64,000 bases of DNA. It comes from a bacterium. GTDB lineage: Bacteria; Patescibacteriota; Patescibacteriia; JACQRZ01. Positions within the stretch are counted from its first letter, which is position 1; every line of letters begins with the position of its first letter. Of the stretch, positions 1-64,000 are shown in pieces. The stretch lies in the NCBI GenBank assembly GCA_030688365.1, contig JAUYIE010000021.1, positions 9,866-73,865 of the forward strand, read 5' to 3'. Position numbers and translations under genes: made by a program. Under the pieces are notes generated by a model that saw nothing but the letters and a program-made list of their open reading frames with translations, was not told where the DNA came from and ran no database searches.

Positions 1-402
1 ACACCGACTGTATCAATTGGATCCACAGACTTGCACTCCATGGCGCAGTTGTATCTGGCAAATCCTACTTCGCGGTTCACAACATTTGTTTCTATTGCCA
101 AGACAATAGACACACCACGATTGAATGGCAGTGAGTGGACGGCTTTAGTACCGGGATTACAAGGACAAACCCTCCATGGACTCATGAAGACTATTTATCA
201 AGGAGTCGTCAATACATATACTGCAAAAAAAATGCCATTTGTGCAGATTGACATGAAAGAATGTTCTGCATTTACACTGGGCGCGTTTATGCAGATGAAG
301 ATGTTGGAAGTGATGTATTGCGCGCATGTACTCGGGGTCAATGCATTTGATCAGCCCCATGTAGAGATCTACAAAAAAGAAGTGAGAAAGTTATTGAAAT
401 AA
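1..402 (+). CDS. pgi: Glucose-6-phosphate isomerase, C-terminal fragment. The frame is open to the window edge, so the gene is 5'-truncated.
   Basis: The C-terminal motif 'GVNAFDQPHVEIYKK' matches the conserved PGI C-terminus (GVNxFDQPGVE). The frame runs from nt 1 with no stop. Confidence 0.7.
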   Translation, partial: TPTVSIGSTDLHSMAQLYLANPTSRFTTFVSIAKTIDTPRLNGSEWTALVPGLQGQTLHGLMKTIYQGVVNTYTAKKMPFVQIDMKECSAFTLGAFMQMKMLEVMYCAHVLGVNAFDQPHVEIYKKEVRKLLK

Positions 403-441
403 AAAAGCGCCCCAGGATGCATTAGCGCTCCTGGGTAAAAA
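403..441 (-). terminator. Intrinsic terminator hairpin between the convergent pgi and the 442..789 gene. It functions mainly for the minus-strand gene.
   Basis: Stem CCCAGGA (411-417) pairs with TCCTGGG (429-435) around an 11-nt loop. The minus-strand transcript has a T-run (complement of the A-run at 403-406) right after the stem. Confidence 0.5.
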
Positions 442-789
442 CTAGCTTTTGTGTGGCTTTATATACAGCCACCAATGAAGACCCTTGTAATTTCGATCTC
501 CATATAAGTCAAATTTTTTCTCGACGCCTTTGTCGGGAGACAGACATACGATTCTCTCCAGTATGATAGGTTTATTACTTTCTTCTTCGAGAGTAATAAA
601 CAAAGGGCATTCCTTATGATTGTGGATTGCTTGTTCTATCTTTTTCAACGAATCTAAATGATCGTCGTAGGCGTTTGATAGATGAGCAATGACATTTTTA
701 TTTCTGGATGACATCCAAAATTCAAAAGATTCCTTTACTACGGGAGAGTGTGAAAAAAAAGCCACTAAATTTAAAAGCAACAACGGCAT
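442..789 (-). CDS. Hypothetical protein with an N-terminal signal-like hydrophobic segment.
   Basis: ORF of 115 aa. The N-terminus 'MPLLLLNLVAFFSHSPVV' is hydrophobic. Upstream there is AGGGAG 6 nt before the ATG and a TTGTAG-16-TATAAT promoter-like site at about 812-840 on the minus strand. Confidence 0.5.
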   Translation of the reverse strand: MPLLLLNLVAFFSHSPVVKESFEFWMSSRNKNVIAHLSNAYDDHLDSLKKIEQAIHNHKECPLFITLEEESNKPIILERIVCLSPDKGVEKKFDLYGDRNYKGLHWWLYIKPHKS

Positions 790-926
790 TTTTGTTCTCC
801 CTTTTTAAAATACACGACCATAATAATTATACACCTTCTTTGGTCTACTACAACATGATTTTTTGTCAATAAGTACAATAACAAAACCCCGCATGGTTAC
901 GAGGTTTTGTCTAAAACAGTGGATAA

Positions 927-1091
927 CTAGCAGGTGCAGTTGCTTTCAATTTCCTGACAATTTACGCACTTATTCTCGCACGTACCGCCACAATCGCAAT
1001 GTCGTTCTCCTCCGCAGTCCATGGCGCATTGAGCGCACTGGGTTCCATCTGCGGGACTGCCACATTGGGCACACTTCATTTCTCCTTCCAT
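927..1091 (-). CDS. Small cysteine-rich protein, metallothionein- or zinc-ribbon-like. It is 54 aa from the first ATG (1089-1091) or 50 aa from the internal ATG at 1077-1079.
   Basis: Hand translation of the minus strand gives MEGEMKCAQCGSPADGTQCAQCAMDCGGERHCDCGGTCENKCVNCQEIESNCTC. That is 12 Cys in 54 aa, including CxxC x3, CDC and CTC. The sequence GGAAGGAGAA, a GGAGG-like Shine-Dalgarno, lies immediately 5' of the second ATG. The ORF is under 60 aa and so is absent from the ORF track. Confidence 0.5.
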   Translation of the reverse strand: MEGEMKCAQCGSPADGTQCAQCAMDCGGERHCDCGGTCENKCVNCQEIESNCTC

Positions 1092-1095
1092 AGAA

Positions 1096-1992
1096 GTGAT
1101 GGATTATGTATTATACATCGTTAGTACAATATTGTTATATATGAGTGTGAATCGTACAAAAAAATCTGTCAAATTGTTACCCCGACGTATACGGCAATTT
1201 CAACAGATTATTTGGGATTATTATGAAAAAAATGGTAGACATGATCTTCCGTGGCGTCTTACCGATGATACATATACCATTTTTATTTCAGAAATAATGT
1301 TGCAACAAACGCAAGTACCGCGAGTGTTGATAAAATATCCCGAGTTTTTAGGAGAATTTCCTGATATAAACACACTCGCGCGAGCATCACTTGCAAACAT
1401 CCTCAACGTGTGGCAAGGGATGGGATACAACCGCAGAGCGATTTTTTTAAAAAAAGCGGCACGCGAAATCATTGAGAAGTACGACGGAAACATACCCAAC
1501 AATGTTATTGATCTAGAGAGCTTACCTGGTATCGGCATACACACTGCCGGTGCTATCATGGCTTTTGCGTTTAACGCCCCTGTTGTTTTTATTGAAACCA
1601 ACATACGTCGGACGTTTATTCATCATTTTTTTCAAGAAGATGCTGATGTATCTGATACAGAGATACTTCCGTTGGTGCGTGCGACACTGCCGGTGGATCG
1701 CCCGCGAGATTGGTACAATGCATTGATGGATTATGGCTCGTATGTGGCTAAAAATGTCGCCAATCCCAATCACAAGAGTCGGCATTATAAAAAACAGAGT
1801 TCGTTTGATACGTCCGTGCGTAAAGTGCGAGGTGTGATAATCAACACTCTTACCAGATCAAAGGATGGAATAATATTCAACAAAGAATTGGATGCACTAC
1901 CCTTTGAGCGTGAACGGATTAATATGGCGCTTGCAGGTTTGATGGCCGAAGATTTTTTGAAGAAAAAAAGGAATGGATATGGTATTTCATAA
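1096..1992 (+). CDS. HhH-GPD superfamily DNA glycosylase of the MutY / endonuclease III family. The C-terminal 4Fe-4S cysteine cluster is absent.
   Basis: Motifs 'GRHDLPWR', 'IFISEIMLQQTQV' and 'LPGIGIHTAGAIMAFAF' (HhH-GPD) are present. The C-terminal half has no Cys. The true start may be the ATG at 1141. Confidence 0.7.
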   Translation: MMDYVLYIVSTILLYMSVNRTKKSVKLLPRRIRQFQQIIWDYYEKNGRHDLPWRLTDDTYTIFISEIMLQQTQVPRVLIKYPEFLGEFPDINTLARASLANILNVWQGMGYNRRAIFLKKAAREIIEKYDGNIPNNVIDLESLPGIGIHTAGAIMAFAFNAPVVFIETNIRRTFIHHFFQEDADVSDTEILPLVRATLPVDRPRDWYNALMDYGSYVAKNVANPNHKSRHYKKQSSFDTSVRKVRGVIINTLTRSKDGIIFNKELDALPFERERINMALAGLMAEDFLKKKRNGYGIS

Positions 1993-2055
1993 CTATTTCA
2001 CGATTTTCTATCAATTTGGTATAATAACGATATAATTTTGTAGCAATTATTTTTT

Positions 2056-2631
2056 ATGTATACTCCCTACAGTCAAAAAGCATCAATCATGATTATATCT
2101 CTTGTCGGATGTATCGCATTATGGATTTTGGTAGTGGCCTTTGCAAATATGAACTATGAGATTGCTATGATAGAAAGAGATGTTGCGGAGTTAAAAGCAA
2201 ACAGATTGGCAATGGAAACAACGCAACAGTACACAAATATTTCCAATAAGTTTTCGTTTGAATATCCTTTGAAATGGTATATCAATGATAATATCAAGCA
2301 GGATGGCATGTTGTTATTGGATCCTGACGCGACGTTTGCAAATCGTGCACCTATTCAAATAAGTGTGCAATCAGCCACAAAGGCAAAAGCATTGATGGAG
2401 ACAATTGATGGAGACAAGGCCGTTGCAGACGAATCTGTTATGCTTGGCACTACACCGGCAATACAGGTCATGTATGACGAAAGTGGTGAAGAATCCGTAG
2501 GAACGGCATATTTTATTGATCTTGATGCGAAAAATACCGTCGTGATAGAGGTAGTCAGTGGTAATGGTCCTGCAGATCCTGCTCAAATGGCATTAGAAAC
2601 GATATTGAAAACATTTACCATCCAGCAATAA
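2056..2631 (+). CDS. Membrane-anchored hypothetical protein, possibly a PsbP-like periplasmic domain.
   Basis: There is an N-terminal TM helix. 'FSFEYPLKW' resembles the PsbP-like GxSFxYPxxW motif. Confidence 0.45.
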   Translation: MYTPYSQKASIMIISLVGCIALWILVVAFANMNYEIAMIERDVAELKANRLAMETTQQYTNISNKFSFEYPLKWYINDNIKQDGMLLLDPDATFANRAPIQISVQSATKAKALMETIDGDKAVADESVMLGTTPAIQVMYDESGEESVGTAYFIDLDAKNTVVIEVVSGNGPADPAQMALETILKTFTIQQ

Positions 2632-2632
2632 T

Positions 2633-2974
2633 ATGAAGGCAAAAAAGACAGCTTTGGTTGGTGATTCATCTGTACCACTCGCTCATGAAGAAGGAACACG
2701 CATTATCTTTGCAACCGTTCATGATATTGTTTTTAGTGCGACTGAAAGTCCTCAACCCGGCATTACCGTGGTGTTGGAGTCGCAAGATACTGACAATGAT
2801 CAATTATTGTGCGTGCGAACAAACGAAGCGGGTAAGCTTCCTATTTCTCACGACCTACCTGACGGCGCATATATGATGACCATGTTGTATACTGATCGCG
2901 TGGAACGTCAGCCAATCTTTATTGGACAACCAAAAGGAGGCAAACCCAAAGGGAGTGTGAGGAAATTGGCGTAG
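2633..2974 (+). CDS. Hypothetical protein
   Basis: ORF of 113 aa whose ATG overlaps the stop of the upstream gene (TAATATG). It appears translationally coupled. Confidence 0.4.
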   Translation: MKAKKTALVGDSSVPLAHEEGTRIIFATVHDIVFSATESPQPGITVVLESQDTDNDQLLCVRTNEAGKLPISHDLPDGAYMMTMLYTDRVERQPIFIGQPKGGKPKGSVRKLA

Positions 2975-3043
2975 GGAACTTTATAAAGTGCCGTTATTTT
3001 GCGTAACTTTATAAAATTTGGTATTGCGAAAAAATGATGTAAT

Positions 3044-4072
3044 ATGTCGGATATGGAACAACCAAACTCACAAATCGTCATATATAAAGATCAGGATGGA
3101 AACATTAAGATTGATGTTCGTTTTGATGGTGATACCGTGTGGTTGACGCAAAATGCCATGGCAGAGCTTTTTCAGACAACAAAGCAAAATGTCAGTCAGC
3201 ATATCAAAAATATCACAGAAGATGGAGAATTATCAGAAAATTCAACTGTAAAGAATTTCTTTACAGTTCAAAAAGAAGGCGAAAGAGAGGTTGGGCGGGA
3301 TGTGGAATTCTACAATCTAGACCTCATTATCGCTGTTGGGTACCGAGTAAAGTCATCACAAGGCACCGCATTTCGCAGGTGGGCAACGGAACGGCTTTCA
3401 GAGTACATCGTCAAAGGCTTTGTGATAGACAGTGAACGGTTAAAGAATCCTGATCTTCCTTTTGACTATTTTGAGGAGCTTGAACGGACTATCGCGGATA
3501 TTCGTACCAGCGAAAAGAGATTTTATCGCAAAATAACTGATATCTACGCGACGAGTGTAGATTATGACCCCACAAACGATCAAAGTATTCTGTTTTTTCA
3601 AACAGTGCAGAACAAAGTCCATTATGCTGTGACCGGTAGTACCGCAGCAGAAATTGTCGTGGGTAGGATAGACAGTGGTAAAAAGAATCTAGGACTGGAA
3701 TCTTTTAGAGGTACCAAGCCTACAAAAGAAGAAGCCATTATTGCAAAAAATTATTATAACAAGGAAGAGCTAGCACAACTCAATGCACTGGTTGAACAGT
3801 ATTTGATATTCGCAACAGAACAAGCTCGTCGCAGGGTGCCCATGACAATGAATGATTGGGTAGAAAAACTGCATGGATTTTTGACTATCAATGATAGGAA
3901 TATCTTGCATGATGCGGGCAAGATTTCTCACGAATTGATGGTAGAAATTGCTGGGGCGAAATTTGATGAGTATAAGCATATGGAAGCAAGGCAAGATGTT
4001 GATTTTGACGAGGTCGCACTAAAGGCGATTGAGAGTGCAAGAGGGAGAGATATTTCCAAAAAGATTATATGA
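3044..4072 (+). CDS. RhuM-family protein (virulence protein RhuM-like)
   Basis: The core 'NLDLIIAVGYRVKSSQGTAFRRWATERL' is characteristic of the RhuM family (PF13310-like). Confidence 0.65.
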   Translation: MSDMEQPNSQIVIYKDQDGNIKIDVRFDGDTVWLTQNAMAELFQTTKQNVSQHIKNITEDGELSENSTVKNFFTVQKEGEREVGRDVEFYNLDLIIAVGYRVKSSQGTAFRRWATERLSEYIVKGFVIDSERLKNPDLPFDYFEELERTIADIRTSEKRFYRKITDIYATSVDYDPTNDQSILFFQTVQNKVHYAVTGSTAAEIVVGRIDSGKKNLGLESFRGTKPTKEEAIIAKNYYNKEELAQLNALVEQYLIFATEQARRRVPMTMNDWVEKLHGFLTINDRNILHDAGKISHELMVEIAGAKFDEYKHMEARQDVDFDEVALKAIESARGRDISKKII

Positions 4073-4485
4073 AAAAAGGACTTATCGTACATGCGCTTCT
4101 CTACAACCAAAAACACGAGGTGCTTTTGATTCGCAGATCTTTGGTAGACGATGTCTTGCCCGGTATGTGGGATATCCCAGGAGGAACGCTTGAAGACGGA
4201 GAGGATTTACAAAATGGCGCTGTCCGAGAGGTAAAAGAGGAAACGGGCTTAGATATCAAAAATCTTAATTTGTTTCACTACACTTCAAACGTTGACCAGA
4301 CAAAGGATATTGAGTTTATTCGGCTTATTTTTATCGGTCAGTGTGATGATACCGAGATAGTGTTAAATCCAGAGGATCATGATGAATATCGCTGGGTGTC
4401 GTTGGATAAACCACTTGAAGATATTGCGATGGTGGAGTATTTGCCTGATCTTATTCAAATGCTTCAAACAAGGGACATCAATTGA
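4069..4485 (+). CDS. NUDIX hydrolase
   Basis: Nudix box 'GGTLEDGEDLQNGAVREVKEETGL' (Gx5Ex7REVxEExGx). Its start overlaps the RhuM stop (ATGA). Confidence 0.75.
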   Translation: MKKGLIVHALLYNQKHEVLLIRRSLVDDVLPGMWDIPGGTLEDGEDLQNGAVREVKEETGLDIKNLNLFHYTSNVDQTKDIEFIRLIFIGQCDDTEIVLNPEDHDEYRWVSLDKPLEDIAMVEYLPDLIQMLQTRDIN

Positions 4486-4497
4486 TCAGGTATTATC

Positions 4498-5118
4498 CTA
4501 CAAAATAATCACCTCGCCATCTGCAAGCGTTTTAAATGGCATGTTATTTTTTGTCATATATTCAACGGTTTTTTGTGCGCTTTCGGATTCTATATGATCT
4601 GAATTGTAATGCGGGATTATGGAATACGGGAGAATATGTAGACCACCCCAAATAACTTCCAAGTTGTCCCCATAGGGTTTTGCTGTCGGATCATCCATGA
4701 GTTCCATGCCATGTAACGTTGGTGCCAATACACAGATGCCAGCGCTATATCCTCCATACAGCAGATCATCTCTGGTGGCTAATTTTTTTATAATCACATC
4801 AAAACCGCTCATCCTCATCGCTTGTCTCAAGACGAAAATGTTGCCTCCGCGCACCCAGATGACGCCAGATTCAGAAAGTTTTTTTTCTAATTCAGTCGGG
4901 TTATCAAAATAATCGCGTAGATCAACGAGCTCAACATCTAGGCCGAGCGTTGTAAGTTGATTCATATCAGATTGTTCACTGATTTTGCGTCTTTCTAGAC
5001 CATCTGAAAAATCAAGAGCGTTGGGGATATAAGCAGTTTTTTTGTTCACTGCAGACAGCAGTGTTTTCAGCTTTTCAATCTCGTTTCCCAGTTTGTATGA
5101 GGATAGGTAGAGTTTCAT
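4498..5118 (-). CDS. Peptidase family S51 (dipeptidase E / cyanophycinase-like)
   Basis: 'YGGYSAGICVLAPTL' carries a GxSAG nucleophile elbow. 'IWVRGGNIFVLRQAMRMSGF' is typical of S51. Confidence 0.6.
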   Translation of the reverse strand: MKLYLSSYKLGNEIEKLKTLLSAVNKKTAYIPNALDFSDGLERRKISEQSDMNQLTTLGLDVELVDLRDYFDNPTELEKKLSESGVIWVRGGNIFVLRQAMRMSGFDVIIKKLATRDDLLYGGYSAGICVLAPTLHGMELMDDPTAKPYGDNLEVIWGGLHILPYSIIPHYNSDHIESESAQKTVEYMTKNNMPFKTLADGEVIIL

Positions 5119-5122
5119 AGAA

Positions 5123-5872
5123 TTATTTTCTCAACAAATCAGAAAGTGGTAAGAATTTTTTCTCTTTTGCAATCAAAATGTGATGAAACGTTCCCTTTGC
5201 CCAAAAAACCTTATACGCATTTGCCATTTTCTTGGAAGAAATAATGCGGTACGTCTCATCAATGATTTCGATCGCGCAACAGTTATCAATCGCAACTGCT
5301 ATTCCCTCTGTCTTTTTCATCATTTTCTTCAGGTCAGATTTACGGTCTTTTTCAAAATCATAATGAGGACATAAAAGGGCAGAGACCAAGTTTAATCCTG
5401 AAACTTTTATCAATGGGGCGTTCGGGTTTTTCATTTTTCGAGAATCAGAGTTGCCGTACTTGAACCAGCAAATCGCGCCCGCGCTCAATCCAGAAAGCAC
5501 GATTCCTTTGTCGTATGCCTGCCTTAAGAGTACAACCACGCCGTATTTTTTCCACGCCTGCATCATTTTCAACGTATCTCCACCCCCAACGTAGATAATA
5601 TCAGCAGACAAAATTTTATTCTTTATTTCTTGTTGTGTGAGTGCGCCCTTCAGAAGATACAACACTTCTGTTCTACACCCCAGCTTTTTACCAAAATAGT
5701 TTTTGACTGTTTCAAAATAGGATTCACTGTCCCCGCTGGCGGTAGGAATAAAAAGCAGAACAGGATTTTTCTTGCCAGTCAGTTTGATAATTTCTTTATC
5801 AATTTTTGTTGTCTCAATGGGATAGCCTGGTCTGCCTATATCCCCACCACCGATGGCAATGATTTTCTTCAT
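5123..5872 (-). CDS. Peptidase family S51 (dipeptidase E / cyanophycinase-like), second tandem copy
   Basis: Motifs 'IIAIGGGD', 'IIYVGGGDTLKMMQAW' and 'LSGLSAGAICWF' are present. It is a paralog of the adjacent gene. Confidence 0.65.
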   Translation of the reverse strand: MKKIIAIGGGDIGRPGYPIETTKIDKEIIKLTGKKNPVLLFIPTASGDSESYFETVKNYFGKKLGCRTEVLYLLKGALTQQEIKNKILSADIIYVGGGDTLKMMQAWKKYGVVVLLRQAYDKGIVLSGLSAGAICWFKYGNSDSRKMKNPNAPLIKVSGLNLVSALLCPHYDFEKDRKSDLKKMMKKTEGIAVAIDNCCAIEIIDETYRIISSKKMANAYKVFWAKGTFHHILIAKEKKFLPLSDLLRK

Positions 5873-5950
5873 ATGGTGTACTTTTTAAAGCGTTTATTAT
5901 GATATAGTGTAGTAGTAATGACTTATTAATACAAATAGAAAGGAGGAGAA

Positions 5951-6871
5951 ATGCTAGACACCCATACAATAGACCAAATAATACACCAAATTGAAGGATT
6001 GCTTGGTATTACCATCGTTGAAAGGGAGCTGTCAGATTTGCAAGGTACTGATGGCCATGTATTTATCGTTACTGACAAGGATGGGACTGAATATGTTATA
6101 AAATACAGCCCCAATGCAATAAATGACGTGGTCGCTCTTAATCTGATCAAAGAAAAAAATCTTACCATCCCAGTGCCGAAGTTATTCGGATATTTTTCTT
6201 TCAAAGGAAAAACGGTTGTTGTTTTAGAAAAAATTACGTTTCCTTTATTGGATCAAACATCAAGGGAAAGATACCACCTGTATATCAAATCGATGATAGA
6301 CCATTTACAAAAAATACATACGGTCAAATCAAAGATTGCCGGGTTTGTCTCAAATCAAGAAAAACGGATGTCTTGGCAACAGTTTTTGTTAAATATGTAT
6401 ACAGAAAAGAGTCCATTTTTTGATTGGAGAGAGATAGTGTCTCGTGATGGTGTAGATACAAAACTCGTGCAAAAGGCACTTACCGCCGTAGTAAAAAAGA
6501 TTGAAAATCAAAAATTTCTTGACCCGACATATTCTCTATTACATACGGATTTTAATCAAAAAAATCTTTTTGTAGACCAAAAATTACATGCAATTTCCTC
6601 TATCACTGATTGGAGTGAAGCCATGTTCGGGGATCCGCTATATGATTTTGTGAGGATTAGGTTGTATATTTTTCATTTTAATTTGAAGCATGGTTCACGT
6701 AAAACATACTTTGACCTATTGCATCTCACCAAAGAAGAAAAAGAACGAGAGGAACTATATTTTGTCATCCAGATTTTAAACTACATAGGATGGTATTCGG
6801 AAGTAAAAAATGATTTTAATACCTCACGATTGGCGATGCATCAAGAGTTTTTGAAAAATTATCCGTGGTAG
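5951..6871 (+). CDS. Phosphotransferase enzyme family (APH-like small-molecule kinase)
   Basis: The Brenner-like motif 'LLHTDFNQKNLFVD' (HxDxxxxN) and the activation segment 'ITDWSEAMFGDPLYDF' (the DxG/DFG equivalent of APH kinases) are present. Confidence 0.65.
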   Translation: MLDTHTIDQIIHQIEGLLGITIVERELSDLQGTDGHVFIVTDKDGTEYVIKYSPNAINDVVALNLIKEKNLTIPVPKLFGYFSFKGKTVVVLEKITFPLLDQTSRERYHLYIKSMIDHLQKIHTVKSKIAGFVSNQEKRMSWQQFLLNMYTEKSPFFDWREIVSRDGVDTKLVQKALTAVVKKIENQKFLDPTYSLLHTDFNQKNLFVDQKLHAISSITDWSEAMFGDPLYDFVRIRLYIFHFNLKHGSRKTYFDLLHLTKEEKEREELYFVIQILNYIGWYSEVKNDFNTSRLAMHQEFLKNYPW

Positions 6872-6874
6872 TCT

Positions 6875-7213
6875 ATGACACATCATAAACTCAAAAACGA
6901 CAAGTACGTAAAAGCTCGCGATGGCAATTCGTATTTTTTAGATCTCTACTGCAGTCGGTGTGAGCAATTTCTTGTTCTCTATCAAAAGGACGGGCAAGGT
7001 GCATTGATACGGCTGTATCTTGATCGATTTTTTGCCCCGAAAGAATTAGCAGTATTACAGTACGATTGTAAAGAAAAGAAGGATATGCCTAATCTCAAAT
7101 GTTCAAAATGTGGCGTACTTATTGCCACACCAATGATGTATGAGTCTGAACAGAGACCGGCATTTCGTTTGATTCGCGGTGCATTCGTAAAGAAAATGAC
7201 CATTGACAAATAA
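6875..7213 (+). CDS. Zinc-ribbon hypothetical protein
   Basis: Two CxxC pairs (CSRCEQF ... CSKCGV). It starts 3 nt after the APH-like gene. Confidence 0.4.
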   Translation: MTHHKLKNDKYVKARDGNSYFLDLYCSRCEQFLVLYQKDGQGALIRLYLDRFFAPKELAVLQYDCKEKKDMPNLKCSKCGVLIATPMMYESEQRPAFRLIRGAFVKKMTIDK

Positions 7214-7258
7214 GATAGTGAATATTAGGCTTGTGTGTAGTTTAACTTTCTTGTATTT

Positions 7259-7846
7259 ATGATATTTAGAGGAGTAGTCAGTCAGGATGGAATACGATGT
7301 GATGTACACCATATGGATGTAGATCATTTTAATGATATCCCCGACAATTTAAAATTGAAGGCACATGCCGTATGCTTATATAATGGTAAAATATTGTTAG
7401 TCCATCATCCAGAATGGGGTATCTGGAGTATTCCTGGTGGCACTCGTGAGCGGGGGGAATCAATAGAAGAAACCTTAGTAAGGGAAATATTAGAGGAAGC
7501 GAATTGTAAGGTGATTGATTGTCAACCCATAGCTTTTCAAAAAGTTGTTAATCCTAGCGATGAAACACTGTATTATCGATTACAATATTTCTGTAATGTT
7601 ATACCTGTGGAAGATTTTAAGGAAGATCCTGCCGGAAATATAGATAAAATCGCATGGATACAACCACGTGATTTTGAATTATATATCGAAAATAAGGAGT
7701 TTAAAATAATAGTGATCAGACGTGCGCTTGAATTATTAAAAAATATGAAGATCAAAAAGCTCGATAAAAATATTATCAGAGTTATTGCTAACGAGAAAGA
7801 CTATATCCTTGCAGAACCGATGGATTTTAGAAAAGAGTTTAGTTAA
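7259..7846 (+). CDS. NUDIX hydrolase, second copy
   Basis: Nudix box 'GGTRERGESIEETLVREILEEANCKV'. Confidence 0.7.
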   Translation: MIFRGVVSQDGIRCDVHHMDVDHFNDIPDNLKLKAHAVCLYNGKILLVHHPEWGIWSIPGGTRERGESIEETLVREILEEANCKVIDCQPIAFQKVVNPSDETLYYRLQYFCNVIPVEDFKEDPAGNIDKIAWIQPRDFELYIENKEFKIIVIRRALELLKNMKIKKLDKNIIRVIANEKDYILAEPMDFRKEFS

Positions 7847-8561
7847 AATTTGCTATAGACCATTTTTTGGGAAGTGGTCTTGTTTTTGTGTAAATGTATT
7901 TTATTAAAGCCGATAAAATTTTTATTTTGTCTTGCCTATCGGTGGCAAGATAAAAATGATTAACGAGATTTCCAAATCTTTTATCAATATCATTAAGTCG
8001 TGCGTGTAATTCCTTTGGTTGTCTAAGAAAATCTCCATTTATTTTTAGAAATAGTTCCATAATATTATTTATCAAAAGTTGGCTGTCTACGCCAAACGCC
8101 ACAGAGTCTTGATTTTTTGCGTCTCGTCGTACTTCACCCAAGAAATCGTCTATAGAATATTTATGCATTAAGATTTCCTCTTTTGTATATTTTGTCTTGA
8201 GATTGAGATTTGACTTTGCAATTGCTTGTATTTTCGCAATAGAGGCGCTCCTTTGAAAAAGTATTGCACTATGTGCCAGCATGTGAGAAGTATTTCTCTT
8301 TAAGGCATTTTTATCTTCATTCAAATATTTGTTTGTTTCATTTATAGGTTCAATGATTATATCAATTGGAATGCCGTACTTTATCAGACCTATTCGAGCA
8401 AATTTCGCAAGTTTACGTACTATTATATAGAAATCAATATCAGAATATTCGTCGGAGGTATCTCGTGCCGCAGATCCAAATACCATAATACCCAAGACAT
8501 TTTTGTCTGGTTTGTATTGTGTGACTATCTCGTCGTAGATCTTTTGAACAATTTTTTGCAT
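7839..8561 (-). CDS. Nucleotidyltransferase of the Pol-beta superfamily (ANT/KNTase/Lnu-like, or a minimal NTase)
   Basis: The N-terminal 'GIMVFGSAARDTSDEYSDIDFYIIV' carries the GS...DxD motif of the NTase fold. The C-terminal ~140 aa is helical. Confidence 0.65.
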   Translation of the reverse strand: MQKIVQKIYDEIVTQYKPDKNVLGIMVFGSAARDTSDEYSDIDFYIIVRKLAKFARIGLIKYGIPIDIIIEPINETNKYLNEDKNALKRNTSHMLAHSAILFQRSASIAKIQAIAKSNLNLKTKYTKEEILMHKYSIDDFLGEVRRDAKNQDSVAFGVDSQLLINNIMELFLKINGDFLRQPKELHARLNDIDKRFGNLVNHFYLATDRQDKIKILSALIKYIYTKTRPLPKKWSIANFN

Positions 8562-8599
8562 AAAAAAAAGATTAAGGTTAGTTTAACACTGAACCTTAA
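8562..8599 (-). terminator. Intrinsic terminator downstream of the small-peptide ORF / rSAM operon on the minus strand
   Basis: Stem TTAAGGTT (8572-8579) pairs with AACCTTAA (8592-8599) around a 12-nt loop. On the minus transcript it is followed by a U-run of 8-9 (the A-run at 8562-8570). Confidence 0.55.
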
Positions 8600-8614
8600 T
8601 CCTGTTAAGCCATT

Positions 8615-8689
8615 TTACTTGCAGTTACTTGGTTTCTTGCAAGTTTTTCCTGGCTTTATCACTGGTAGTGATATAACAATTATTTCCAT
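8615..8689 (-). CDS. 24-aa small peptide, MEIIVISLPVIKPGKTCKKPSNCK. It is a candidate precursor or substrate peptide of the adjacent rSAM/SPASM enzyme.
   Basis: Hand translation of the minus strand. The Shine-Dalgarno AAAGGAGGTG ends 6 nt before the ATG (8687-8689). The ORF begins 12 nt after the rSAM stop codon (8702-8704) and an intrinsic terminator follows. It is under 60 aa and so is absent from the ORF track. Confidence 0.5.
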   Translation of the reverse strand: MEIIVISLPVIKPGKTCKKPSNCK

Positions 8690-8701
8690 TTTGCACCTCC
8701 T

Positions 8702-10123
8702 TTATATAGATTGAGGAAGCGTTACCTCGATAGACGCCTCCAATAATTGATCTTTTAATATTTCTTTAGTTATATCACGATAAAAATTGCACATTCGTTC
8801 AATTTTTGTCGTACCGGTAGCTTTTGCAAATTCATGAGTTATTTTGCAGCCTCCACCACAGTGACCTTCAATCATGCATCCCTTGCACATTTCCATAACT
8901 CCAGTGAGATGATCCTCAACCAACTTATAATATGGACTTCCGAACGAATAAAAAGACTGTATTGTAGCAATGTCTCCAATCTGATCCACACTATAGCCAC
9001 AGCTATAGATTTTCCCCGATGGAGCAACGCATATACTATTACCCTCGATCGCACCACAGAATGTCACACGTTTATCAAGCGGAGAGTCACTTAAGTTTTC
9101 TGCAGGACGAGACCAAAATCCAGGAACATCGACCCCTAATCGTTTTCCATATCTACGCATGTTCATTAATTTGGAAATGATCTCATATATAGGAATACTT
9201 ACCATACCTATGACATCTATGTCAATTCTTACATTGGTCATGCCGTGTGTAACTGCCCAATCAATTAGAGACTCATTCAGTTCATGAAAATTGTTTTCCG
9301 TAATCGTTACCGCAATGCCATTGAGTGGATATCCTACTCTTTTTAGGGTTTGAAACCCATCAGTGATCTCACCGTAGGTACCACGCCCTGACTTTGTCAT
9401 TCTGACGCTATCGTTCCCTTTTTGTAACCCATCAAGACTTGACGCAATATCAACATTATATTGCTTCAGGGTTTCGGCAATTTCTTTTGTCATCAGAGAT
9501 GCATTTGTATTTATGGAGAAGTGTATATCAAATGTGCCACTATACGCTTCATCGCAGTATTCAATAATTTGTTTTATTACCTGCCAGTTGAGAAGTGGTT
9601 CACCTCCTCCAAAGTTGATTTCCGCAACATGTTTGTTGTGTATTTTAAGGATATCTAAGTATTTATCCACAGTCTTTTTTGCCAAATGGAATGACATGAA
9701 TTTTTTAGGACTGTTGATTCGATCAGAGATTTCCAGGTTGTTGAAATGTATACAGTAGGTGCAACGAAAGTTGCAGGATTCGCACATAATCAGCTCAAGA
9801 TATTCTACCAGGGATCCATTAGTAATATCTATTTTTCTGCGTTGCATCGTTTCTACAAGTAGTTTTCTCTCATCAAGTGTTTTTGGTTTGAGAAAATAAC
9901 AACGAACCAATTCGTCAATTGCCTCCTGTCCCGCGTTTGTTTCATGTGTGTCATACCACGAAAGAAGTGTTTTTGGTTCCAAAAAATAGTTGAGAAATTC
10001 TAATGTTGCAGAGGAAACAATTTTTGGATATCCAAATAAAGAATGCCAAATTACGAAAACACCATCGTTCTCAATCTGTTGAATGAATGCCGATCTAACT
10101 AATACATTATCGTTGTCTACCAT
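8702..10123 (-). CDS. Radical SAM / SPASM-domain enzyme (peptide-modifying maturase-like, anSME family). It has a ~125-aa N-terminal extension that may be an RRE-like domain.
   Basis: 'CNFRCTYC' (CxxxCxxC) lies at about residue 126. The C-terminal SPASM is 'CGAIEGNSICV...GKIYSC' plus 'CKGCMIEGHCGGGC' (exact Cx2Cx5Cx3C), with a later Cys in 'ERMCNF'. The Shine-Dalgarno AAGGAAAAAA lies upstream of the ATG. Confidence 0.85.
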   Translation of the reverse strand: MVDNDNVLVRSAFIQQIENDGVFVIWHSLFGYPKIVSSATLEFLNYFLEPKTLLSWYDTHETNAGQEAIDELVRCYFLKPKTLDERKLLVETMQRRKIDITNGSLVEYLELIMCESCNFRCTYCIHFNNLEISDRINSPKKFMSFHLAKKTVDKYLDILKIHNKHVAEINFGGGEPLLNWQVIKQIIEYCDEAYSGTFDIHFSINTNASLMTKEIAETLKQYNVDIASSLDGLQKGNDSVRMTKSGRGTYGEITDGFQTLKRVGYPLNGIAVTITENNFHELNESLIDWAVTHGMTNVRIDIDVIGMVSIPIYEIISKLMNMRRYGKRLGVDVPGFWSRPAENLSDSPLDKRVTFCGAIEGNSICVAPSGKIYSCGYSVDQIGDIATIQSFYSFGSPYYKLVEDHLTGVMEMCKGCMIEGHCGGGCKITHEFAKATGTTKIERMCNFYRDITKEILKDQLLEASIEVTLPQSI

Positions 10124-10176
10124 TGTATTTTTTCCTTTCTTTGTTTTTTGTCAATGTCCGATAAGTTGGTATTTAC

Positions 10177-10194
10177 CATATTCTTTGGTATATT
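10177..10194. promoter_or_regulatory. Perfect palindrome CCGTGTA-aata-TACACGG upstream of the rSAM gene. It is a candidate operator.
   Basis: 7-bp inverted repeat with a 4-nt spacer. It sits just upstream of a TTGCAA-17-TAAATA minus-strand promoter-like site. Confidence 0.4.
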
Positions 10195-10404
10195 GCAACC
10201 CGTGTAAATATACACGGTCTGTTGGATACAATTGTAATCGAGGCATAAAAATATAAATATACTGTCTAGTTTGTGGTAGTCAAAAATAGGTCAGGCTTGA
10301 TAATATAATATTATCTCCATATTTTTGGGCGAAAAAAGATGTAAAGTGTGTGGATAACAAATGACCTAATAAGGCGTTTTTCGGTGAAAAACCTTTGTTT
10401 TACA

Positions 10405-10480
10405 AAAATTGACATGGCATTGACAAACCCATGTTCTTGTGATACGAGAAGGTGTAGGATTATATATAAGGTATATAAAG
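10405..10480 (+). promoter_or_regulatory. AT-rich promoter-like region for the methyltransferase gene
   Basis: Two TTGACA hexamers (10409-10414 and 10420-10425) and TATATA/TATAAA boxes (10461-10479). The exact -35/-10 pairing is ambiguous. Confidence 0.3.
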
Positions 10481-10518
10481 GGTTAGACCTTTTAAAATTA
10501 AAAAAGGAGCATTGGCTA

Positions 10519-11646
10519 ATGTCAAATTTAGAAAAAAAATTAGATACAAAACAAAACATCGAAAGCACTGCACGGATAAATTCCATTGCATTGTATGTGC
10601 CTGAAAAAAGCACAAGCGAATTATTGGATGGCGTAGAAGTTACTGTATATGGTAAAAATGGATTTGAGTATAAAAATCCACTATTCTGGTTCGTTTATGA
10701 CCGCATCGTAGGAAAATGTCTTGAAAATGTGGTTGAACGCAAAACAAGGAACATTCTTGGTAAATATCTCAGTGCTGATGAAAAGAAGACATTAGTTCAC
10801 TTGGATACTAGAACTACAACATTGGGACCATATCGTAGAAATTTTGGATTGAAGCAAGACTGGGCAGAGATATTTTTGCTCGAAACTACTTTGTTTAATA
10901 GAGGTTCACCGGTTATGAAACACCTCTGTGAGAATGTGGCGAATGCGCCCGGTCTTGATGATGTGTATAATAACAATGGTGGTTTTGCATGGAATGGACT
11001 TAAAATATTTCCATTGTCCGGCGAGCCAGACCTATTGTCAAATATATACATGGACAAGCCTGAGGCGCAGGGTACCAGAAATCGTTATTACATGCTTTTA
11101 AGATTATATGACCAGTTTGGGGGTGGTAAAACACTATCAATCGCTTGCGGGTCTGCACAGCCATTAATTCATGCTGTGAATAGATTTGTAAGTGAAAAAC
11201 ACTATAATTTAGATAACACAACATTAGTTTTGACTGACCAAGATGCTCGTAGTTTAGATTTGGCTAGATTAAGGGCCAAACAGGCAAATATTGAAGATAG
11301 GGTTCAATTCGTCCAATCTTCGTATCTGGAACTAGGCGATGCATTAGGAAATGAAAAATTTGATATTGTTGAGGCATGTGGTATAGCCGACTATCTGCCG
11401 GACAAATATTTCAAATCTTTAGTGGAAAAGGCAATGAGTTATTTGAACGTTGGTGGAAAGTTACTCATTTCTAATATGATGCCCGGGGTGTGGTCTTCTT
11501 TTATCAGAAGAACTTACAACTGGGAGATGATTTATAGAACAACACATCAGGTTGCAGAATTATTGAAAGAATCCGGGCAGAAAGATATACGCATTTATGT
11601 TGAACCGTGGAAGGTTCACATGATTGCGGTCGTTACAAAACATTAA
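10519..11646 (+). CDS. Class I SAM-dependent methyltransferase, O-methyltransferase-like
   Basis: Motif I-like 'LSIACGSAQPLIHAV', 'LVLTDQDARSLDLARL', 'FDIVEACGIADYLPD' and 'LNVGGKLLISNM'. The start is chosen at the ATG preceded by AAAAAGGAG. The ORF track extends it to 10348. Confidence 0.65.
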   Translation: MSNLEKKLDTKQNIESTARINSIALYVPEKSTSELLDGVEVTVYGKNGFEYKNPLFWFVYDRIVGKCLENVVERKTRNILGKYLSADEKKTLVHLDTRTTTLGPYRRNFGLKQDWAEIFLLETTLFNRGSPVMKHLCENVANAPGLDDVYNNNGGFAWNGLKIFPLSGEPDLLSNIYMDKPEAQGTRNRYYMLLRLYDQFGGGKTLSIACGSAQPLIHAVNRFVSEKHYNLDNTTLVLTDQDARSLDLARLRAKQANIEDRVQFVQSSYLELGDALGNEKFDIVEACGIADYLPDKYFKSLVEKAMSYLNVGGKLLISNMMPGVWSSFIRRTYNWEMIYRTTHQVAELLKESGQKDIRIYVEPWKVHMIAVVTKH

Positions 11647-11721
11647 TAGGAATCATACAAAATCATGGAGACAGAGATAAAAAATCTGTCTTTTTATTTT
11701 TGTAGATGATAATATGTATAC

Positions 11722-13884
11722 ATGACATACTATTCCATTACCTCACTAATAAATTTTCTAGTCAGTTTTGGACTCGGTTTTTTTATTTTGACAAGGAGAG
11801 AAAAGACTCGATTACACAAATTAGTTGCATTTTTTTGTTTTGCTATATTTTTTTGGAGTTTCTTTTATTTTTTATGGCAAATTACTGAAACAAAAGAATA
11901 TGCACTTTGGTTTACACGTTTATTAATGGTGGGTGCTATTCTTGCCCCCGTTGCATATTGTAAGGTTGTTCTTGCATTTCTGGATTTAGAACAAGTACAT
12001 GCACGTTTGGTGAGAGTGTCATATATTTTAACTGGATTTTTTCTCATTTTACTACCAACAAAATTAATGGTACTTAAAATAGAGGCCGTACCAGGGTTTG
12101 AATTTTGGCCAAAACCAGGCTTATTTTTTATTCCTTTTTTAGTATTTTTTTTCTCATTAACATTTTTTAGTATTTATTTGACAGCCAAATCAGTATTGAA
12201 CGAAAAATCATCATACAAAAGTCGCCAAGCTAGATTAATGTTACTAGGAATAGCATTGACATTTATTGGGGGATCCACAAATTATTTTCTTTGGTTTGAT
12301 ATTAACATACCACCTTATGGTAACATTTTGGCTTGTAGTTATGTTATATTGACAACATATGCAATTTTGCGCCATCAGCTTATGGATATCAAGGTTGTTT
12401 TACGTAAGTATTCTGTATATTTCGTTTCCCTTTTTTCCGTCATCGCGCTTGCGGGATTGTTTCAATATGGATATAAAACGATCTTGGGTATCAGCAATTT
12501 TTATATCGATATCATCATCACCGGTCTTGCGGTGAGCATCTTTCCGGTGTTACGGTCGTATTATTATCGTTTTGCCAATACCTATCTTTTCACTTCGCTG
12601 TATGACACGAAGCAGGTTATTTCCAAACTAAGCGAAAAACTTCGCTCTACGCTGGAGACCGAGGAAATCTATCGCACGCTTTCCGACACTATCCAAAACG
12701 CGCTTCATATACGCAGTATTGGTCTTTTGACATACGACCATGACAAAGAAGAATACAGCATAGCCCAATGTGAAAGAGAAGAGACATGCAATCCGGTGGT
12801 GCAAAAATTAAATAAAAAATTTGTGGATTATTTGGTGACGCATGATCGGCCGATCCTCACTGCTGAAATAGATGATCGGTTTGCGGTGTTGAAGCGATTA
12901 TTGGCGCCCAGTACCGAAGTTCTTGTTCCTCTCAACCTCAAAGGCAAGCACATCGGGCTCATGCTGATAGGCCAAAAAGAGGCGAGTGATTCGTTTGATG
13001 ATGAAGATGTGAGTCTTCTTAAGATTGTGGGGTCGCAGACCGCTATTGCGCTGGAAAACGCGTTGTTGTATGGAGAAGCGCAACATTTCAATGAAGTGCT
13101 TAAGCAAAGGATCGCGCGTGCGACAAAGCAGTTGCGTTCGCAGAATGAAAAACTCAAAGAGCTGGACGAGATGAAAACCGAGTTCATCTCCATCGCATCG
13201 CACCAGCTTCGTACGCCGTTGACCGCGACAAAGTGGGCGTTGGATTTTTTGCTCAAGGGCGCGGATGGCAAGATAAATCCAAAACAGCGCGAGTCGCTGT
13301 CGGAACTTTCGGTCATGAATGTCCGCCTTATCACCTTGGTCAATGAGCTTCTCAATATTTCTCGTATTGACGAGGGACGCGTGAAGGTTGAGCCAAAGCC
13401 GACAAGTATCACAAAGGTGGTCAAAGAGATTTTGGCGGAGTTCATGCCTATCATTCGCAAAAAAGGTATTATTTTGCAAGAGCATTATGATACGGTGCCA
13501 CTCATCAAGCTGGATGCGGGTGTCATCGGCAAGGCGCTTTCCAATGTGTTGTCAAACGGCATAAAGTACAATACCGACGGCAAACATTTGTGGGTGGAGG
13601 TAGCCAAACACAAAGACGACGTCGCGATCATCGTGAAAGATGAAGGGATCGGCATCCCAACCAAAGAGCAGGATCATCTGTTCCAGAAGTTTTATCGCGC
13701 GTCAAACGCCATGACGTCAAACACGGAAGGGACGGGCTTTGGGCTGTATATCGCCAAATCCGCCATCGAGCTGTCAGGCGGAAGCATTTCTTTTGAATCA
13801 AAAGAGGGGGTGGGTACGACATTTACTGTCTTCGTGCCTCTCAAAGGCTCCCGCGCACGCAAAGGGGAGAAGAGTTTGGCATGA
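11722..13884 (+). CDS. Sensor histidine kinase with an N-terminal multi-TM domain, a GAF-like domain, HisKA and HATPase_c
   Basis: About 7 N-terminal TM helices. H-box 'FISIASHQLRTPLTA'. N/G boxes 'SNGIKYN' and 'GTGFGLYIAKS'. Confidence 0.85.
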   Translation: MTYYSITSLINFLVSFGLGFFILTRREKTRLHKLVAFFCFAIFFWSFFYFLWQITETKEYALWFTRLLMVGAILAPVAYCKVVLAFLDLEQVHARLVRVSYILTGFFLILLPTKLMVLKIEAVPGFEFWPKPGLFFIPFLVFFFSLTFFSIYLTAKSVLNEKSSYKSRQARLMLLGIALTFIGGSTNYFLWFDINIPPYGNILACSYVILTTYAILRHQLMDIKVVLRKYSVYFVSLFSVIALAGLFQYGYKTILGISNFYIDIIITGLAVSIFPVLRSYYYRFANTYLFTSLYDTKQVISKLSEKLRSTLETEEIYRTLSDTIQNALHIRSIGLLTYDHDKEEYSIAQCEREETCNPVVQKLNKKFVDYLVTHDRPILTAEIDDRFAVLKRLLAPSTEVLVPLNLKGKHIGLMLIGQKEASDSFDDEDVSLLKIVGSQTAIALENALLYGEAQHFNEVLKQRIARATKQLRSQNEKLKELDEMKTEFISIASHQLRTPLTATKWALDFLLKGADGKINPKQRESLSELSVMNVRLITLVNELLNISRIDEGRVKVEPKPTSITKVVKEILAEFMPIIRKKGIILQEHYDTVPLIKLDAGVIGKALSNVLSNGIKYNTDGKHLWVEVAKHKDDVAIIVKDEGIGIPTKEQDHLFQKFYRASNAMTSNTEGTGFGLYIAKSAIELSGGSISFESKEGVGTTFTVFVPLKGSRARKGEKSLA

Positions 13885-13995
13885 GACATAGATCATTACT
13901 GGTCTAGAAAAAGAGTCAATTATTCACAAAAGCTCTATTTATGGGCTTTTTTAGTACATAACCCTTTAAATATACTGATTTTCCTACCATAACCA

Positions 13996-14024
13996 TTGAC
14001 TTTTTTACTGAAATATAGTATAAT
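13996..14024 (+). promoter_or_regulatory. Sigma70-like promoter TTGACT-17-TATAAT for the 14076 gene
   Basis: TTGACT is at 13996-14001, followed by a 17-nt spacer and TATAAT at 14019-14024. Confidence 0.5.
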
Positions 14025-14075
14025 GATGCTCAACGATCTAATTATCACTAAAAGATCAATTTAAGCTTTATTTAT

Positions 14076-15596
14076 ATGTATTTCGCTAGAAATATGAAAC
14101 GGACAATCAGTTTTATGGGAGTTCTCATGCTCGGCGTGATTTTTGTCGGTTTGACGACTTCACAAGCACAAGCGTATGAATATCCATACGGTTATGGGTA
14201 TCAATATCCTGCGCCAAAAACACCTAATGCGGGTAAAATCCTGTTACAGGTGCAAGATAGAGGTCAGGCATGGTATGTAAATCCTGCCGATCAACGACGT
14301 TACTATTTGGGACGCCCGTCTGACGCTTTTGAAGTTATGAAGAAGCTTGGTATCGGTATTACCAATGCAAACCTTCGAAAGTTTCCTGTAGCAGCATTTA
14401 ATTATTATGGTCTTCCTGATACTGATCGAGATGGTTTGTATGACGATTTTGAAAAAGTATATGGCACTGATTGGACCAACCCAGATACCGACTATGATGG
14501 GTATACTGACTTAGCGGAATTGCGTAATGGATACAATCCATTTGGTGCAGGATTTGCCGGTTATGATATGGCTTTTGCCAAAGCAAACAAAGGAAAGATT
14601 TTTCTTCAAGTAGAAAACGGTGGAGCTGCGTGGTACATCAACCCTGCTGATTCAAAAGCGTATTACTTGGGACGACCGGGCGATGCATTTAACGTAATGC
14701 GGTTCTTGGGAGTTGGTGCGACCAACGATACAATCAATCGTATTCCACGAGGTGATCAGTATCAAGCATATCCGGTATGTGGTGCATACGGACAAGCGGC
14801 ATGTTATAATCCGACACAGCCAACGTATTATCCAACACAACCAGCGCCAAGCTATCCATCACAAACATCCAATCGTTATTACGTGCGTTTGTTCAATGTG
14901 GATAACGTCGCATATGCCATCATCAATGGAAACAAGACATATACAGCTTCCTATGGTGCGGACAATTTGATTGACGTGACTGACTATATCCATTCTGGCA
15001 ACAACACCATACAGTTTAAACTGTACAATGATACAGCTGGCTACACATGGGGTTTTCAGATCAAACGCAATGATCAAGTGTTGTTTTCTGAAATCGCCGG
15101 ATTGGTAGGCGTAACGGGTGCAAATGGCAATGATGCCAAACATACCTTTCAAGATGTGTATAACAAGACAGTTATACTCAACGAATCAGGTGTTTCTAGC
15201 ATCAACGGCTTTCAACAACCAGTTCCTGTGGCACCAACACCAAGTCACTGGTACCTTCGCGTATTTAACGCTGATGATCGTGGTTTGGCTGTCATCAACA
15301 ACAAATATAGTTTGAACACCAGTTTTGACCAAGATACCGGTTTTGTAGACATCAGTAATTACTTATTGACTTCCGGTAACAACACGATTGATCTACGATC
15401 ATACAATGATGGTGGGGCATATGCGTGGGGTTTCCAGCTTAAGAAAGATAGTACAATGATTTTTGATGATGTTGCAGGCGACTCCGGTACATACGGTGCA
15501 CACGGTAATGAATATTCACGCGAGTATCAGTATTCTTACAACAAAACATTGACGATTAATACCAACGGTGTAGTGAGTGTCCGTGATAATAGATAA
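14076..15596 (+). CDS. Secreted repeat protein with thrombospondin-type-3-like Ca-binding motifs and two pairs of internally duplicated domains
   Basis: Signal peptide present. 'DTDRDGLYDD...NPDTDYDGYTD' resembles TSP3 repeats. Paired domains: 'GKILLQVQDRGQAWYVNPAD..' with 'GKIFLQVENGGAAWYINPAD..', and 'RYYVRLFNVDN..' with 'HWYLRVFNADD..'. Confidence 0.6.
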   Translation: MYFARNMKRTISFMGVLMLGVIFVGLTTSQAQAYEYPYGYGYQYPAPKTPNAGKILLQVQDRGQAWYVNPADQRRYYLGRPSDAFEVMKKLGIGITNANLRKFPVAAFNYYGLPDTDRDGLYDDFEKVYGTDWTNPDTDYDGYTDLAELRNGYNPFGAGFAGYDMAFAKANKGKIFLQVENGGAAWYINPADSKAYYLGRPGDAFNVMRFLGVGATNDTINRIPRGDQYQAYPVCGAYGQAACYNPTQPTYYPTQPAPSYPSQTSNRYYVRLFNVDNVAYAIINGNKTYTASYGADNLIDVTDYIHSGNNTIQFKLYNDTAGYTWGFQIKRNDQVLFSEIAGLVGVTGANGNDAKHTFQDVYNKTVILNESGVSSINGFQQPVPVAPTPSHWYLRVFNADDRGLAVINNKYSLNTSFDQDTGFVDISNYLLTSGNNTIDLRSYNDGGAYAWGFQLKKDSTMIFDDVAGDSGTYGAHGNEYSREYQYSYNKTLTINTNGVVSVRDNR

Positions 15597-15638
15597 GATT
15601 TCTCTTTTCCAAATCATTCAGGATTTTGGAAGTAAAAA

Positions 15639-15675
15639 GGCCGTCGTCGCTTCAAGCGAAATGACGGCTTTTTTA
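15639..15675 (+). terminator. Intrinsic terminator after the 14076 gene
   Basis: GCCGTC (15640-45) pairs with GACGGC (15663-68), followed by TTTTTT. Confidence 0.55.
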
Positions 15676-15683
15676 ATACACAC

Positions 15684-16091
15684 ATGTCATGGTATACTAT
15701 ATATATGGCTCCATCCAAATATACTATCGCAATCATTGAAGACGAAAAGATGTTATTGAAATATATGGCATCAAGCTTGTCGTCTGCGTCTGATTTTAGA
15801 GTCGTTACGGCGATGGACGGTGAAGAAGGAGAACAGTTGGTGATAAAAGAAAAACCAGATCTTGTTTTTCTTGATCTTATCATGCCAAAGAAAAATGGCT
15901 TTGAGGTGCTGGAATCTCTGACAAAAAGTCCCGAAACAAAAAAAATCCCGATTGTAATTCTTTCCAATTTAGGACAAGAAAAAGATATTGCACAAGCAAA
16001 ACAGCTCGGTGCGCGTGATTATCTCATAAAAGTCAACCTTGAAATCAATGATTTGGTGCGCACCGCTCGTTCATATTTAGATACACCTTGA
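15684..16091 (+). CDS. Stand-alone response regulator receiver (CheY-like) domain
   Basis: 'IAIIEDE', 'LVFLDLIMPKKNGFEVL' and 'IVILSNLGQEKDIAQAKQLGARDYLIK' are present. The stop overlaps the pilB start (ATGA). Confidence 0.8.
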   Translation: MSWYTIYMAPSKYTIAIIEDEKMLLKYMASSLSSASDFRVVTAMDGEEGEQLVIKEKPDLVFLDLIMPKKNGFEVLESLTKSPETKKIPIVILSNLGQEKDIAQAKQLGARDYLIKVNLEINDLVRTARSYLDTP

Positions 16092-17779
16092 TGTTTCTTC
16101 CCGATGAACAATTAAAAAAGATTTTGCTGTCAAGCAAAATGATAGACCAAGCGACATGGGATGATGCGTATGCGAATGCCCTTCGTCTTAATGTTCCTGT
16201 TGAGGATATACTCAAAGAACGCGATATTATTGCCGGTCATATTTTGTATGAATTGGTGGCAAAAGCGATCAAAATGCCGTATATAAATTTAAAGACGCAT
16301 GATATTCCGCCGAGAGTGATGGATTTGCTTGATTATCGGACCGCGAGTGTTCTCCATGCCGTCCCGTTTGAAGCGCAGAAAGGTAAACCGGTCAAAGTAG
16401 CATGTTTGGATCCCCTGAATAAAAGGACATTAAAACTTATCAAGTCAAAGTTGAAACGTCCGCTTGAAATTTTTTTGACCGGTAAAGAGGGATTTGCATT
16501 TGCTACGCGTCATTACCAGAAAAATGTTGCAGAAAAAATTAAAAAAGAGGTACAGCGCTTGGCTACAAGTAAAGGAAAAAATACTGAACGAATCAGTACT
16601 TTGTTGGTAGAATATCTATATTATACACATCCGTCAGATATTCACCTTGAACATCTGGATGATGGTGGAGTGATCAAATTTCGCATAGATGGATTTTTAT
16701 ACGATGAGTTTTTTGTTCCTGATAAGGTACTTGATGAGTTGATACGACTTTTGTGTGTCAATGCGCATATTTCTCATGATGCAAAAAATAGTGCCGATGG
16801 ACGGCTTGCTGCCCATGTATTTGGGGAGTTTATTGCGTTTCGTGTATCTTTGGTGCCTGCATATCATGGTAGGACTCTCGTGCTTCGTGTCATCAATGAA
16901 TCATCGCAAAAAATGAGTTTGCGCGATCATGGACTGGAAGAGACGTCAATAGAACTCGTGAAAAAAGAAATAAAAAAGCCGTACGGGCTGATATTGGTGT
17001 CAGGTCCGACCGGTTCGGGGAAATCATCTACTTTGTATAGTTTAGTAAAAATGCTCAATCTCCAAGGTGTGAGTATTGCGACCATTGAAGACCCTATTGA
17101 GTACAGCATCCGTCATGTCAATCAGACTCAAGTGGATCTGGAGTCCGGATATACGTTTGTGCAAGGGTTGCGACACCTGCTCCGTCAGGATCCCAACGTC
17201 ATCATGGTAGGGGAAATACGCGACAACGAGACAGCGGGCATTACGGCAGAGGCCGCGTTGACGGGGCATATTGTGCTTTCTACAATCCATGCAAATACCG
17301 CTGTGGGCACTATCACGCGTCTGCGTAATATGGAAGTCAAACCGTATCTGATCGGCCCTACACTCAACCTTGCCATCTCGCAACGTCTTGTGAAGCGTAT
17401 ATGTCCGTATTGTCGTGAGGGGTATGAGGTTATGAAGTCTCTGCTGGATAGTATGGATGGTGATACACATGTGTATACATCGTTTGAAAAGTTGCGCACG
17501 GTTGGTTTGCTCTCAACCAATGATTATAGTGCATTGCGTTTTTACAGAGGTAAAGGATGTCTCAAGTGCGCGGGCAGTGGCTATCGCGGACGTGTGGGCT
17601 TGTATGAGATTTTGAAAGTGGATGATGAGATACAAAAAATGATTTTGGAGGAAAAAGACGAACAGACCATTCAAAAAGAAGCCGAGAAAAAAGGTATGTT
17701 GACGCTGTTTGAAGACGGTTTGATAAAAGTAATTTCCGGGGAAACGACCATTGAGGAAGTGATGAGGGTGATTAACTAG
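16088..17779 (+). CDS. pilB: Type IV pilus assembly ATPase PilB / GspE family
   Basis: T2SSE_N-like N-terminus. Walker A 'VSGPTGSGKSSTLYS'. Tetracysteine 'CPYC...CLKC'. Confidence 0.85.
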   Translation: MMFLPDEQLKKILLSSKMIDQATWDDAYANALRLNVPVEDILKERDIIAGHILYELVAKAIKMPYINLKTHDIPPRVMDLLDYRTASVLHAVPFEAQKGKPVKVACLDPLNKRTLKLIKSKLKRPLEIFLTGKEGFAFATRHYQKNVAEKIKKEVQRLATSKGKNTERISTLLVEYLYYTHPSDIHLEHLDDGGVIKFRIDGFLYDEFFVPDKVLDELIRLLCVNAHISHDAKNSADGRLAAHVFGEFIAFRVSLVPAYHGRTLVLRVINESSQKMSLRDHGLEETSIELVKKEIKKPYGLILVSGPTGSGKSSTLYSLVKMLNLQGVSIATIEDPIEYSIRHVNQTQVDLESGYTFVQGLRHLLRQDPNVIMVGEIRDNETAGITAEAALTGHIVLSTIHANTAVGTITRLRNMEVKPYLIGPTLNLAISQRLVKRICPYCREGYEVMKSLLDSMDGDTHVYTSFEKLRTVGLLSTNDYSALRFYRGKGCLKCAGSGYRGRVGLYEILKVDDEIQKMILEEKDEQTIQKEAEKKGMLTLFEDGLIKVISGETTIEEVMRVIN

Positions 17780-17813
17780 AGCGCGATGGCATGATAGTCG
17801 TCAGTGCGGTTTA

Positions 17814-18914
17814 TTATGCGCGGATTTCTCGCATCAGATCAAGATAAAAGGCAAGGTTATGTAGCGTCGCGAGGCGCATGGCGAGTCCTTCGTTTATGGT
17901 AAAAAGGTGACGAAGATAGGATCGGGAATGATACGCGCAGGTATAACAGGTACATTTTGCGTCAAGCGGTTTTTTGTCGTACTTATATTTTTCATTGCCG
18001 ATTTTGATCGTTCCATAAAACGATTTTTTTGTTATGGGACCGGTGCGAACATAGAGTTGGCCATGGCGCGCTTCGCGGGTAGGGATGACACAATCAAACA
18101 TATCCACGCCATGTTGTGTGGCAAATACGATTTCCTCGGGTTTGCCGAGTCCCATGAGATAGCGTGGTTTGTCAGCAGGGAGGAGGGGCGCGATCGCTTT
18201 GATGATTTTTTGCTTGTCTGATGAGCTTTCACCGACAGCGACACCGCCGATGGCGTATCCGTCAAAGTTTAGTTTTGTAAGTTCTTCCACGCAATGTTTG
18301 CGTAGATCTAGAAATGTCGATCCTTGTACAATACCAAAAAGAAGAGGACGTTTGGCGGGCGGGATTCGTTTTTGTTTCATGCGCTTTTCAAAATACTCTT
18401 TACTGCGCGTTGCCCACGTGATCGTACGCTGTACGGCATTCTCCGCTGTTTCATGGTTGCACGTCCCGGAAGGGCACTCATCCAAAACCATAATGATATC
18501 AGAGCCGATAGCGAGTTGTATATCAATCACGATTTCTGGTGTGAGAAAGATTTCATGACCGTCTATTTCCGATTGGAAACGTACTCCTCCGTCAGTGATT
18601 TTTCGCATCTTTGAAAGTGAAAAGACTTGGTAACCACCACTGTCGGTGAGGATCGGGCGATTCCATCCCATGAATGTGTGTAGTCCCTTGAATTTTTTTA
18701 AAATCTCAAGTCCGGGGCGCTGGAAAAGATGATAGGTATTGGACAGGATGATTTCGGCGCCAAGAGTTTTTATTTCCTCAACCGTGATTTGTTTCACCGC
18801 ACCGCGCGTCGCGATCGGCATGAAAAACGGCGTCTGTAAGAGTCCGTGCGGAGTTTTCAATGTGCCCAGTCGTTTCAGGTCTTTTTTGTTGATTTTATAG
18901 GAGAAATGAGACAT
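17814..18914 (-). CDS. tgt: Queuine tRNA-ribosyltransferase
   Basis: 'LKTPHGLLQTPFFMPIAT', 'TDSGGYQVFSL' and the zinc site 'CTCYTCAYHSRSYLRHL'. Confidence 0.85.
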   Translation of the reverse strand: MSHFSYKINKKDLKRLGTLKTPHGLLQTPFFMPIATRGAVKQITVEEIKTLGAEIILSNTYHLFQRPGLEILKKFKGLHTFMGWNRPILTDSGGYQVFSLSKMRKITDGGVRFQSEIDGHEIFLTPEIVIDIQLAIGSDIIMVLDECPSGTCNHETAENAVQRTITWATRSKEYFEKRMKQKRIPPAKRPLLFGIVQGSTFLDLRKHCVEELTKLNFDGYAIGGVAVGESSSDKQKIIKAIAPLLPADKPRYLMGLGKPEEIVFATQHGVDMFDCVIPTREARHGQLYVRTGPITKKSFYGTIKIGNEKYKYDKKPLDAKCTCYTCAYHSRSYLRHLFTINEGLAMRLATLHNLAFYLDLMREIRA

Positions 18915-19241
18915 GGCGAATAGAGATAATTATGAAACCAGACTACCATAAGGACTTGATATGATCAATAGAATAGAGTATGATGGATGTCAGAATATTT
19001 TTTAACTAAGGGGGAAGGGAAGTGAAAGATCAAAAAAATAAAGAGGTGCCTAGTATTGTTCCAAAAGTATTTGTGTTTGGGATGATATTGCTTATCCTTT
19101 TGCTATTGAAAGTGATCTCTAATGCCATCCAGCACAATGGATGGATACATTAAACTAATAAGAACGCATCGAGGACAACCTTGGTGCTATTTTTTATCTA
19201 ATTTTCTGGAATAACCACCCCGCTATGATACACTGGACATA

Positions 19242-21086
19242 TTGACAGATTTTTATTATACAATTTTCATGCCAGACATTATACATCACATCCTCAAAAC
19301 ATATTTTGGGTATGATAGCTTTCGTCCGCAACAGGAGGAGATCATCCGCAATGTCTTGGCGGGAAATGATACAGTCGTGTTGATGCCGACCGGTGGAGGA
19401 AAGTCTCTTTGTTTTCAGATTCCCGCCATGGCGCTGGAAGGTATCACATTGGTAGTCTCGCCACTCATCGCTTTGATGAAAGATCAGGTTGATGCGATGA
19501 TCGCAAACGGTATCCCTGCGGTGTTTATCAACAGCAGTCTGTCCGCTCGGGAGATATTTGAGATTCAAGAGGAGCTACAGCGGGGGAAAATAAAACTTCT
19601 TTATATCGCGCCGGAGCGTCTGGCACTTCTTGATTTTCAGGTATTTCTTAAGAGTCTGCCTATCTCACTCATCGCTGTAGATGAAGCGCACTGTATTTCA
19701 GAGTGGGGTCATGAATTTCGTCCTGATTATCGCAACTTACAGCGTTGCAAGCAGGTCTTGTTTCCCCATGTACCCATCATCGCATTGACTGCTACTGCTA
19801 CACTAAAAGTAAAGGAGGATATCATCACACAGCTCCACCTACAGACGCCAAAAGTGTTTCTTGCAAGTTTTGACAGGCCAAATCTGTTTATCCGCGTGAA
19901 GCCAAAACAGCAGGCGTTTAAAGAAATCCTCCTTTTGCTCAAAAAATATACTGATGAAGCGGTCATTATCTACTGTCTTTCGCGAAAAGAGACAGAGACG
20001 CTTGCTGTTGCTCTTAACAAAGAAGGACACAAAGCAACTGCTTACCATGCCGGGATGAGCAGTGATGAACGAAAAAAAGCGCAAGATCGTTTTAAAAAAG
20101 ATCAGGTATCCATCATCGTGGCCACGATCGCCTTTGGGATGGGGATAGATAAACCTGACGTGAGATTGGTGATTCATTACAGTCTACCAAAAAGCATTGA
20201 GGGGTATTATCAGGAGATCGGACGTGCCGGTAGAGACGGTCTTGCAAGTGAATGCGTTCTTTTTTATACCTATGGAGATACGAGGACTCTTGAATATTTC
20301 ATCGGTGCTATGGAAGATGCTGATGAACAAAGGCGAGCACGAGTGAAATTGCAGGAGATAGTTGATTATTGCGAGGCACAGGGGTGTCGAAGGAATATAC
20401 TGTTGCGTTATTTTGGAGAAGTGGGTGAAATGCAAAATTGCGCGAGTTGTGATACCTGTACGACGACAAAAGAGACTTTTGACGGGACAGTCATTGCTCA
20501 AAAGATTCTTTCTGCGGTGATAAAAACAGGGCAAAAGTTTGGCGCGCAACACGTGATTTCCGTACTGCGCGGATCCAAAAATCAAGGCGTGCTTTCGCGC
20601 GGGCATGATAGCCTCTCGGTATATGGCATTGTAAAGGACTATGACGACTCGGCATTACGTCTTTTTATCAAAGAGCTGGCATCAAAGGGCTATTTGTTAA
20701 AAGATGAGATTGATCATAATATTTTTATATTCAAAGTATCGGCAAAAGGCATGGACGCATTGAAACAACGAGCAAGCATTGAGCTTACGAAACCTCCTGT
20801 TGCGATGGCGAAAGGAAAATCGTCATCCTCTGGCAAGGGATCAAGTACACATAGTGATAACGAGCTGTTTCAGGAACTGCGCGCGTTGAGAAGGAAAATT
20901 GCAGAGCAAAGAAATGTACCTCCTTTTGTGATATTCAGTGATAAGTCTCTTTTGGAGATGACAGAGTATTTACCACAAGAGAGGGAACAATTTTCAAAAA
21001 TATTTGGCGTGGGCGCGCAAAAACTTGAGGATTTTGGGCACAAGTTTATGGAAGTGATACGACAGTATGCGGGGAAGAAACTATAG
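19242..21086 (+). CDS. recQ: ATP-dependent DNA helicase RecQ. The start may be the ATG at 19269.
   Basis: 'GYDSFRPQQEEII', Walker A 'MPTGGGKS', DEAH 'IAVDEAHCISEWGHEFRPDY', a zinc-binding Cys cluster, and an HRDC-like C-terminus. Confidence 0.9.
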   Translation: MTDFYYTIFMPDIIHHILKTYFGYDSFRPQQEEIIRNVLAGNDTVVLMPTGGGKSLCFQIPAMALEGITLVVSPLIALMKDQVDAMIANGIPAVFINSSLSAREIFEIQEELQRGKIKLLYIAPERLALLDFQVFLKSLPISLIAVDEAHCISEWGHEFRPDYRNLQRCKQVLFPHVPIIALTATATLKVKEDIITQLHLQTPKVFLASFDRPNLFIRVKPKQQAFKEILLLLKKYTDEAVIIYCLSRKETETLAVALNKEGHKATAYHAGMSSDERKKAQDRFKKDQVSIIVATIAFGMGIDKPDVRLVIHYSLPKSIEGYYQEIGRAGRDGLASECVLFYTYGDTRTLEYFIGAMEDADEQRRARVKLQEIVDYCEAQGCRRNILLRYFGEVGEMQNCASCDTCTTTKETFDGTVIAQKILSAVIKTGQKFGAQHVISVLRGSKNQGVLSRGHDSLSVYGIVKDYDDSALRLFIKELASKGYLLKDEIDHNIFIFKVSAKGMDALKQRASIELTKPPVAMAKGKSSSSGKGSSTHSDNELFQELRALRRKIAEQRNVPPFVIFSDKSLLEMTEYLPQEREQFSKIFGVGAQKLEDFGHKFMEVIRQYAGKKL

Positions 21087-22124
21087 GATAATCATCGCGT
21101 CGCCGAAGGAGTAGAATTGATACTTTTTGGCAATCGCTTCGGCGTAGGCAGTCAGGACATAATCTGTGCCGTCTTTTTTAATATTTTGTGCAAACGCGCA
21201 GACGAGCAACATAAGCGTTGATTGGGGAAGGTGAAAGTTGGTGATGAGTCCGTCAACGATACGAAATGTATATCCGGGATACATAAAAATATCCACTTCT
21301 TTGAAGCCGGCTTTAATGCGACCGGGAGAATCCGCGAAACTTTCTAACGTGCGGGTGGATGTTGTGCCGACGGTGATGACTCGTCGTTTCTCTTTTTTAG
21401 CGGTGTTGATGATGTGTGCCGTTTCATCAGATATGGTCGCAAACTCCGGGTGCATTTTGTGGTCGGTGATTTTTTCGGTGCGGATCGGGGCAAACGTGCC
21501 AGGGCCGACATGGAGCGTGAGCTCGGTGATGATGATACCTTTCTTTGTGAGGGCGTTCATCAGTTGTTTTGTAAAATGAAACCCCGCAGTCGGCGCGGCG
21601 ACCGATCCTTCTTGGGAGGCAAAGACGGTCTGATATTCTTTTTCTTTTGCGATGCGAGATATATAGGGCGGTGTCGGTGGAACGCCATGTTTGTGGATGA
21701 GCGCACGCAGCGTCGATCCATGCGCATCAAAAGAAATCCGCCACAACATGTCATCTATTTTTTCTTCTGCTATCGCATGCCAGTTTTTTGTGAGAGTGAG
21801 TTGTTTACCTGCTTCACGGCCGGTCAGATTTTTTATCATTGCCGTCCATACGCCGTCTGATAATTCGCGCACAAGTAGGATCTCCACCGCTCCACCGGTG
21901 GGTTTGGTAGCGGATAGTCGCGCGGGAATCACTTTTGAGTTATTGAGTACCAAAACGTCGCCCTTGTGAAGGAAGTCAAGGATATCATAAAAGTGTTTGT
22001 GGGCGGGCGGGGCGCCATCAGCGAGTACTATAAGTCGGCAATGGTCGCGGGGCGAGCAAGGTTTTTGAGCGATTAATTCTTTTGGTAACGTAAAGTCAAA
22101 ATCGGATAGTTTCATATGGGGCAA
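21081..22124 (-). CDS. queA: S-adenosylmethionine:tRNA ribosyltransferase-isomerase
   Basis: The N-terminus 'MKLSDFDFTLPKELIAQKP' and the overall length are typical of QueA. Confidence 0.8.
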   Translation of the reverse strand: MPHMKLSDFDFTLPKELIAQKPCSPRDHCRLIVLADGAPPAHKHFYDILDFLHKGDVLVLNNSKVIPARLSATKPTGGAVEILLVRELSDGVWTAMIKNLTGREAGKQLTLTKNWHAIAEEKIDDMLWRISFDAHGSTLRALIHKHGVPPTPPYISRIAKEKEYQTVFASQEGSVAAPTAGFHFTKQLMNALTKKGIIITELTLHVGPGTFAPIRTEKITDHKMHPEFATISDETAHIINTAKKEKRRVITVGTTSTRTLESFADSPGRIKAGFKEVDIFMYPGYTFRIVDGLITNFHLPQSTLMLLVCAFAQNIKKDGTDYVLTAYAEAIAKKYQFYSFGDAMIIL

Positions 22125-22313
22125 ATGGTAGCAGTTTTTGTGGGAAATATAAAGATCACGACTACAGTTGCTTTATTCTCAAAACACTGTATACTCCCTA
22201 TATCATTATTGAACTACTCTATGGCAAAAGGAAAAAAGAGATCAACGGGTGTCAAAAATCCGCATCTCAAGCGCAATGAGCGCAAACAACACGTTGAGAA
22301 AAAGTACAACTAA
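22116..22313 (+). CDS. Small hypothetical protein. An alternative start at 22221 gives the 30-aa highly basic peptide MAKGKKRSTGVKNPHLKRNERKQHVEKKYN.
   Basis: A TTGCTT-16-TATACT promoter-like site at 22168-22195 precedes the ORF and a strong intrinsic terminator follows. No clear Shine-Dalgarno site. Confidence 0.3.
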   Translation: MGQMVAVFVGNIKITTTVALFSKHCILPISLLNYSMAKGKKRSTGVKNPHLKRNERKQHVEKKYN

Positions 22314-22318
22314 AAATT

Positions 22319-22342
22319 CATCCCCAGTCGGGGATGTTTTTT
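22319..22342 (+). terminator. Intrinsic terminator
   Basis: CATCCCC-agtc-GGGGATG followed by TTTTTT. Confidence 0.6.
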
Positions 22343-22390
22343 GTAATGACGTGATATGGTACAATATATGTATCAAATCATTACGTCCCT

Positions 22391-23749
22391 ATGCCAAGAA
22401 AAAAAAGGATTCACAAAGCCTGGGTTTTAACTGTGGATATGGGGTATGGCCACCAACGGCCTGCCCATGTTCTGCAAGACATCGCCTATAATGGCATTAT
22501 TACGGTAAATGATTTTCCCGGTATACCTGCCCATGAAAAAGCGACATGGACAGATAATCGTAAAGGATACGAATGGATTTCCCGCATGAAGTCCGCGCCG
22601 GTGATTGGTAACGCGTTGTTTGAAATTTTTGATAAAATACAAGAGATTCCCAGTTTTTACCCTCGTCGCGATCTTTCAAAAAGTAACTTACAACTTTTGC
22701 ATACCTATCGTCTGATTGAAAAGGAACAAGTGTGTCGATATTTGTTTAATCATGTACTCAGCGAACAACCCGACCTACCTCTTGTATGTACTTTTTTTCT
22801 TCCCGCCTTTGCTGCAGAAGTATACGGATATCAAGGAGATATCTATCTTCAAGTATGTGATGCCGACATGAGTAGAACATGGGTGGCGCGTGATCCAAAA
22901 AAAAGTCGGATCAAGTATTTAGCGCCAAATAAGCGCGTCGTGGAGCGGTTAAAGTTGTATGGCGTGCCGGAAAAAAATATCTTTTTCACTGGTTTCCCTC
23001 TGCCTAAAGAAAACATTGGTGGTCTGGACGCAAAGATTTTGAAAAAAGATCTTGGTGCGCGTATATACAATCTGGATCCGCATTCGCATACACGACATAA
23101 ATTTGGGCATATTATTAATTATCATTTATCAGGAAAAAATATCCCCAAACGAGCGACACATCCGCTGACCTTGATGTTCGCGGTGGGTGGCGCTGGTGGT
23201 CAGAGGGAATTGGGGGGGCAGATTTTAAAAAGTTTGAAAACTAAGATTCTTAAAGGCGCGATTGATTTTATATTGGTAGCGGGGGTAAAACAAGATGTGG
23301 CGGATTATTTTAAGTCAGAGATCAAAGCATTGGGATTAAATAAGGAATTAGGGGAAAGCGTAAAGATTATCATAGAGAAAACAAAAAAAGATTATTTTGA
23401 CGTATTTAATAAAGCATTACGTATGACTGATATTTTGTGGACTAAGCCATCAGAACTTTCATTTTATACTGCATTGGGCTTACCGATCATCATGGCACCC
23501 TCTATTGGCTCACAAGAAGATTTTAATAGGATGTGGCTAAAGACGATTGCGGCGGGTATTAGTCAAGATGATCCGCGATACACTGATGAATGGCTCTTTG
23601 ATTGGCTCAATAGCGGTTGGTTGGCACGTGCGGCACTCAATGGTTTCGTTGAAGCACCTGTCATGGGAACATACAACGTTGAAAAATTGATTCTCGGAAA
23701 AGTAAAAAATTCAAAAGACATTACCCCTCATGTCATTTCTAATATATAA
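22391..23749 (+). CDS. Putative GT-B glycosyltransferase, MurG / MGDG-synthase (GT28)-like
   Basis: The N-terminal 'VLTVDMGYGHQ' and C-terminal G-loop 'LMFAVGGAGGQ' plus 'DILWTKPSELSFYTALGLPIIMAPSIGSQEDFN' resemble GT28 family motifs. Confidence 0.45.
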   Translation: MPRKKRIHKAWVLTVDMGYGHQRPAHVLQDIAYNGIITVNDFPGIPAHEKATWTDNRKGYEWISRMKSAPVIGNALFEIFDKIQEIPSFYPRRDLSKSNLQLLHTYRLIEKEQVCRYLFNHVLSEQPDLPLVCTFFLPAFAAEVYGYQGDIYLQVCDADMSRTWVARDPKKSRIKYLAPNKRVVERLKLYGVPEKNIFFTGFPLPKENIGGLDAKILKKDLGARIYNLDPHSHTRHKFGHIINYHLSGKNIPKRATHPLTLMFAVGGAGGQRELGGQILKSLKTKILKGAIDFILVAGVKQDVADYFKSEIKALGLNKELGESVKIIIEKTKKDYFDVFNKALRMTDILWTKPSELSFYTALGLPIIMAPSIGSQEDFNRMWLKTIAAGISQDDPRYTDEWLFDWLNSGWLARAALNGFVEAPVMGTYNVEKLILGKVKNSKDITPHVISNI

Positions 23750-23775
23750 TATGTTTATATCTAATACGTACTACC

Positions 23776-24027
23776 ATGTTTAAACACATAGAAGGCAAGA
23801 TAAATAATAGTATTTTGACTTTTTTTACGCTAGGGATGATCTTTTTGTTACTCGGAGTAATGGTGATCATGTATGAGACATTACTAAGAGTCATTGTGGG
23901 TGTGTTATTTTTTCTTTTAGCATATATGGCCTTTCATTTGGCACATAAGATACAAGCAATTAAACACAGCATACAAGATAAACTGGGAGGTGTGGGGTTT
24001 GGTGACAAAAAGGGCGGGAAAAAATGA
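23776..24027 (+). CDS. Small membrane protein
   Basis: Two predicted TM helices in an 83-aa ORF. Confidence 0.4.
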   Translation: MFKHIEGKINNSILTFFTLGMIFLLLGVMVIMYETLLRVIVGVLFFLLAYMAFHLAHKIQAIKHSIQDKLGGVGFGDKKGGKK

Positions 24028-24050
24028 TTATTTTTGAGGGATGAATTGAT

Positions 24051-25091
24051 ATGTTTACCAAGCCGCCCACATTCCAACATCGGCTGCGGCGAAATGTTTT
24101 GTGGCTCTTTTTTGGTCTCATGGTTGTATTGTCCGTATTTTTTTTGTTTTTAAATTATCCGACACGACCAACAACAAAAGAGACAATGTTTGGTGTAACA
24201 TTTAGTCCGTATTACATGCAGGAGTTTGGTGTAGATTGGAAAAAAGCGTATACGGCGATATTGGATGATTTGGGAGTGCGCGATTTGCGTTTATCTGCAT
24301 ATTGGAATCACACAGAACCATCTTCGGGGTCGTTTGATTTTAGTGATTTGGATTATCAATTGGATCAAGCGGCACTTCGTAATGCTCATGTTATCTTGGC
24401 GGTCGGGCGCAAGTTACCACGTTGGCCGGAATGTCATGATCCGGAGTGGATCACCGGGTCATCTCGTAGTGAAATAGAAGCACAGCTTTTGACATATGTA
24501 GATACGGTGGTACAAAAGTACAAAGACCATCCAGCTGTAACACGCTGGCAGATAGAAAACGAGCCATTTTTTTGGTTCGGGGTATGTGATAAGACGCTTG
24601 GGTTATCAACATTAAAAAAAGAGATCGCGATCGTGCGCAAATATAGTCCTAAGCCGATTGTTGTGACTGACAGTGGTGAATGGAGTTTCTGGTTGCCTGC
24701 AGCGTGGGAAGGTGATGTATTGGGTATCAGTATGTATCGAGAGAGTTGGAATGCGCTACTGGGTCGTATTCCATTTCCAATAAGTCCGGGGTTTTATCAA
24801 AAAAAAGCTGACATTATTTCACCCGTTCAAAAAAATATAATTGTTACAGAGCTTCAAGCGGAACCATGGGGGGAAAAACCGATTGCGCAGATGACTCGTG
24901 AAGAAATGACAGATTCTATGGATATTGCAAAATTTGAGAGCAATGTGAGTTTTTCGCAACAAACGGGATTTGGTGAGGTTTATTTATGGGGCGTAGAATG
25001 GTGGTATTGGATGAAAACAGTACAGGGAGATTCCTCTTTTTGGGATACTGGAAGGGAGATCTTTAATGTTTCACATCAAGCGACCCAATAA
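24051..25091 (+). CDS. Membrane-anchored glycoside hydrolase, clan GH-A (GH5-like)
   Basis: N-terminal TM helix. 'WQIENEPF' is the acid/base NEP motif. 'VTELQAEPWG' is the candidate nucleophile glutamate. Confidence 0.55.
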   Translation: MFTKPPTFQHRLRRNVLWLFFGLMVVLSVFFLFLNYPTRPTTKETMFGVTFSPYYMQEFGVDWKKAYTAILDDLGVRDLRLSAYWNHTEPSSGSFDFSDLDYQLDQAALRNAHVILAVGRKLPRWPECHDPEWITGSSRSEIEAQLLTYVDTVVQKYKDHPAVTRWQIENEPFFWFGVCDKTLGLSTLKKEIAIVRKYSPKPIVVTDSGEWSFWLPAAWEGDVLGISMYRESWNALLGRIPFPISPGFYQKKADIISPVQKNIIVTELQAEPWGEKPIAQMTREEMTDSMDIAKFESNVSFSQQTGFGEVYLWGVEWWYWMKTVQGDSSFWDTGREIFNVSHQATQ

Positions 25092-26245
25092 TATGAAACA
25101 AACATTATTGAAAATAATGCAAGTGCGAAGGTACACAAGATGACAAGTGCGGAAAAAACAAGGGGATGACGTGACAGACGTGCATATACTAAAAATAGCG
25201 GAAAGGCAGAAAGTGCATATCGTGGCATACTCTGTAGACGTCCGCTCAATAGAGGGATAATCAGTAATAATGTTGCAAACAGCGCATAAGGTTTGGGAAG
25301 CACAAACCATGCAATGATGACGCTTACGATAAACAAAATTGTGAACATAACATCAATATAACGTGTCGTCAGTGGTGTAGAATCAGTGACGTCTTTTACT
25401 GTTTCAAACTCTTTTACATATGTATCAAATGCTTTTTCTACCCCTGTTTTGGATAATTCAAAGTTTCGTTGCCAATTTTCCTGTGCTTCTAAAAAAAGTA
25501 GTGGATTACCAAATGATCCCTGAAGATATCCCATGAACAACAATAAACCACAAGGAATGATTATAATAGAAAGAATTTTTGGTGCAATGAGCACGCGCCA
25601 ATGATATGTATGTTGTCGTAGGTATTCCCATATCAGTGGAATAACGATCGCAATACCAGCAAAGCGTGTTGCGGTCAAAAATATACCTGCTAGCCCTGCG
25701 AGCCACCAATGTTGTTTGCGCGCAAGGTAAAATGTCAACAGAGATAAGAAGACAAATAGGGATTCGGTATAGAGGGAAATAAGAAAAAATGAGGTTGGAA
25801 ATACCAACAAAAAGACAATGCTGCGCCATGCTGTCGCTTCATCAAACTCAAAAAGCGCCAAACGATATAGTAGTAGACATGATAAAAAGGCGAATAACAA
25901 CGAAAGAGCAATCCCAGCTAGCGCTGTGTTGCCGTGAGTTAGTGGTGAAAGCAGTGACATTAACATCGGGTACAATGGAAAGAACACCACCGAGGATTGG
26001 ATGTCTTTCTGGTAAAAATAACCATGATTTGCAATACTTAAATACCAGTAGGAGTCAAAGCGTTGCCAGTTGCGAATGAGAGAATACTGACTGTCTGTGG
26101 CATCTATACGCGGGTTCATATCTTGATAGGCAGTATCAGGCGCAAGATGGAGGCGGTTGGTACCCAGGTATGCTAAAAGTTGTAAAGACGTAATCCATAC
26201 AATAAGAAAAACAAATATCACAAGCACTGTTTTTATCCAACGCAT
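25076..26245 (-). CDS. Polytopic membrane protein, possible GT-C fold glycosyl/mannosyltransferase
   Basis: About 10 TM helices and a loop 'RIDATDSQYSLIRNWQRFDSYWY' after TM1. No specific family could be assigned. Confidence 0.35.
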   Translation of the reverse strand: MRWIKTVLVIFVFLIVWITSLQLLAYLGTNRLHLAPDTAYQDMNPRIDATDSQYSLIRNWQRFDSYWYLSIANHGYFYQKDIQSSVVFFPLYPMLMSLLSPLTHGNTALAGIALSLLFAFLSCLLLYRLALFEFDEATAWRSIVFLLVFPTSFFLISLYTESLFVFLSLLTFYLARKQHWWLAGLAGIFLTATRFAGIAIVIPLIWEYLRQHTYHWRVLIAPKILSIIIIPCGLLLFMGYLQGSFGNPLLFLEAQENWQRNFELSKTGVEKAFDTYVKEFETVKDVTDSTPLTTRYIDVMFTILFIVSVIIAWFVLPKPYALFATLLLIIPLLSGRLQSMPRYALSAFPLFLVYARLSRHPLVFSALVILCTFALALFSIMFVSYYWVA

Positions 26246-26269
26246 AATAATAAGTATACCACTGATCGT

Positions 26270-27544
26270 ATGGAATTTGTATCAGAAAACGGACGCGAAG
26301 TTCCCGTCTTCTCTGTGCACGATTTTATTGAGTACACCAATCTTTTGATTGGCAGAAAACAAGTGGTGGTGGAAGGAGAGATCGGATCATACAATGTTAG
26401 TCAAAACAGATGGGTATTTTTTGATTTGAAAGAAGGTGACGCGCGCATGAGCTGTTTTGGGGTGTTGTATCAGTTGCCACGTGGCCTTGTTGATGGTATG
26501 ACCGTTCGTGTGACGGGTACACCGCGGGTACATCAGAAAAGCGGAAAGTTTAGCATCACTGTGGACACTGTCGAGATGATGGGAGAAGGTGCATTAAAAA
26601 AAGCATTTGAGTTGACAAAGAAAAAATTACAAGCTGAAGGGCTTTTTGATAGCGCGCGAAAACGCGTATTGCCACGTTTTCCGCAAACTATTGGTATCAT
26701 TGCCTCGCGAGAGTCAGCGGCCTATACCGATTTTATGCGAATACTTAATCAACGATGGGGAGGGCTGGATATAGAATTGTTTCATGTAAAAGTCCAAGGA
26801 GAAGGGGCGGTAGAGGACATCGTGAACGCGTTTGCATATTTTAATTCTGGTCAATCGGAAGCAGAAGTGATAGTACTGACACGTGGAGGGGGCAGTATGG
26901 AAGATCTTCATGCGTTCAATGATGAAGCAGTTGCTCGCGCTGTGTTTGGATCACGCATTCCCGTGATATGCGGGGTAGGTCATGAACGAGATGAGTCGCT
27001 TGCGGATTATGTTGCGGATATGCGGGTAGCGACACCGACACACGCAGGGACACTCGTCGTACCTGATCGAGATGAACTTAATCGGCAGATCACACACAGT
27101 GTTCAATCTATGAGTCAATATATTGAAGGAAGTATTGAGTGGAATCGTAATGCGATACAGCGATATATGACAACACTGGAACGGAGCGCCACACATACAC
27201 TTCACGATTTTGCTCAACTTGAAAAACGTTTTATATTTCGCATAGAAAGTTTTTCTCAAGAAGCACTTCATACGCACACACGCATTCAGAGTCTGACAGA
27301 GCACGTAATACAGGCGATGGAGCGGTCATTTGAACAAACACGACAGTCACTTGATGGATATACCAAAAGTTTATTACATTTAGGACCGGAGGAAGTATTA
27401 AAACGTGGATATAGTATTGTGCGTCGTCGTGGTAGTCCTATCACAAGCGCAGAAGCTTTAAAAGGGGGAGATACGATTGATATCACATTCAAAGATGGTA
27501 CGCGACAAGCAAAAGCACTTGATAATCAACAATCATTATTATAA
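26270..27544 (+). CDS. xseA: Exodeoxyribonuclease VII large subunit
   Basis: N-terminal OB-fold region (FIEYTNLLIG...VVVEGEIG) plus the catalytic core 'ASRESAAYTDFMRIL' and 'VLTRGGGSMEDLHAFNDE'. Confidence 0.85.
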   Translation: MEFVSENGREVPVFSVHDFIEYTNLLIGRKQVVVEGEIGSYNVSQNRWVFFDLKEGDARMSCFGVLYQLPRGLVDGMTVRVTGTPRVHQKSGKFSITVDTVEMMGEGALKKAFELTKKKLQAEGLFDSARKRVLPRFPQTIGIIASRESAAYTDFMRILNQRWGGLDIELFHVKVQGEGAVEDIVNAFAYFNSGQSEAEVIVLTRGGGSMEDLHAFNDEAVARAVFGSRIPVICGVGHERDESLADYVADMRVATPTHAGTLVVPDRDELNRQITHSVQSMSQYIEGSIEWNRNAIQRYMTTLERSATHTLHDFAQLEKRFIFRIESFSQEALHTHTRIQSLTEHVIQAMERSFEQTRQSLDGYTKSLLHLGPEEVLKRGYSIVRRRGSPITSAEALKGGDTIDITFKDGTRQAKALDNQQSLL

Positions 27545-27553
27545 CAAAGCAAT

Positions 27554-27769
27554 ATGGCAACAAAAAAAGATACATTCAAAGACGCGATGGAGGAGCTGGA
27601 GGGTATTGTAAAACAATTTGAGTCTGGCAATCTTGATCTGGATGAAAGTCTCAAAAAGTTTGAACGGGGACTGGAACTGGCAGAACAATGCAAGAAGCAA
27701 CTTGCTGTGGTAGAAAATAAGATCAAGGAGATCAAGGGAAAGTTTAGTGAGACGGGGCAGAAGGAGTAA
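27554..27769 (+). CDS. xseB: Exodeoxyribonuclease VII small subunit
   Basis: 'FKDAMEELEGIVKQFESGNLDLDESLKKFERGLELAEQCKKQL'. Confidence 0.85.
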   Translation: MATKKDTFKDAMEELEGIVKQFESGNLDLDESLKKFERGLELAEQCKKQLAVVENKIKEIKGKFSETGQKE

Positions 27770-28035
27770 GCAGGGCAAAGTTTTACTTTCAATGAATTTT
27801 TGGAAGTGTTATACTTAAAAGGTTAGCTGTGTGATGTTTCTTTGGAGAACTATAAACCAATGTAGGTGTTCTCCAAGGATCCTTGTTCTGAATTTTATGT
27901 TCTTTAATATATTTTATTAGCAAAGTACGTTTGCCTTGGTCATGGATGGCCAAAGTATCGCCACTACAATAGTAATGATATTTTTGTAACCTGTAATGGC
28001 GGCCATGCTAATAAATTTATCGGCTCGTTTCCTAA

Positions 28036-28067
28036 TAAAAAAGATCTGCTTAATCACAGATCTTTTT
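28036..28067. terminator. Bidirectional intrinsic terminator-like hairpin
   Basis: An A-run, then AGATCTG (28042-48), an 8-nt loop, CAGATCT (28056-62), then TTTTT. Confidence 0.5.
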
Positions 28068-28147
28068 CAATATAAAATGCAAGGTCTTTCTTTATTTTCC
28101 AAAAAATACTCGCTCGGATCATCAAATCACGATACAATAAAAGTATT

Positions 28148-28324
28148 ATGAAACGCGCCATTATAAAAACAGAACGCCGTGAGATATTACGACAAAAAAA
28201 GAACCGTGTGGCAGGTGGTGGTTTTAGTGCGCAGGCAAAACGCGAACAGGTAAACAAAGGATACATCGGCCTTGCAAAAGGGGTCAAAAAGAGCATACTG
28301 TCCCGTACGAATGTCCGGGTCTAA
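28148..28324 (+). CDS. Possible small basic protein of 58 aa
   Basis: The frame from ATG 28148 to TAA 28322-28324 translates to MKRAIIKTERREILRQKKNRVAGGGFSAQAKREQVNKGYIGLAKGVKKSILSRTNVRV. It is below the ORF-track threshold and has no clear Shine-Dalgarno site. Confidence 0.25.
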   Translation: MKRAIIKTERREILRQKKNRVAGGGFSAQAKREQVNKGYIGLAKGVKKSILSRTNVRV

Positions 28325-28355
28325 TATTTATATCCTGTGCGTCCCTATTTTGCCT

Positions 28356-30359
28356 ATGAAATTTGAATTGGTTTCTGATTACAAGCCAGCCGGGGATCAG
28401 GGGGAGGCGATTGAAAGAATCGTGAAGGGGTTTGCAAAACATAAAATGCAGACTCTTTTGGGTGTTACCGGATCGGGAAAGACATTTACGATTGCCAATG
28501 CTATCCAAAAATTGCAGGTACCGACCTTGGTGTTGGCGCACAACAAAACACTCGCGGCACAGCTATATAATGAATTCAAAGAATTTTTTCCAAATAACAA
28601 AGTTTGCTATTTTGTTTCTTACTATGATTACTATCAGCCGGAGAGCTATATGCCTCAAACTGATACCTATATTTCCAAAGAAACGCAAGTCAACGAAAAG
28701 ATTGATCAACTCCGCATAGAGGCGACCGCATCGCTCATGTCTCGGCCTGATGTGATTGTCGTGTCGTCTGTGTCGTGTATATATAGTTTGGGTAACCCGA
28801 TTGAGTTCAAGTCGCATATTGCGACGGTGCACAAAGGGCAGACGATCAAACGCAAGGATTTTTTGCAACAAATGACTGATTTGCTGTATCAGCGCAATGA
28901 TATGGATTTAGGGTCGGGGAAGTTTCGTGCGCGCGGTGATACTGTTGATTTTATCCAAGGATTTGGCGGTGATATGTATCGCGTGCAGTTTTTTGGTAAT
29001 GAGATTGAGAAACTTGAAATCATTGAGCCGATTACATTTACGGTGCGTAGTACGCCGGACACGATCAATATCTTTCCCGCGCGCCCGTTTATGGTGCCGG
29101 ATGAAGTGAAAAAAGGGGCGATACAGGGTATTCGCGATGAGCTGACACAAGAAGCGCCACGGCTTGACATTGTAGAACGTCAGCGTCTGGAACAGCGAAC
29201 GAGTTATGATTTGGAAATGATTGAGCAGTTGGGCTTTTGTAAGGGGATTGAAAACTATTCTCGTCATTTTGATAAGCGAAAAGAAGGGGAACCGCCGTTT
29301 ACCCTGTTGGACTTTTTTTCAATGAATCCGTTTTCAAAAGATTTTTTGCTGTGCATTGATGAAAGTCATGTGAGCTTGCCACAAGTGCGCGGTATGTACC
29401 AGGGCGACCGTACACGCAAGCAGACGTTGGTGGATTATGGGTTTCGTTTGCCGTCGGCATTGGACAATCGCCCACTGAAATTTGCAGAATTTGAAAAATA
29501 TATGGGGCATACGGTGTGCGTGAGCGCGACACCCGGGCCGTATGAACTGGGAAAATCAACACAAGTGGTTGAACAGATTGTCCGTCCGACCGGTCTGACT
29601 GATCCGCCTGTGTTTGTACGACCGATAAAAAACCAGATGGCGGATTTGGCTAAAGAGATCAATAAAACGATCAAGATGGGAAATCGTATTTTGATTACGA
29701 CGTTGACTAAGCGGAGTGCGGAAGATCTTACGGAATACTTGATTGAACATGACTTGAAAGCACGATATCTCCATAGTGAGATTGATACCTTGGAACGTAC
29801 AAAGATTTTGAAAGAACTGCGTCTCGGTGTTTTTGATATTTTGGTGGGTATAAACCTGCTTCGTGAAGGTCTGGACTTGCCAGAAGTCGCGTTGGTTGCG
29901 ATATTGGACGCCGACAAAGAAGGTTTCCTCCGTAATGCGACGAGTCTTGTGCAGACTATTGGTCGTGCTGCTCGTAATATTGATGCAAAAGTGATTTTGT
30001 ATGCCGATCGCATGACTGATTCTATGAAGCAGGCCATGGATGAGACGGCGCGTCGTCGTGAGATACAGATTGCGTATAACAAAAAGCACCACATCACACC
30101 CAAGACGATCATCAAGGAAATCAAGGAAGACTTGGTGATAGATGAGATGAAGGTATATATCAAAGCCGAAGATATCGGAAAATACATCGCCCAGCTTGAG
30201 CAGGAACTACAAGAAGCGGTGGAATTACTTAATTTTGAAAAAGCGATTGAACTGCGCGATATGCTTCACAAAATTCGCAAAGAACAGGGCATTCCCAACC
30301 AAGCGGACTACAGTTTGGATGGGATCAAAAAGCGAGGAAAGATGAAGAAAAAGGGGTAG
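28356..30359 (+). CDS. uvrB: Excinuclease ABC subunit B
   Basis: 'KFELVSDYKPAGDQ', Walker A 'GVTGSGKTFT', a helicase C-terminal domain, and a C-terminal UVR domain 'FEKAIELRDMLHKI'. The start is chosen at MKFEL. Confidence 0.9.
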   Translation: MKFELVSDYKPAGDQGEAIERIVKGFAKHKMQTLLGVTGSGKTFTIANAIQKLQVPTLVLAHNKTLAAQLYNEFKEFFPNNKVCYFVSYYDYYQPESYMPQTDTYISKETQVNEKIDQLRIEATASLMSRPDVIVVSSVSCIYSLGNPIEFKSHIATVHKGQTIKRKDFLQQMTDLLYQRNDMDLGSGKFRARGDTVDFIQGFGGDMYRVQFFGNEIEKLEIIEPITFTVRSTPDTINIFPARPFMVPDEVKKGAIQGIRDELTQEAPRLDIVERQRLEQRTSYDLEMIEQLGFCKGIENYSRHFDKRKEGEPPFTLLDFFSMNPFSKDFLLCIDESHVSLPQVRGMYQGDRTRKQTLVDYGFRLPSALDNRPLKFAEFEKYMGHTVCVSATPGPYELGKSTQVVEQIVRPTGLTDPPVFVRPIKNQMADLAKEINKTIKMGNRILITTLTKRSAEDLTEYLIEHDLKARYLHSEIDTLERTKILKELRLGVFDILVGINLLREGLDLPEVALVAILDADKEGFLRNATSLVQTIGRAARNIDAKVILYADRMTDSMKQAMDETARRREIQIAYNKKHHITPKTIIKEIKEDLVIDEMKVYIKAEDIGKYIAQLEQELQEAVELLNFEKAIELRDMLHKIRKEQGIPNQADYSLDGIKKRGKMKKKG

Positions 30360-30393
30360 TGTGATATACTTATTAATATAAATCTATTTTTTT

Positions 30394-31455
30394 ATGACCC
30401 CAGAAAAAACAAAGAAGATCGTTATTACATTGAGTTTGTTTGCAGTAGTCGTTGGAATAGTAGGTGTGTTGTGTGTTTCTTATCAGGTAATTCGTTGGCA
30501 ACAAAATGTTTTATTGTCTGTCGCTACAAAAACGGACTCACAAATAACGAAGGATGCACCCCCTGTTTCAGAAAATGCAATAGTAGTGGACGGAGATAAA
30601 TGGAAAACGTATACAAGTAAGACCAGTGGCTATGCAATAAAATATCCAGAATCCTTTCAAGTCAAAGAAGAAACGTCTGCAGATACACTATTTTCAACAA
30701 CAGATGGGTACTTTCGCATTAGTACTAAAAACAATGATATAAGCACCGATCCGATTGCCATCAAAGATTCTTATTATAGAAATGATCAATACGGATATCA
30801 ATATCAGGATAGTTTTCCAATTATCGCAGGGGTGAAGTCATACAAACAAGGACGATATGACGGGGGTGTTATGGAACGGTATTTTGTACCCTATAGTGGC
30901 AAGATTTATACCATTGAGTTTGAATTCAGTTTTTATCCTCCCGATCAGGCATTGAGCGATACAAAAATAGCTTTCATCCAGAATGTTATTTCCACTATGT
31001 CGTTTACAAATGATACGACTTCCGACATGACAAAATGGAAGACGTATGCAAATGAAACGTATGGAATTGAGTTTAGATACCCCTCAGATTGGAAAATGCA
31101 CGATCTTATCCCGACTAACGGTAATCTTTTTACTGTTGGTATGGGAGCTCCTGGGCTTGGTGATGACACGGTATGGGTGAATATTTCTTCTCAAAGCGAT
31201 CTGCGCACGGCGATCAATACACATGTCAAAACATATATCACCGGTACAAAAATAGAAAAAGAACAGACATCCGTACTTGGCGGTGCGGGGGGCATCCTTG
31301 TCTATTTAAATGTTGGCGGTAATAGTTCGCGTCTGGACCGGTGGGTATTTGCCGAACATGACACAAAAGTATATAGCATGGGTATTACTAATGATGTCGC
31401 GCCGTATGACAAGGAGTTTTATCAAATACTCTCAACGTTTAAGTTTACAAAATAA
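30394..31455 (+). CDS. Membrane-anchored hypothetical protein with PsbP-like motifs
   Basis: N-terminal TM 'KIVITLSLFAVVVGIVGVL'. Repeated motifs 'YAIKYPESF' and 'YGIEFRYPSDW'. Confidence 0.45.
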   Translation: MTPEKTKKIVITLSLFAVVVGIVGVLCVSYQVIRWQQNVLLSVATKTDSQITKDAPPVSENAIVVDGDKWKTYTSKTSGYAIKYPESFQVKEETSADTLFSTTDGYFRISTKNNDISTDPIAIKDSYYRNDQYGYQYQDSFPIIAGVKSYKQGRYDGGVMERYFVPYSGKIYTIEFEFSFYPPDQALSDTKIAFIQNVISTMSFTNDTTSDMTKWKTYANETYGIEFRYPSDWKMHDLIPTNGNLFTVGMGAPGLGDDTVWVNISSQSDLRTAINTHVKTYITGTKIEKEQTSVLGGAGGILVYLNVGGNSSRLDRWVFAEHDTKVYSMGITNDVAPYDKEFYQILSTFKFTK

Positions 31456-31474
31456 TTTTTTTTGCGTATTTCTT

Positions 31475-32779
31475 ATGACCCCCGACAAAACAACTAAGAT
31501 CGTTATCGCCCTTGGTCTTGTCGCGCTTCTTGTTGCCGCTGGCGGAGTAGGGTATACGTTATATAAAAGTTATCAAGAAAGAGTTATGGAACGTTCTATG
31601 CTTGGATTTCCACCAACATATAATTATGATATAGAAAAGCTAATAGAAAAGACCGACAAACAAACCTATACAAACTCTGATCTTGGTTTTAGTATGCAGT
31701 ATCCCTCTGCGTGGCCAGTTGCGAGGGATATGGAAAAGATTGGCGGTAATCTCCGTACCTACATCCATGACGGTAAGTATATGGAAGGATGTTGTTCTGG
31801 TGTGCGTCTGGAAGTAATAGATATCGCTGAAAAGACATTGTATGAAAAATACTCTGACAAAGAGAACCTCGACATCAAACAATCTTTTACGACGATAAGT
31901 CTCGGAAGTATGACAGTAAACGAATATGTACGGATTACCCACTATGGCGATGACGAACGAGTAACATTTGTGCCATTAGGAAATAAAACATTAGAAATAG
32001 GCCGAGGAGAGAATGATGAGGCGGCGGAACAGATTGTTAAAAGTTTTGCATTTTTGGCAGTTGGCGCACCGAATCAGTTATTGGGCAAGCCGAAACTTAT
32101 AGCCAGCGTGAACGATACCGCGCACTCGCAGAAAGCGCTCTTTACAGAAAGAGCATATGGTACACAAGGCAAATTTGGCATGCTTAACACCTATACCATT
32201 ACTAAATTAACATTGGCAAAAACAGATTCCACGGGCTTGGAGCCGGAGATAGAACTGTTGTCTCTGGATAGTAGAACAGCCGATTACAATCCGGACGATG
32301 AAGAGTTTGGGGAGTACGCGTTTATAATCGGTAATACCTATTTTTCAAAGAGCGGGACATATTTGGTTACCAGCACCGAAGGTTTTATGAACACACGGAC
32401 GGATTATCTGATTGATCTTTCCAGGGCGACAAGCATGCAAAAAGGCCACCTTGCTCTTTCTTTTGATGAAAAAGATGTCTTGTTTATATCCGGCGATGGT
32501 ATACGGATGATACCGATCAATAATTTCATGCAGGGCAAACGTTCAGGCAAGACAGTATTTCAAAGCGAGCTGAATATCACTTATGTCCGGTCGATGGATG
32601 CGGATCACATAGCGTTTTTTACCTATTGCAACGGGAGCAACCCGCCTGAAGATGATGAGTTTACTTACAAAGGAAAAATATATCAGAAGGGGTATTATTC
32701 CCTTGATATAAATACGGGACTTCTCATCAAAAAAACTATCCCCGATGGGGTAGATCTGCATTCAGGGCTGTGCCAATGA
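31475..32779 (+). CDS. Membrane-anchored hypothetical protein, paralog of the preceding gene
   Basis: The N-terminus 'MTPDKTTKIVIALGLVALLV' matches 'MTPEKTKKIVITLSLFAVVV' of the neighbour. 'GFSMQYPSAWP' is also present. The start is taken at 31475; the track ORF runs from 31310. Confidence 0.45.
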   Translation: MTPDKTTKIVIALGLVALLVAAGGVGYTLYKSYQERVMERSMLGFPPTYNYDIEKLIEKTDKQTYTNSDLGFSMQYPSAWPVARDMEKIGGNLRTYIHDGKYMEGCCSGVRLEVIDIAEKTLYEKYSDKENLDIKQSFTTISLGSMTVNEYVRITHYGDDERVTFVPLGNKTLEIGRGENDEAAEQIVKSFAFLAVGAPNQLLGKPKLIASVNDTAHSQKALFTERAYGTQGKFGMLNTYTITKLTLAKTDSTGLEPEIELLSLDSRTADYNPDDEEFGEYAFIIGNTYFSKSGTYLVTSTEGFMNTRTDYLIDLSRATSMQKGHLALSFDEKDVLFISGDGIRMIPINNFMQGKRSGKTVFQSELNITYVRSMDADHIAFFTYCNGSNPPEDDEFTYKGKIYQKGYYSLDINTGLLIKKTIPDGVDLHSGLCQ

Positions 32780-32873
32780 TAAGCATATTATGAATGTTCA
32801 AGATCACATTGTACTTTCTCGTGCAGGGTGTATAAAATAACATCAACAGATATTAATTTGTAAATACTTTGTT

Positions 32874-35069
32874 ATGAAAATAGGTCGTATCATGCTTGCG
32901 AGCGTTTTATTGCTTGGAAGTTTTATGTATGCCGGCAGTTTGTTTGCCGCGACGCAATTTCAAGTTGAAAAAGTGGAGTTGGAAAAAGTCGATGCGATAG
33001 GACAGGATGCTGAAGATGTAAGAACATTTCGTATTTATATCACTGATCCCATAGAGAAAATGACCATTTCGATTTGGGAATATCCGCATACCTCGATTAC
33101 TGATTCCCCATATATGACAACGACAATAAGCGGTTCGTCAGGACTTACTATGTACTATGTCAGCCCCGGATGGTTTACAAAGAAACTGAAGCCAAATACT
33201 TCCTATACCTACCGTATCACAGCGTACAAACACGATGCGACGTCAGATATGAATAACACCTATGAAGGGACATTTACTACGACAAGTTTTAGCCCATTAC
33301 CTGATTTGACGGTGACGAATGTACAGTACTCTTCACCTAGCAACACTACAGGTGAGTCAGGGACTTTGTCTGTGACTATAAAGAATCTTGGTGGTGATTT
33401 GACTAGCGGACAGGGCTTGTATAACTGGTACATGAATTTTAACGCTCAAGATTTTATTTATGATTTAAGCGCATTTAAGAGCAGTCGAAGCATGCCGACC
33501 GTTGCTGATCCTTTGAGTGTGAATGAATCAGTCACTTTTTCGTGGGAAGGGACATTTCGTACCGCAGGTAACTTGTATTTACATTTTACTGTGGATAATG
33601 CCAATGAATTACGGGAGTTTAATGAAAATAACAATACGCTATCAACGACAGTAACAATTAAAAATAAGACCTCTGTCACACGTCCCGAGATTAGCACATT
33701 TAATGTAGGCGACGGGCATGACTATTTGATACAGGGTAATACTATGAATATACAATGGTCATCAAAGAATGCAGTATATTGTATAGCAACCGGGGATTGG
33801 AGTGGAAGAAAGAATGTAAACGGAGTGGAACGTGTGACGGTGCAGTCGTATGGATACAGGAATTATGGACTGCAATGCTATGACAATGACGGGAATATCA
33901 GTATTCCCATAGCGTCAACACTGTTTGCGGGCTCAACATTGAACGCGCCAAGACAGGATGGTGACTTACGTGTTTTAGCTACTCCGGTCACAATCACGTC
34001 GTCTGGCTCGGTTGAAATTAACACGACCTTTAATCAGCAACCCGGCGTCGCAATGATTATATTTACAGAAAGCAGTGCCACTCCTTCTCATCAAGTCGTT
34101 GTATTCCTTGGACCTGACAAGATAAATGGTTCCACGGTAAAGTTTGTGCCACCTCTTCAGGTGAACACTTCATATTTTTATGTTATTACCGCTCAAAGTG
34201 GTAATGTGGCCAAAGATGTGGTCGTACACAACGGCTCGTTGACGACGGCATCTACAGGACAGTTTGAAAATCCTTCCCTAGACAAAAAACCAACAGTATC
34301 CATACCCGAAACTAAAAAAGCAATGGATGCCCGACAAATCGTTGATATTGAGAAAAAAGCAAGCCAATTGCAAAATAATCAAACGGATCAGCTTCTTGCG
34401 GAGTTAAAAGAATTGCGTGATATCGTCAGAGAACAGCAATCAGAGATTAAGTATCTCAAAAAAGTCTCAACCGACTTGCAAAATCTGAACGAACAAATGA
34501 AGCAGGCAGTGACGACATTTGTTACGTATGGCATTGATGATAATACAAAAAGACTGGGTGCGGGAGAGCGCGCCGCGGTGATCAATTCATATAAGACAGC
34601 ATTCAATAAATTACCCGAAACAGATGAAGAGTTACAAGACTTGTTTCGGATTGCAAATGGTCGTTTCCCTTCCCTGACAAACAAAGATGCGGAAAAAAGA
34701 GCAAAAAATGAATTCAGGATGATCTATAAGCGGGTCGCGAATATGGAAAATGCCAATGATCGCGCGGCAATCACCGTGATGGCATACGGCTTGCGCCAGT
34801 CTGCGCAAAACCGGAATCTGAACAGCGAAAGCGCGGCTATTTCCGTGTTTCAAAGAATATATGGCCATGTACCTCAAAAAACAGAAGAGTGGAACACCAT
34901 GCAGGCGATCGCGTATTCAGGCGCATCTCGAAATGCTGACAGGGATAAAGACGGACTTTCTGATGAAGACGAGGCATCCATCGGCACTGATGCGGACAAT
35001 CCTGATACCGATAGTGATGGACACCCTGACGGGACAGAAGTAGATAATGGTTTCAGTCCATTAAAATAA
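32874..35069 (+). CDS. Secreted or surface protein with a signal peptide, beta-rich domains, a coiled-coil segment and a C-terminal TSP3-like Ca-binding Asp-rich repeat
   Basis: Signal 'MKIGRIMLASVLLLGSFMYAGSLFAA'. C-terminal 'DRDKDGLSDEDEASIGTDADNPDTDSDGHPDGTEVDNG'. Confidence 0.6.
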   Translation: MKIGRIMLASVLLLGSFMYAGSLFAATQFQVEKVELEKVDAIGQDAEDVRTFRIYITDPIEKMTISIWEYPHTSITDSPYMTTTISGSSGLTMYYVSPGWFTKKLKPNTSYTYRITAYKHDATSDMNNTYEGTFTTTSFSPLPDLTVTNVQYSSPSNTTGESGTLSVTIKNLGGDLTSGQGLYNWYMNFNAQDFIYDLSAFKSSRSMPTVADPLSVNESVTFSWEGTFRTAGNLYLHFTVDNANELREFNENNNTLSTTVTIKNKTSVTRPEISTFNVGDGHDYLIQGNTMNIQWSSKNAVYCIATGDWSGRKNVNGVERVTVQSYGYRNYGLQCYDNDGNISIPIASTLFAGSTLNAPRQDGDLRVLATPVTITSSGSVEINTTFNQQPGVAMIIFTESSATPSHQVVVFLGPDKINGSTVKFVPPLQVNTSYFYVITAQSGNVAKDVVVHNGSLTTASTGQFENPSLDKKPTVSIPETKKAMDARQIVDIEKKASQLQNNQTDQLLAELKELRDIVREQQSEIKYLKKVSTDLQNLNEQMKQAVTTFVTYGIDDNTKRLGAGERAAVINSYKTAFNKLPETDEELQDLFRIANGRFPSLTNKDAEKRAKNEFRMIYKRVANMENANDRAAITVMAYGLRQSAQNRNLNSESAAISVFQRIYGHVPQKTEEWNTMQAIAYSGASRNADRDKDGLSDEDEASIGTDADNPDTDSDGHPDGTEVDNGFSPLK

Positions 35070-35090
35070 GTATTCTTGCAAAGCGATTAC

Positions 35091-35146
35091 AAAAAGACCC
35101 CCTGCAATCCGCCAGCCGGCGAAGGCGGATCGGGTCTTTTTCTTTT
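35091..35146 (+). terminator. Intrinsic terminator with nested GC-rich stems
   Basis: GACCC pairs with GGGTC and ATCCGCC pairs with GGCGGAT, followed by TTTTtcTTTTT. Confidence 0.6.
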
Positions 35147-35172
35147 TGGGGAAATGAGGTATACTCTTTGCT

Positions 35173-35676
35173 ATGAAAGAAAATCGCAACAATTATGCGT
35201 TTATTGACAGTCAGAATTTGAATTTGAGTATTCGGCAGATGGGGTGGAGGCTGAATTTTGCTAAATTTCGTCAATACTTAAGCGATAAATATGGGATTAC
35301 TCATGCATTTTTGTTTATTGGATTTGTACGGGGGAACGAGGCTATGTATACTCGTTTGCAGAGAGACGGGTTTATCTGTGTATTTAAACCAACTCTCGAA
35401 CTGCCTGATGGGAGTGTAAAAGGCAATGTTGATGCGGAATTGGTACTCCATACGATGATTCAATACCCCCATTTTGAGAAAGCGGTGATTGTCACGGGGG
35501 ATGGTGATTTTTATTGTTTGGTGGAATATTTACGCGATCAAGAAAAACTCTTGAAGTTGCTTATTCCCGATAGACATTCATATTCTGGTCTTTTTAAGAG
35601 ATTGAGTACGCCGGAATACAACATTTTTGATTTTATAGATGCCTTGCGTGGAAAGCTTGAATTTATCAAAAAATAA
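35173..35676 (+). CDS. NYN-domain (LabA-like, PIN-like) protein
   Basis: The N-terminal 'YAFIDSQNLNLS' and 'AVIVTGDGDFYCLVEYL' follow the acidic-residue pattern of the NYN/LabA fold. Confidence 0.55.
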   Translation: MKENRNNYAFIDSQNLNLSIRQMGWRLNFAKFRQYLSDKYGITHAFLFIGFVRGNEAMYTRLQRDGFICVFKPTLELPDGSVKGNVDAELVLHTMIQYPHFEKAVIVTGDGDFYCLVEYLRDQEKLLKLLIPDRHSYSGLFKRLSTPEYNIFDFIDALRGKLEFIKK

Positions 35677-35765
35677 ATAAAAAAGGCTCTTGTCGGGACG
35701 GAACCCTTCGAGAACCTCTTTCGTCGTGATGTATACAATATACCATACTTACTGAAAATGTCAAT

Positions 35766-38591
35766 ATGTCCAAAGATCAGGAGTTCATACAAATACGCGG
35801 TGCGCGTCAGCATAACCTCAAAAATATTGACGTTGATATCCCTATCAATTCTTTTACGGTGATTACTGGTTTGTCGGGAAGTGGGAAATCGTCTTTGGCG
35901 TTTGATACGCTCTATGCCGAAGGTCAGCGTCGCTATGTGGAAAGTTTGTCGGCGTACGCACGGCAGTTTTTGGGTATTATGAATAAGCCGGACGTGGATT
36001 CTATCAAAGGTCTTTCACCGGCGATTGCCATAGAACAAAAGAAACTGTCTGCCAATCCGCGATCTACCGTCGGGACAGTCACGGAGATATATGACTACTT
36101 GCGTTTGCTTTATGCGCGTATCGGTATTCCACACTGTTATTCGTGTGGAAAACTGATTCGTAAGCAAGATGCACAAAGTATTTCCAAGTCTATCATCTCG
36201 GATTACAATGGCGCGCAGATCACTATCTTAGCGCCACTCGTGCGGGCGCGTAAAGGAACGTACGAATATCTTTTTGATGATCTCAAACGACAAGGGTTCC
36301 GCCGTGTACGCGTTGATGGGGTGTTTTACAATCTCGGGACGGAAAGTATTATTTTGAAACGTTATGTCGCGCATACTATTGAGGTGGCACTGGATCGACT
36401 GGGTGCAGATAGCGATGAAAAATCGCGCATGCAAGAAGCGGTAGAAAGTGCGTTGAAACTGGGAAATGGATTTATGATTGTGTTGGTAGAGCGTGCAGAG
36501 GCAAAGCACAATGTCGGCGGGAAAAAATATGAGGAAAAAATGTACAGTCAACACTTGGCGTGCATTGATTGCGGACTCAATTTTGAAGAAATGCAACCGC
36601 GCATGTTTTCTTTCAACGCACCCCAAGGAGCATGTCCCGAGTGTCATGGTATCGGTATTATTGAAGAGTTTGAGGAGGAGCTTATCATGCCATTGCCGTC
36701 CCGATCTATCATGGAAGGCGGTATCGCGCCGTGGAGTAAGATCGTGCCCGTACACTGGGACAAGATTGAACGCATGGCAGAATATTACAAGTTTGATCCG
36801 TGGACGCCTCTCAAACAATATTCCCGTGATATCATCAATCTTTTGTTGTGGGGGGATACAGACACAGAAACGGATCGGCATTATGGACATTTTGAGGGTG
36901 TCATTCCGCAACTGAAGCGTATTTACCGTCAGACAGATTCGGAAGCCATGCGTACGGCTATTCGCAAGTACATGCGCGAGACACAGTGCCCTAGTTGTCA
37001 GGGCAACCGTCTGAAAAAAGAAAGCCTCTTTGTATATATTGGTGGAAAAAATATTGTGCAATATACTGAACTGTCTATACGCGAGTGTTTTGACTTTATA
37101 GATACGCTAAAGCTGACGGCTACAGAGAAAAAGATCGCAGAGACAGTAGTAAAAGAAATCAAAGCGCGGTTGTCGTTTCTCAACAATGTCGGTCTTGATT
37201 ATTTGTCGCTTGCGCGTACCACAAAAACGCTTTCCGGTGGAGAATGGCAACGCATTCATCTTGCAACACAGATCGGTTCGGAGTTGCGAGGGGTGATGTA
37301 TATTTTGGATGAACCGTCCATCGGTCTACACCAGCGTGATAACGGCAAACTGATTGATACGCTGAAAGGTCTGCGGGATCTGGGTAATAGTGTGATTGTC
37401 GTGGAACATGATGAAGATACGATGGCTTCGGCCGATCATATCATTGATATTGGTCTAGGTGCGGGCGTACATGGGGGATCGGTGATTGCACAAGGGACAT
37501 TTGAACAAATAAAAAAGAGTAAAAATTCTCTTACAGGGCAATACCTTTCCGGTAAAAAGAAAATAGCGATTCCTGATCATCGCCGACCGGCACGGGGATT
37601 TTTAACGATAAAAAACGCGCATGGACACAATCTAAAAAATATTGATGTCAAGATTCCTCTTAGTGTGTTTTGCTGTATTACGGGCGTCTCGGGAAGCGGG
37701 AAAAGTACTCTTATCAACGAAACACTCTATCCCGCGCTTTCAAAATATTTTGGGGAGACGGTGGATGCTCCCGCCAAGCACGATCGTATAGAAGGGCTTG
37801 ATCAGCTTGATAAGGTCATCACGATTGATCAGTCGCCAATCGGACGTACTCCGCGTTCCAATCCCGCCACCTACACCGGCGTCTTTACCTATATCCGCGA
37901 ACTGTTTGCCGCCACCAAAGAAGCACGCGTGCGAGGGTATCGTGATGGACGTTTTAGTTTTAATGTCTCTGACGGTCGATGTGGCAACTGTGAAGGAGAT
38001 GGAGTTATTAAGATAGAAATGCATTTTTTGCCTGATGTATACATTCCCTGCGAGGTTTGTGGAGGGAAGCGTTACAATGATGAAACTTTGTCGGTGAAAT
38101 ACAAAGACAAAACGATCGCAGATGTGTTGGACATGACGGTGGAAGAAGCGCTGGATTTTTTCCGACCAGTGCCGAGGATAAAAAACAAAATGCAGACACT
38201 CTATGATGTCGGTTTGAGCTATATCAAGCTGGGACAGTCATCAACCACCCTTTCCGGTGGTGAAGCACAACGAGTGAAACTTGCTACCGAACTCGCAAAA
38301 CGTGATACAGGCAGGACGATGTATCATCTGGACGAACCGACGACCGGTCTTCATTTTGACGATATTCAAAAACTTCTTACCGTACTCAATCGTCTGGTGG
38401 AGAAAGGAAACTCCGTCATTGTCATTGAACACAACCTTGATGTCATAAAAACCGCTGATTATATCATTGATCTTGGTCCCGAAGGCGGACAAGCAGGGGG
38501 GAATATTATCGCTGTCGGCAAACCCGAAGAAGTGGTTAAAATAAAGGAGAGTTATACAGGGCATTTTTTGAAAAAGGTACTGAAGAAGTAA
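35766..38591 (+). CDS. uvrA: Excinuclease ABC subunit A
   Basis: Two ABC modules (Walker A '[14 protein letters not shown]' and '[14 protein letters not shown]', signature 'LSGGEWQR' and 'LSGGEAQR') and zinc fingers CxxC. It is 941 aa. Confidence 0.92.
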
Positions 38592-38657
38592 ATAGGAACC
38601 GTATATCTAGCATTTCTTTTGTTATAAGGACAAAACTCGTTCATGGAAGGCCAATTC

Positions 38658-38686
38658 TTGACGTTATCCACAGGGCGTGCTATACT
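38658..38686 (+). promoter_or_regulatory. Sigma70-like promoter TTGACG-17-TATACT driving the RRM gene through a ~100-nt leader
   Basis: TTGACG at 38658-63, a 17-nt spacer, and TATACT at 38681-86. Confidence 0.45.
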
Positions 38687-38792
38687 AAGTGTTAAATACA
38701 TTAGTTCGCAAGGTGCAAATCTTTAAGTTTGTACCCTCCGCGAAGCAACAGTCGACTCAATGTAGGTGAAGAATTTAGTTTTAGTTTATACT

Positions 38793-39134
38793 ATGGCAAA
38801 AAAATTATACGTTGGAGGTATCAACTTCTCAACGACAGACGAAGCACTTCGTGAAGCTTTTTCACAAGCCGGTACCGTAGAGTCCGCAACGATCATCATG
38901 GATCGTGATAGCGGTCGCTCAAAAGGTTTCGGTTTCGTAGAAATGGCAAGCGATGAGCAAGCTACCGCAGCTATTGAAATGTTCAATGGCAAGGAGCTCG
39001 ACGGCCGACGCCTTACTGTAAGCGAAGCACGCCCAATGGGTGAACGCCCAGCTCGCAGTGGAGGCAACAGTTTTGGCGGTGGTCGCAATAGCGGTGGTCG
39101 TGGTAACGATTACGGCTCACGCAACCAGTGGTAA
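38793..39134 (+). CDS. RRM-type RNA-binding protein with a Gly-rich C-terminal tail
   Basis: RNP-2 'LYVGGI' and RNP-1 'KGFGFVEM'. The tail 'GGNSFGGGRNSGGRGNDYG' is Gly-rich. The start is taken at MAKKLY (38793). Confidence 0.8.
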   Translation: MAKKLYVGGINFSTTDEALREAFSQAGTVESATIIMDRDSGRSKGFGFVEMASDEQATAAIEMFNGKELDGRRLTVSEARPMGERPARSGGNSFGGGRNSGGRGNDYGSRNQW

Positions 39135-39239
39135 TTCGTTGATTTCGACAGAGGCACCCTGTCCGCCAGTAGGCGGAGGGGGTGTTTTTGTATACGTTGG
39201 CGCGCTATACTGATTTTATCCCAAAGGGATACCCTAGAT

Positions 39240-40799
39240 ATGAAACCATTTTTAAAACAACCCATTCCCACACAGCCCGGTTGTTATTTAATGAAAGATA
39301 AAGACAGTACAGTGTTATATGTGGGAAAAGCGAAAAACCTGCAAAAGCGGGTAGCTTCATATTGGCGCGCGACTGACGAAAAGACCGTCGCGTTGGTATC
39401 CGAAATATCTGACATTGAGTTTATTATCACTGGCAATGAGGTGGAGGCGTTGATTTTGGAAGCGCAACTTATAAAAAAATATCATCCGCATTATAATATT
39501 GACCTCAAGGACGGTCAGCGATATGCGTTTTTGAAACTCACAAAAGAAGAATATCCTCGTCTGCAAGTCGCTCGCGCGGTGAAAAATGATGGCAAATATT
39601 TTGGCCCGTTTCCTTCAGGAGGTGCTCGAACGGCGGCCATGAACGCGGCGAACAAGATTTTTGGCCTCTGTAAATACCGTGGGCTCAAAAAGCCGTGCTT
39701 GCGGTATCATCTCGGATATTGTCGTGGTGCATGTGCGGGCCTGATTTCAAAAGAAGAATACGGCGAGATCATCAAAGATGTTGAACGCTTTTTTAATGGC
39801 GAATATGCAATATTGATCAAGAAAATACACGAGCAAATGGCAGATGCATCAAAAGCAGAGCAGTTTGAAAAAGCAAAAATGTATCGAGATCAACTTCTTA
39901 ATCTTGAAAAGCTTCAAGATCAGAGTGTTTCACGACCAAAGTCGTATGATCAAGATGTGGTAAATTATGTTGTGATGGGTGCAAGTATGATTGTGCAGTT
40001 GTTTCACTTCGATAAAGGGATTATTTCTGGACGCAAAGAATATACTTTTGATTTGGATACGTTGATAGTGCAAACACCTCAAGACGCACTGGGTAGTTTT
40101 TTACGACAGTATTATGCGAGTCACAATGTACCGCAAGAGATTGTTGTACCTGATGTATTGCCTGAACAAAAAATCATTGAAGCATTTTTGGTTCATATCG
40201 CCGGACGCAAAGTCGTATTGACGGTACCGACACGAGGTTTGAAGAAAAAACTACTTGCAATGGTGAAAGAAAATTTGACAGTTGGTTTGGGGCAAGGCGG
40301 TGGGCAATTGTATGAACTCAAAACCGCGTTGAAACTGGATATACTACCAAAGACCATCAATTGTGTTGATATTTCACATTTGGGCGGAACAGAGATGGTC
40401 GGTTCGTTGGTACAGTTTCATAATGGCGCGTCAGCGAAGGGGCAATATAGGAAATTTATTATAAAGCATGGCAAAGGGAATAATGACTTTGCGTCTATGG
40501 AGGAAGTGTTGACGCGTTACTTGGAACGCATGAAAGAAAAGAAAGAAACACTGCCAGATCTATTTGTCGTGGATGGGGGACGAGGACAACTTAATATTGC
40601 TATACGCGTATTCGGTGTGCACGGGATAGATATCCCATTGATCGGTCTTGCGAAACGACTTGAAGAAATATATGTCTCATGGGCGAAATTGCCATTGCGT
40701 TTACCGCCAAAAAGCCCTGCACTTCAGTTACTCCGCGCTCTCCGTGACGAAGCGCACCGATTCGCGATTACATTTCAGAGGAAGAGGAGGAGAGCTTAG
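39240..40799 (+). CDS. uvrC: Excinuclease ABC subunit C, short form of 519 aa
   Basis: GIY-YIG 'GCYLMKDKDSTVLYVGKAKNLQKRVASY', a UVR domain 'FEKAKMYRDQLLNLEKL', and a RNase H-like endonuclease domain. Confidence 0.85.
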   Translation: MKPFLKQPIPTQPGCYLMKDKDSTVLYVGKAKNLQKRVASYWRATDEKTVALVSEISDIEFIITGNEVEALILEAQLIKKYHPHYNIDLKDGQRYAFLKLTKEEYPRLQVARAVKNDGKYFGPFPSGGARTAAMNAANKIFGLCKYRGLKKPCLRYHLGYCRGACAGLISKEEYGEIIKDVERFFNGEYAILIKKIHEQMADASKAEQFEKAKMYRDQLLNLEKLQDQSVSRPKSYDQDVVNYVVMGASMIVQLFHFDKGIISGRKEYTFDLDTLIVQTPQDALGSFLRQYYASHNVPQEIVVPDVLPEQKIIEAFLVHIAGRKVVLTVPTRGLKKKLLAMVKENLTVGLGQGGGQLYELKTALKLDILPKTINCVDISHLGGTEMVGSLVQFHNGASAKGQYRKFIIKHGKGNNDFASMEEVLTRYLERMKEKKETLPDLFVVDGGRGQLNIAIRVFGVHGIDIPLIGLAKRLEEIYVSWAKLPLRLPPKSPALQLLRALRDEAHRFAITFQRKRRRA

Positions 40800-40811
40800 T
40801 ATTTGTAGGAT

Positions 40812-41210
40812 TTATTTACCAGCTTTTTCCAAAATGCTCTGGAGTTCATTTTTACTAAAATCATGATTCATATAATGTTCTTTGCCAGAAAAGATATCTG
40901 CCACAAACATCCTCGGATCTGCACCATGCGTTTTAATAATTGCTTTCGCGGCTTTGTTTTTTGATATGTAAGAGTGAAAATCACTAGGTGACAGGCCTTC
41001 TCTATGTGCTTGATCCTGGTCAAATCCGCTTTTTGTATAGCCTATTTTTTGCATTTCGTCTTCTGTGAGACGTAGTGCTTCCGGAGACGATACTTCGTCA
41101 TAGCCTAGTTTTGTGGTTATATCTTTTAGCCATTCTAATGATTCTTCTTTATCCTTTAGTCTTTCTTCATCCATTTGATGCACTTTTTCAGGTGACCATG
41201 TACCTTCCAT
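40812..41210 (-). CDS. Hypothetical protein
   Basis: ORF of 132 aa with no recognisable motif. Confidence 0.4.
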   Translation of the reverse strand: MEGTWSPEKVHQMDEERLKDKEESLEWLKDITTKLGYDEVSSPEALRLTEDEMQKIGYTKSGFDQDQAHREGLSPSDFHSYISKNKAAKAIIKTHGADPRMFVADIFSGKEHYMNHDFSKNELQSILEKAGK

Positions 41211-41453
41211 ATCTACTTTGGTTATTAGTTATAGGGATATCAATATTTTACTACTCATATAATCCAACGCTTCATCTTTGGTAAATCTCTTCTCTCTTTC
41301 TCTCCTCTGTTTTTCCCATGGTGAATTTCTTGAAAAAGCAATATTTTCAACTATAAACACCAGAATAGCTTCCTGATCTTTGAAATAGAGTTTTTACCGT
41401 CTCTGATAGCACATAGCATATAGTGATGGGTATGTGTAAACCGTAACTTTTTC

Positions 41454-41786
41454 TTAAAACGCAATGCCATGTTCTCGCACAGCCGATGGTATGGTCATGT
41501 ATTTGTTGGCAATATCCTTTTTTGCAACGAGATGGGTCTCAAAACGAGGGTCTACTCCATGAGCTAATATATACACTTTGCGCATCAACGTATCATAATT
41601 TTTCTTAGTAAGTGTAGGTACTACCACCGCGACATCAATATCGCTTTCTGGAAAAGCGTTGCCTTTTGCTCGACTGCCAAAGAGATAATAATCAGATACG
41701 ATAATACTTTCCTGTTTCATGCGTTTTTTCATCGCAAGAAGCTGTTTCTTTATTTCAGGATCTATTTGCTTCCTTTTTGTAGCCAT
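41454..41786 (-). CDS. Minimal nucleotidyltransferase (MNT), the antitoxin-like partner of the HEPN protein
   Basis: 'LFGSRAKGNAFPESDIDVAVVV' carries the GS...DxD motif. It overlaps the HEPN gene by 25 nt. Confidence 0.75.
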   Translation of the reverse strand: MATKRKQIDPEIKKQLLAMKKRMKQESIIVSDYYLFGSRAKGNAFPESDIDVAVVVPTLTKKNYDTLMRKVYILAHGVDPRFETHLVAKKDIANKYMTIPSAVREHGIAF

Positions 41787-42151
41787 ACAAAGTATTCATT
41801 TATTCGCTTCCACCAGTACTCTGCTATTTCTGGTGTAGTTGTTTTACGTAACAGAGCTTTTTCTTCCGGATAACGACCCTCAATATTAAAAAGGTTAATT
41901 TGGAGCAGGCCTTCCTCTTGTTCTTTGCGCAATTCAATATGGGCTTTGTGGGCAAGTTGGGCTAGGTCATGAGTATAAGGCGCGTTTGCTTCGCCATATT
42001 CTATGACAAGACTTTTGAGGAGTTTTTCCAACGCAAGGTGTCCAAAAAAGAGTGCATGATCAAAACGCTTTGTTTTCATGAGATAACCGGCGGTCTCCAG
42101 CGCATCTTTTGCGCCTTCTCGCCAGTGTTTGATAAGCTCTTTTTGTGACAT
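41762..42151 (-). CDS. HEPN-domain protein, toxin-like partner of a HEPN/MNT module
   Basis: All-helical ~129 aa with 'FDHALFFGHLALEKLLKS' and a C-terminal 'EGRYPEE' region. Gene order and overlap match HEPN-MNT pairs. Confidence 0.65.
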   Translation of the reverse strand: MSQKELIKHWREGAKDALETAGYLMKTKRFDHALFFGHLALEKLLKSLVIEYGEANAPYTHDLAQLAHKAHIELRKEQEEGLLQINLFNIEGRYPEEKALLRKTTTPEIAEYWWKRINEYFVWLQKGSK

Positions 42152-42306
42152 AGATACTGTTTCTCATTACCATAATCATATCGTGTTTCGATGATACTGT
42201 AAATGATCTGTAGTAAATGTCTAAACTCCGAATAGAAATCTCACACGAAAGGTCACCTTGCCCAAACCCTCCTTATACGCTATTCTTATACGTATAGTAT
42301 TCGCTT

Positions 42307-42993
42307 ATGTCTACTCTCTACGTTGTCGCGACGCCTATCGGAAACCTTGAAGATATCACTGTACGTGCAGTGCGTATTTTGAAAGAGGTAGACCTTATCT
42401 TATGCGAGGATACGCGCCATACAAAACAGTTGCTTACTCGGTATGAGATAAAAACACCTACTCAAAGCTATCATCAGCATTCCAGTGGCGGGAAAGTAAA
42501 AACGATTGTTGAGATGCTGGAATCAGGAAAAAATCTTGCCATGGTGTCAGATGCAGGGACGCCCGGTATCAACGATCCCGGAGTTTTGTTAGTGAAGGAA
42601 CTTGTCACGCAGATGGATGGGAATATCAATATCGTCCCTATCCCCGGAGCATCGGCGGTGATCACGGCGCTCTGTGTGTCCGGTTTTCCTTCGCATGAGT
42701 TTTCATATCTTGGTTTTGTACCTCATAAAAAAGGACGACAGACAATTTTTCAAACTATTGCTCAAAGTGAAACGACCACTGTTTTCTATGAATCATCTCA
42801 TCGCATCATGAAGACGTTGGATGCATTGGGATCAGTGTTAGAACCGACACGTCAGCTCATCGTATGTCGAGAATTGACCAAACTACATGAAACTATGTAT
42901 CGCGGTACTTGTGCCACGGTTATTGAATCTCTTAAAAAAACTTCTACAAAAGGAGAATTTGTTATTATCATAGCACCCCGTTCGTGGGGCTAA
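42307..42993 (+). CDS. rsmI: 16S rRNA (cytidine1402-2'-O)-methyltransferase
   Basis: 'LYVVATPIGNLEDITVRAVRILKEVDLILCEDTRHTKQLL'. Confidence 0.85.
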   Translation: MSTLYVVATPIGNLEDITVRAVRILKEVDLILCEDTRHTKQLLTRYEIKTPTQSYHQHSSGGKVKTIVEMLESGKNLAMVSDAGTPGINDPGVLLVKELVTQMDGNINIVPIPGASAVITALCVSGFPSHEFSYLGFVPHKKGRQTIFQTIAQSETTTVFYESSHRIMKTLDALGSVLEPTRQLIVCRELTKLHETMYRGTCATVIESLKKTSTKGEFVIIIAPRSWG

Positions 42994-43002
42994 TCATATA
43001 CT

Positions 43003-44364
43003 ATGGATTATTTTCCACATATACCACTTATCCCACGTATCAAAGCAGTGGCGGTGCGTACTAATAAAACTGCTCTTGGACTGATTATACTACTTGGTTT
43101 AGTTGCTATCGGAGCAATTTTTGTCATCAATGGCAAACAACCTGTCTCTATGAACGACACGATGACCATTCAACCTTCATTAAAGACATTATTAAAGAAT
43201 GCAAATACCATCGCAAATCCTCCTATTTATTATGCGTTACTTTCAGGACAGGATGGTGGGGATGTGCCAAAAGACAAAACATCTATTTATTTGCTCAACA
43301 CTGCGCTGGATAAACCCGATACTCTTGTGGTGGAGCACAATGGTTGGTTACATTTTTATGATACAAACAAAATAGAACACACGTGGCTTGCATCGGTTAC
43401 AAATAGTCTCTATATAATCAAGCCGGATGAAAAGAAGATAGACACAGTGATTACTGCACCCGATGGTTTTGTGATTGATAGTGCTAAATTTTCTCATGAT
43501 ACAAAAAAAATTGCCTACACGATCACTAATGAACGTATGCAAGACGACATGGTGACAGACTTCGTGAAGGCAGGTGAACTTTATATCTATGATATAAATT
43601 CAAAGGAAGCAACTAAAATCATGAGTCGTACTGATTTGGGTGTATACGAACCGGATACCCAGTCAAGTCGCACGGAGTTACTGGTAGATGCCTGGACGGC
43701 TGATGATACCAAAATAATCGGGTCAATGCAGACAAGCGGACTTTCAGGTGTTATTGACGGTGAACGTTTTTATGTTGAGCTTACTGATAATAATATCGTA
43801 AAAAAAATTGACATCACGCCCGTGGGTCATCGATTGGCTTCACTCTATAATGGAATAGTCAGTAATGATGGGCGATATATTGCATATCATTTTTGTCCCT
43901 CATTTGACTACGGACATGATCCATATATTGATTTGGTGTGTCCAAAAGGAGAGGAGATCATGCTTGCTGATACAATGACAGGTCAAGCAAAAAGTGTGTA
44001 CCAAAACTCCGATTTTGCTGATATTCTCGATAGTCATATATTACGCAATATCTACTCAATATATTGGATTGACGACGCCACTCTTGCATTTAGTACCACA
44101 AGTGGTATTTTCCAGACAGGGATATCACGAGAAAAAGCCACATTGTTGTATCCTTTTGAGTGGAAATACGATCCTACAAAAAGTCTTATTGACAGGCCGA
44201 GTATCAGTGCGATATTTGGTGAGAATGTAATCATAACCACGCCAGAGACAGCAGTGACGGCCTTACAAGGGCACGCACTAATCAATCTCACAACAAAAAA
44301 GTTATTTGCGTTGCCGCCAACAGTGGCATCTGATTCATTGCTATTGCAATTTCTTTCCTACTAA
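43003..44364 (+). CDS. Membrane-anchored hypothetical protein with a beta-rich extracytoplasmic domain
   Basis: N-terminal TM 'ALGLIILLGLVAIGAIFVI'. No catalytic motif was recognised. Confidence 0.45.
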   Translation: MDYFPHIPLIPRIKAVAVRTNKTALGLIILLGLVAIGAIFVINGKQPVSMNDTMTIQPSLKTLLKNANTIANPPIYYALLSGQDGGDVPKDKTSIYLLNTALDKPDTLVVEHNGWLHFYDTNKIEHTWLASVTNSLYIIKPDEKKIDTVITAPDGFVIDSAKFSHDTKKIAYTITNERMQDDMVTDFVKAGELYIYDINSKEATKIMSRTDLGVYEPDTQSSRTELLVDAWTADDTKIIGSMQTSGLSGVIDGERFYVELTDNNIVKKIDITPVGHRLASLYNGIVSNDGRYIAYHFCPSFDYGHDPYIDLVCPKGEEIMLADTMTGQAKSVYQNSDFADILDSHILRNIYSIYWIDDATLAFSTTSGIFQTGISREKATLLYPFEWKYDPTKSLIDRPSISAIFGENVIITTPETAVTALQGHALINLTTKKLFALPPTVASDSLLLQFLSY

Positions 44365-44373
44365 TTTTCTGTT

Positions 44374-45912
44374 ATGTCTGATAAAAAAACATTTTATATA
44401 ACCACGCCGATTTATTACGTCAATGATAAACCGCATATTGGTCATGCCTATACGTCTATCACTGGGGATGTGCTTGCGCGGTATCATCGCATGAAAGGCG
44501 ATCAGGTTTTCTTTTTGATGGGGGTGGATGAAAATAGTCAAAAAAATGTTGAAGCGTTTGAAAAATCAGGGTGCGAGACATTGGAACAATATTTGGGTAT
44601 ACAAGCGGCCATTTGGCAACAGGCGTGGGATAGTATCAATATCACTAATGATGGGTTTATTCGTACCACCGAAGAACGCCACAAAATCGGCGTATACAAG
44701 TTTTTTGATTTGGTCAATAAAAAAGGGGATATCTATAAAGGGCTATATAAAGGATACTACTGCAATGGCTGTGAAGAGTTTATTAAACAGTCAGACCTTC
44801 TTGATGGTGAAATATGTGCTATGCATAAAAAGAAAGTGGAGACGATTGAAGAAGAAAATTATTTTTTCTCTGCGTCAAAGTATAAAGATGCATTGCTGGC
44901 ACATATAGAAAAGAATCCTGATTTTATCCAACCAATCAGTCGTCGCAATGAAGTGGTAAATTATATAAAGGATCATTTTGGGGATGTAAGTATTTCTCGT
45001 CATTTTCAAGTTGCAAAATGTGGTATTCCTTTGCCGATAGATCCGGATCATGCCATCTATGTATGGTTTGATGCGCTGATAAACTACCTTACCGGGATTG
45101 GCTATGGTACTGACGACGAGGCATTTGATGTATTGTGGCCTGCGAGTATGCATATCGTCGGTAAAGATATTCTCAAATTCCACTGTGCGTTATGGCCGGC
45201 AATGTTGATGTCTGCGGGGTTGCCACTTCCAGAAAAAGTATTTGCGCACGGATTTTTTACCATTGATGGAGATAGGATCGGCAAGTCATTGGGTAATGCC
45301 ATTGACCCCGTAGAGTTATCTCGTACCTATGGTGTGGATACGGTACGATATTTCCTCATGCGTGAAATACCGTTTGGCGAAGATGGTGATTTTTCCTTTG
45401 AGCGTTTGAAAGAACGATACGAAAGTGACTTAGCAAAAGGGTTAGGAAATTTTGCAAGTCGTGTACTCACACTGGCGGAAAAAGTAGATGAAAAAAGTCT
45501 TGATGATATCACCGGTCTGGATGACGAAGAAGCGCAACAGATGATTGTAAATGCATGGGAACAGTATGCAATAGGGATAGAAAAAGTGGCTCTTGATGAC
45601 GTACTCAAAACAGTCTGGGAGTGTTTGCGTTGGGGGGATAAATATATAGAACAAAACAAACCATGGGCGTTGGCGAAAGAAGACCCTGAACATTTTGCTC
45701 AAACAATGGTATTATTATTGGAGGTGCTTCGTCATATCAGCGCGATGGTGTATCCGTTTCTACCCGAGACCGCAGAAAAGTTGTGGAAATTGTTGGATAT
45801 AGAGAGTCTGGAACGATCGCATTCATCCGCACAGCTCATCAAATGGATCCCGGGGGCGGTCACCAAGCCCACAAAAGGCGTGCCGTTGTTTCCACCTATT
45901 GAACAACCATAA
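44374..45912 (+). CDS. metG: Methionyl-tRNA synthetase
   Basis: 'PIYYVNDKPHIGHAYTS' is the HIGH motif. A zinc knuckle 'CNGCEEF...C' is present, and KMSKS appears as 'RIGKSLGN'. Confidence 0.88.
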   Translation: MSDKKTFYITTPIYYVNDKPHIGHAYTSITGDVLARYHRMKGDQVFFLMGVDENSQKNVEAFEKSGCETLEQYLGIQAAIWQQAWDSINITNDGFIRTTEERHKIGVYKFFDLVNKKGDIYKGLYKGYYCNGCEEFIKQSDLLDGEICAMHKKKVETIEEENYFFSASKYKDALLAHIEKNPDFIQPISRRNEVVNYIKDHFGDVSISRHFQVAKCGIPLPIDPDHAIYVWFDALINYLTGIGYGTDDEAFDVLWPASMHIVGKDILKFHCALWPAMLMSAGLPLPEKVFAHGFFTIDGDRIGKSLGNAIDPVELSRTYGVDTVRYFLMREIPFGEDGDFSFERLKERYESDLAKGLGNFASRVLTLAEKVDEKSLDDITGLDDEEAQQMIVNAWEQYAIGIEKVALDDVLKTVWECLRWGDKYIEQNKPWALAKEDPEHFAQTMVLLLEVLRHISAMVYPFLPETAEKLWKLLDIESLERSHSSAQLIKWIPGAVTKPTKGVPLFPPIEQP

Positions 45913-45939
45913 TCAATAATCGTTTATATTGCTTGTCCT

Positions 45940-46524
45940 ATGAATACCATTGATCTCACGATCCTTATCGTTCTCGCTGTCTTTGCTTTACTCGGTCTTA
46001 TAAAAGGATTTATTAGACAAGTGGGATCATTGATTGGACTGTTCGTGGGGTTGTTTCTTGCAGGTAAGTTTGTATGGCCTGTTGCACAATATATTCGCGG
46101 TGGTTTTGCGCAATATCCGGCTATTGCAGATCCGTTGTCATATTTGGTTGCTTTTTTTCTGATATTTTTTGTCGTGACAATTATTATCGGCATTTTAGTC
46201 AAGGCGGTTGATAAAGTGTTTAATTTGTTTGCTGTTTTACCATTTTTAAAAACTATCAATCGACTTGGTGGTGCGGTACTTGGATTGTTGGAAGGGGCAT
46301 TTTTTGTCGCAGCAGTGGTGTATATATTGATTTCACTTCCCATCAATGTCGGTTTGACAGAAAAAATAAATACTACAACAACGGGTCGTTTTTTTTCCAC
46401 ATTTGCTTTAACAGTCAAACCCTTTTTGCCTGATCTATCTAAAATTGATTTGAGTAAGTTGTTGCCCCCCATGCAATTTACCGTTCCTGTTGGGGGTGAT
46501 ATACCAAAAGTGTTAGAAAAGTAA
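45940..46524 (+). CDS. cvpA: CvpA family membrane protein
   Basis: The N-terminus 'MNTIDLTILIVLAVFALLGLIKGFIRQ' and four TM helices are typical of CvpA. Confidence 0.65.
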   Translation: MNTIDLTILIVLAVFALLGLIKGFIRQVGSLIGLFVGLFLAGKFVWPVAQYIRGGFAQYPAIADPLSYLVAFFLIFFVVTIIIGILVKAVDKVFNLFAVLPFLKTINRLGGAVLGLLEGAFFVAAVVYILISLPINVGLTEKINTTTTGRFFSTFALTVKPFLPDLSKIDLSKLLPPMQFTVPVGGDIPKVLEK

Positions 46525-46536
46525 ACAGAACATTGT

Positions 46537-47343
46537 ATGGAAACTCCATGGATGATTGATACACATTGCCATCTGAATCTGGGACAATATAATGAGGACT
46601 ATCAAACTATCATCGACGATGCCTTAGAGCACAAGACTGCGATTATTATTCCCGGCTGTGATTTGGCGAGCAGTAAAAAGGGTGTAGAAATTACTACTGC
46701 GTATACAGGTAAACCAATCTGGGCGGCAGTGGGTCAACATCCGACAGAAACAGGCGAAGAATGGGATGAAAAAGTGTATAGTGATCTTGCTCGGTCAGAT
46801 TTCGTCGTTGCGATAGGGGAGATTGGTTTGGATTATTTTCATTTGCCACAAGATGCACTGGAGCGCGAACACGCGGTCATTGCGCAAAAAAAACTTTTGC
46901 AACAACAACTGGATTTGGCACATGAAGTCAAAAAGCCGGTGATTTTACATTGTCGGGACGCTCATGATGATTTGATAGAGATGCTGATAAAACAATATGG
47001 CGTTTGGACAAGTGATCGCGAGCGGGGTGTGATACACTGTTTCACTGCAGGCATACGTGAAGCGCAAAGCTATCTTGATCTTGGTTTTTTGATTTCCTTT
47101 ACCGGGATTGTGACGTTTACCAACGAATACGATGATGTTTTGAAAGATATACCTTTTGAAAAACTGATGTTGGATTCTGATGCGCCATTTTTATCACCTG
47201 TACCTCATCGAGGGAAAAGGAATCATCCTCGCTACGTAGAGTTTATTGCAAAAAAGATTGCAGAAGTGAAAGGTGTTACATTTGAAGCAGTTGTCATGCA
47301 AACAAGTAAAAATGCACGACGATTATTTGAGATATCTTTTTGA
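46537..47343 (+). CDS. tatD: TatD-family metal-dependent hydrolase (DNase)
   Basis: 'IDTHCHLN', 'AIGEIGLDY', 'ILHCRDAHDD' and 'GVIHCFTAG'. Confidence 0.8.
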   Translation: METPWMIDTHCHLNLGQYNEDYQTIIDDALEHKTAIIIPGCDLASSKKGVEITTAYTGKPIWAAVGQHPTETGEEWDEKVYSDLARSDFVVAIGEIGLDYFHLPQDALEREHAVIAQKKLLQQQLDLAHEVKKPVILHCRDAHDDLIEMLIKQYGVWTSDRERGVIHCFTAGIREAQSYLDLGFLISFTGIVTFTNEYDDVLKDIPFEKLMLDSDAPFLSPVPHRGKRNHPRYVEFIAKKIAEVKGVTFEAVVMQTSKNARRLFEISF

Positions 47344-47390
47344 TATCCACTTTTAAATAATTGTGGGGGGGTAAAAGAGTGGTATACTAA

Positions 47391-50300
47391 ATGCGTACTT
47401 CCTATACTGTGGACAAGATGAAAAATAATGATGACAGACATTTTTCTGCATTCAAAGCGGACATACGACACTTGTATGTTTTGTTTGTTTTTATGATTCT
47501 TACTTTGGGTGTCGGAGTTTTTTTGTTGACACAGAGTAGGAGTGGAGATAGTTTGGCAGCTAGTACAATTGTAGATTCAGGAATTCAGGCTGGTCAGTAT
47601 ACATCAATAGCTATGGCTGCTGATGGCTACGCTCGAATTAGTTATTATCAGCAGAATGGTGGTGATCTTAAATTTGCTCAATGTACGAATGCAGATTGTA
47701 GCACAAACAATCTTACGGTTGTTGATTCTACTGGCGATGTTGGTGAATATACGTCTCTCGCTATGGCCGATGACGGATTTGCGCGTATTAGTTACTATGA
47801 TGAGACAAATACTGATATTAAATTCGTACAATGTACAAATGACGCATGTTCGACAAGTGTTATTACAACAATTGATTCTATGGGTGATGTCGGGAAAGAT
47901 ACAGCAATAACAATGGCCGATGACGGATTTGCGCGTATTAGTTACTATGATGAGACAAATACTGATATTAAATTCGTACAATGTACAAATGACGCATGTT
48001 CGACAAACGTTATTACTACGGTGGCTACGAACTCCCTTGGCTATGGTACCGATATCGCTATGGCCTCTGATGGGTATGCTAGGATCACCCACTATGCAAC
48101 TTCAATATATTCATATTTGCAGTTTATTCAATGTACAAATGCGGATTGTTCGACGAAAAATAGCACAAATATCTATCCCGCAGCTCCGGGGAGTGGGGGA
48201 ATTGGTAGTTCTGTTGCGATGGCAGACGACGGATACGCCCGTATTACATATCACGATGATTCAGCGGGTGGATCCGTAAAATTTGTTCAATGCACTAATG
48301 ACGCATGTTCAACAAACGTTCTTACTGATGTGGAAGCTCAATCCTATTCACCCTCTGCTCAAACATCACTTGCGATGGCAGACGACGGATACGCTCGGAT
48401 TGCTTATCTTGATACTGATAATGTTGATGTCAAATTTGTGCAATGCACGAATGATGCATGTTCCACAAATACTATATCCACTGTTGATAGTACTGGATCT
48501 GTAGGATGGTGGCCGTCTCTTGCTTTGGGTAGCGATGGATTTGCGAGGATTAGTTATTATGACTCGTCAAATACTGATCTCAAATTTTTCCAATGTGTTG
48601 ATGCTGCCTGTTCAAATGCTGCGCCAACAGCTTCTTCTGTCACTATCACTGGTACTGCTGAGGTTGATCAGCTACTCACAGGTAATTATACTTATGCTGA
48701 CACTGATGGTGACAGTGAAGGTACATCCACATTTCGGTGGCTTCGCGATGATGTGGCGATTGATGGTGCAACATCTTCTACATATACAACAGTAGAAGCT
48801 GATGGAGGTACGACTATAAAATTTGAAGTCACTCCTGTCGCCGCTACAGGTACATCTCCCGGCATTGCCGTTGAAAGCGTTGGAACCGCGATTACTGCGA
48901 ATAGCGCTCCCACCGCCCCCACCACACTGTATTCAAATACTGCTATCACCACGGCTCAAGCAGGTAGCGCCAATCCTACGACACTTGTAAATAATGATAT
49001 TGTGGTATCAGCCATTAACAATGACCCAGACGCTGATGCCGCTGATAAGTATGAAGTACAGGTTGCTACCGATAATGTATTTGCGAGCATTGTATATGAT
49101 TCCGGTAGTTCAGGTACTAGTATGACATCCACGGCGGACGGCGCTCGTTCACCTGATATTGGTATTCCTGTATCAATCACCGCTGGTACGACTTATTATT
49201 GGCGAATCAAATTTTGGGATACAAACTCTGCAGAGGGGGCATGGTCTCCATCAGCAGAAAGTGCTGCAACATTTCAAACAAATGCATCTCTCGCAACAGC
49301 TTTGACTACAATAGATAGCACAGGGACAGTAGGGCAATATACTTCCACAGTTGTTGCTTCTGATGGTTTTTCGCGTATTGCGTACTACGATACAACCAAT
49401 ACCGACCTCAAGTTTGCTCAATGTATTGATTCCACGTGTACCTCACCTGTTATAACGTCAGTAGATAGCACTGGTTCAGTCGGTCAATACACCTCTATTG
49501 CTATGGCATCTGATGGATTTGCGAGAATTAGTTATTATGACCAAACTAATGCTTCTCTCAAATTTGCTCAATGTACTAATGCTGCATGTTCCACAAGCGT
49601 TATTACTACAGTAGATAATACTGCTACTTCTGCAGGTACTTTTACATCGATTGTCATGGCATCTGATGGATTTCCTCGTATAGGGTACTATAGTTATATT
49701 GCTGGTGGTAAATTTGACCCGTCGTATTATCAGCTCAAGTTTGCTAAATGCGAGAACGCATCATGTTCGTCAAAAACTCTTTCGGTTGTAGATTCTTCTG
49801 GATCCCTCCAGGTTGGTCAATATGCTTCTCTCTCAATGTCTGCATCTGATGGATTTCCGCGTTTTTCCTATTATGATACGACTAACACCAGTCTCAAATT
49901 TGCTCAATGTACGGATGCCACATGCACTGCACCAGTACTAACTACGGTAGACAGTACTGACACTGTTGGATTATATACATCACTTACCATGGCTTCTGAC
50001 GGCTTTGCACGGATCAGTTATTATGATGCAACAAATAGGGATTTGAAGTTTGCACAATGTACGGATGCCGCCTGTACAAGTCCCGTACTAACAACCGTAG
50101 ACAGTACAGGCATTGTTGGTACATATACATCTTTAAAAATGGCATCCGATGGCTTTGCACGTATTGCGTATTATGATACAACTAACACTAATTTGAAGTT
50201 TGTAAAATGTACTGATGCTCCGTGTACTTCGGGAAGTGCGACGTTTACTTCTGTCGCGAGTGATGGGTCTGTGGGCACCTATGCATCTCTTGCGTTGACT

Positions 50301-51236
50301 TCAAGTGGTTACCCAACGATTTCTTACTATGACGCAACAAATCTCGATCTCAAACTCGCTTCCTGTACGAACTCTGTTTGTACTGATGCGGTGGAAAATG
50401 TCATCCCCACAGCTTCCTCCGTCTCCATCTCCGGTCTTGCTATAGAAGATGGAACCCTCACTGGTAGTTATACCTACACTGACGCTGATGGAGACGTCGA
50501 AGGTACTTCTACTTTCCGATGGCTTCGTGATGATGTCGCTATTGATGATGCTACCTCATCAACTTATGTCCTTGCCACCGATGATGTTGGTACTGCCATA
50601 AAGTTTGAAGTCACTCCTGTTGCAGACACTGGTCTCACCCCCGGTACGGCAGTAGCAAGTAGTGTTACTTCCACTGTTATACCTGCTCCTACCATGTCCT
50701 TTGACATAGACACTGCTACTACAGACACGGAAAGTGCTACACCCTACAGCGTTAGTCTTGGTACACTTTCTGCTTCAACACTCACCACCTCAAACAGTAG
50801 TATCAACAGTATATTCCTTGACCTGACCAGTAATGCAGGAAATGGTTCTACTATCACGGTCATGGGAAGTAACGGAGGACTCTATTCCACAACAGCAGAT
50901 AATACGATCACCCTAGCCACCAGCGAAGAAACTGTCATTGCAGGACAAGAGAAGTTTGGCATGTGTGTCGCAAGTGCCACACAGGTATCAGGAACAGGTA
51001 CATTCACTGCAAGTTCCACCTACGACGCGAACGGCGCGTCAAACTGCACCATATTAAACGGTGGAACACCCACCATCGGTAAGATCAACACCACTGCCAC
51101 ATCCATCCTTTCCACAGACGGCACTATTACCACAGGCAGAGCACAAATACTTCTCAAAGCAAGTATCACCGGCCTTACCCCGGCTGCCTCTGACTACACC
51201 GAAACCCTTACCTTCATTGCTACGGGGGAGTTTTAG
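47391..51236 (+). CDS. Giant secreted repeat protein of 1281 aa. It has at least 16 copies of a ~42-aa repeat, likely beta-propeller blades, plus two Ig-like 'RWLRDDVAIDGATSSTY' modules.
   Basis: N-terminal TM anchor. The repeat consensus is 'YTSIAMAxDGFARISYYDxTNTDLKFAQCTxAxCSTxVxTTVDSTGxVG'. Confidence 0.75.
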   Translation: MRTSYTVDKMKNNDDRHFSAFKADIRHLYVLFVFMILTLGVGVFLLTQSRSGDSLAASTIVDSGIQAGQYTSIAMAADGYARISYYQQNGGDLKFAQCTNADCSTNNLTVVDSTGDVGEYTSLAMADDGFARISYYDETNTDIKFVQCTNDACSTSVITTIDSMGDVGKDTAITMADDGFARISYYDETNTDIKFVQCTNDACSTNVITTVATNSLGYGTDIAMASDGYARITHYATSIYSYLQFIQCTNADCSTKNSTNIYPAAPGSGGIGSSVAMADDGYARITYHDDSAGGSVKFVQCTNDACSTNVLTDVEAQSYSPSAQTSLAMADDGYARIAYLDTDNVDVKFVQCTNDACSTNTISTVDSTGSVGWWPSLALGSDGFARISYYDSSNTDLKFFQCVDAACSNAAPTASSVTITGTAEVDQLLTGNYTYADTDGDSEGTSTFRWLRDDVAIDGATSSTYTTVEADGGTTIKFEVTPVAATGTSPGIAVESVGTAITANSAPTAPTTLYSNTAITTAQAGSANPTTLVNNDIVVSAINNDPDADAADKYEVQVATDNVFASIVYDSGSSGTSMTSTADGARSPDIGIPVSITAGTTYYWRIKFWDTNSAEGAWSPSAESAATFQTNASLATALTTIDSTGTVGQYTSTVVASDGFSRIAYYDTTNTDLKFAQCIDSTCTSPVITSVDSTGSVGQYTSIAMASDGFARISYYDQTNASLKFAQCTNAACSTSVITTVDNTATSAGTFTSIVMASDGFPRIGYYSYIAGGKFDPSYYQLKFAKCENASCSSKTLSVVDSSGSLQVGQYASLSMSASDGFPRFSYYDTTNTSLKFAQCTDATCTAPVLTTVDSTDTVGLYTSLTMASDGFARISYYDATNRDLKFAQCTDAACTSPVLTTVDSTGIVGTYTSLKMASDGFARIAYYDTTNTNLKFVKCTDAPCTSGSATFTSVASDGSVGTYASLALTSSGYPTISYYDATNLDLKLASCTNSVCTDAVENVIPTASSVSISGLAIEDGTLTGSYTYTDADGDVEGTSTFRWLRDDVAIDDATSSTYVLATDDVGTAIKFEVTPVADTGLTPGTAVASSVTSTVIPAPTMSFDIDTATTDTESATPYSVSLGTLSASTLTTSNSSINSIFLDLTSNAGNGSTITVMGSNGGLYSTTADNTITLATSEETVIAGQEKFGMCVASATQVSGTGTFTASSTYDANGASNCTILNGGTPTIGKINTTATSILSTDGTITTGRAQILLKASITGLTPAASDYTETLTFIATGEF
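47763..48006. repeat. Direct tandem duplication with a 150-bp period. 94 bp is perfectly identical and about 104/106 is near-identical, all inside the repeat-protein gene.
   Basis: 47763-47856 is identical to 47913-48006 ('atggccgatgacggatttgcgcgtattagttactatgatgagacaaatactgatattaaattcgtacaatgtacaaatgacgcatgttcgacaa'). Confidence 0.85.
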
Positions 51237-51260
51237 AGGAAAAGTCGGAAAATTAATGTA

Positions 51261-51566
51261 TTGACCGCCTCAATATATCTTGATATAATGGGCATATTGT
51301 CATTTTTTATGCCTACACAGTCAAAAGATACAGCTCGCTTAGTAGGACTCGCGCTCAACATCGGATGGCAGATTGCCATCCCGTTGGTAGTATGTGCGCT
51401 TGCGGGTCGTATGATAGACAGAGTATGGCACACCACCCCGTTATTTTTTTTAATGGGAGTTATCATTTCTTTGTTGCTGTCTTCATGGCTGGTCGTGCGT
51501 ATAGTGAGTCGCGTTATCACCGCCACCGCAGATACACACACTGATATCAAAACAGACAAACAGTAA
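51261..51566 (+). CDS. ATP synthase protein I-like (AtpI/AtpZ) small membrane protein
   Basis: Two TM helices. It sits immediately upstream of atpB. The start is possibly at 51309. Confidence 0.5.
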   Translation: MTASIYLDIMGILSFFMPTQSKDTARLVGLALNIGWQIAIPLVVCALAGRMIDRVWHTTPLFFLMGVIISLLLSSWLVVRIVSRVITATADTHTDIKTDKQ

Positions 51567-51568
51567 GT

Positions 51569-52309
51569 ATGCATATATCTATAAAAGCAGAACCGTTATT
51601 CCATATTTTTGGACTTCCTATCACAAACAGCCTCTTGGTAACATGGGTTGTTGTTGTTGCTTTGGTTCTTGCATCATATTTTGTCACGAGACGATTGACC
51701 CGCATACCAGGAAAAGCACAAAATATCATTGAAACTTTTTTTGAGTTACTTTTGGGGTTATTTGACGGCGTGACTGGTGACCGTGCGCTCACAAAAAAGA
51801 TATTTCCTCTTGTCGCGACGATTTTTATTTCCGTGCTGGCCGTAAACTGGACGGGACTTTTCCCCGGTGTTGGCACGATTGGTATCAATGAAATAGGACA
51901 TGAAGGTACCAAGCTTGTTCCATTTTTACGCGCGCCTTCTGCTGATCTCAACTTTACCCTCGGGCTTTCACTTATTAGCGTCATCATGATTCAAATCTGG
52001 GGTATTGGCGCTTTGGGAATAGGAAAATACAGCAAAAAGTTTATTTCTTTCAAAAATCCTTTATCCTTTTTTATTGGTATTTTGGAGCTTGTTTCGGAGT
52101 TTTCTAAGGTAATTTCCTTTTCATTTCGTCTTTTTGGCAATATTTTTGCGGGAGAAGTACTCTTGACGGTTATCCTATCCCTGACATACTATATTGTGCC
52201 GGTTCCATTTTTGATGTTGGAACTATTTGTCGGATTGATACAAGCACTGGTATTTTCACTTTTGACGGCCGTGTTTGTCACATTGGCGCGCCAAGAGGCA
52301 CATGAATAA
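51569..52309 (+). CDS. atpB: F0F1 ATP synthase subunit a
   Basis: 'FRLFGNIFAGEVLL', the conserved Arg-containing helix. Confidence 0.9.
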   Translation: MHISIKAEPLFHIFGLPITNSLLVTWVVVVALVLASYFVTRRLTRIPGKAQNIIETFFELLLGLFDGVTGDRALTKKIFPLVATIFISVLAVNWTGLFPGVGTIGINEIGHEGTKLVPFLRAPSADLNFTLGLSLISVIMIQIWGIGALGIGKYSKKFISFKNPLSFFIGILELVSEFSKVISFSFRLFGNIFAGEVLLTVILSLTYYIVPVPFLMLELFVGLIQALVFSLLTAVFVTLARQEAHE

Positions 52310-52362
52310 ATACAGACGCAAGCGGGCTTTTCGCCCTTTTACGCTTTTATTTATAACAGTAA

Positions 52363-52626
<264 letters not shown>

Positions 52627-52644
52627 GAATAGCATACTTGCATT

Positions 52645-53151
52645 ATGGAAGTATTTTCACAGCTGGGAATTGATTGGAAACTACTCATCGCGCAGATGGT
52701 CAATATTGTGATACTTTTGGCGCTTTTGTATAAGTTTTTGTATAAACCAGTACTTAAAGCATTGGATGATAGACAAAAGATGGTAACGGACAGTGTTCAT
52801 AAGGCCGATGAGATTGCAACACGTCTAAAGGTTACGGAAAAAGAACAACATGATTTGTTGGCAAAAGCGCGAGAGCAAGCACAAGAAATCGTTGCTCAAG
52901 CCCGTGATGTGGCTAAAGCGCAGACAGAAGAAGCGGTGACTCGGACACGAGCTGAAGTAGAAAATGTCGTACGACAGGCAAAAGTGCATATTGAAGCCGA
53001 AAAACAAAAAATGCTTGCAGATGCATCTTCTCAACTTGCTGATGTGGTAGTAGTTGCGACAAAAAAGATCATGGGAGAAGTGGCTGATGAAAAAATGGAA
53101 CGACTACTTGCACAAAAGGCAGTTGACGCATTAAAGGATGTCAACGTATGA
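52645..53151 (+). CDS. atpF: F0F1 ATP synthase subunit b
   Basis: N-terminal TM followed by a long charged helix. Confidence 0.8.
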   Translation: MEVFSQLGIDWKLLIAQMVNIVILLALLYKFLYKPVLKALDDRQKMVTDSVHKADEIATRLKVTEKEQHDLLAKAREQAQEIVAQARDVAKAQTEEAVTRTRAEVENVVRQAKVHIEAEKQKMLADASSQLADVVVVATKKIMGEVADEKMERLLAQKAVDALKDVNV

Positions 53152-53549
53152 ACTATACTGCCAAACAATATAGTCAGGCGTTGTTAGAGTGTTGCAAAAA
53201 AGCAAAACAGGAAGATATTGATGCTATGGTAGCTCGTCTTGAAACACTTTTAAAAAAACAAGGAAAGCGATCATTGCTGGCACCAATCATCAAACAAGTC
53301 AGAGATGCTGATGATAAGGCAAATGGCGTGACACATGTGAAGGTCACGACTGGCGCTGATACGTCGGTCAATGACACTGATATCTCAAAGATCGTACGTG
53401 ATTTAGGGAAAGAAGAGCCACAGATTACCATAGAGCATGATGATACAATCATCGCCGGAGTACGTGTCCTTGTTGACTCACAGTGGTACATAGATACGAC
53501 CACCAATCAATCCATCAAAAAATTATCCGACCAATTACACACACTATAG
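53148..53549 (+). CDS. atpH: F0F1 ATP synthase subunit delta, short at 133 aa
   Basis: Its position between atpF and atpA, and its OSCP-like helical composition. Confidence 0.65.
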
Positions 53550-53551
53550 AT

Positions 53552-55063
53552 ATGAGTACAAATTATTTAATACAAGAACTTGAAAAACGACTAAAGGGCT
53601 ACTCTCAAGAAGAGGAAGTCGCAGAGGTCGGCGTTGTTATTTCAGCGGGAGACGGCATCGCACGTATTGGCGGTCTTTCAAATGTACAGTCTGCTGAAAT
53701 GATTGAGATACAAACAGAAAAAGAAGTCATCATGGCAGTCGTGCTCAATCTTGAAGAAGACTCGGTGGGTGTGATGATTTTGGGTGATGCGGAAATGGTC
53801 AGAGAGGGGGACATGGCAAAGCGTACAAAACGTATTTTGCAGGTGCCTGTTGGTGAAGGACTGATTGGTCGTGTGGTAGGCCCACTTGGTGATACAAAAG
53901 ATGGTAAGGGCGTCATCAATGCCAATGGTTTTTATCCTGTAGAAAAAATCGCGCCCGGTGTGATCACTCGTCAATCAGTAAACAGACCGCTTCAGACAGG
54001 AATCAAAGCGATTGACTCCATGATTCCCATTGGACGAGGGCAACGCGAGCTCATCATCGGTGATCGTCAAACAGGAAAGACCGCGATTGCGATAGACACG
54101 ATTATCAATCAAAAAGGACAAGATGTGATCTGTATCTATGTCGCGATTGGTCAAAAGGATTCTAAAGTTGCCAAAATCAAAGCGCGTTTGGAAAGTATGG
54201 GCGCGATGGAATACACGACTATCGTAGTCGCAGGAGCATCTGAAGCTGCCGCACTTTCATATATCGCCCCTTATGCTGGTTGTGCGATCGGTGAATATTT
54301 TATGGACAAAGGCAAGGATGTGTTGATCGTATATGATGATCTTTCTCGTCATGCTGTATCGTATCGTGAGATCTCACTTCTTTTGCGTCGTCCGCCAGGA
54401 CGTGAGGCATACCCTGGAGATGTGTTCTATTTACATTCCCGTTTGCTGGAACGTTCTGCAAACTTGAGTAAGGAGTTTGGCGGTGGTTCTTTGACTGCAC
54501 TTCCTATCATTGAGACACAAGCAGGTGATGTGTCAGCATACATTCCAACCAATGTGATTTCCATTACTGATGGACAGATTTATTTGGAAGCGGATCTTTT
54601 TTATCAAGGTATTCGTCCCGCACTCAATGTTGGTTTGTCGGTGTCTCGTGTAGGGTCTGCAGCTCAAACAAAAGCAATGAAAAAAGTTGCGGGTACACTC
54701 CGTCTTGACTTGGCTCAATACAGAGAGCTTGCAGCATTTGCGCAGTTTGGTTCTGATTTGGATGAAGAAACCAAACACCGTCTTGAAAGAGGAAAACGTG
54801 TAACAGAAGGATTGAAACAAGGACAGTATGTGCCGATGTCCGTCGCGCAACAAGTTATCATCTTGTATGCAATCGTGAATGGATATGCCGATGAGATAGA
54901 GGTTGCGCGTATTGCGGATTATGAAAAAGGACTGTTGGAGTATTTCATGACCGTGAAAAAAGAACTGTTTGAAACCATCAGTGAAAAGAATGAATTTACT
55001 CCAGAGATAGAGAGCTCGCTCAAAGAAGCTTTGGAAGAATATAAGGGAATGTTTAGCTCATAA
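53552..55063 (+). CDS. atpA: F0F1 ATP synthase subunit alpha
   Basis: Walker A '[14 protein letters not shown]'. The start is at [12 protein letters not shown] (53552). Confidence 0.92.
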
Positions 55064-55065
55064 AT

Positions 55066-57331
<2,266 letters not shown>

Positions 57332-57515
57332 CGAGTCCGATGGTTGGGGATTATATCCTTCGGGTCGTCAAAATCCCCTGCGAGGATTTTGACTTAGTAC
57401 CCAAAGGGCATCTACGATCCTCGCTCGCTCTTGCCCTTTGGGCAAACCATGCCCGCTCTCTGCGGAATCCCGAAGAATACAATCCCCAACCCTCTCAACA
57501 AGATATTACCTTTTT

Positions 57516-57926
57516 ATGCCATTACACATTTCAATTGTCAGCCCAGAACGTGAATTGTTTGCCGGGGAGGCAGACCAGATCACCATGCCTACGCAAGAGG
57601 GTGAGATCACGGTACTTCCCGGACACGTTTCACTTGTTTCTCTGCTCAAAGCAGGGGAGGTTTTGATAAAACAAAATGGCGATGTGATTCCGATGGTCGT
57701 GTCAGGTGGATTTGCTCACATAGAAGCGAGGCGTGTGATTGTTTTGGCTGACACAGCGGAACGAGTTGAAGAGCTCATGTTGGAACGCGCGCAGGAAGCA
57801 TACGAACGTGCGCAGGAGGAGCTTTCAAAGACGCACATGGATGCTCGCGAATATGCCGCGATGGCGGCAAATCTTGAACGAGAACTTGCTCGTTTGAAAG
57901 TGGCGAGGAAGTATAGGAATAGGTAG
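57516..57926 (+). CDS. atpC: F0F1 ATP synthase subunit epsilon
   Basis: 'ISIVSPERELFAGEADQITMPTQEGEITVLPGH'. The start is at MPLHISI (57516). Confidence 0.85.
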   Translation: MPLHISIVSPERELFAGEADQITMPTQEGEITVLPGHVSLVSLLKAGEVLIKQNGDVIPMVVSGGFAHIEARRVIVLADTAERVEELMLERAQEAYERAQEELSKTHMDAREYAAMAANLERELARLKVARKYRNR

Positions 57927-57959
57927 TATTTTGGTATTCCATTTCTTTGCGGTATACTT

Positions 57960-58340
57960 GTGTCATACAAGTATATATACATTACTATTATGCTGAACGT
58001 GCAACGAGAAGGACAGCAACTTCATTTTGACGACGAGAAAGAACTTCTTGTGTTTATCGCTGAAAAAATGGCGTTCAAAGAGGATGTTGATAATTTGGAA
58101 AAGCGCGTAACAGTGATCGAGAACACCATGGCCACCAAGGATGATCTCAGGGGTATGGCTACAAAGGAAGATTTGAATGGCATGGCCACAAAAGAAGACC
58201 TGAAAAAAATGGAGGCTAGTTTGAAAGATTATACTGATAAAAAAGTGGAGGAAGTCAAACACCATACTTCCGTATTGCTCAAAAATAAAGAAGTTATCAA
58301 CAAAGACGAGGCCCTGCAATATATGCGAGCAAGCAGGTAA
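57960..58340 (+). CDS. Hypothetical coiled-coil protein with three tandem 9-10-aa repeats of MATKEDLxG
   Basis: 'MATKDDLRGMATKEDLNGMATKEDLKKM' is encoded by three imperfect 27-bp DNA repeats. Confidence 0.45.
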   Translation: MSYKYIYITIMLNVQREGQQLHFDDEKELLVFIAEKMAFKEDVDNLEKRVTVIENTMATKDDLRGMATKEDLNGMATKEDLKKMEASLKDYTDKKVEEVKHHTSVLLKNKEVINKDEALQYMRASR

Positions 58341-58346
58341 TGGTAT

Positions 58347-58946
58347 ATGCCAAATATCATCATCGTCTGCGGACTCCCCGGAAGCGGAAAAACAACTCTG
58401 GCGACAGCGCTTTCTAAAAGGCTTGGTTGGGTGTGCTTTCATAAAGACACAATCAAGGAAAGTCTGTATGACTCCATGGGATTTTCTACTCTTGAGGATA
58501 GTAAATACCTTGGTGCTATTTCCATGCGATTATTGTTTGATCTTGCACAAGAACAACTCGCGCGCAATATAGACCTCATCGTTGAAGCACCATTTAATTT
58601 TGAGTCGGATTATCCAACAATACGTCAATGGGAGAGAGATTACGGATGCGCTATCTATACGGTGATTTGTTCTGTTGATGACCAGGCGCGAACGCAACGC
58701 GTCGCAGATCGTCCACGTCATGCATCTCATCATGACGCTGATCGGTCTTTTAATCTCGGTGATGAAAAAGTATATGAACGCATTCCGGGAAAACATATTA
58801 ATATAGTAACAAGCCAGTCTGTTGAGGTACTGGTGGAGAAGGTAATAGATGATTTGTTAATATCTGACATAGAAAAAGCTAGATTGCAAGTTAAAAAAGG
58901 TGAAGTTGTTTCTCAAGAACAAGTGCTTAAACAATTTGGAGTATGA
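58347..58946 (+). CDS. P-loop NTPase, a small-molecule or nucleotide kinase-like protein (AAA_33-like)
   Basis: Walker A 'VCGLPGSGKTTLA' at the N-terminus. Confidence 0.55.
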   Translation: MPNIIIVCGLPGSGKTTLATALSKRLGWVCFHKDTIKESLYDSMGFSTLEDSKYLGAISMRLLFDLAQEQLARNIDLIVEAPFNFESDYPTIRQWERDYGCAIYTVICSVDDQARTQRVADRPRHASHHDADRSFNLGDEKVYERIPGKHINIVTSQSVEVLVEKVIDDLLISDIEKARLQVKKGEVVSQEQVLKQFGV

Positions 58947-58969
58947 CCATAATAATTTAACCTAACCAT

Positions 58970-59407
58970 ATGTCACAAGATACACAACAGGTCAAAACAG
59001 TAGTGCTCGTAAAATGCGTTGATTGGCGCTTACATGAAACCGCAGAGGAATATATCAAACAACAGCTTCAATCGCAGTATCCCGATCATCTAATCAAAAT
59101 ATATGTATTGAGAGTCGCCGGTGCATGCAAGGATTTGGATGATGCAAGTAAACACGCCAGCGATATCATGGGTATCGCTCATGATGTGGAATATATGTAC
59201 TTGTGCAATCACCTCAACTGCGGGGCATATGCGAGTCGTGTTGCCAGTGAAGGGCTTGACGCACAAGGCGAAGAAGAAATGCATCGTAATGAAGTTGCGC
59301 GTCTCAAGGATATCATGCAAGAAAAATTTCCAGAATTAAACATCATTTCTCTCATTGAGCGCTTGGTCAATGACGCGGGCGCGGGCATGATTGAGCTCGA
59401 TATATAA
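58970..59407 (+). CDS. Hypothetical protein with 'CVDWR' and 'NHLNCG' motifs. These resemble a beta-carbonic-anhydrase-like Cys/His/Cys zinc site.
   Basis: C16-x-D-x-R and H81-x-x-C84 are present. Confidence 0.35.
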   Translation: MSQDTQQVKTVVLVKCVDWRLHETAEEYIKQQLQSQYPDHLIKIYVLRVAGACKDLDDASKHASDIMGIAHDVEYMYLCNHLNCGAYASRVASEGLDAQGEEEMHRNEVARLKDIMQEKFPELNIISLIERLVNDAGAGMIELDI

Positions 59408-59506
59408 GGATATTTGGTACAAAGTGGATAACTTTGTCAGAAGCGGGGTTGACAAACCTCGTTTTTGGTTATATGGTTATTAGATATTAGATATTGGTAG
59501 CAAAAA

Positions 59507-60013
59507 ATGGGAGACAAGCTGATGATTTTTAGTCGCACATTAAAAACAAAAAAAGTAACAAAAAAGTACGTGATTCGGTATCAATGTTTTGACGATAGAC
59601 TGTGTGAGATCACAGAGGATTTCGTGGTTAGACATGAAGGTGTTGAATCTTGCAAAGAACTTCCCTGCGCTGGGGGTGTGAAAGAGATTGCAGTACCGAC
59701 ACATCAAAGTGTTCAGGATTTTATTTTGTGTCATTTTAGAATCGTAATAAATGGCATAAGAAAGAAAGACCCAGATGCGGAGATCATCGTCTATCTATTT
59801 AATCATACGGATTGTCATTATTATAGGAATCACCCAAATTATGCTGTGTTTGAAACCTATGAAGAAGAGATAGAGACACATATACAGCATCTGTTCATAG
59901 CAGCCGAGATAGTCACTCTGACATTTAATGTCAGGGTTGTGCCAGTCTTGGTAAGACTTGAAGACAGTGTTGAATTTGAAGTTATTGCAATACCTGAGTT
60001 TGCGTACGTGTAG
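59507..60013 (+). CDS. Hypothetical protein, a possible distant paralog of the preceding gene with 'CFDDR' and 'NHTDCH' motifs
   Basis: C27-x-D-D-R and H100-x-x-C103 are present. Confidence 0.35.
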   Translation: MGDKLMIFSRTLKTKKVTKKYVIRYQCFDDRLCEITEDFVVRHEGVESCKELPCAGGVKEIAVPTHQSVQDFILCHFRIVINGIRKKDPDAEIIVYLFNHTDCHYYRNHPNYAVFETYEEEIETHIQHLFIAAEIVTLTFNVRVVPVLVRLEDSVEFEVIAIPEFAYV

Positions 60014-60095
60014 CAAAAGTATTTTTCGAGTCACCATCATGAAAAAACCTAGGTGGGCTCTTTTTTTTTACCCGCGTGAGTGCTACAGTATCGCT

Positions 60096-63059
60096 ATGAA
60101 TACCCCTGATTTACTCTCTGATCTCAATGAAGCCCAAAAGTCGGCCGTAACTGCCGGTGAGGGTCCTTTTTTGATTATTGCCGGTGCGGGGACTGGCAAG
60201 ACGACCGTGATCACGCGTCGTATTGCGTGGCTTATTTTAGAGAAAAATATCAAGCCGGAAGATATATTGGCGCTTACCTTTACCGAAAAGGCGGCGGGCG
60301 AGATGGAGGAGCGGTTGGATCGCCTGTTGCCGTATGGATATGTTCAGCTGTGGATATCTACGTTTCATGCATTTTGCGAGCGGATTATTCGTCAACATGC
60401 TCTTGATATTGGACTCCCTGGAGATGTTCGACTGTTAGATCAGACAGCGTTGTGGTTACTGATGCGACGAAACTTGCATCGTTTTAATCTTGAGTATTAT
60501 CGACCGCTAGGCAATCCGACAAAGTTTTTACATTCATTGATCCAGCATTTTTCTCGCGCTAAAGATGAGGCGGTAAGTCCGGTGGAATATCTCGCTTTGG
60601 CGGAAAACTTGATTTTAAATAAAGATACGGGCGCGACAGAAGATGGCGACATTGGACTTGATGCTGTGCGTATCAAAGAAGTCGCTGATGCATATCATGT
60701 ATATGAACAATTGCTTTTAGAAAACAACGCGATGGATTTTGGGGGAGTGATTACCAATACATTGAAACTTTTTCGTGAGCGTCCGGCTATCTTGGAAAAA
60801 TATCGCCAGCAGTTTAAATACATCCTTGTCGATGAGTTTCAAGATACCAACTGGGCGCAGTATGAGCTGGTGAAGATGTTAGCAACGCCACGTGATAATC
60901 TTATGGTCGTGGGAGATGATGATCAGGCTGTATATGCGTGGAGAAACGCGTCTGTTGCATATATATTTCAATTCAAAAAAGATTTCCCCGCAAGCAAGGA
61001 AGTGGTACTGACCAACAATTATCGTTCGGCGCAAGAGATCCTTGACTGCGCGTATCGCTTCATCCAACTCAACAATCCTCATCGTCTGGAATACACACTT
61101 TCGCAAGAAGGTTCCGGACTTTCAAAACAACTCACTTCATACACAAAAGAAACCGGCATTGTGGAACATATCCATTGCGGGACACTGGAAGAAGAAATTG
61201 ATCGTGTCATCACGACGATTTTACAGAAAAAAGAAAAAGAAACGCTCGCATGGTCGGACTTTGCGATCCTTGTACGTTCAAACGATGCGGCTCTGCCGTT
61301 CATTGAGCGTTTGCAAGAGATGGATTTGCCGTATCATTTCATCGCACACAAAGGGTTGTACACCAAAGCCGTGATTATGGATGTACTTTCATATATGCGC
61401 GTACTCATCCATCCAAACGATGGTGTGTCTATGTATCGCGTGCTCAACATGCCCCCGATCAACCTATCTACGAGTAGTTATCTCGCGTTGGGAGGTTTTG
61501 CACATAAAAAAGGATACTCACTATGGCAGGCAATGGAACATCATCTTGAAATCACAGATATTCCCGAAGAAGAACACGCAGTCATCGCGGGTGTGGTAGC
61601 GATGATAAACCGCCATTCAGGCGAGGCACGCATAAAAAAAGCCGCTGAATTATTTTTACATATCGTCAAAGACATCGGATATCTGGTGTACTTAAAAAAA
61701 GAGGAGACAAAAGAAACGCACGAGGCGTTTAGTTATTTCAATCAATTTTACAAAAAAATCCGCACACTTCAACAAGAAGATCCGAGTCTGAAACTTGCTG
61801 ATGTGCTGGAAATCATAGGATATGAACAGCAAGCCGGCGATGAGGGGTCTCTGCCGTCCGATGGTGGGGGAGATTATGATGCGATCAAGATCATGACGAT
61901 CCACGCATCAAAAGGTCTGGAGTTTGCGTATGTGTTCCTTGCAAACATGGTTGACAAGCGGTTCCCGACGATTAGCCGCAATGAAGGTATTCCTCTCCCT
62001 GATCAGCTGGTAAAAGAAGAAGTGCCGGAAGGGGATATTCATATCGAAGAAGAGCGTAGGTTGTGTTATGTAGGTATAACGCGCGCAAAACGCGGTATTT
62101 ATTTTACCTCTGCGCAAAATTACGGCGGTGTGCGAGCAAAAAAGCCATCACGATTTTTGGAGGAGTTGGGATTTGTCATAGTCACTCCTGAAGGTACTTC
62201 AAAAGATACTTCATTACCCGAGCCGACAATGCATACGCCAAGCCCTGCAGTGATCATCCCTCTCCCGCATGTATTCAGTTTTTCACAGTTGGCCGCATTC
62301 GCATCATGTCCTTTGCAATACAAGTTTGCCTTTATATTGCGTATTCCCACTTTTGGCAAGGCATCGTTCAGTTTTGGAAAATCAATACACGCGACGCTTG
62401 AGGCGCTGTTTCGTCTTATCCTAGAAAATACCGGCAAACAGCAAGCAGGTCTTTTCCCGAACGTGGATACAGGTTATAATGAAAAAGGAACTATTCCTCC
62501 GTGGAAAACAGTGGAAGATCTCTATGAAAAATCGTGGATTGACGAATGGTACGCCGATCGTCGCACCCACGATCAGTATTTTGAAAAAGGTAAAGAGGGT
62601 TTGAAACAGCTTCATCAGGATTTGCTGGTAAACGGCGTGACGCCAAAAGCAGTGGAGCGCGATTTCACACTCAAGATGTCCATTGGATCGGATCAGTATT
62701 CTCTCAAAGGGCGTATTGATCGCGTGGATATGCACGGAGCGGACGGTGTGGCGATCATTGACTACAAAACAGGTACACCGAAGATTCTGAAAGATTTGCG
62801 TACGGAAGACAAGGAACAGTTGGTGTTGTATCAGATCGCGTGCGAAGATCTTTTTAAAGAAAAAGTGGAAGAGTTGACGTATTATTACATAGAGGACGGT
62901 TCCAGGGTGTCGTTTTTGGCAAATGAAAAGGAGAAAGAGAAACTCAAGGAACGGGTGCAGGAAAGGATAGAAGCGATACGCGGAAGCAATTTTGAGCCGA
63001 CGCCCGGTTTTCAATGTAAGTTTTGCGATTTTTGGGACATTTGTGATTATAGGCAATAA
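60096..63059 (+). CDS. UvrD/PcrA-family SF1 helicase fused to a C-terminal PD-(D/E)xK, Cas4/AddB-like nuclease with a 4Fe-4S cysteine set
   Basis: 'AGAGTGKTTVITRR' is Walker A. 'VDEFQDTNWAQY', 'TIHASKGLEF' and 'VGITRAK' are helicase motifs. The C-terminal 'CPLQYKF', 'IIDYKTGT' and 'CKFCDFWDICD' mark the nuclease and Fe-S cluster. The start is at 60096. Confidence 0.8.
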   Translation: MNTPDLLSDLNEAQKSAVTAGEGPFLIIAGAGTGKTTVITRRIAWLILEKNIKPEDILALTFTEKAAGEMEERLDRLLPYGYVQLWISTFHAFCERIIRQHALDIGLPGDVRLLDQTALWLLMRRNLHRFNLEYYRPLGNPTKFLHSLIQHFSRAKDEAVSPVEYLALAENLILNKDTGATEDGDIGLDAVRIKEVADAYHVYEQLLLENNAMDFGGVITNTLKLFRERPAILEKYRQQFKYILVDEFQDTNWAQYELVKMLATPRDNLMVVGDDDQAVYAWRNASVAYIFQFKKDFPASKEVVLTNNYRSAQEILDCAYRFIQLNNPHRLEYTLSQEGSGLSKQLTSYTKETGIVEHIHCGTLEEEIDRVITTILQKKEKETLAWSDFAILVRSNDAALPFIERLQEMDLPYHFIAHKGLYTKAVIMDVLSYMRVLIHPNDGVSMYRVLNMPPINLSTSSYLALGGFAHKKGYSLWQAMEHHLEITDIPEEEHAVIAGVVAMINRHSGEARIKKAAELFLHIVKDIGYLVYLKKEETKETHEAFSYFNQFYKKIRTLQQEDPSLKLADVLEIIGYEQQAGDEGSLPSDGGGDYDAIKIMTIHASKGLEFAYVFLANMVDKRFPTISRNEGIPLPDQLVKEEVPEGDIHIEEERRLCYVGITRAKRGIYFTSAQNYGGVRAKKPSRFLEELGFVIVTPEGTSKDTSLPEPTMHTPSPAVIIPLPHVFSFSQLAAFASCPLQYKFAFILRIPTFGKASFSFGKSIHATLEALFRLILENTGKQQAGLFPNVDTGYNEKGTIPPWKTVEDLYEKSWIDEWYADRRTHDQYFEKGKEGLKQLHQDLLVNGVTPKAVERDFTLKMSIGSDQYSLKGRIDRVDMHGADGVAIIDYKTGTPKILKDLRTEDKEQLVLYQIACEDLFKEKVEELTYYYIEDGSRVSFLANEKEKEKLKERVQERIEAIRGSNFEPTPGFQCKFCDFWDICDYRQ

Positions 63060-63061
63060 CT

Positions 63062-63358
63062 ATGGGATTTGAACCGCTTACAAAATTACTTCCGCACACC
63101 GCGAAAATCACTGGCATGAGCGAGCAGATCATTATCGCGCAAGCATTGTCTCGCGCGCATAGGGTTATTGTGAAACATCTCGGTGAGAGCGCAGGTACAA
63201 AACTTCAGCCCGCATATATCCAACACAAGACACTGTATATCGCCACACTGGAACATCCTCTCGCGTGGCAAGTGGGGTTGCATCAGGAGCAGATCATCGC
63301 GGGGGTCAACGCGGAGAGCCCTTATCCACTAATTCAACGCATTCGCGTCATCAGCTAA
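63062..63358 (+). CDS. Hypothetical protein, possibly DUF721/DciA-like
   Basis: 98 aa with a weak resemblance only. Confidence 0.3.
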   Translation: MGFEPLTKLLPHTAKITGMSEQIIIAQALSRAHRVIVKHLGESAGTKLQPAYIQHKTLYIATLEHPLAWQVGLHQEQIIAGVNAESPYPLIQRIRVIS

Positions 63359-63359
63359 C

Positions 63360-63869
63360 ATGCAAAAAGGATTTACCAAAAATGAAATACTCATCACCAT
63401 CGCTTCGTTTATCGTTGCGGTTGGTTTGGCGAGCTGGGGAATATGGTATGAATATGCTCGTATTGATGATACGGAGAAATACTCCGAAGCGCTCCAATGG
63501 CATAGTGCTTTGGCGTGGTATTTTCATGTTCATGCGGTATACCCTTCTGTTCCTCAAGACGGTACCTCGTTTTCGGGTCTGTGTTTGGTAGATAAGGGGT
63601 TGGTGAGTGTTACCGATTCGGCATGCAGTACCTCGTCTCGGATTTATTATGTGTCCGTCTCATCAGTTGTGAATTATTATCCGCGTAATGCTGACAATAC
63701 ATTTTGTAAAGATCCACAAGGATGTAGTCGATATTATCTGACCGTTCCACAAAAAACGCGGGCTATCTCAGGACAGCCAATTGATATCTTCCGACAAGCC
63801 CCCCGCGGCCTTCATGTATTTGGCCCTGATGGCCTGCTTATCAATCAAAAACAAATTCCCGGTATATGA
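63360..63869 (+). CDS. Type IV pilin / pseudopilin with an N-terminal prepilin cleavage and methylation motif
   Basis: 'KGFTKNEILITIASFIVAVGLA' carries Gly-Phe at -1/+1, Glu at +5 and a hydrophobic helix. Confidence 0.7.
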   Translation: MQKGFTKNEILITIASFIVAVGLASWGIWYEYARIDDTEKYSEALQWHSALAWYFHVHAVYPSVPQDGTSFSGLCLVDKGLVSVTDSACSTSSRIYYVSVSSVVNYYPRNADNTFCKDPQGCSRYYLTVPQKTRAISGQPIDIFRQAPRGLHVFGPDGLLINQKQIPGI

Positions 63870-64000
63870 CCTTACAAAAATATTTAAGCATGATGGCGTT
63901 TGCGACTCTCATCTGCTGGGGTGCATGGGTTGCAGTGATAAATATGGTTGATGTCCAACACACGGGCTTGCTGGGCTATGTACTTTTTTACGTCAGCTTA
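63866..64000 (+). CDS. Hypothetical membrane protein, 3'-truncated at the window edge
   Basis: Its ATG overlaps the pilin stop (ATGA). The hydrophobic 'MMAFATLICWGAWVAVINMV' is present. Confidence 0.35.
   Translation, partial: MTLQKYLSMMAFATLICWGAWVAVINMVDVQHTGLLGYVLFYVSL

What the first reader, a model, noticed from the sequence alone, without database searches (positions are those of the whole stretch)
47391..51236. 1281-aa surface protein built from at least 16 ~42-aa repeats, with a near-perfect 150-bp tandem DNA duplication
The repeat 'DGFARISYYDxTNTDLKFAQCTxAACST..TTVDSTGxVG' carries conserved Cys pairs and looks like beta-propeller blades. Two longer Ig-like modules of ~75 aa are also duplicated at 48630 and 50420. 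At 47763-48006 two copies are 94/94 identical at the DNA level over a 150-bp period. That points to very recent duplication, and such a repeat is a substrate for slipped-strand or recombinational copy-number variation. It may act as a variable adhesin for host or episymbiont attachment.
Basis: seen in the sequence. Interest (0 to 1): 0.55.

Follow-up and report, generated by a model that had tools for sequence, protein, structure and literature searches.

The report
Twin seven-bladed propeller surface protein
This gene encodes a large secreted protein of an uncultured, probably ultra-small (Patescibacteria-like) bacterium, carrying two seven-bladed, lectin-like propeller domains that most likely bind another surface; the striking identical 94-base stretch looks like a local copy-and-paste between two neighbouring blades, not a change in repeat number.

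Summary
The ORF (47391-51236, +, 1281 aa) and the exact 94-nt direct repeat (47763-47856 = 47913-48006) are real. The repeat count and size are not as stated: there are 14 units of about 50 aa (150 nt), arranged 7+7, not at least 16 of about 42 aa. AlphaFold2 folds the first block as a closed seven-bladed beta-propeller (pLDDT 93.5). Its nearest solved folds are the Photorhabdus PLL/PHL fucose lectins (TM about 0.75, 12-14% identity). No Pfam, NCBIfam or PDB sequence match covers the blade, yet about 13,500 protein clusters carry it. Each propeller is followed by an AIR9-type Ig module, and the whole propeller-plus-Ig cassette is duplicated (51% identity). The C-terminal 190-aa all-beta domain recurs in small secreted Patescibacteria proteins. 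Blocks of this blade in homologues peak sharply at 7, so copy-number variation is not supported. The identical tract covers only 94 of 150 nt and has diverged flanks, which fits short-tract gene conversion better than a unit duplication. An assembly artefact cannot be excluded without reads. A single-propeller homologue sits inside type IV pilus operons, which supports an adhesin role. Verdict: an ordinary but unannotated modular adhesin-like protein, of moderate interest.

The parts
47391..51236 (+). Complete ORF, 1281 aa. NCBI uses an alternative start at 47418, giving 1272 aa.
47472..47528 (+). The only hydrophobic segment (aa 28-46). It is either a long Sec signal-peptide h-region, with a possible SLA|AS cleavage site near aa 56, or an N-terminal membrane anchor.
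   Evidence: Kyte-Doolittle maximum of 2.7 at aa 28 and no LPXTG motif. Whether it is cleaved or acts as an anchor is not resolved.
47559..48623 (+). Propeller 1: seven blades of about 50 aa (R1-R7, aa 57-411), each with a C-x4-C pair.
   Evidence: Repeat HMM. AlphaFold2 model: pLDDT 93.5, 28 strands. Foldseek best hits are the PLL/PHL lectins, E 5e-14, TM 0.74-0.76.
47763..47856 (+). Copy A of the exact 94-nt tract, in blade 2 (codons for ADDGFARISYYDETNTDIKFVQCTNDACST).
47913..48006 (+). Copy B of the exact 94-nt tract, in blade 3, 150 nt downstream of copy A.
48624..48881 (+). Ig-like module 1 (AIR9 A9-type, aa about 412-497).
   Evidence: Pfam PF23197 reports 2 stretches. It is 72% identical to module 2.
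48888..49298 (+). Middle Ig/FN3-like domain (Rha78A_N-type, aa about 500-636).
   Evidence: PF25788 scores 27.7 bits against a cutoff of 27.4 when scanned alone, and 23.3 bits in the full protein. The homologous domain in P0005 scores 43.8 bits. This was the most widely matched segment in the genome-contig scan.
49299..50393 (+). Propeller 2: seven blades (R8-R14, aa 637-1001). Blade 10 has an 11-aa insertion.
   Evidence: Repeat HMM. It is collinear with propeller 1 plus its Ig module at 51% identity. This block was not modelled.
50415..50642 (+). Ig-like module 2 (AIR9 A9-type, aa 1009-1084).
   Evidence: Best PF23197 stretch. There is a sub-threshold ZirU_fam hit.
50655..51233 (+). C-terminal all-beta domain (aa 1089-1281) with 2 conserved Cys, ending ...TLTFIATGEF. 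It is shared with small secreted Patescibacteria proteins of about 260 aa.
   Evidence: 31 homologues, none with a Pfam domain. AlphaFold2 model: pLDDT 89, pTM 0.85. No match with E below 0.001 in PDB or BFVD.

Best explanation
The gene encodes a secreted, disulfide-rich modular cell-surface protein of about 135 kDa from an uncultured, probably Patescibacteria-type bacterium.

Architecture, from N to C terminus:
- an N-terminal signal peptide or membrane anchor;
- a seven-bladed beta-propeller followed by an AIR9-type Ig module;
- an Rha78A_N-type Ig/FN3 domain;
- a second propeller followed by a second AIR9-type Ig module;
- an uncharacterised C-terminal beta domain.

The propeller-plus-Ig cassette arose by an old internal duplication.

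Most likely mechanism (inferred): the two propellers are multivalent, lectin-like binding heads held away from the cell by the Ig spacers. The protein therefore acts as an adhesin towards a glycan or surface ligand on a host cell or substrate. The C-terminal domain, which also exists as a stand-alone small secreted protein in related genomes, probably docks the protein onto a partner assembly in the envelope.

Blade number is fixed at seven per ring. The 94-nt identical tract between blades 2 and 3 is a recent short-tract, non-reciprocal recombination (gene conversion) that homogenised about two thirds of one blade. It is not a gain of a repeat.

Shown here: the ORF, the 7+7 blades, the fold, the domain matches, the tract and its boundaries, and the pilus-operon context of the homologues. 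Inferred: ligand binding, disulfide formation, surface topology, the docking role and the conversion mechanism.
For: - Architecture.
- Fold: AlphaFold2 gives pLDDT 93.5 and 28 strands. The top 22 Foldseek PDB hits are all Photorhabdus seven-bladed lectins PLL, PLL2-5 and PHL (E 5e-14 to 2e-11, TM 0.68-0.76). Seven-bladed GH145 glycoside hydrolases come next.
- Extracytoplasmic location: one N-terminal hydrophobic segment, and 30 Cys that all fall in pairs (14 C-x4-C pairs plus one pair in the C-terminal domain). The Cys are at least 90% conserved in 49 homologues.
- Adhesin inference: the family of about 970-aa proteins with the same 7-blade block (P0062) lies between pilB/pilC plus three small genes and pilM/pilN in Terrybacteria. 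In Saccharibacteria TM7x, the minor pilin PilX2 carries a heptabladed, PLL-like propeller and is needed for efficient host binding (PMC11623550).
- Fixed blade number: blocks peak at 7 in 214 homologues. L001 paralogues have 7+7.
- Conversion: 94/94 identity against flanks of 59% and 34%, while other adjacent blades are 62-72% identical over the same segment. Background codon identity is 47%. Paralogues in L001 show shorter exact patches (47 and 49 nt) at the same 150-nt offset, over the same YYD...KFAQC...CST segment.
- C-terminal domain: it is shared with stand-alone and mid-size secreted proteins in a conserved operon.
Against: - No ligand, binding site or expression data exist.
- The blade consensus lacks the inter-blade Trp that builds the PLL/PHL sugar sites. 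Propeller 1 has only W373 and W374 (PMC5584973).
- Identity to the lectins is 12-14%, and neither sequence nor profile searches link them.
- The gene is not in a pilus or secretion cluster. It sits between tatD and the ATP synthase operon.
- Whether the N-terminal segment is cleaved is unknown, so it is unclear which end faces outward.
- The tract comes from a single metagenome assembly with no independent copy, so an assembly or polishing artefact cannot be excluded.
- Taxonomic placement rests only on the homologues' labels. NCBI labels this record 'bacterium'.
Confidence: 0.6

Rival explanations
1. The repeat array is a contingency locus, and the identical 150-bp-spaced tract drives slipped-strand or recombinational gain and loss of blades, producing a variable adhesin.
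For: Two identical 94-nt direct repeats 150 nt apart are long enough for homologous recombination, and losing one 150-nt unit would stay in frame. Related genes carry similar short identical patches.
Against: Only two of the 14 units share identity, and over only 94 of 150 nt. All other pairs are 45-73% identical. Blade blocks in homologues peak sharply at 7, with a secondary peak at 14. The model is a closed 7-blade ring, so a 6- or 8-blade product would probably misfold. No length variants exist in any collection searched.
Confidence: 0.08
2. The identical tract is an assembly or polishing artefact. Reads from blades 2 and 3, or from co-existing strains, were merged, so the true sequences differ.
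For: The sequence is a single metagenome-assembled contig. The protein is a singleton cluster with no second assembly. Repeats are a classic source of consensus errors.
Against: The reading frame is intact and the blade count is exactly 7+7. Blades 2 and 3 are modelled at a pLDDT of about 98. The tract boundaries fall inside units, with normally diverged flanks. An independent MAG (L001) shows the same kind of patch, at the same offset and blade segment, in two paralogues.
Confidence: 0.15
3. The propellers are catalytic (glycoside hydrolase, lyase or sialidase-like) rather than adhesive, making the protein a surface-bound polysaccharide-degrading enzyme.
For: After the lectins, the next structural neighbours are seven-bladed GH145 enzymes (BT3686 and relatives, E about 2e-11, TM 0.70), L-rhamnose-alpha-1,4-D-glucuronate lyase, and six-bladed sialidases. 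The middle domain resembles the N-terminal Ig domain of a rhamnosidase.
Against: There is no sequence similarity to any enzyme family. All seven blades are near-equivalent repeats, as in tandem-repeat lectins, whereas enzymes usually have differentiated blades. The same propeller occurs in a pilus-operon protein.
Confidence: 0.12
4. The protein is a structural envelope component (an S-layer-like or fibre-associated scaffold), and the propellers mediate self-assembly rather than binding to a foreign surface.
For: The C-terminal domain is shared with abundant small secreted proteins. These are encoded in a conserved operon of secreted and membrane-anchored Ig-like proteins. Weak fold hits point to chaperone-usher pilins (E 0.016-0.04, TM 0.35).
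Against: The fold hits are not significant. No such operon lies in the 64-kb window. Giant multi-propeller paralogues occur as variable tandem arrays, which is more typical of adhesins.
Confidence: 0.1

Closest known systems
Photorhabdus PLL/PHL family of seven-bladed beta-propeller fucose lectins (PDB 5C9L, 5MXG, 6RG2, 8Q83)
   Same: Both are seven blades of about 50 aa built from four-stranded sheets. These lectins are the best structural match (TM 0.74-0.76, E 5e-14). They are tandem-repeat, multivalent proteins (PMC5584973).
   Different: Identity is only 12-14%, and there is no sequence or profile link. The conserved inter-blade Trp of the sugar sites is absent. The PLL lectins are soluble single-domain proteins of about 370 aa, whereas here two propellers are embedded in a 1281-aa modular protein. 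The per-blade C-x4-C pair defines this family. The PHL paper reports only a single inter-subunit disulfide, at Cys279.
Saccharibacteria TM7x PilX2 (type IV pilus minor pilin with a C-terminal heptabladed propeller) and Pseudomonas PilY1
   Same: All are seven-bladed propellers used as surface binding heads. PilX2 is from a Patescibacteria lineage, is reported as PLL-like, and is needed for efficient host binding (PMC11623550). A homologue family of about 970-aa proteins carrying this exact blade type sits in type IV pilus operons.
   Different: This protein has no pilin-like N-terminus and is not in a pilus operon. It has two propellers. PilX2 blades are described as RCC1 repeats, and no RCC1 match was found here.
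Large WxL proteins of Firmicutes (a C-terminal WxL domain plus N-terminal adhesive domains, encoded with small WxL proteins and WxLIP/DUF916)
   Same: The logic is the same: a shared C-terminal domain found in small domain-only proteins and in large adhesin-like proteins. In homologue loci the next gene but one is a TM-anchored Ig-like protein, and 34 of 35 of its relatives hit PF06030 WxLIP_PGBD below threshold (PMC10599100 and PMC9772566).
   Different: The C-terminal domain has no Trp-x-Leu motif and no Trp at all. There is no Pfam WxL hit. The WxLIP-like hits are sub-threshold and overlap stronger generic fn3_5 hits. No such cluster lies in this window.
AIR9 A9 / ZirU-type Ig-like domain (Pfam PF23197)
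   Same: There are two confident matches, at 65.6 bits. The module is 57-70% identical to copies in many unrelated surface proteins carrying S-layer homology, T9SS or FG-GAP domains.
   Different: It is only a spacer module here, and its presence says nothing about the protein's specific function.

Membership tests
PLL/PHL seven-bladed lectin family | Seven-bladed beta-propeller fold with blades of about 50 aa | tested here: met
   AlphaFold2 gives 28 strands at pLDDT 93.5. Foldseek TM is 0.74-0.76 to PLL, PLL2-5 and PHL.
PLL/PHL seven-bladed lectin family | Detectable sequence homology to PLL/PHL | tested here: not met
   phmmer and a 49-sequence profile against all PDB sequences find no lectin. 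Identity in the structural alignments is 12-14%.
PLL/PHL seven-bladed lectin family | Conserved Trp-containing inter-blade fucose or galactose sites | tested here: not met
   Only W373 and W374 occur in propeller 1, and there are none in propeller 2. The blade consensus has no Trp. The site description comes from PMC5584973.
Known propeller repeat families in Pfam/NCBIfam (WD40, Kelch, RCC1, BNR, PD40, FG-GAP and others) | A match to the family model at or above its cutoff | tested here: not met
   No propeller family was reported for the protein at E up to 1. Homologues made only of blades also have no hits (P0014).
IG_AIR9 (PF23197) | A score above Pfam's gathering cutoff | tested here: met
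   65.6 bits against 27.5, in 2 stretches.
Ig_Rha78A_N (PF25788) | A score above Pfam's gathering cutoff | tested here: inconclusive
   27.7 against 27.4 bits for the isolated segment, but 23.3 bits in the whole protein. The homologous domain in P0005 scores 43.8 bits.
Type IV pilus minor pilin / tip adhesin (PilX2- or PilY1-like) | Encoded within a type IV pilus gene cluster | tested here: not met
   The neighbours are metG, cvpA and tatD upstream, and atpZ-like and atpB downstream. A PilB-like ATPase lies 30 kb away. The feature is met by the homologue P0062.
Type IV pilus minor pilin / tip adhesin (PilX2- or PilY1-like) | A pilin-like N-terminal segment | not tested
   The N-terminus has one hydrophobic segment, aa 28-46. 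No pilin or prepilin-peptidase-site model was run on it.
WxL large surface proteins | [quoted passage not shown] | tested here: not met
   The domain aa 1089-1281 contains no Trp. It has no Pfam hit, nor do its 31 homologues.
WxL large surface proteins | Co-encoded small domain-only protein and WxLIP (DUF916-DUF3324-TM) | tested here: inconclusive
   In the homologue loci L002 and L003 there is a small protein, a mid-size protein, and a TM protein whose family hits PF06030 below cutoff in 34 of 35 members (best E 3.8e-4). No DUF3324 hit was found, and nothing comparable lies in this window.
Sortase-anchored (LPXTG) surface proteins | A C-terminal LPXTG motif followed by a hydrophobic tail | tested here: not met
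   There is no LPxTG motif, and the C-terminus is not hydrophobic.
Phase-variable / contingency repeat locus | Several near-identical tandem units, with copy number differing among relatives | tested here: not met
   Only one 94-nt patch is identical, and the other units are 45-73% identical. Block size peaks at 7 in homologues. Population-level data are not available.

The most novel reading that the evidence does not exclude
There are two linked readings.

(1) The C-x4-C blade defines a large propeller family that was not matched by any Pfam, NCBIfam or PDB sequence search here (about 13,500 clusters at 50% identity). Patescibacteria would use it as a host-recognition head both on type IV pilus-associated proteins and on free-standing giant surface proteins.

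(2) The C-terminal domain, together with the conserved operon of small and mid-size domain proteins and a TM-anchored Ig-like protein, would form a previously undescribed surface-docking system in Patescibacteria. It would work like Firmicute WxL clusters, or like two-domain tip adhesins of chaperone-usher pili. This protein would be its 'large' adhesive subunit.
Probability: 0.2. Interest if true: 0.65.

Novelty: new member of a known kind. Interest (0 to 1): 0.4.

Why it matters
How ultra-small episymbiotic bacteria recognise and hold on to their hosts is largely unknown. So far only pilus components have been tested, and only in cultured Saccharibacteria.

This protein, and the roughly 13,500-cluster blade family it belongs to, give concrete and structurally well-predicted candidates for binding heads. 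The family is present both in a pilus-operon protein and in stand-alone giant surface proteins.

The C-terminal domain points to a conserved operon with no functional annotation in the libraries searched here, which may explain how such proteins are displayed.

The 94-nt patch is a small, clean example of intragenic homogenisation in a repeat protein whose repeat number is structurally locked. That is a useful caution against reading every identical repeat as a phase-variation switch.

Tried and rejected
- Pfam, NCBIfam and PDB sequence searches on the whole protein found nothing for the blades or the C-terminal domain.
- The weak hits to the Ogr/Delta zinc finger, PyrI_C, LolA, Piezo_cap and others are sub-threshold. 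I judge them composition or C-x4-C artefacts.
- The profile of the propeller family against PDB gave only a spurious hit to a designed TIM barrel, sTIM11.
- Rfam on the whole window gave no hits.
- Tandem Repeats Finder did not report the 94-nt pair, because the units as a whole are too diverged. It found only the 49842-50218 array at 73% identity.
- Looking for an independent assembly of the gene failed: no exact record for either start, and the protein is a singleton cluster.
- The GTDB species-representative scan found no orthologue above 55% identity. The copy-number comparison therefore had to use paralogue-level relatives.
- I rejected unequal crossing-over as the origin of the tract. 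It predicts that the front of blade 3 would be identical to the front of blade 4, and it is not (sequences).
- I did not adopt a zinc-binding role for the C-x4-C pairs. There are only two Cys per blade, and the protein has an even Cys count with an extracytoplasmic architecture. This alternative is not formally excluded.


Full report
OBSERVATION

The ORF 47391..51236 (+) is real and encodes 1281 aa. NCBI holds the same protein from Met10 (1272 aa, MDP2656684.1, 'MAG: hypothetical protein Q8P11_03930 [bacterium]'). It is a singleton cluster from one 96-kb contig.

The DNA repeat period is 150 nt, so the protein unit is about 50 aa, not 42. An HMM built from the units finds exactly 14 copies. 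Seven lie at aa 57-411 and seven at aa 637-1001, and none occurs elsewhere in the 64-kb window.

Every unit has a C-x4-C pair. The protein has 30 Cys in all: 14 such pairs plus one pair in the C-terminal domain.

The exact 94-nt match 47763-47856 = 47913-48006 is confirmed. It is the only exact repeat of 28 nt or more in the window.

The two Ig-like modules are 72% identical over 85 aa and match Pfam IG_AIR9 at 65.6 bits.

IS THE TRACT CHANCE, AND WHAT KIND OF EVENT WAS IT?

Pairwise DNA identity between blades is 45-73%. Blades 2 and 3 reach 85% only because of the tract. Among identical residues in all other blade pairs, only 47% of codons are identical (1071/2270). A run of 31 identical codons therefore has a probability of about 1e-10 (my calculation from that figure).

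The identity is sharply bounded. It is 59% in the 54 nt to the left within the same units, 100% over the 94 nt, and 34% in the next 56 nt. Other adjacent blades are 62-72% identical over the same segment.

A tandem duplication of a unit would give 150 identical bases. An unequal crossover would also make the front of blade 3 identical to the front of blade 4. Neither pattern is seen.

The pattern fits a short non-reciprocal recombination patch (gene conversion) between neighbouring blades. Two paralogues in an independent MAG (L001) carry 47- and 49-nt exact patches at the same 150-nt offset, over the same YYD...KFAQC...CST segment. This argues that such patches are biological and recurrent. 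I could not find a second assembly of this gene, so an artefact cannot be formally excluded.

WHAT THE REPEATS ARE

With a 49-sequence alignment (A1), AlphaFold2 folds aa 55-412 with mean pLDDT 93.5 and pTM 0.92. The model has 28 beta-strands, which is seven four-stranded blades. The N-terminal strand apparently completes the last blade, as read from the strand order.

The C-x4-C pair brackets the loop between the third strand of a blade and the fourth. This is read from the DSSP register. An intra-blade disulfide is inferred, not measured.

Foldseek against the PDB puts the Photorhabdus seven-bladed lectins PLL, PLL2-5 and PHL in the first 22 places (E 5e-14 to 2e-11, TM 0.68-0.76, 12-14% identity). 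Seven-bladed GH145 hydrolases, a rhamnose-glucuronate lyase and six-bladed sialidases follow.

There is no sequence-level link to any solved structure, even with a profile. No Pfam or NCBIfam repeat family matches. PLL/PHL sugar sites lie between blades and depend on conserved Trp (PMC5584973). The blade consensus here has no Trp. The propeller is therefore lectin-like in fold but is not a member of that family.

The blade family is large. A search of 1.84 billion cluster representatives with propeller 1 gave 13,543 proteins at E up to 1e-3, 8,768 at E up to 1e-10, and 2,930 at E up to 1e-30.

ARCHITECTURE

- aa 28-46: the only hydrophobic segment. It is either a signal peptide with a possible SLA|AS cleavage site or a membrane anchor. 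This is unresolved.
- aa 57-411: propeller 1.
- aa about 412-497: AIR9-type Ig module.
- aa about 500-636: an Ig/FN3 domain matching PF25788 Ig_Rha78A_N marginally (27.7 against 27.4 bits alone; 43.8 bits for the homologous domain in P0005).
- aa 637-1001: propeller 2.
- aa 1009-1084: AIR9-type Ig module.
- aa 1089-1281: C-terminal domain.

Propeller 1 plus its Ig module aligns collinearly with propeller 2 plus its Ig module at 51% identity (E 6e-141). The cassette as a whole was therefore duplicated long ago. There is no LPXTG motif. The gene's GC content (0.439) is close to that of the window (0.418).

IS BLADE NUMBER VARIABLE?

I ran the repeat HMM on 286 homologues, and 214 carried repeats. 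Contiguous blocks peak sharply at 7 (156 blocks), with a secondary peak at 14 (13 blocks). Many smaller blocks also occur. I attribute these to proteins cut at contig ends or to diverged blades missed by a model built from this protein only.

In L001 three consecutive giant paralogues (1549, 1790 and 2924 aa) carry 7+7, 7+7 and at least 26 blades. The pilus-linked family carries 7.

Together with the closed-ring model, this means a 150-nt gain or loss would produce a non-closing propeller. The comparative data give no support for copy-number variation.

FUNCTION

The nearest full-architecture relatives are in groundwater MAGs labelled 'bacterium', Gracilibacteria, Giovannonibacteria, Terrybacteria and Patescibacteria. 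The best match is 47% identical over aa 25-1281, and no orthologue was found.

A family of about 970-aa proteins (P0018, P0048, P0057, P0062 and others) has an N-terminal hydrophobic segment, one 7-blade block of this same type, a sub-threshold choice-of-anchor-R-like domain (25 against 30 bits) and a further C-terminal region. In Candidatus Terrybacteria its gene lies between pilB, pilC and three small genes on one side and pilM and pilN on the other.

In the cultured Saccharibacterium TM7x, the minor pilin PilX2 carries a heptabladed propeller. The authors found it PLL-like, and its deletion halves host binding (PMC11623550).

These points make an adhesive, probably glycan-directed, role the best-supported inference for the propeller module. 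The present gene, however, is not in a pilus cluster. It sits between metG, cvpA and tatD on one side and an atpZ-like gene plus the ATP synthase operon on the other. A PilB-like ATPase lies 30 kb upstream.

C-TERMINAL DOMAIN

The last 193 aa have 31 homologues, mostly secreted Patescibacteria proteins of 230-300 aa, none with a Pfam domain. The AlphaFold2 model is confident (pLDDT 89, pTM 0.85, all-beta). It has no match with E below 0.001 in the PDB or BFVD. The best PDB hits, all weak, are chaperone-usher pilins: CfaB, CsuA/B and the PapG pilin domain (E 0.016-0.04, TM 0.35).

The stand-alone proteins sit in a conserved operon, in this order:
- a giant LamG/DUF2341 protein;
- a 135-aa TM protein;
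- the 264-aa domain-only protein;
- a 366-aa protein with the same domain at its C-terminus;
- a 328-aa protein with a C-terminal TM helix;
- a Big_6 plus dockerin protein;
- two further secreted proteins;
- an SBP_bac_3 protein.

The 328-aa protein belongs to a family with more than 690 members, all listed as hypothetical or unnamed. Of 35 members scanned, 34 hit PF06030 (WxL-interacting protein, peptidoglycan-binding domain) below threshold, with a best E of 3.8e-4. In addition, 28 hit the generic fn3_5 model more strongly.

The arrangement mirrors Firmicute WxL clusters, which hold a small WxL protein, a large WxL protein with N-terminal adhesive domains, and WxLIP (PMC10599100, PMC9772566). 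The defining WxL motif is absent, however, and the domain has no Trp. I therefore treat 'works like a WxL or two-domain-adhesin docking module' as a low-confidence hypothesis, not as family membership. No such operon lies in the 64-kb window.

VERDICT

It also overstates the duplication. Its interpretation is right on propeller blades and plausible on adhesion. It is not supported on recent unit duplication or on copy-number variability.

The object is an unannotated but recognisable kind of protein: a modular, lectin-like surface adhesin candidate. Two by-products are worth following. One is the large blade family that matched no Pfam, NCBIfam or PDB sequence. The other is a conserved Patescibacteria operon that shares the C-terminal domain.

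Noticed in passing
L003:7563-15177 and L002:911-8567 (homologue loci); domain in window 50655-51233: This is a conserved Patescibacteria operon of secreted and TM-anchored proteins with almost no confident Pfam matches. It holds a 264-aa protein consisting only of the window protein's C-terminal domain, and a 366-aa protein with that domain at its C-terminus. It also holds a 328-aa TM protein; 34 of 35 scanned members of its family (more than 690 homologues) hit WxLIP_PGBD (PF06030) below threshold. The layout resembles a WxL-like surface-display cluster.
   Followed up: partly
L005:2999-12787 (Candidatus Terrybacteria, GCA_001822905.1) and L006: A 980-aa protein with one 7-blade block of the same Cys-loop type lies inside a type IV pilus operon: pilB, pilC, three small genes, the 980-aa gene, then pilM and pilN. 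This suggests a PilY1- or PilX2-like pilus-associated adhesin family in Parcubacteria-type lineages.
   Followed up: partly
L001:3348-21373 (MAG nzgw375, JAHFJA010000008.1): Three consecutive giant paralogues (1549, 1790 and 2924 aa) carry 14, 14 and at least 26 blades. The first two also carry the same C-terminal domain, and all three hit Laminin_G_3. This is a tandem array of multi-propeller surface proteins.
   Followed up: partly
L001:5562-5608 / 5712-5758 and 19059-19107 / 19209-19257: Exact 47- and 49-nt patches occur between adjacent blades at a 150-nt offset. They cover the same blade segment as part of the window's 94-nt tract. This suggests recurrent short-tract homogenisation in the gene family.
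   Followed up: partly
window 47380-47420: The start codon is ambiguous: ATG at 47391 (1281 aa) or ATG at 47418 (1272 aa, NCBI's choice). A TGgTATACT extended -10-like motif at about 47380-47388 sits 3 nt before the first ATG, which would favour the downstream start.
   Followed up: no
window 51261-51566: A small ORF matches PF09527 (putative F0F1-ATPase subunit, AtpZ/AtpI-like; E 1.7e-11). A strong promoter-like site (TTGACC-17-TATAAT with an upstream TG) lies at 51261-51289. The ATP synthase operon therefore probably has its own promoter just after the surface-protein gene.
   Followed up: partly
window 16088-17779 and 32874-35069: A PilB-type ATPase (T2SSE plus MshEN) lies 30 kb upstream, so the genome encodes type IV pilus machinery. 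A 731-aa CARDB-domain protein is another probable surface protein.
   Followed up: no
window 1-64000: No Rfam family reaches its gathering score anywhere in the 64 kb, so no tRNA or riboswitch was detected. Nearly all large ORFs are on the + strand, and cumulative GC skew rises steadily.
   Followed up: no
window 48556-48583, 49534-49561, 49870-49897 (minus strand): Three identical promoter-like matches (TTGAGA-16-CATAAT) lie on the antisense strand. They fall at the same position in different blades and are most simply a by-product of the repeated coding sequence.
   Followed up: no
window 43003-44364, 14076-15596, 31310-32779: Three ORFs of 453, 506 and 489 aa have no Pfam match at the thresholds used.
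   Followed up: no
window 48624-48881 and 50415-50642: The AIR9-type Ig module is 57-70% identical to copies in proteins from many labelled lineages, including Cellulosilyticum S-layer-homology proteins, T9SS-sorted Cyclobacteriaceae proteins and a Mariprofundus protein. That is unusually high conservation for a spacer domain.
   Followed up: no
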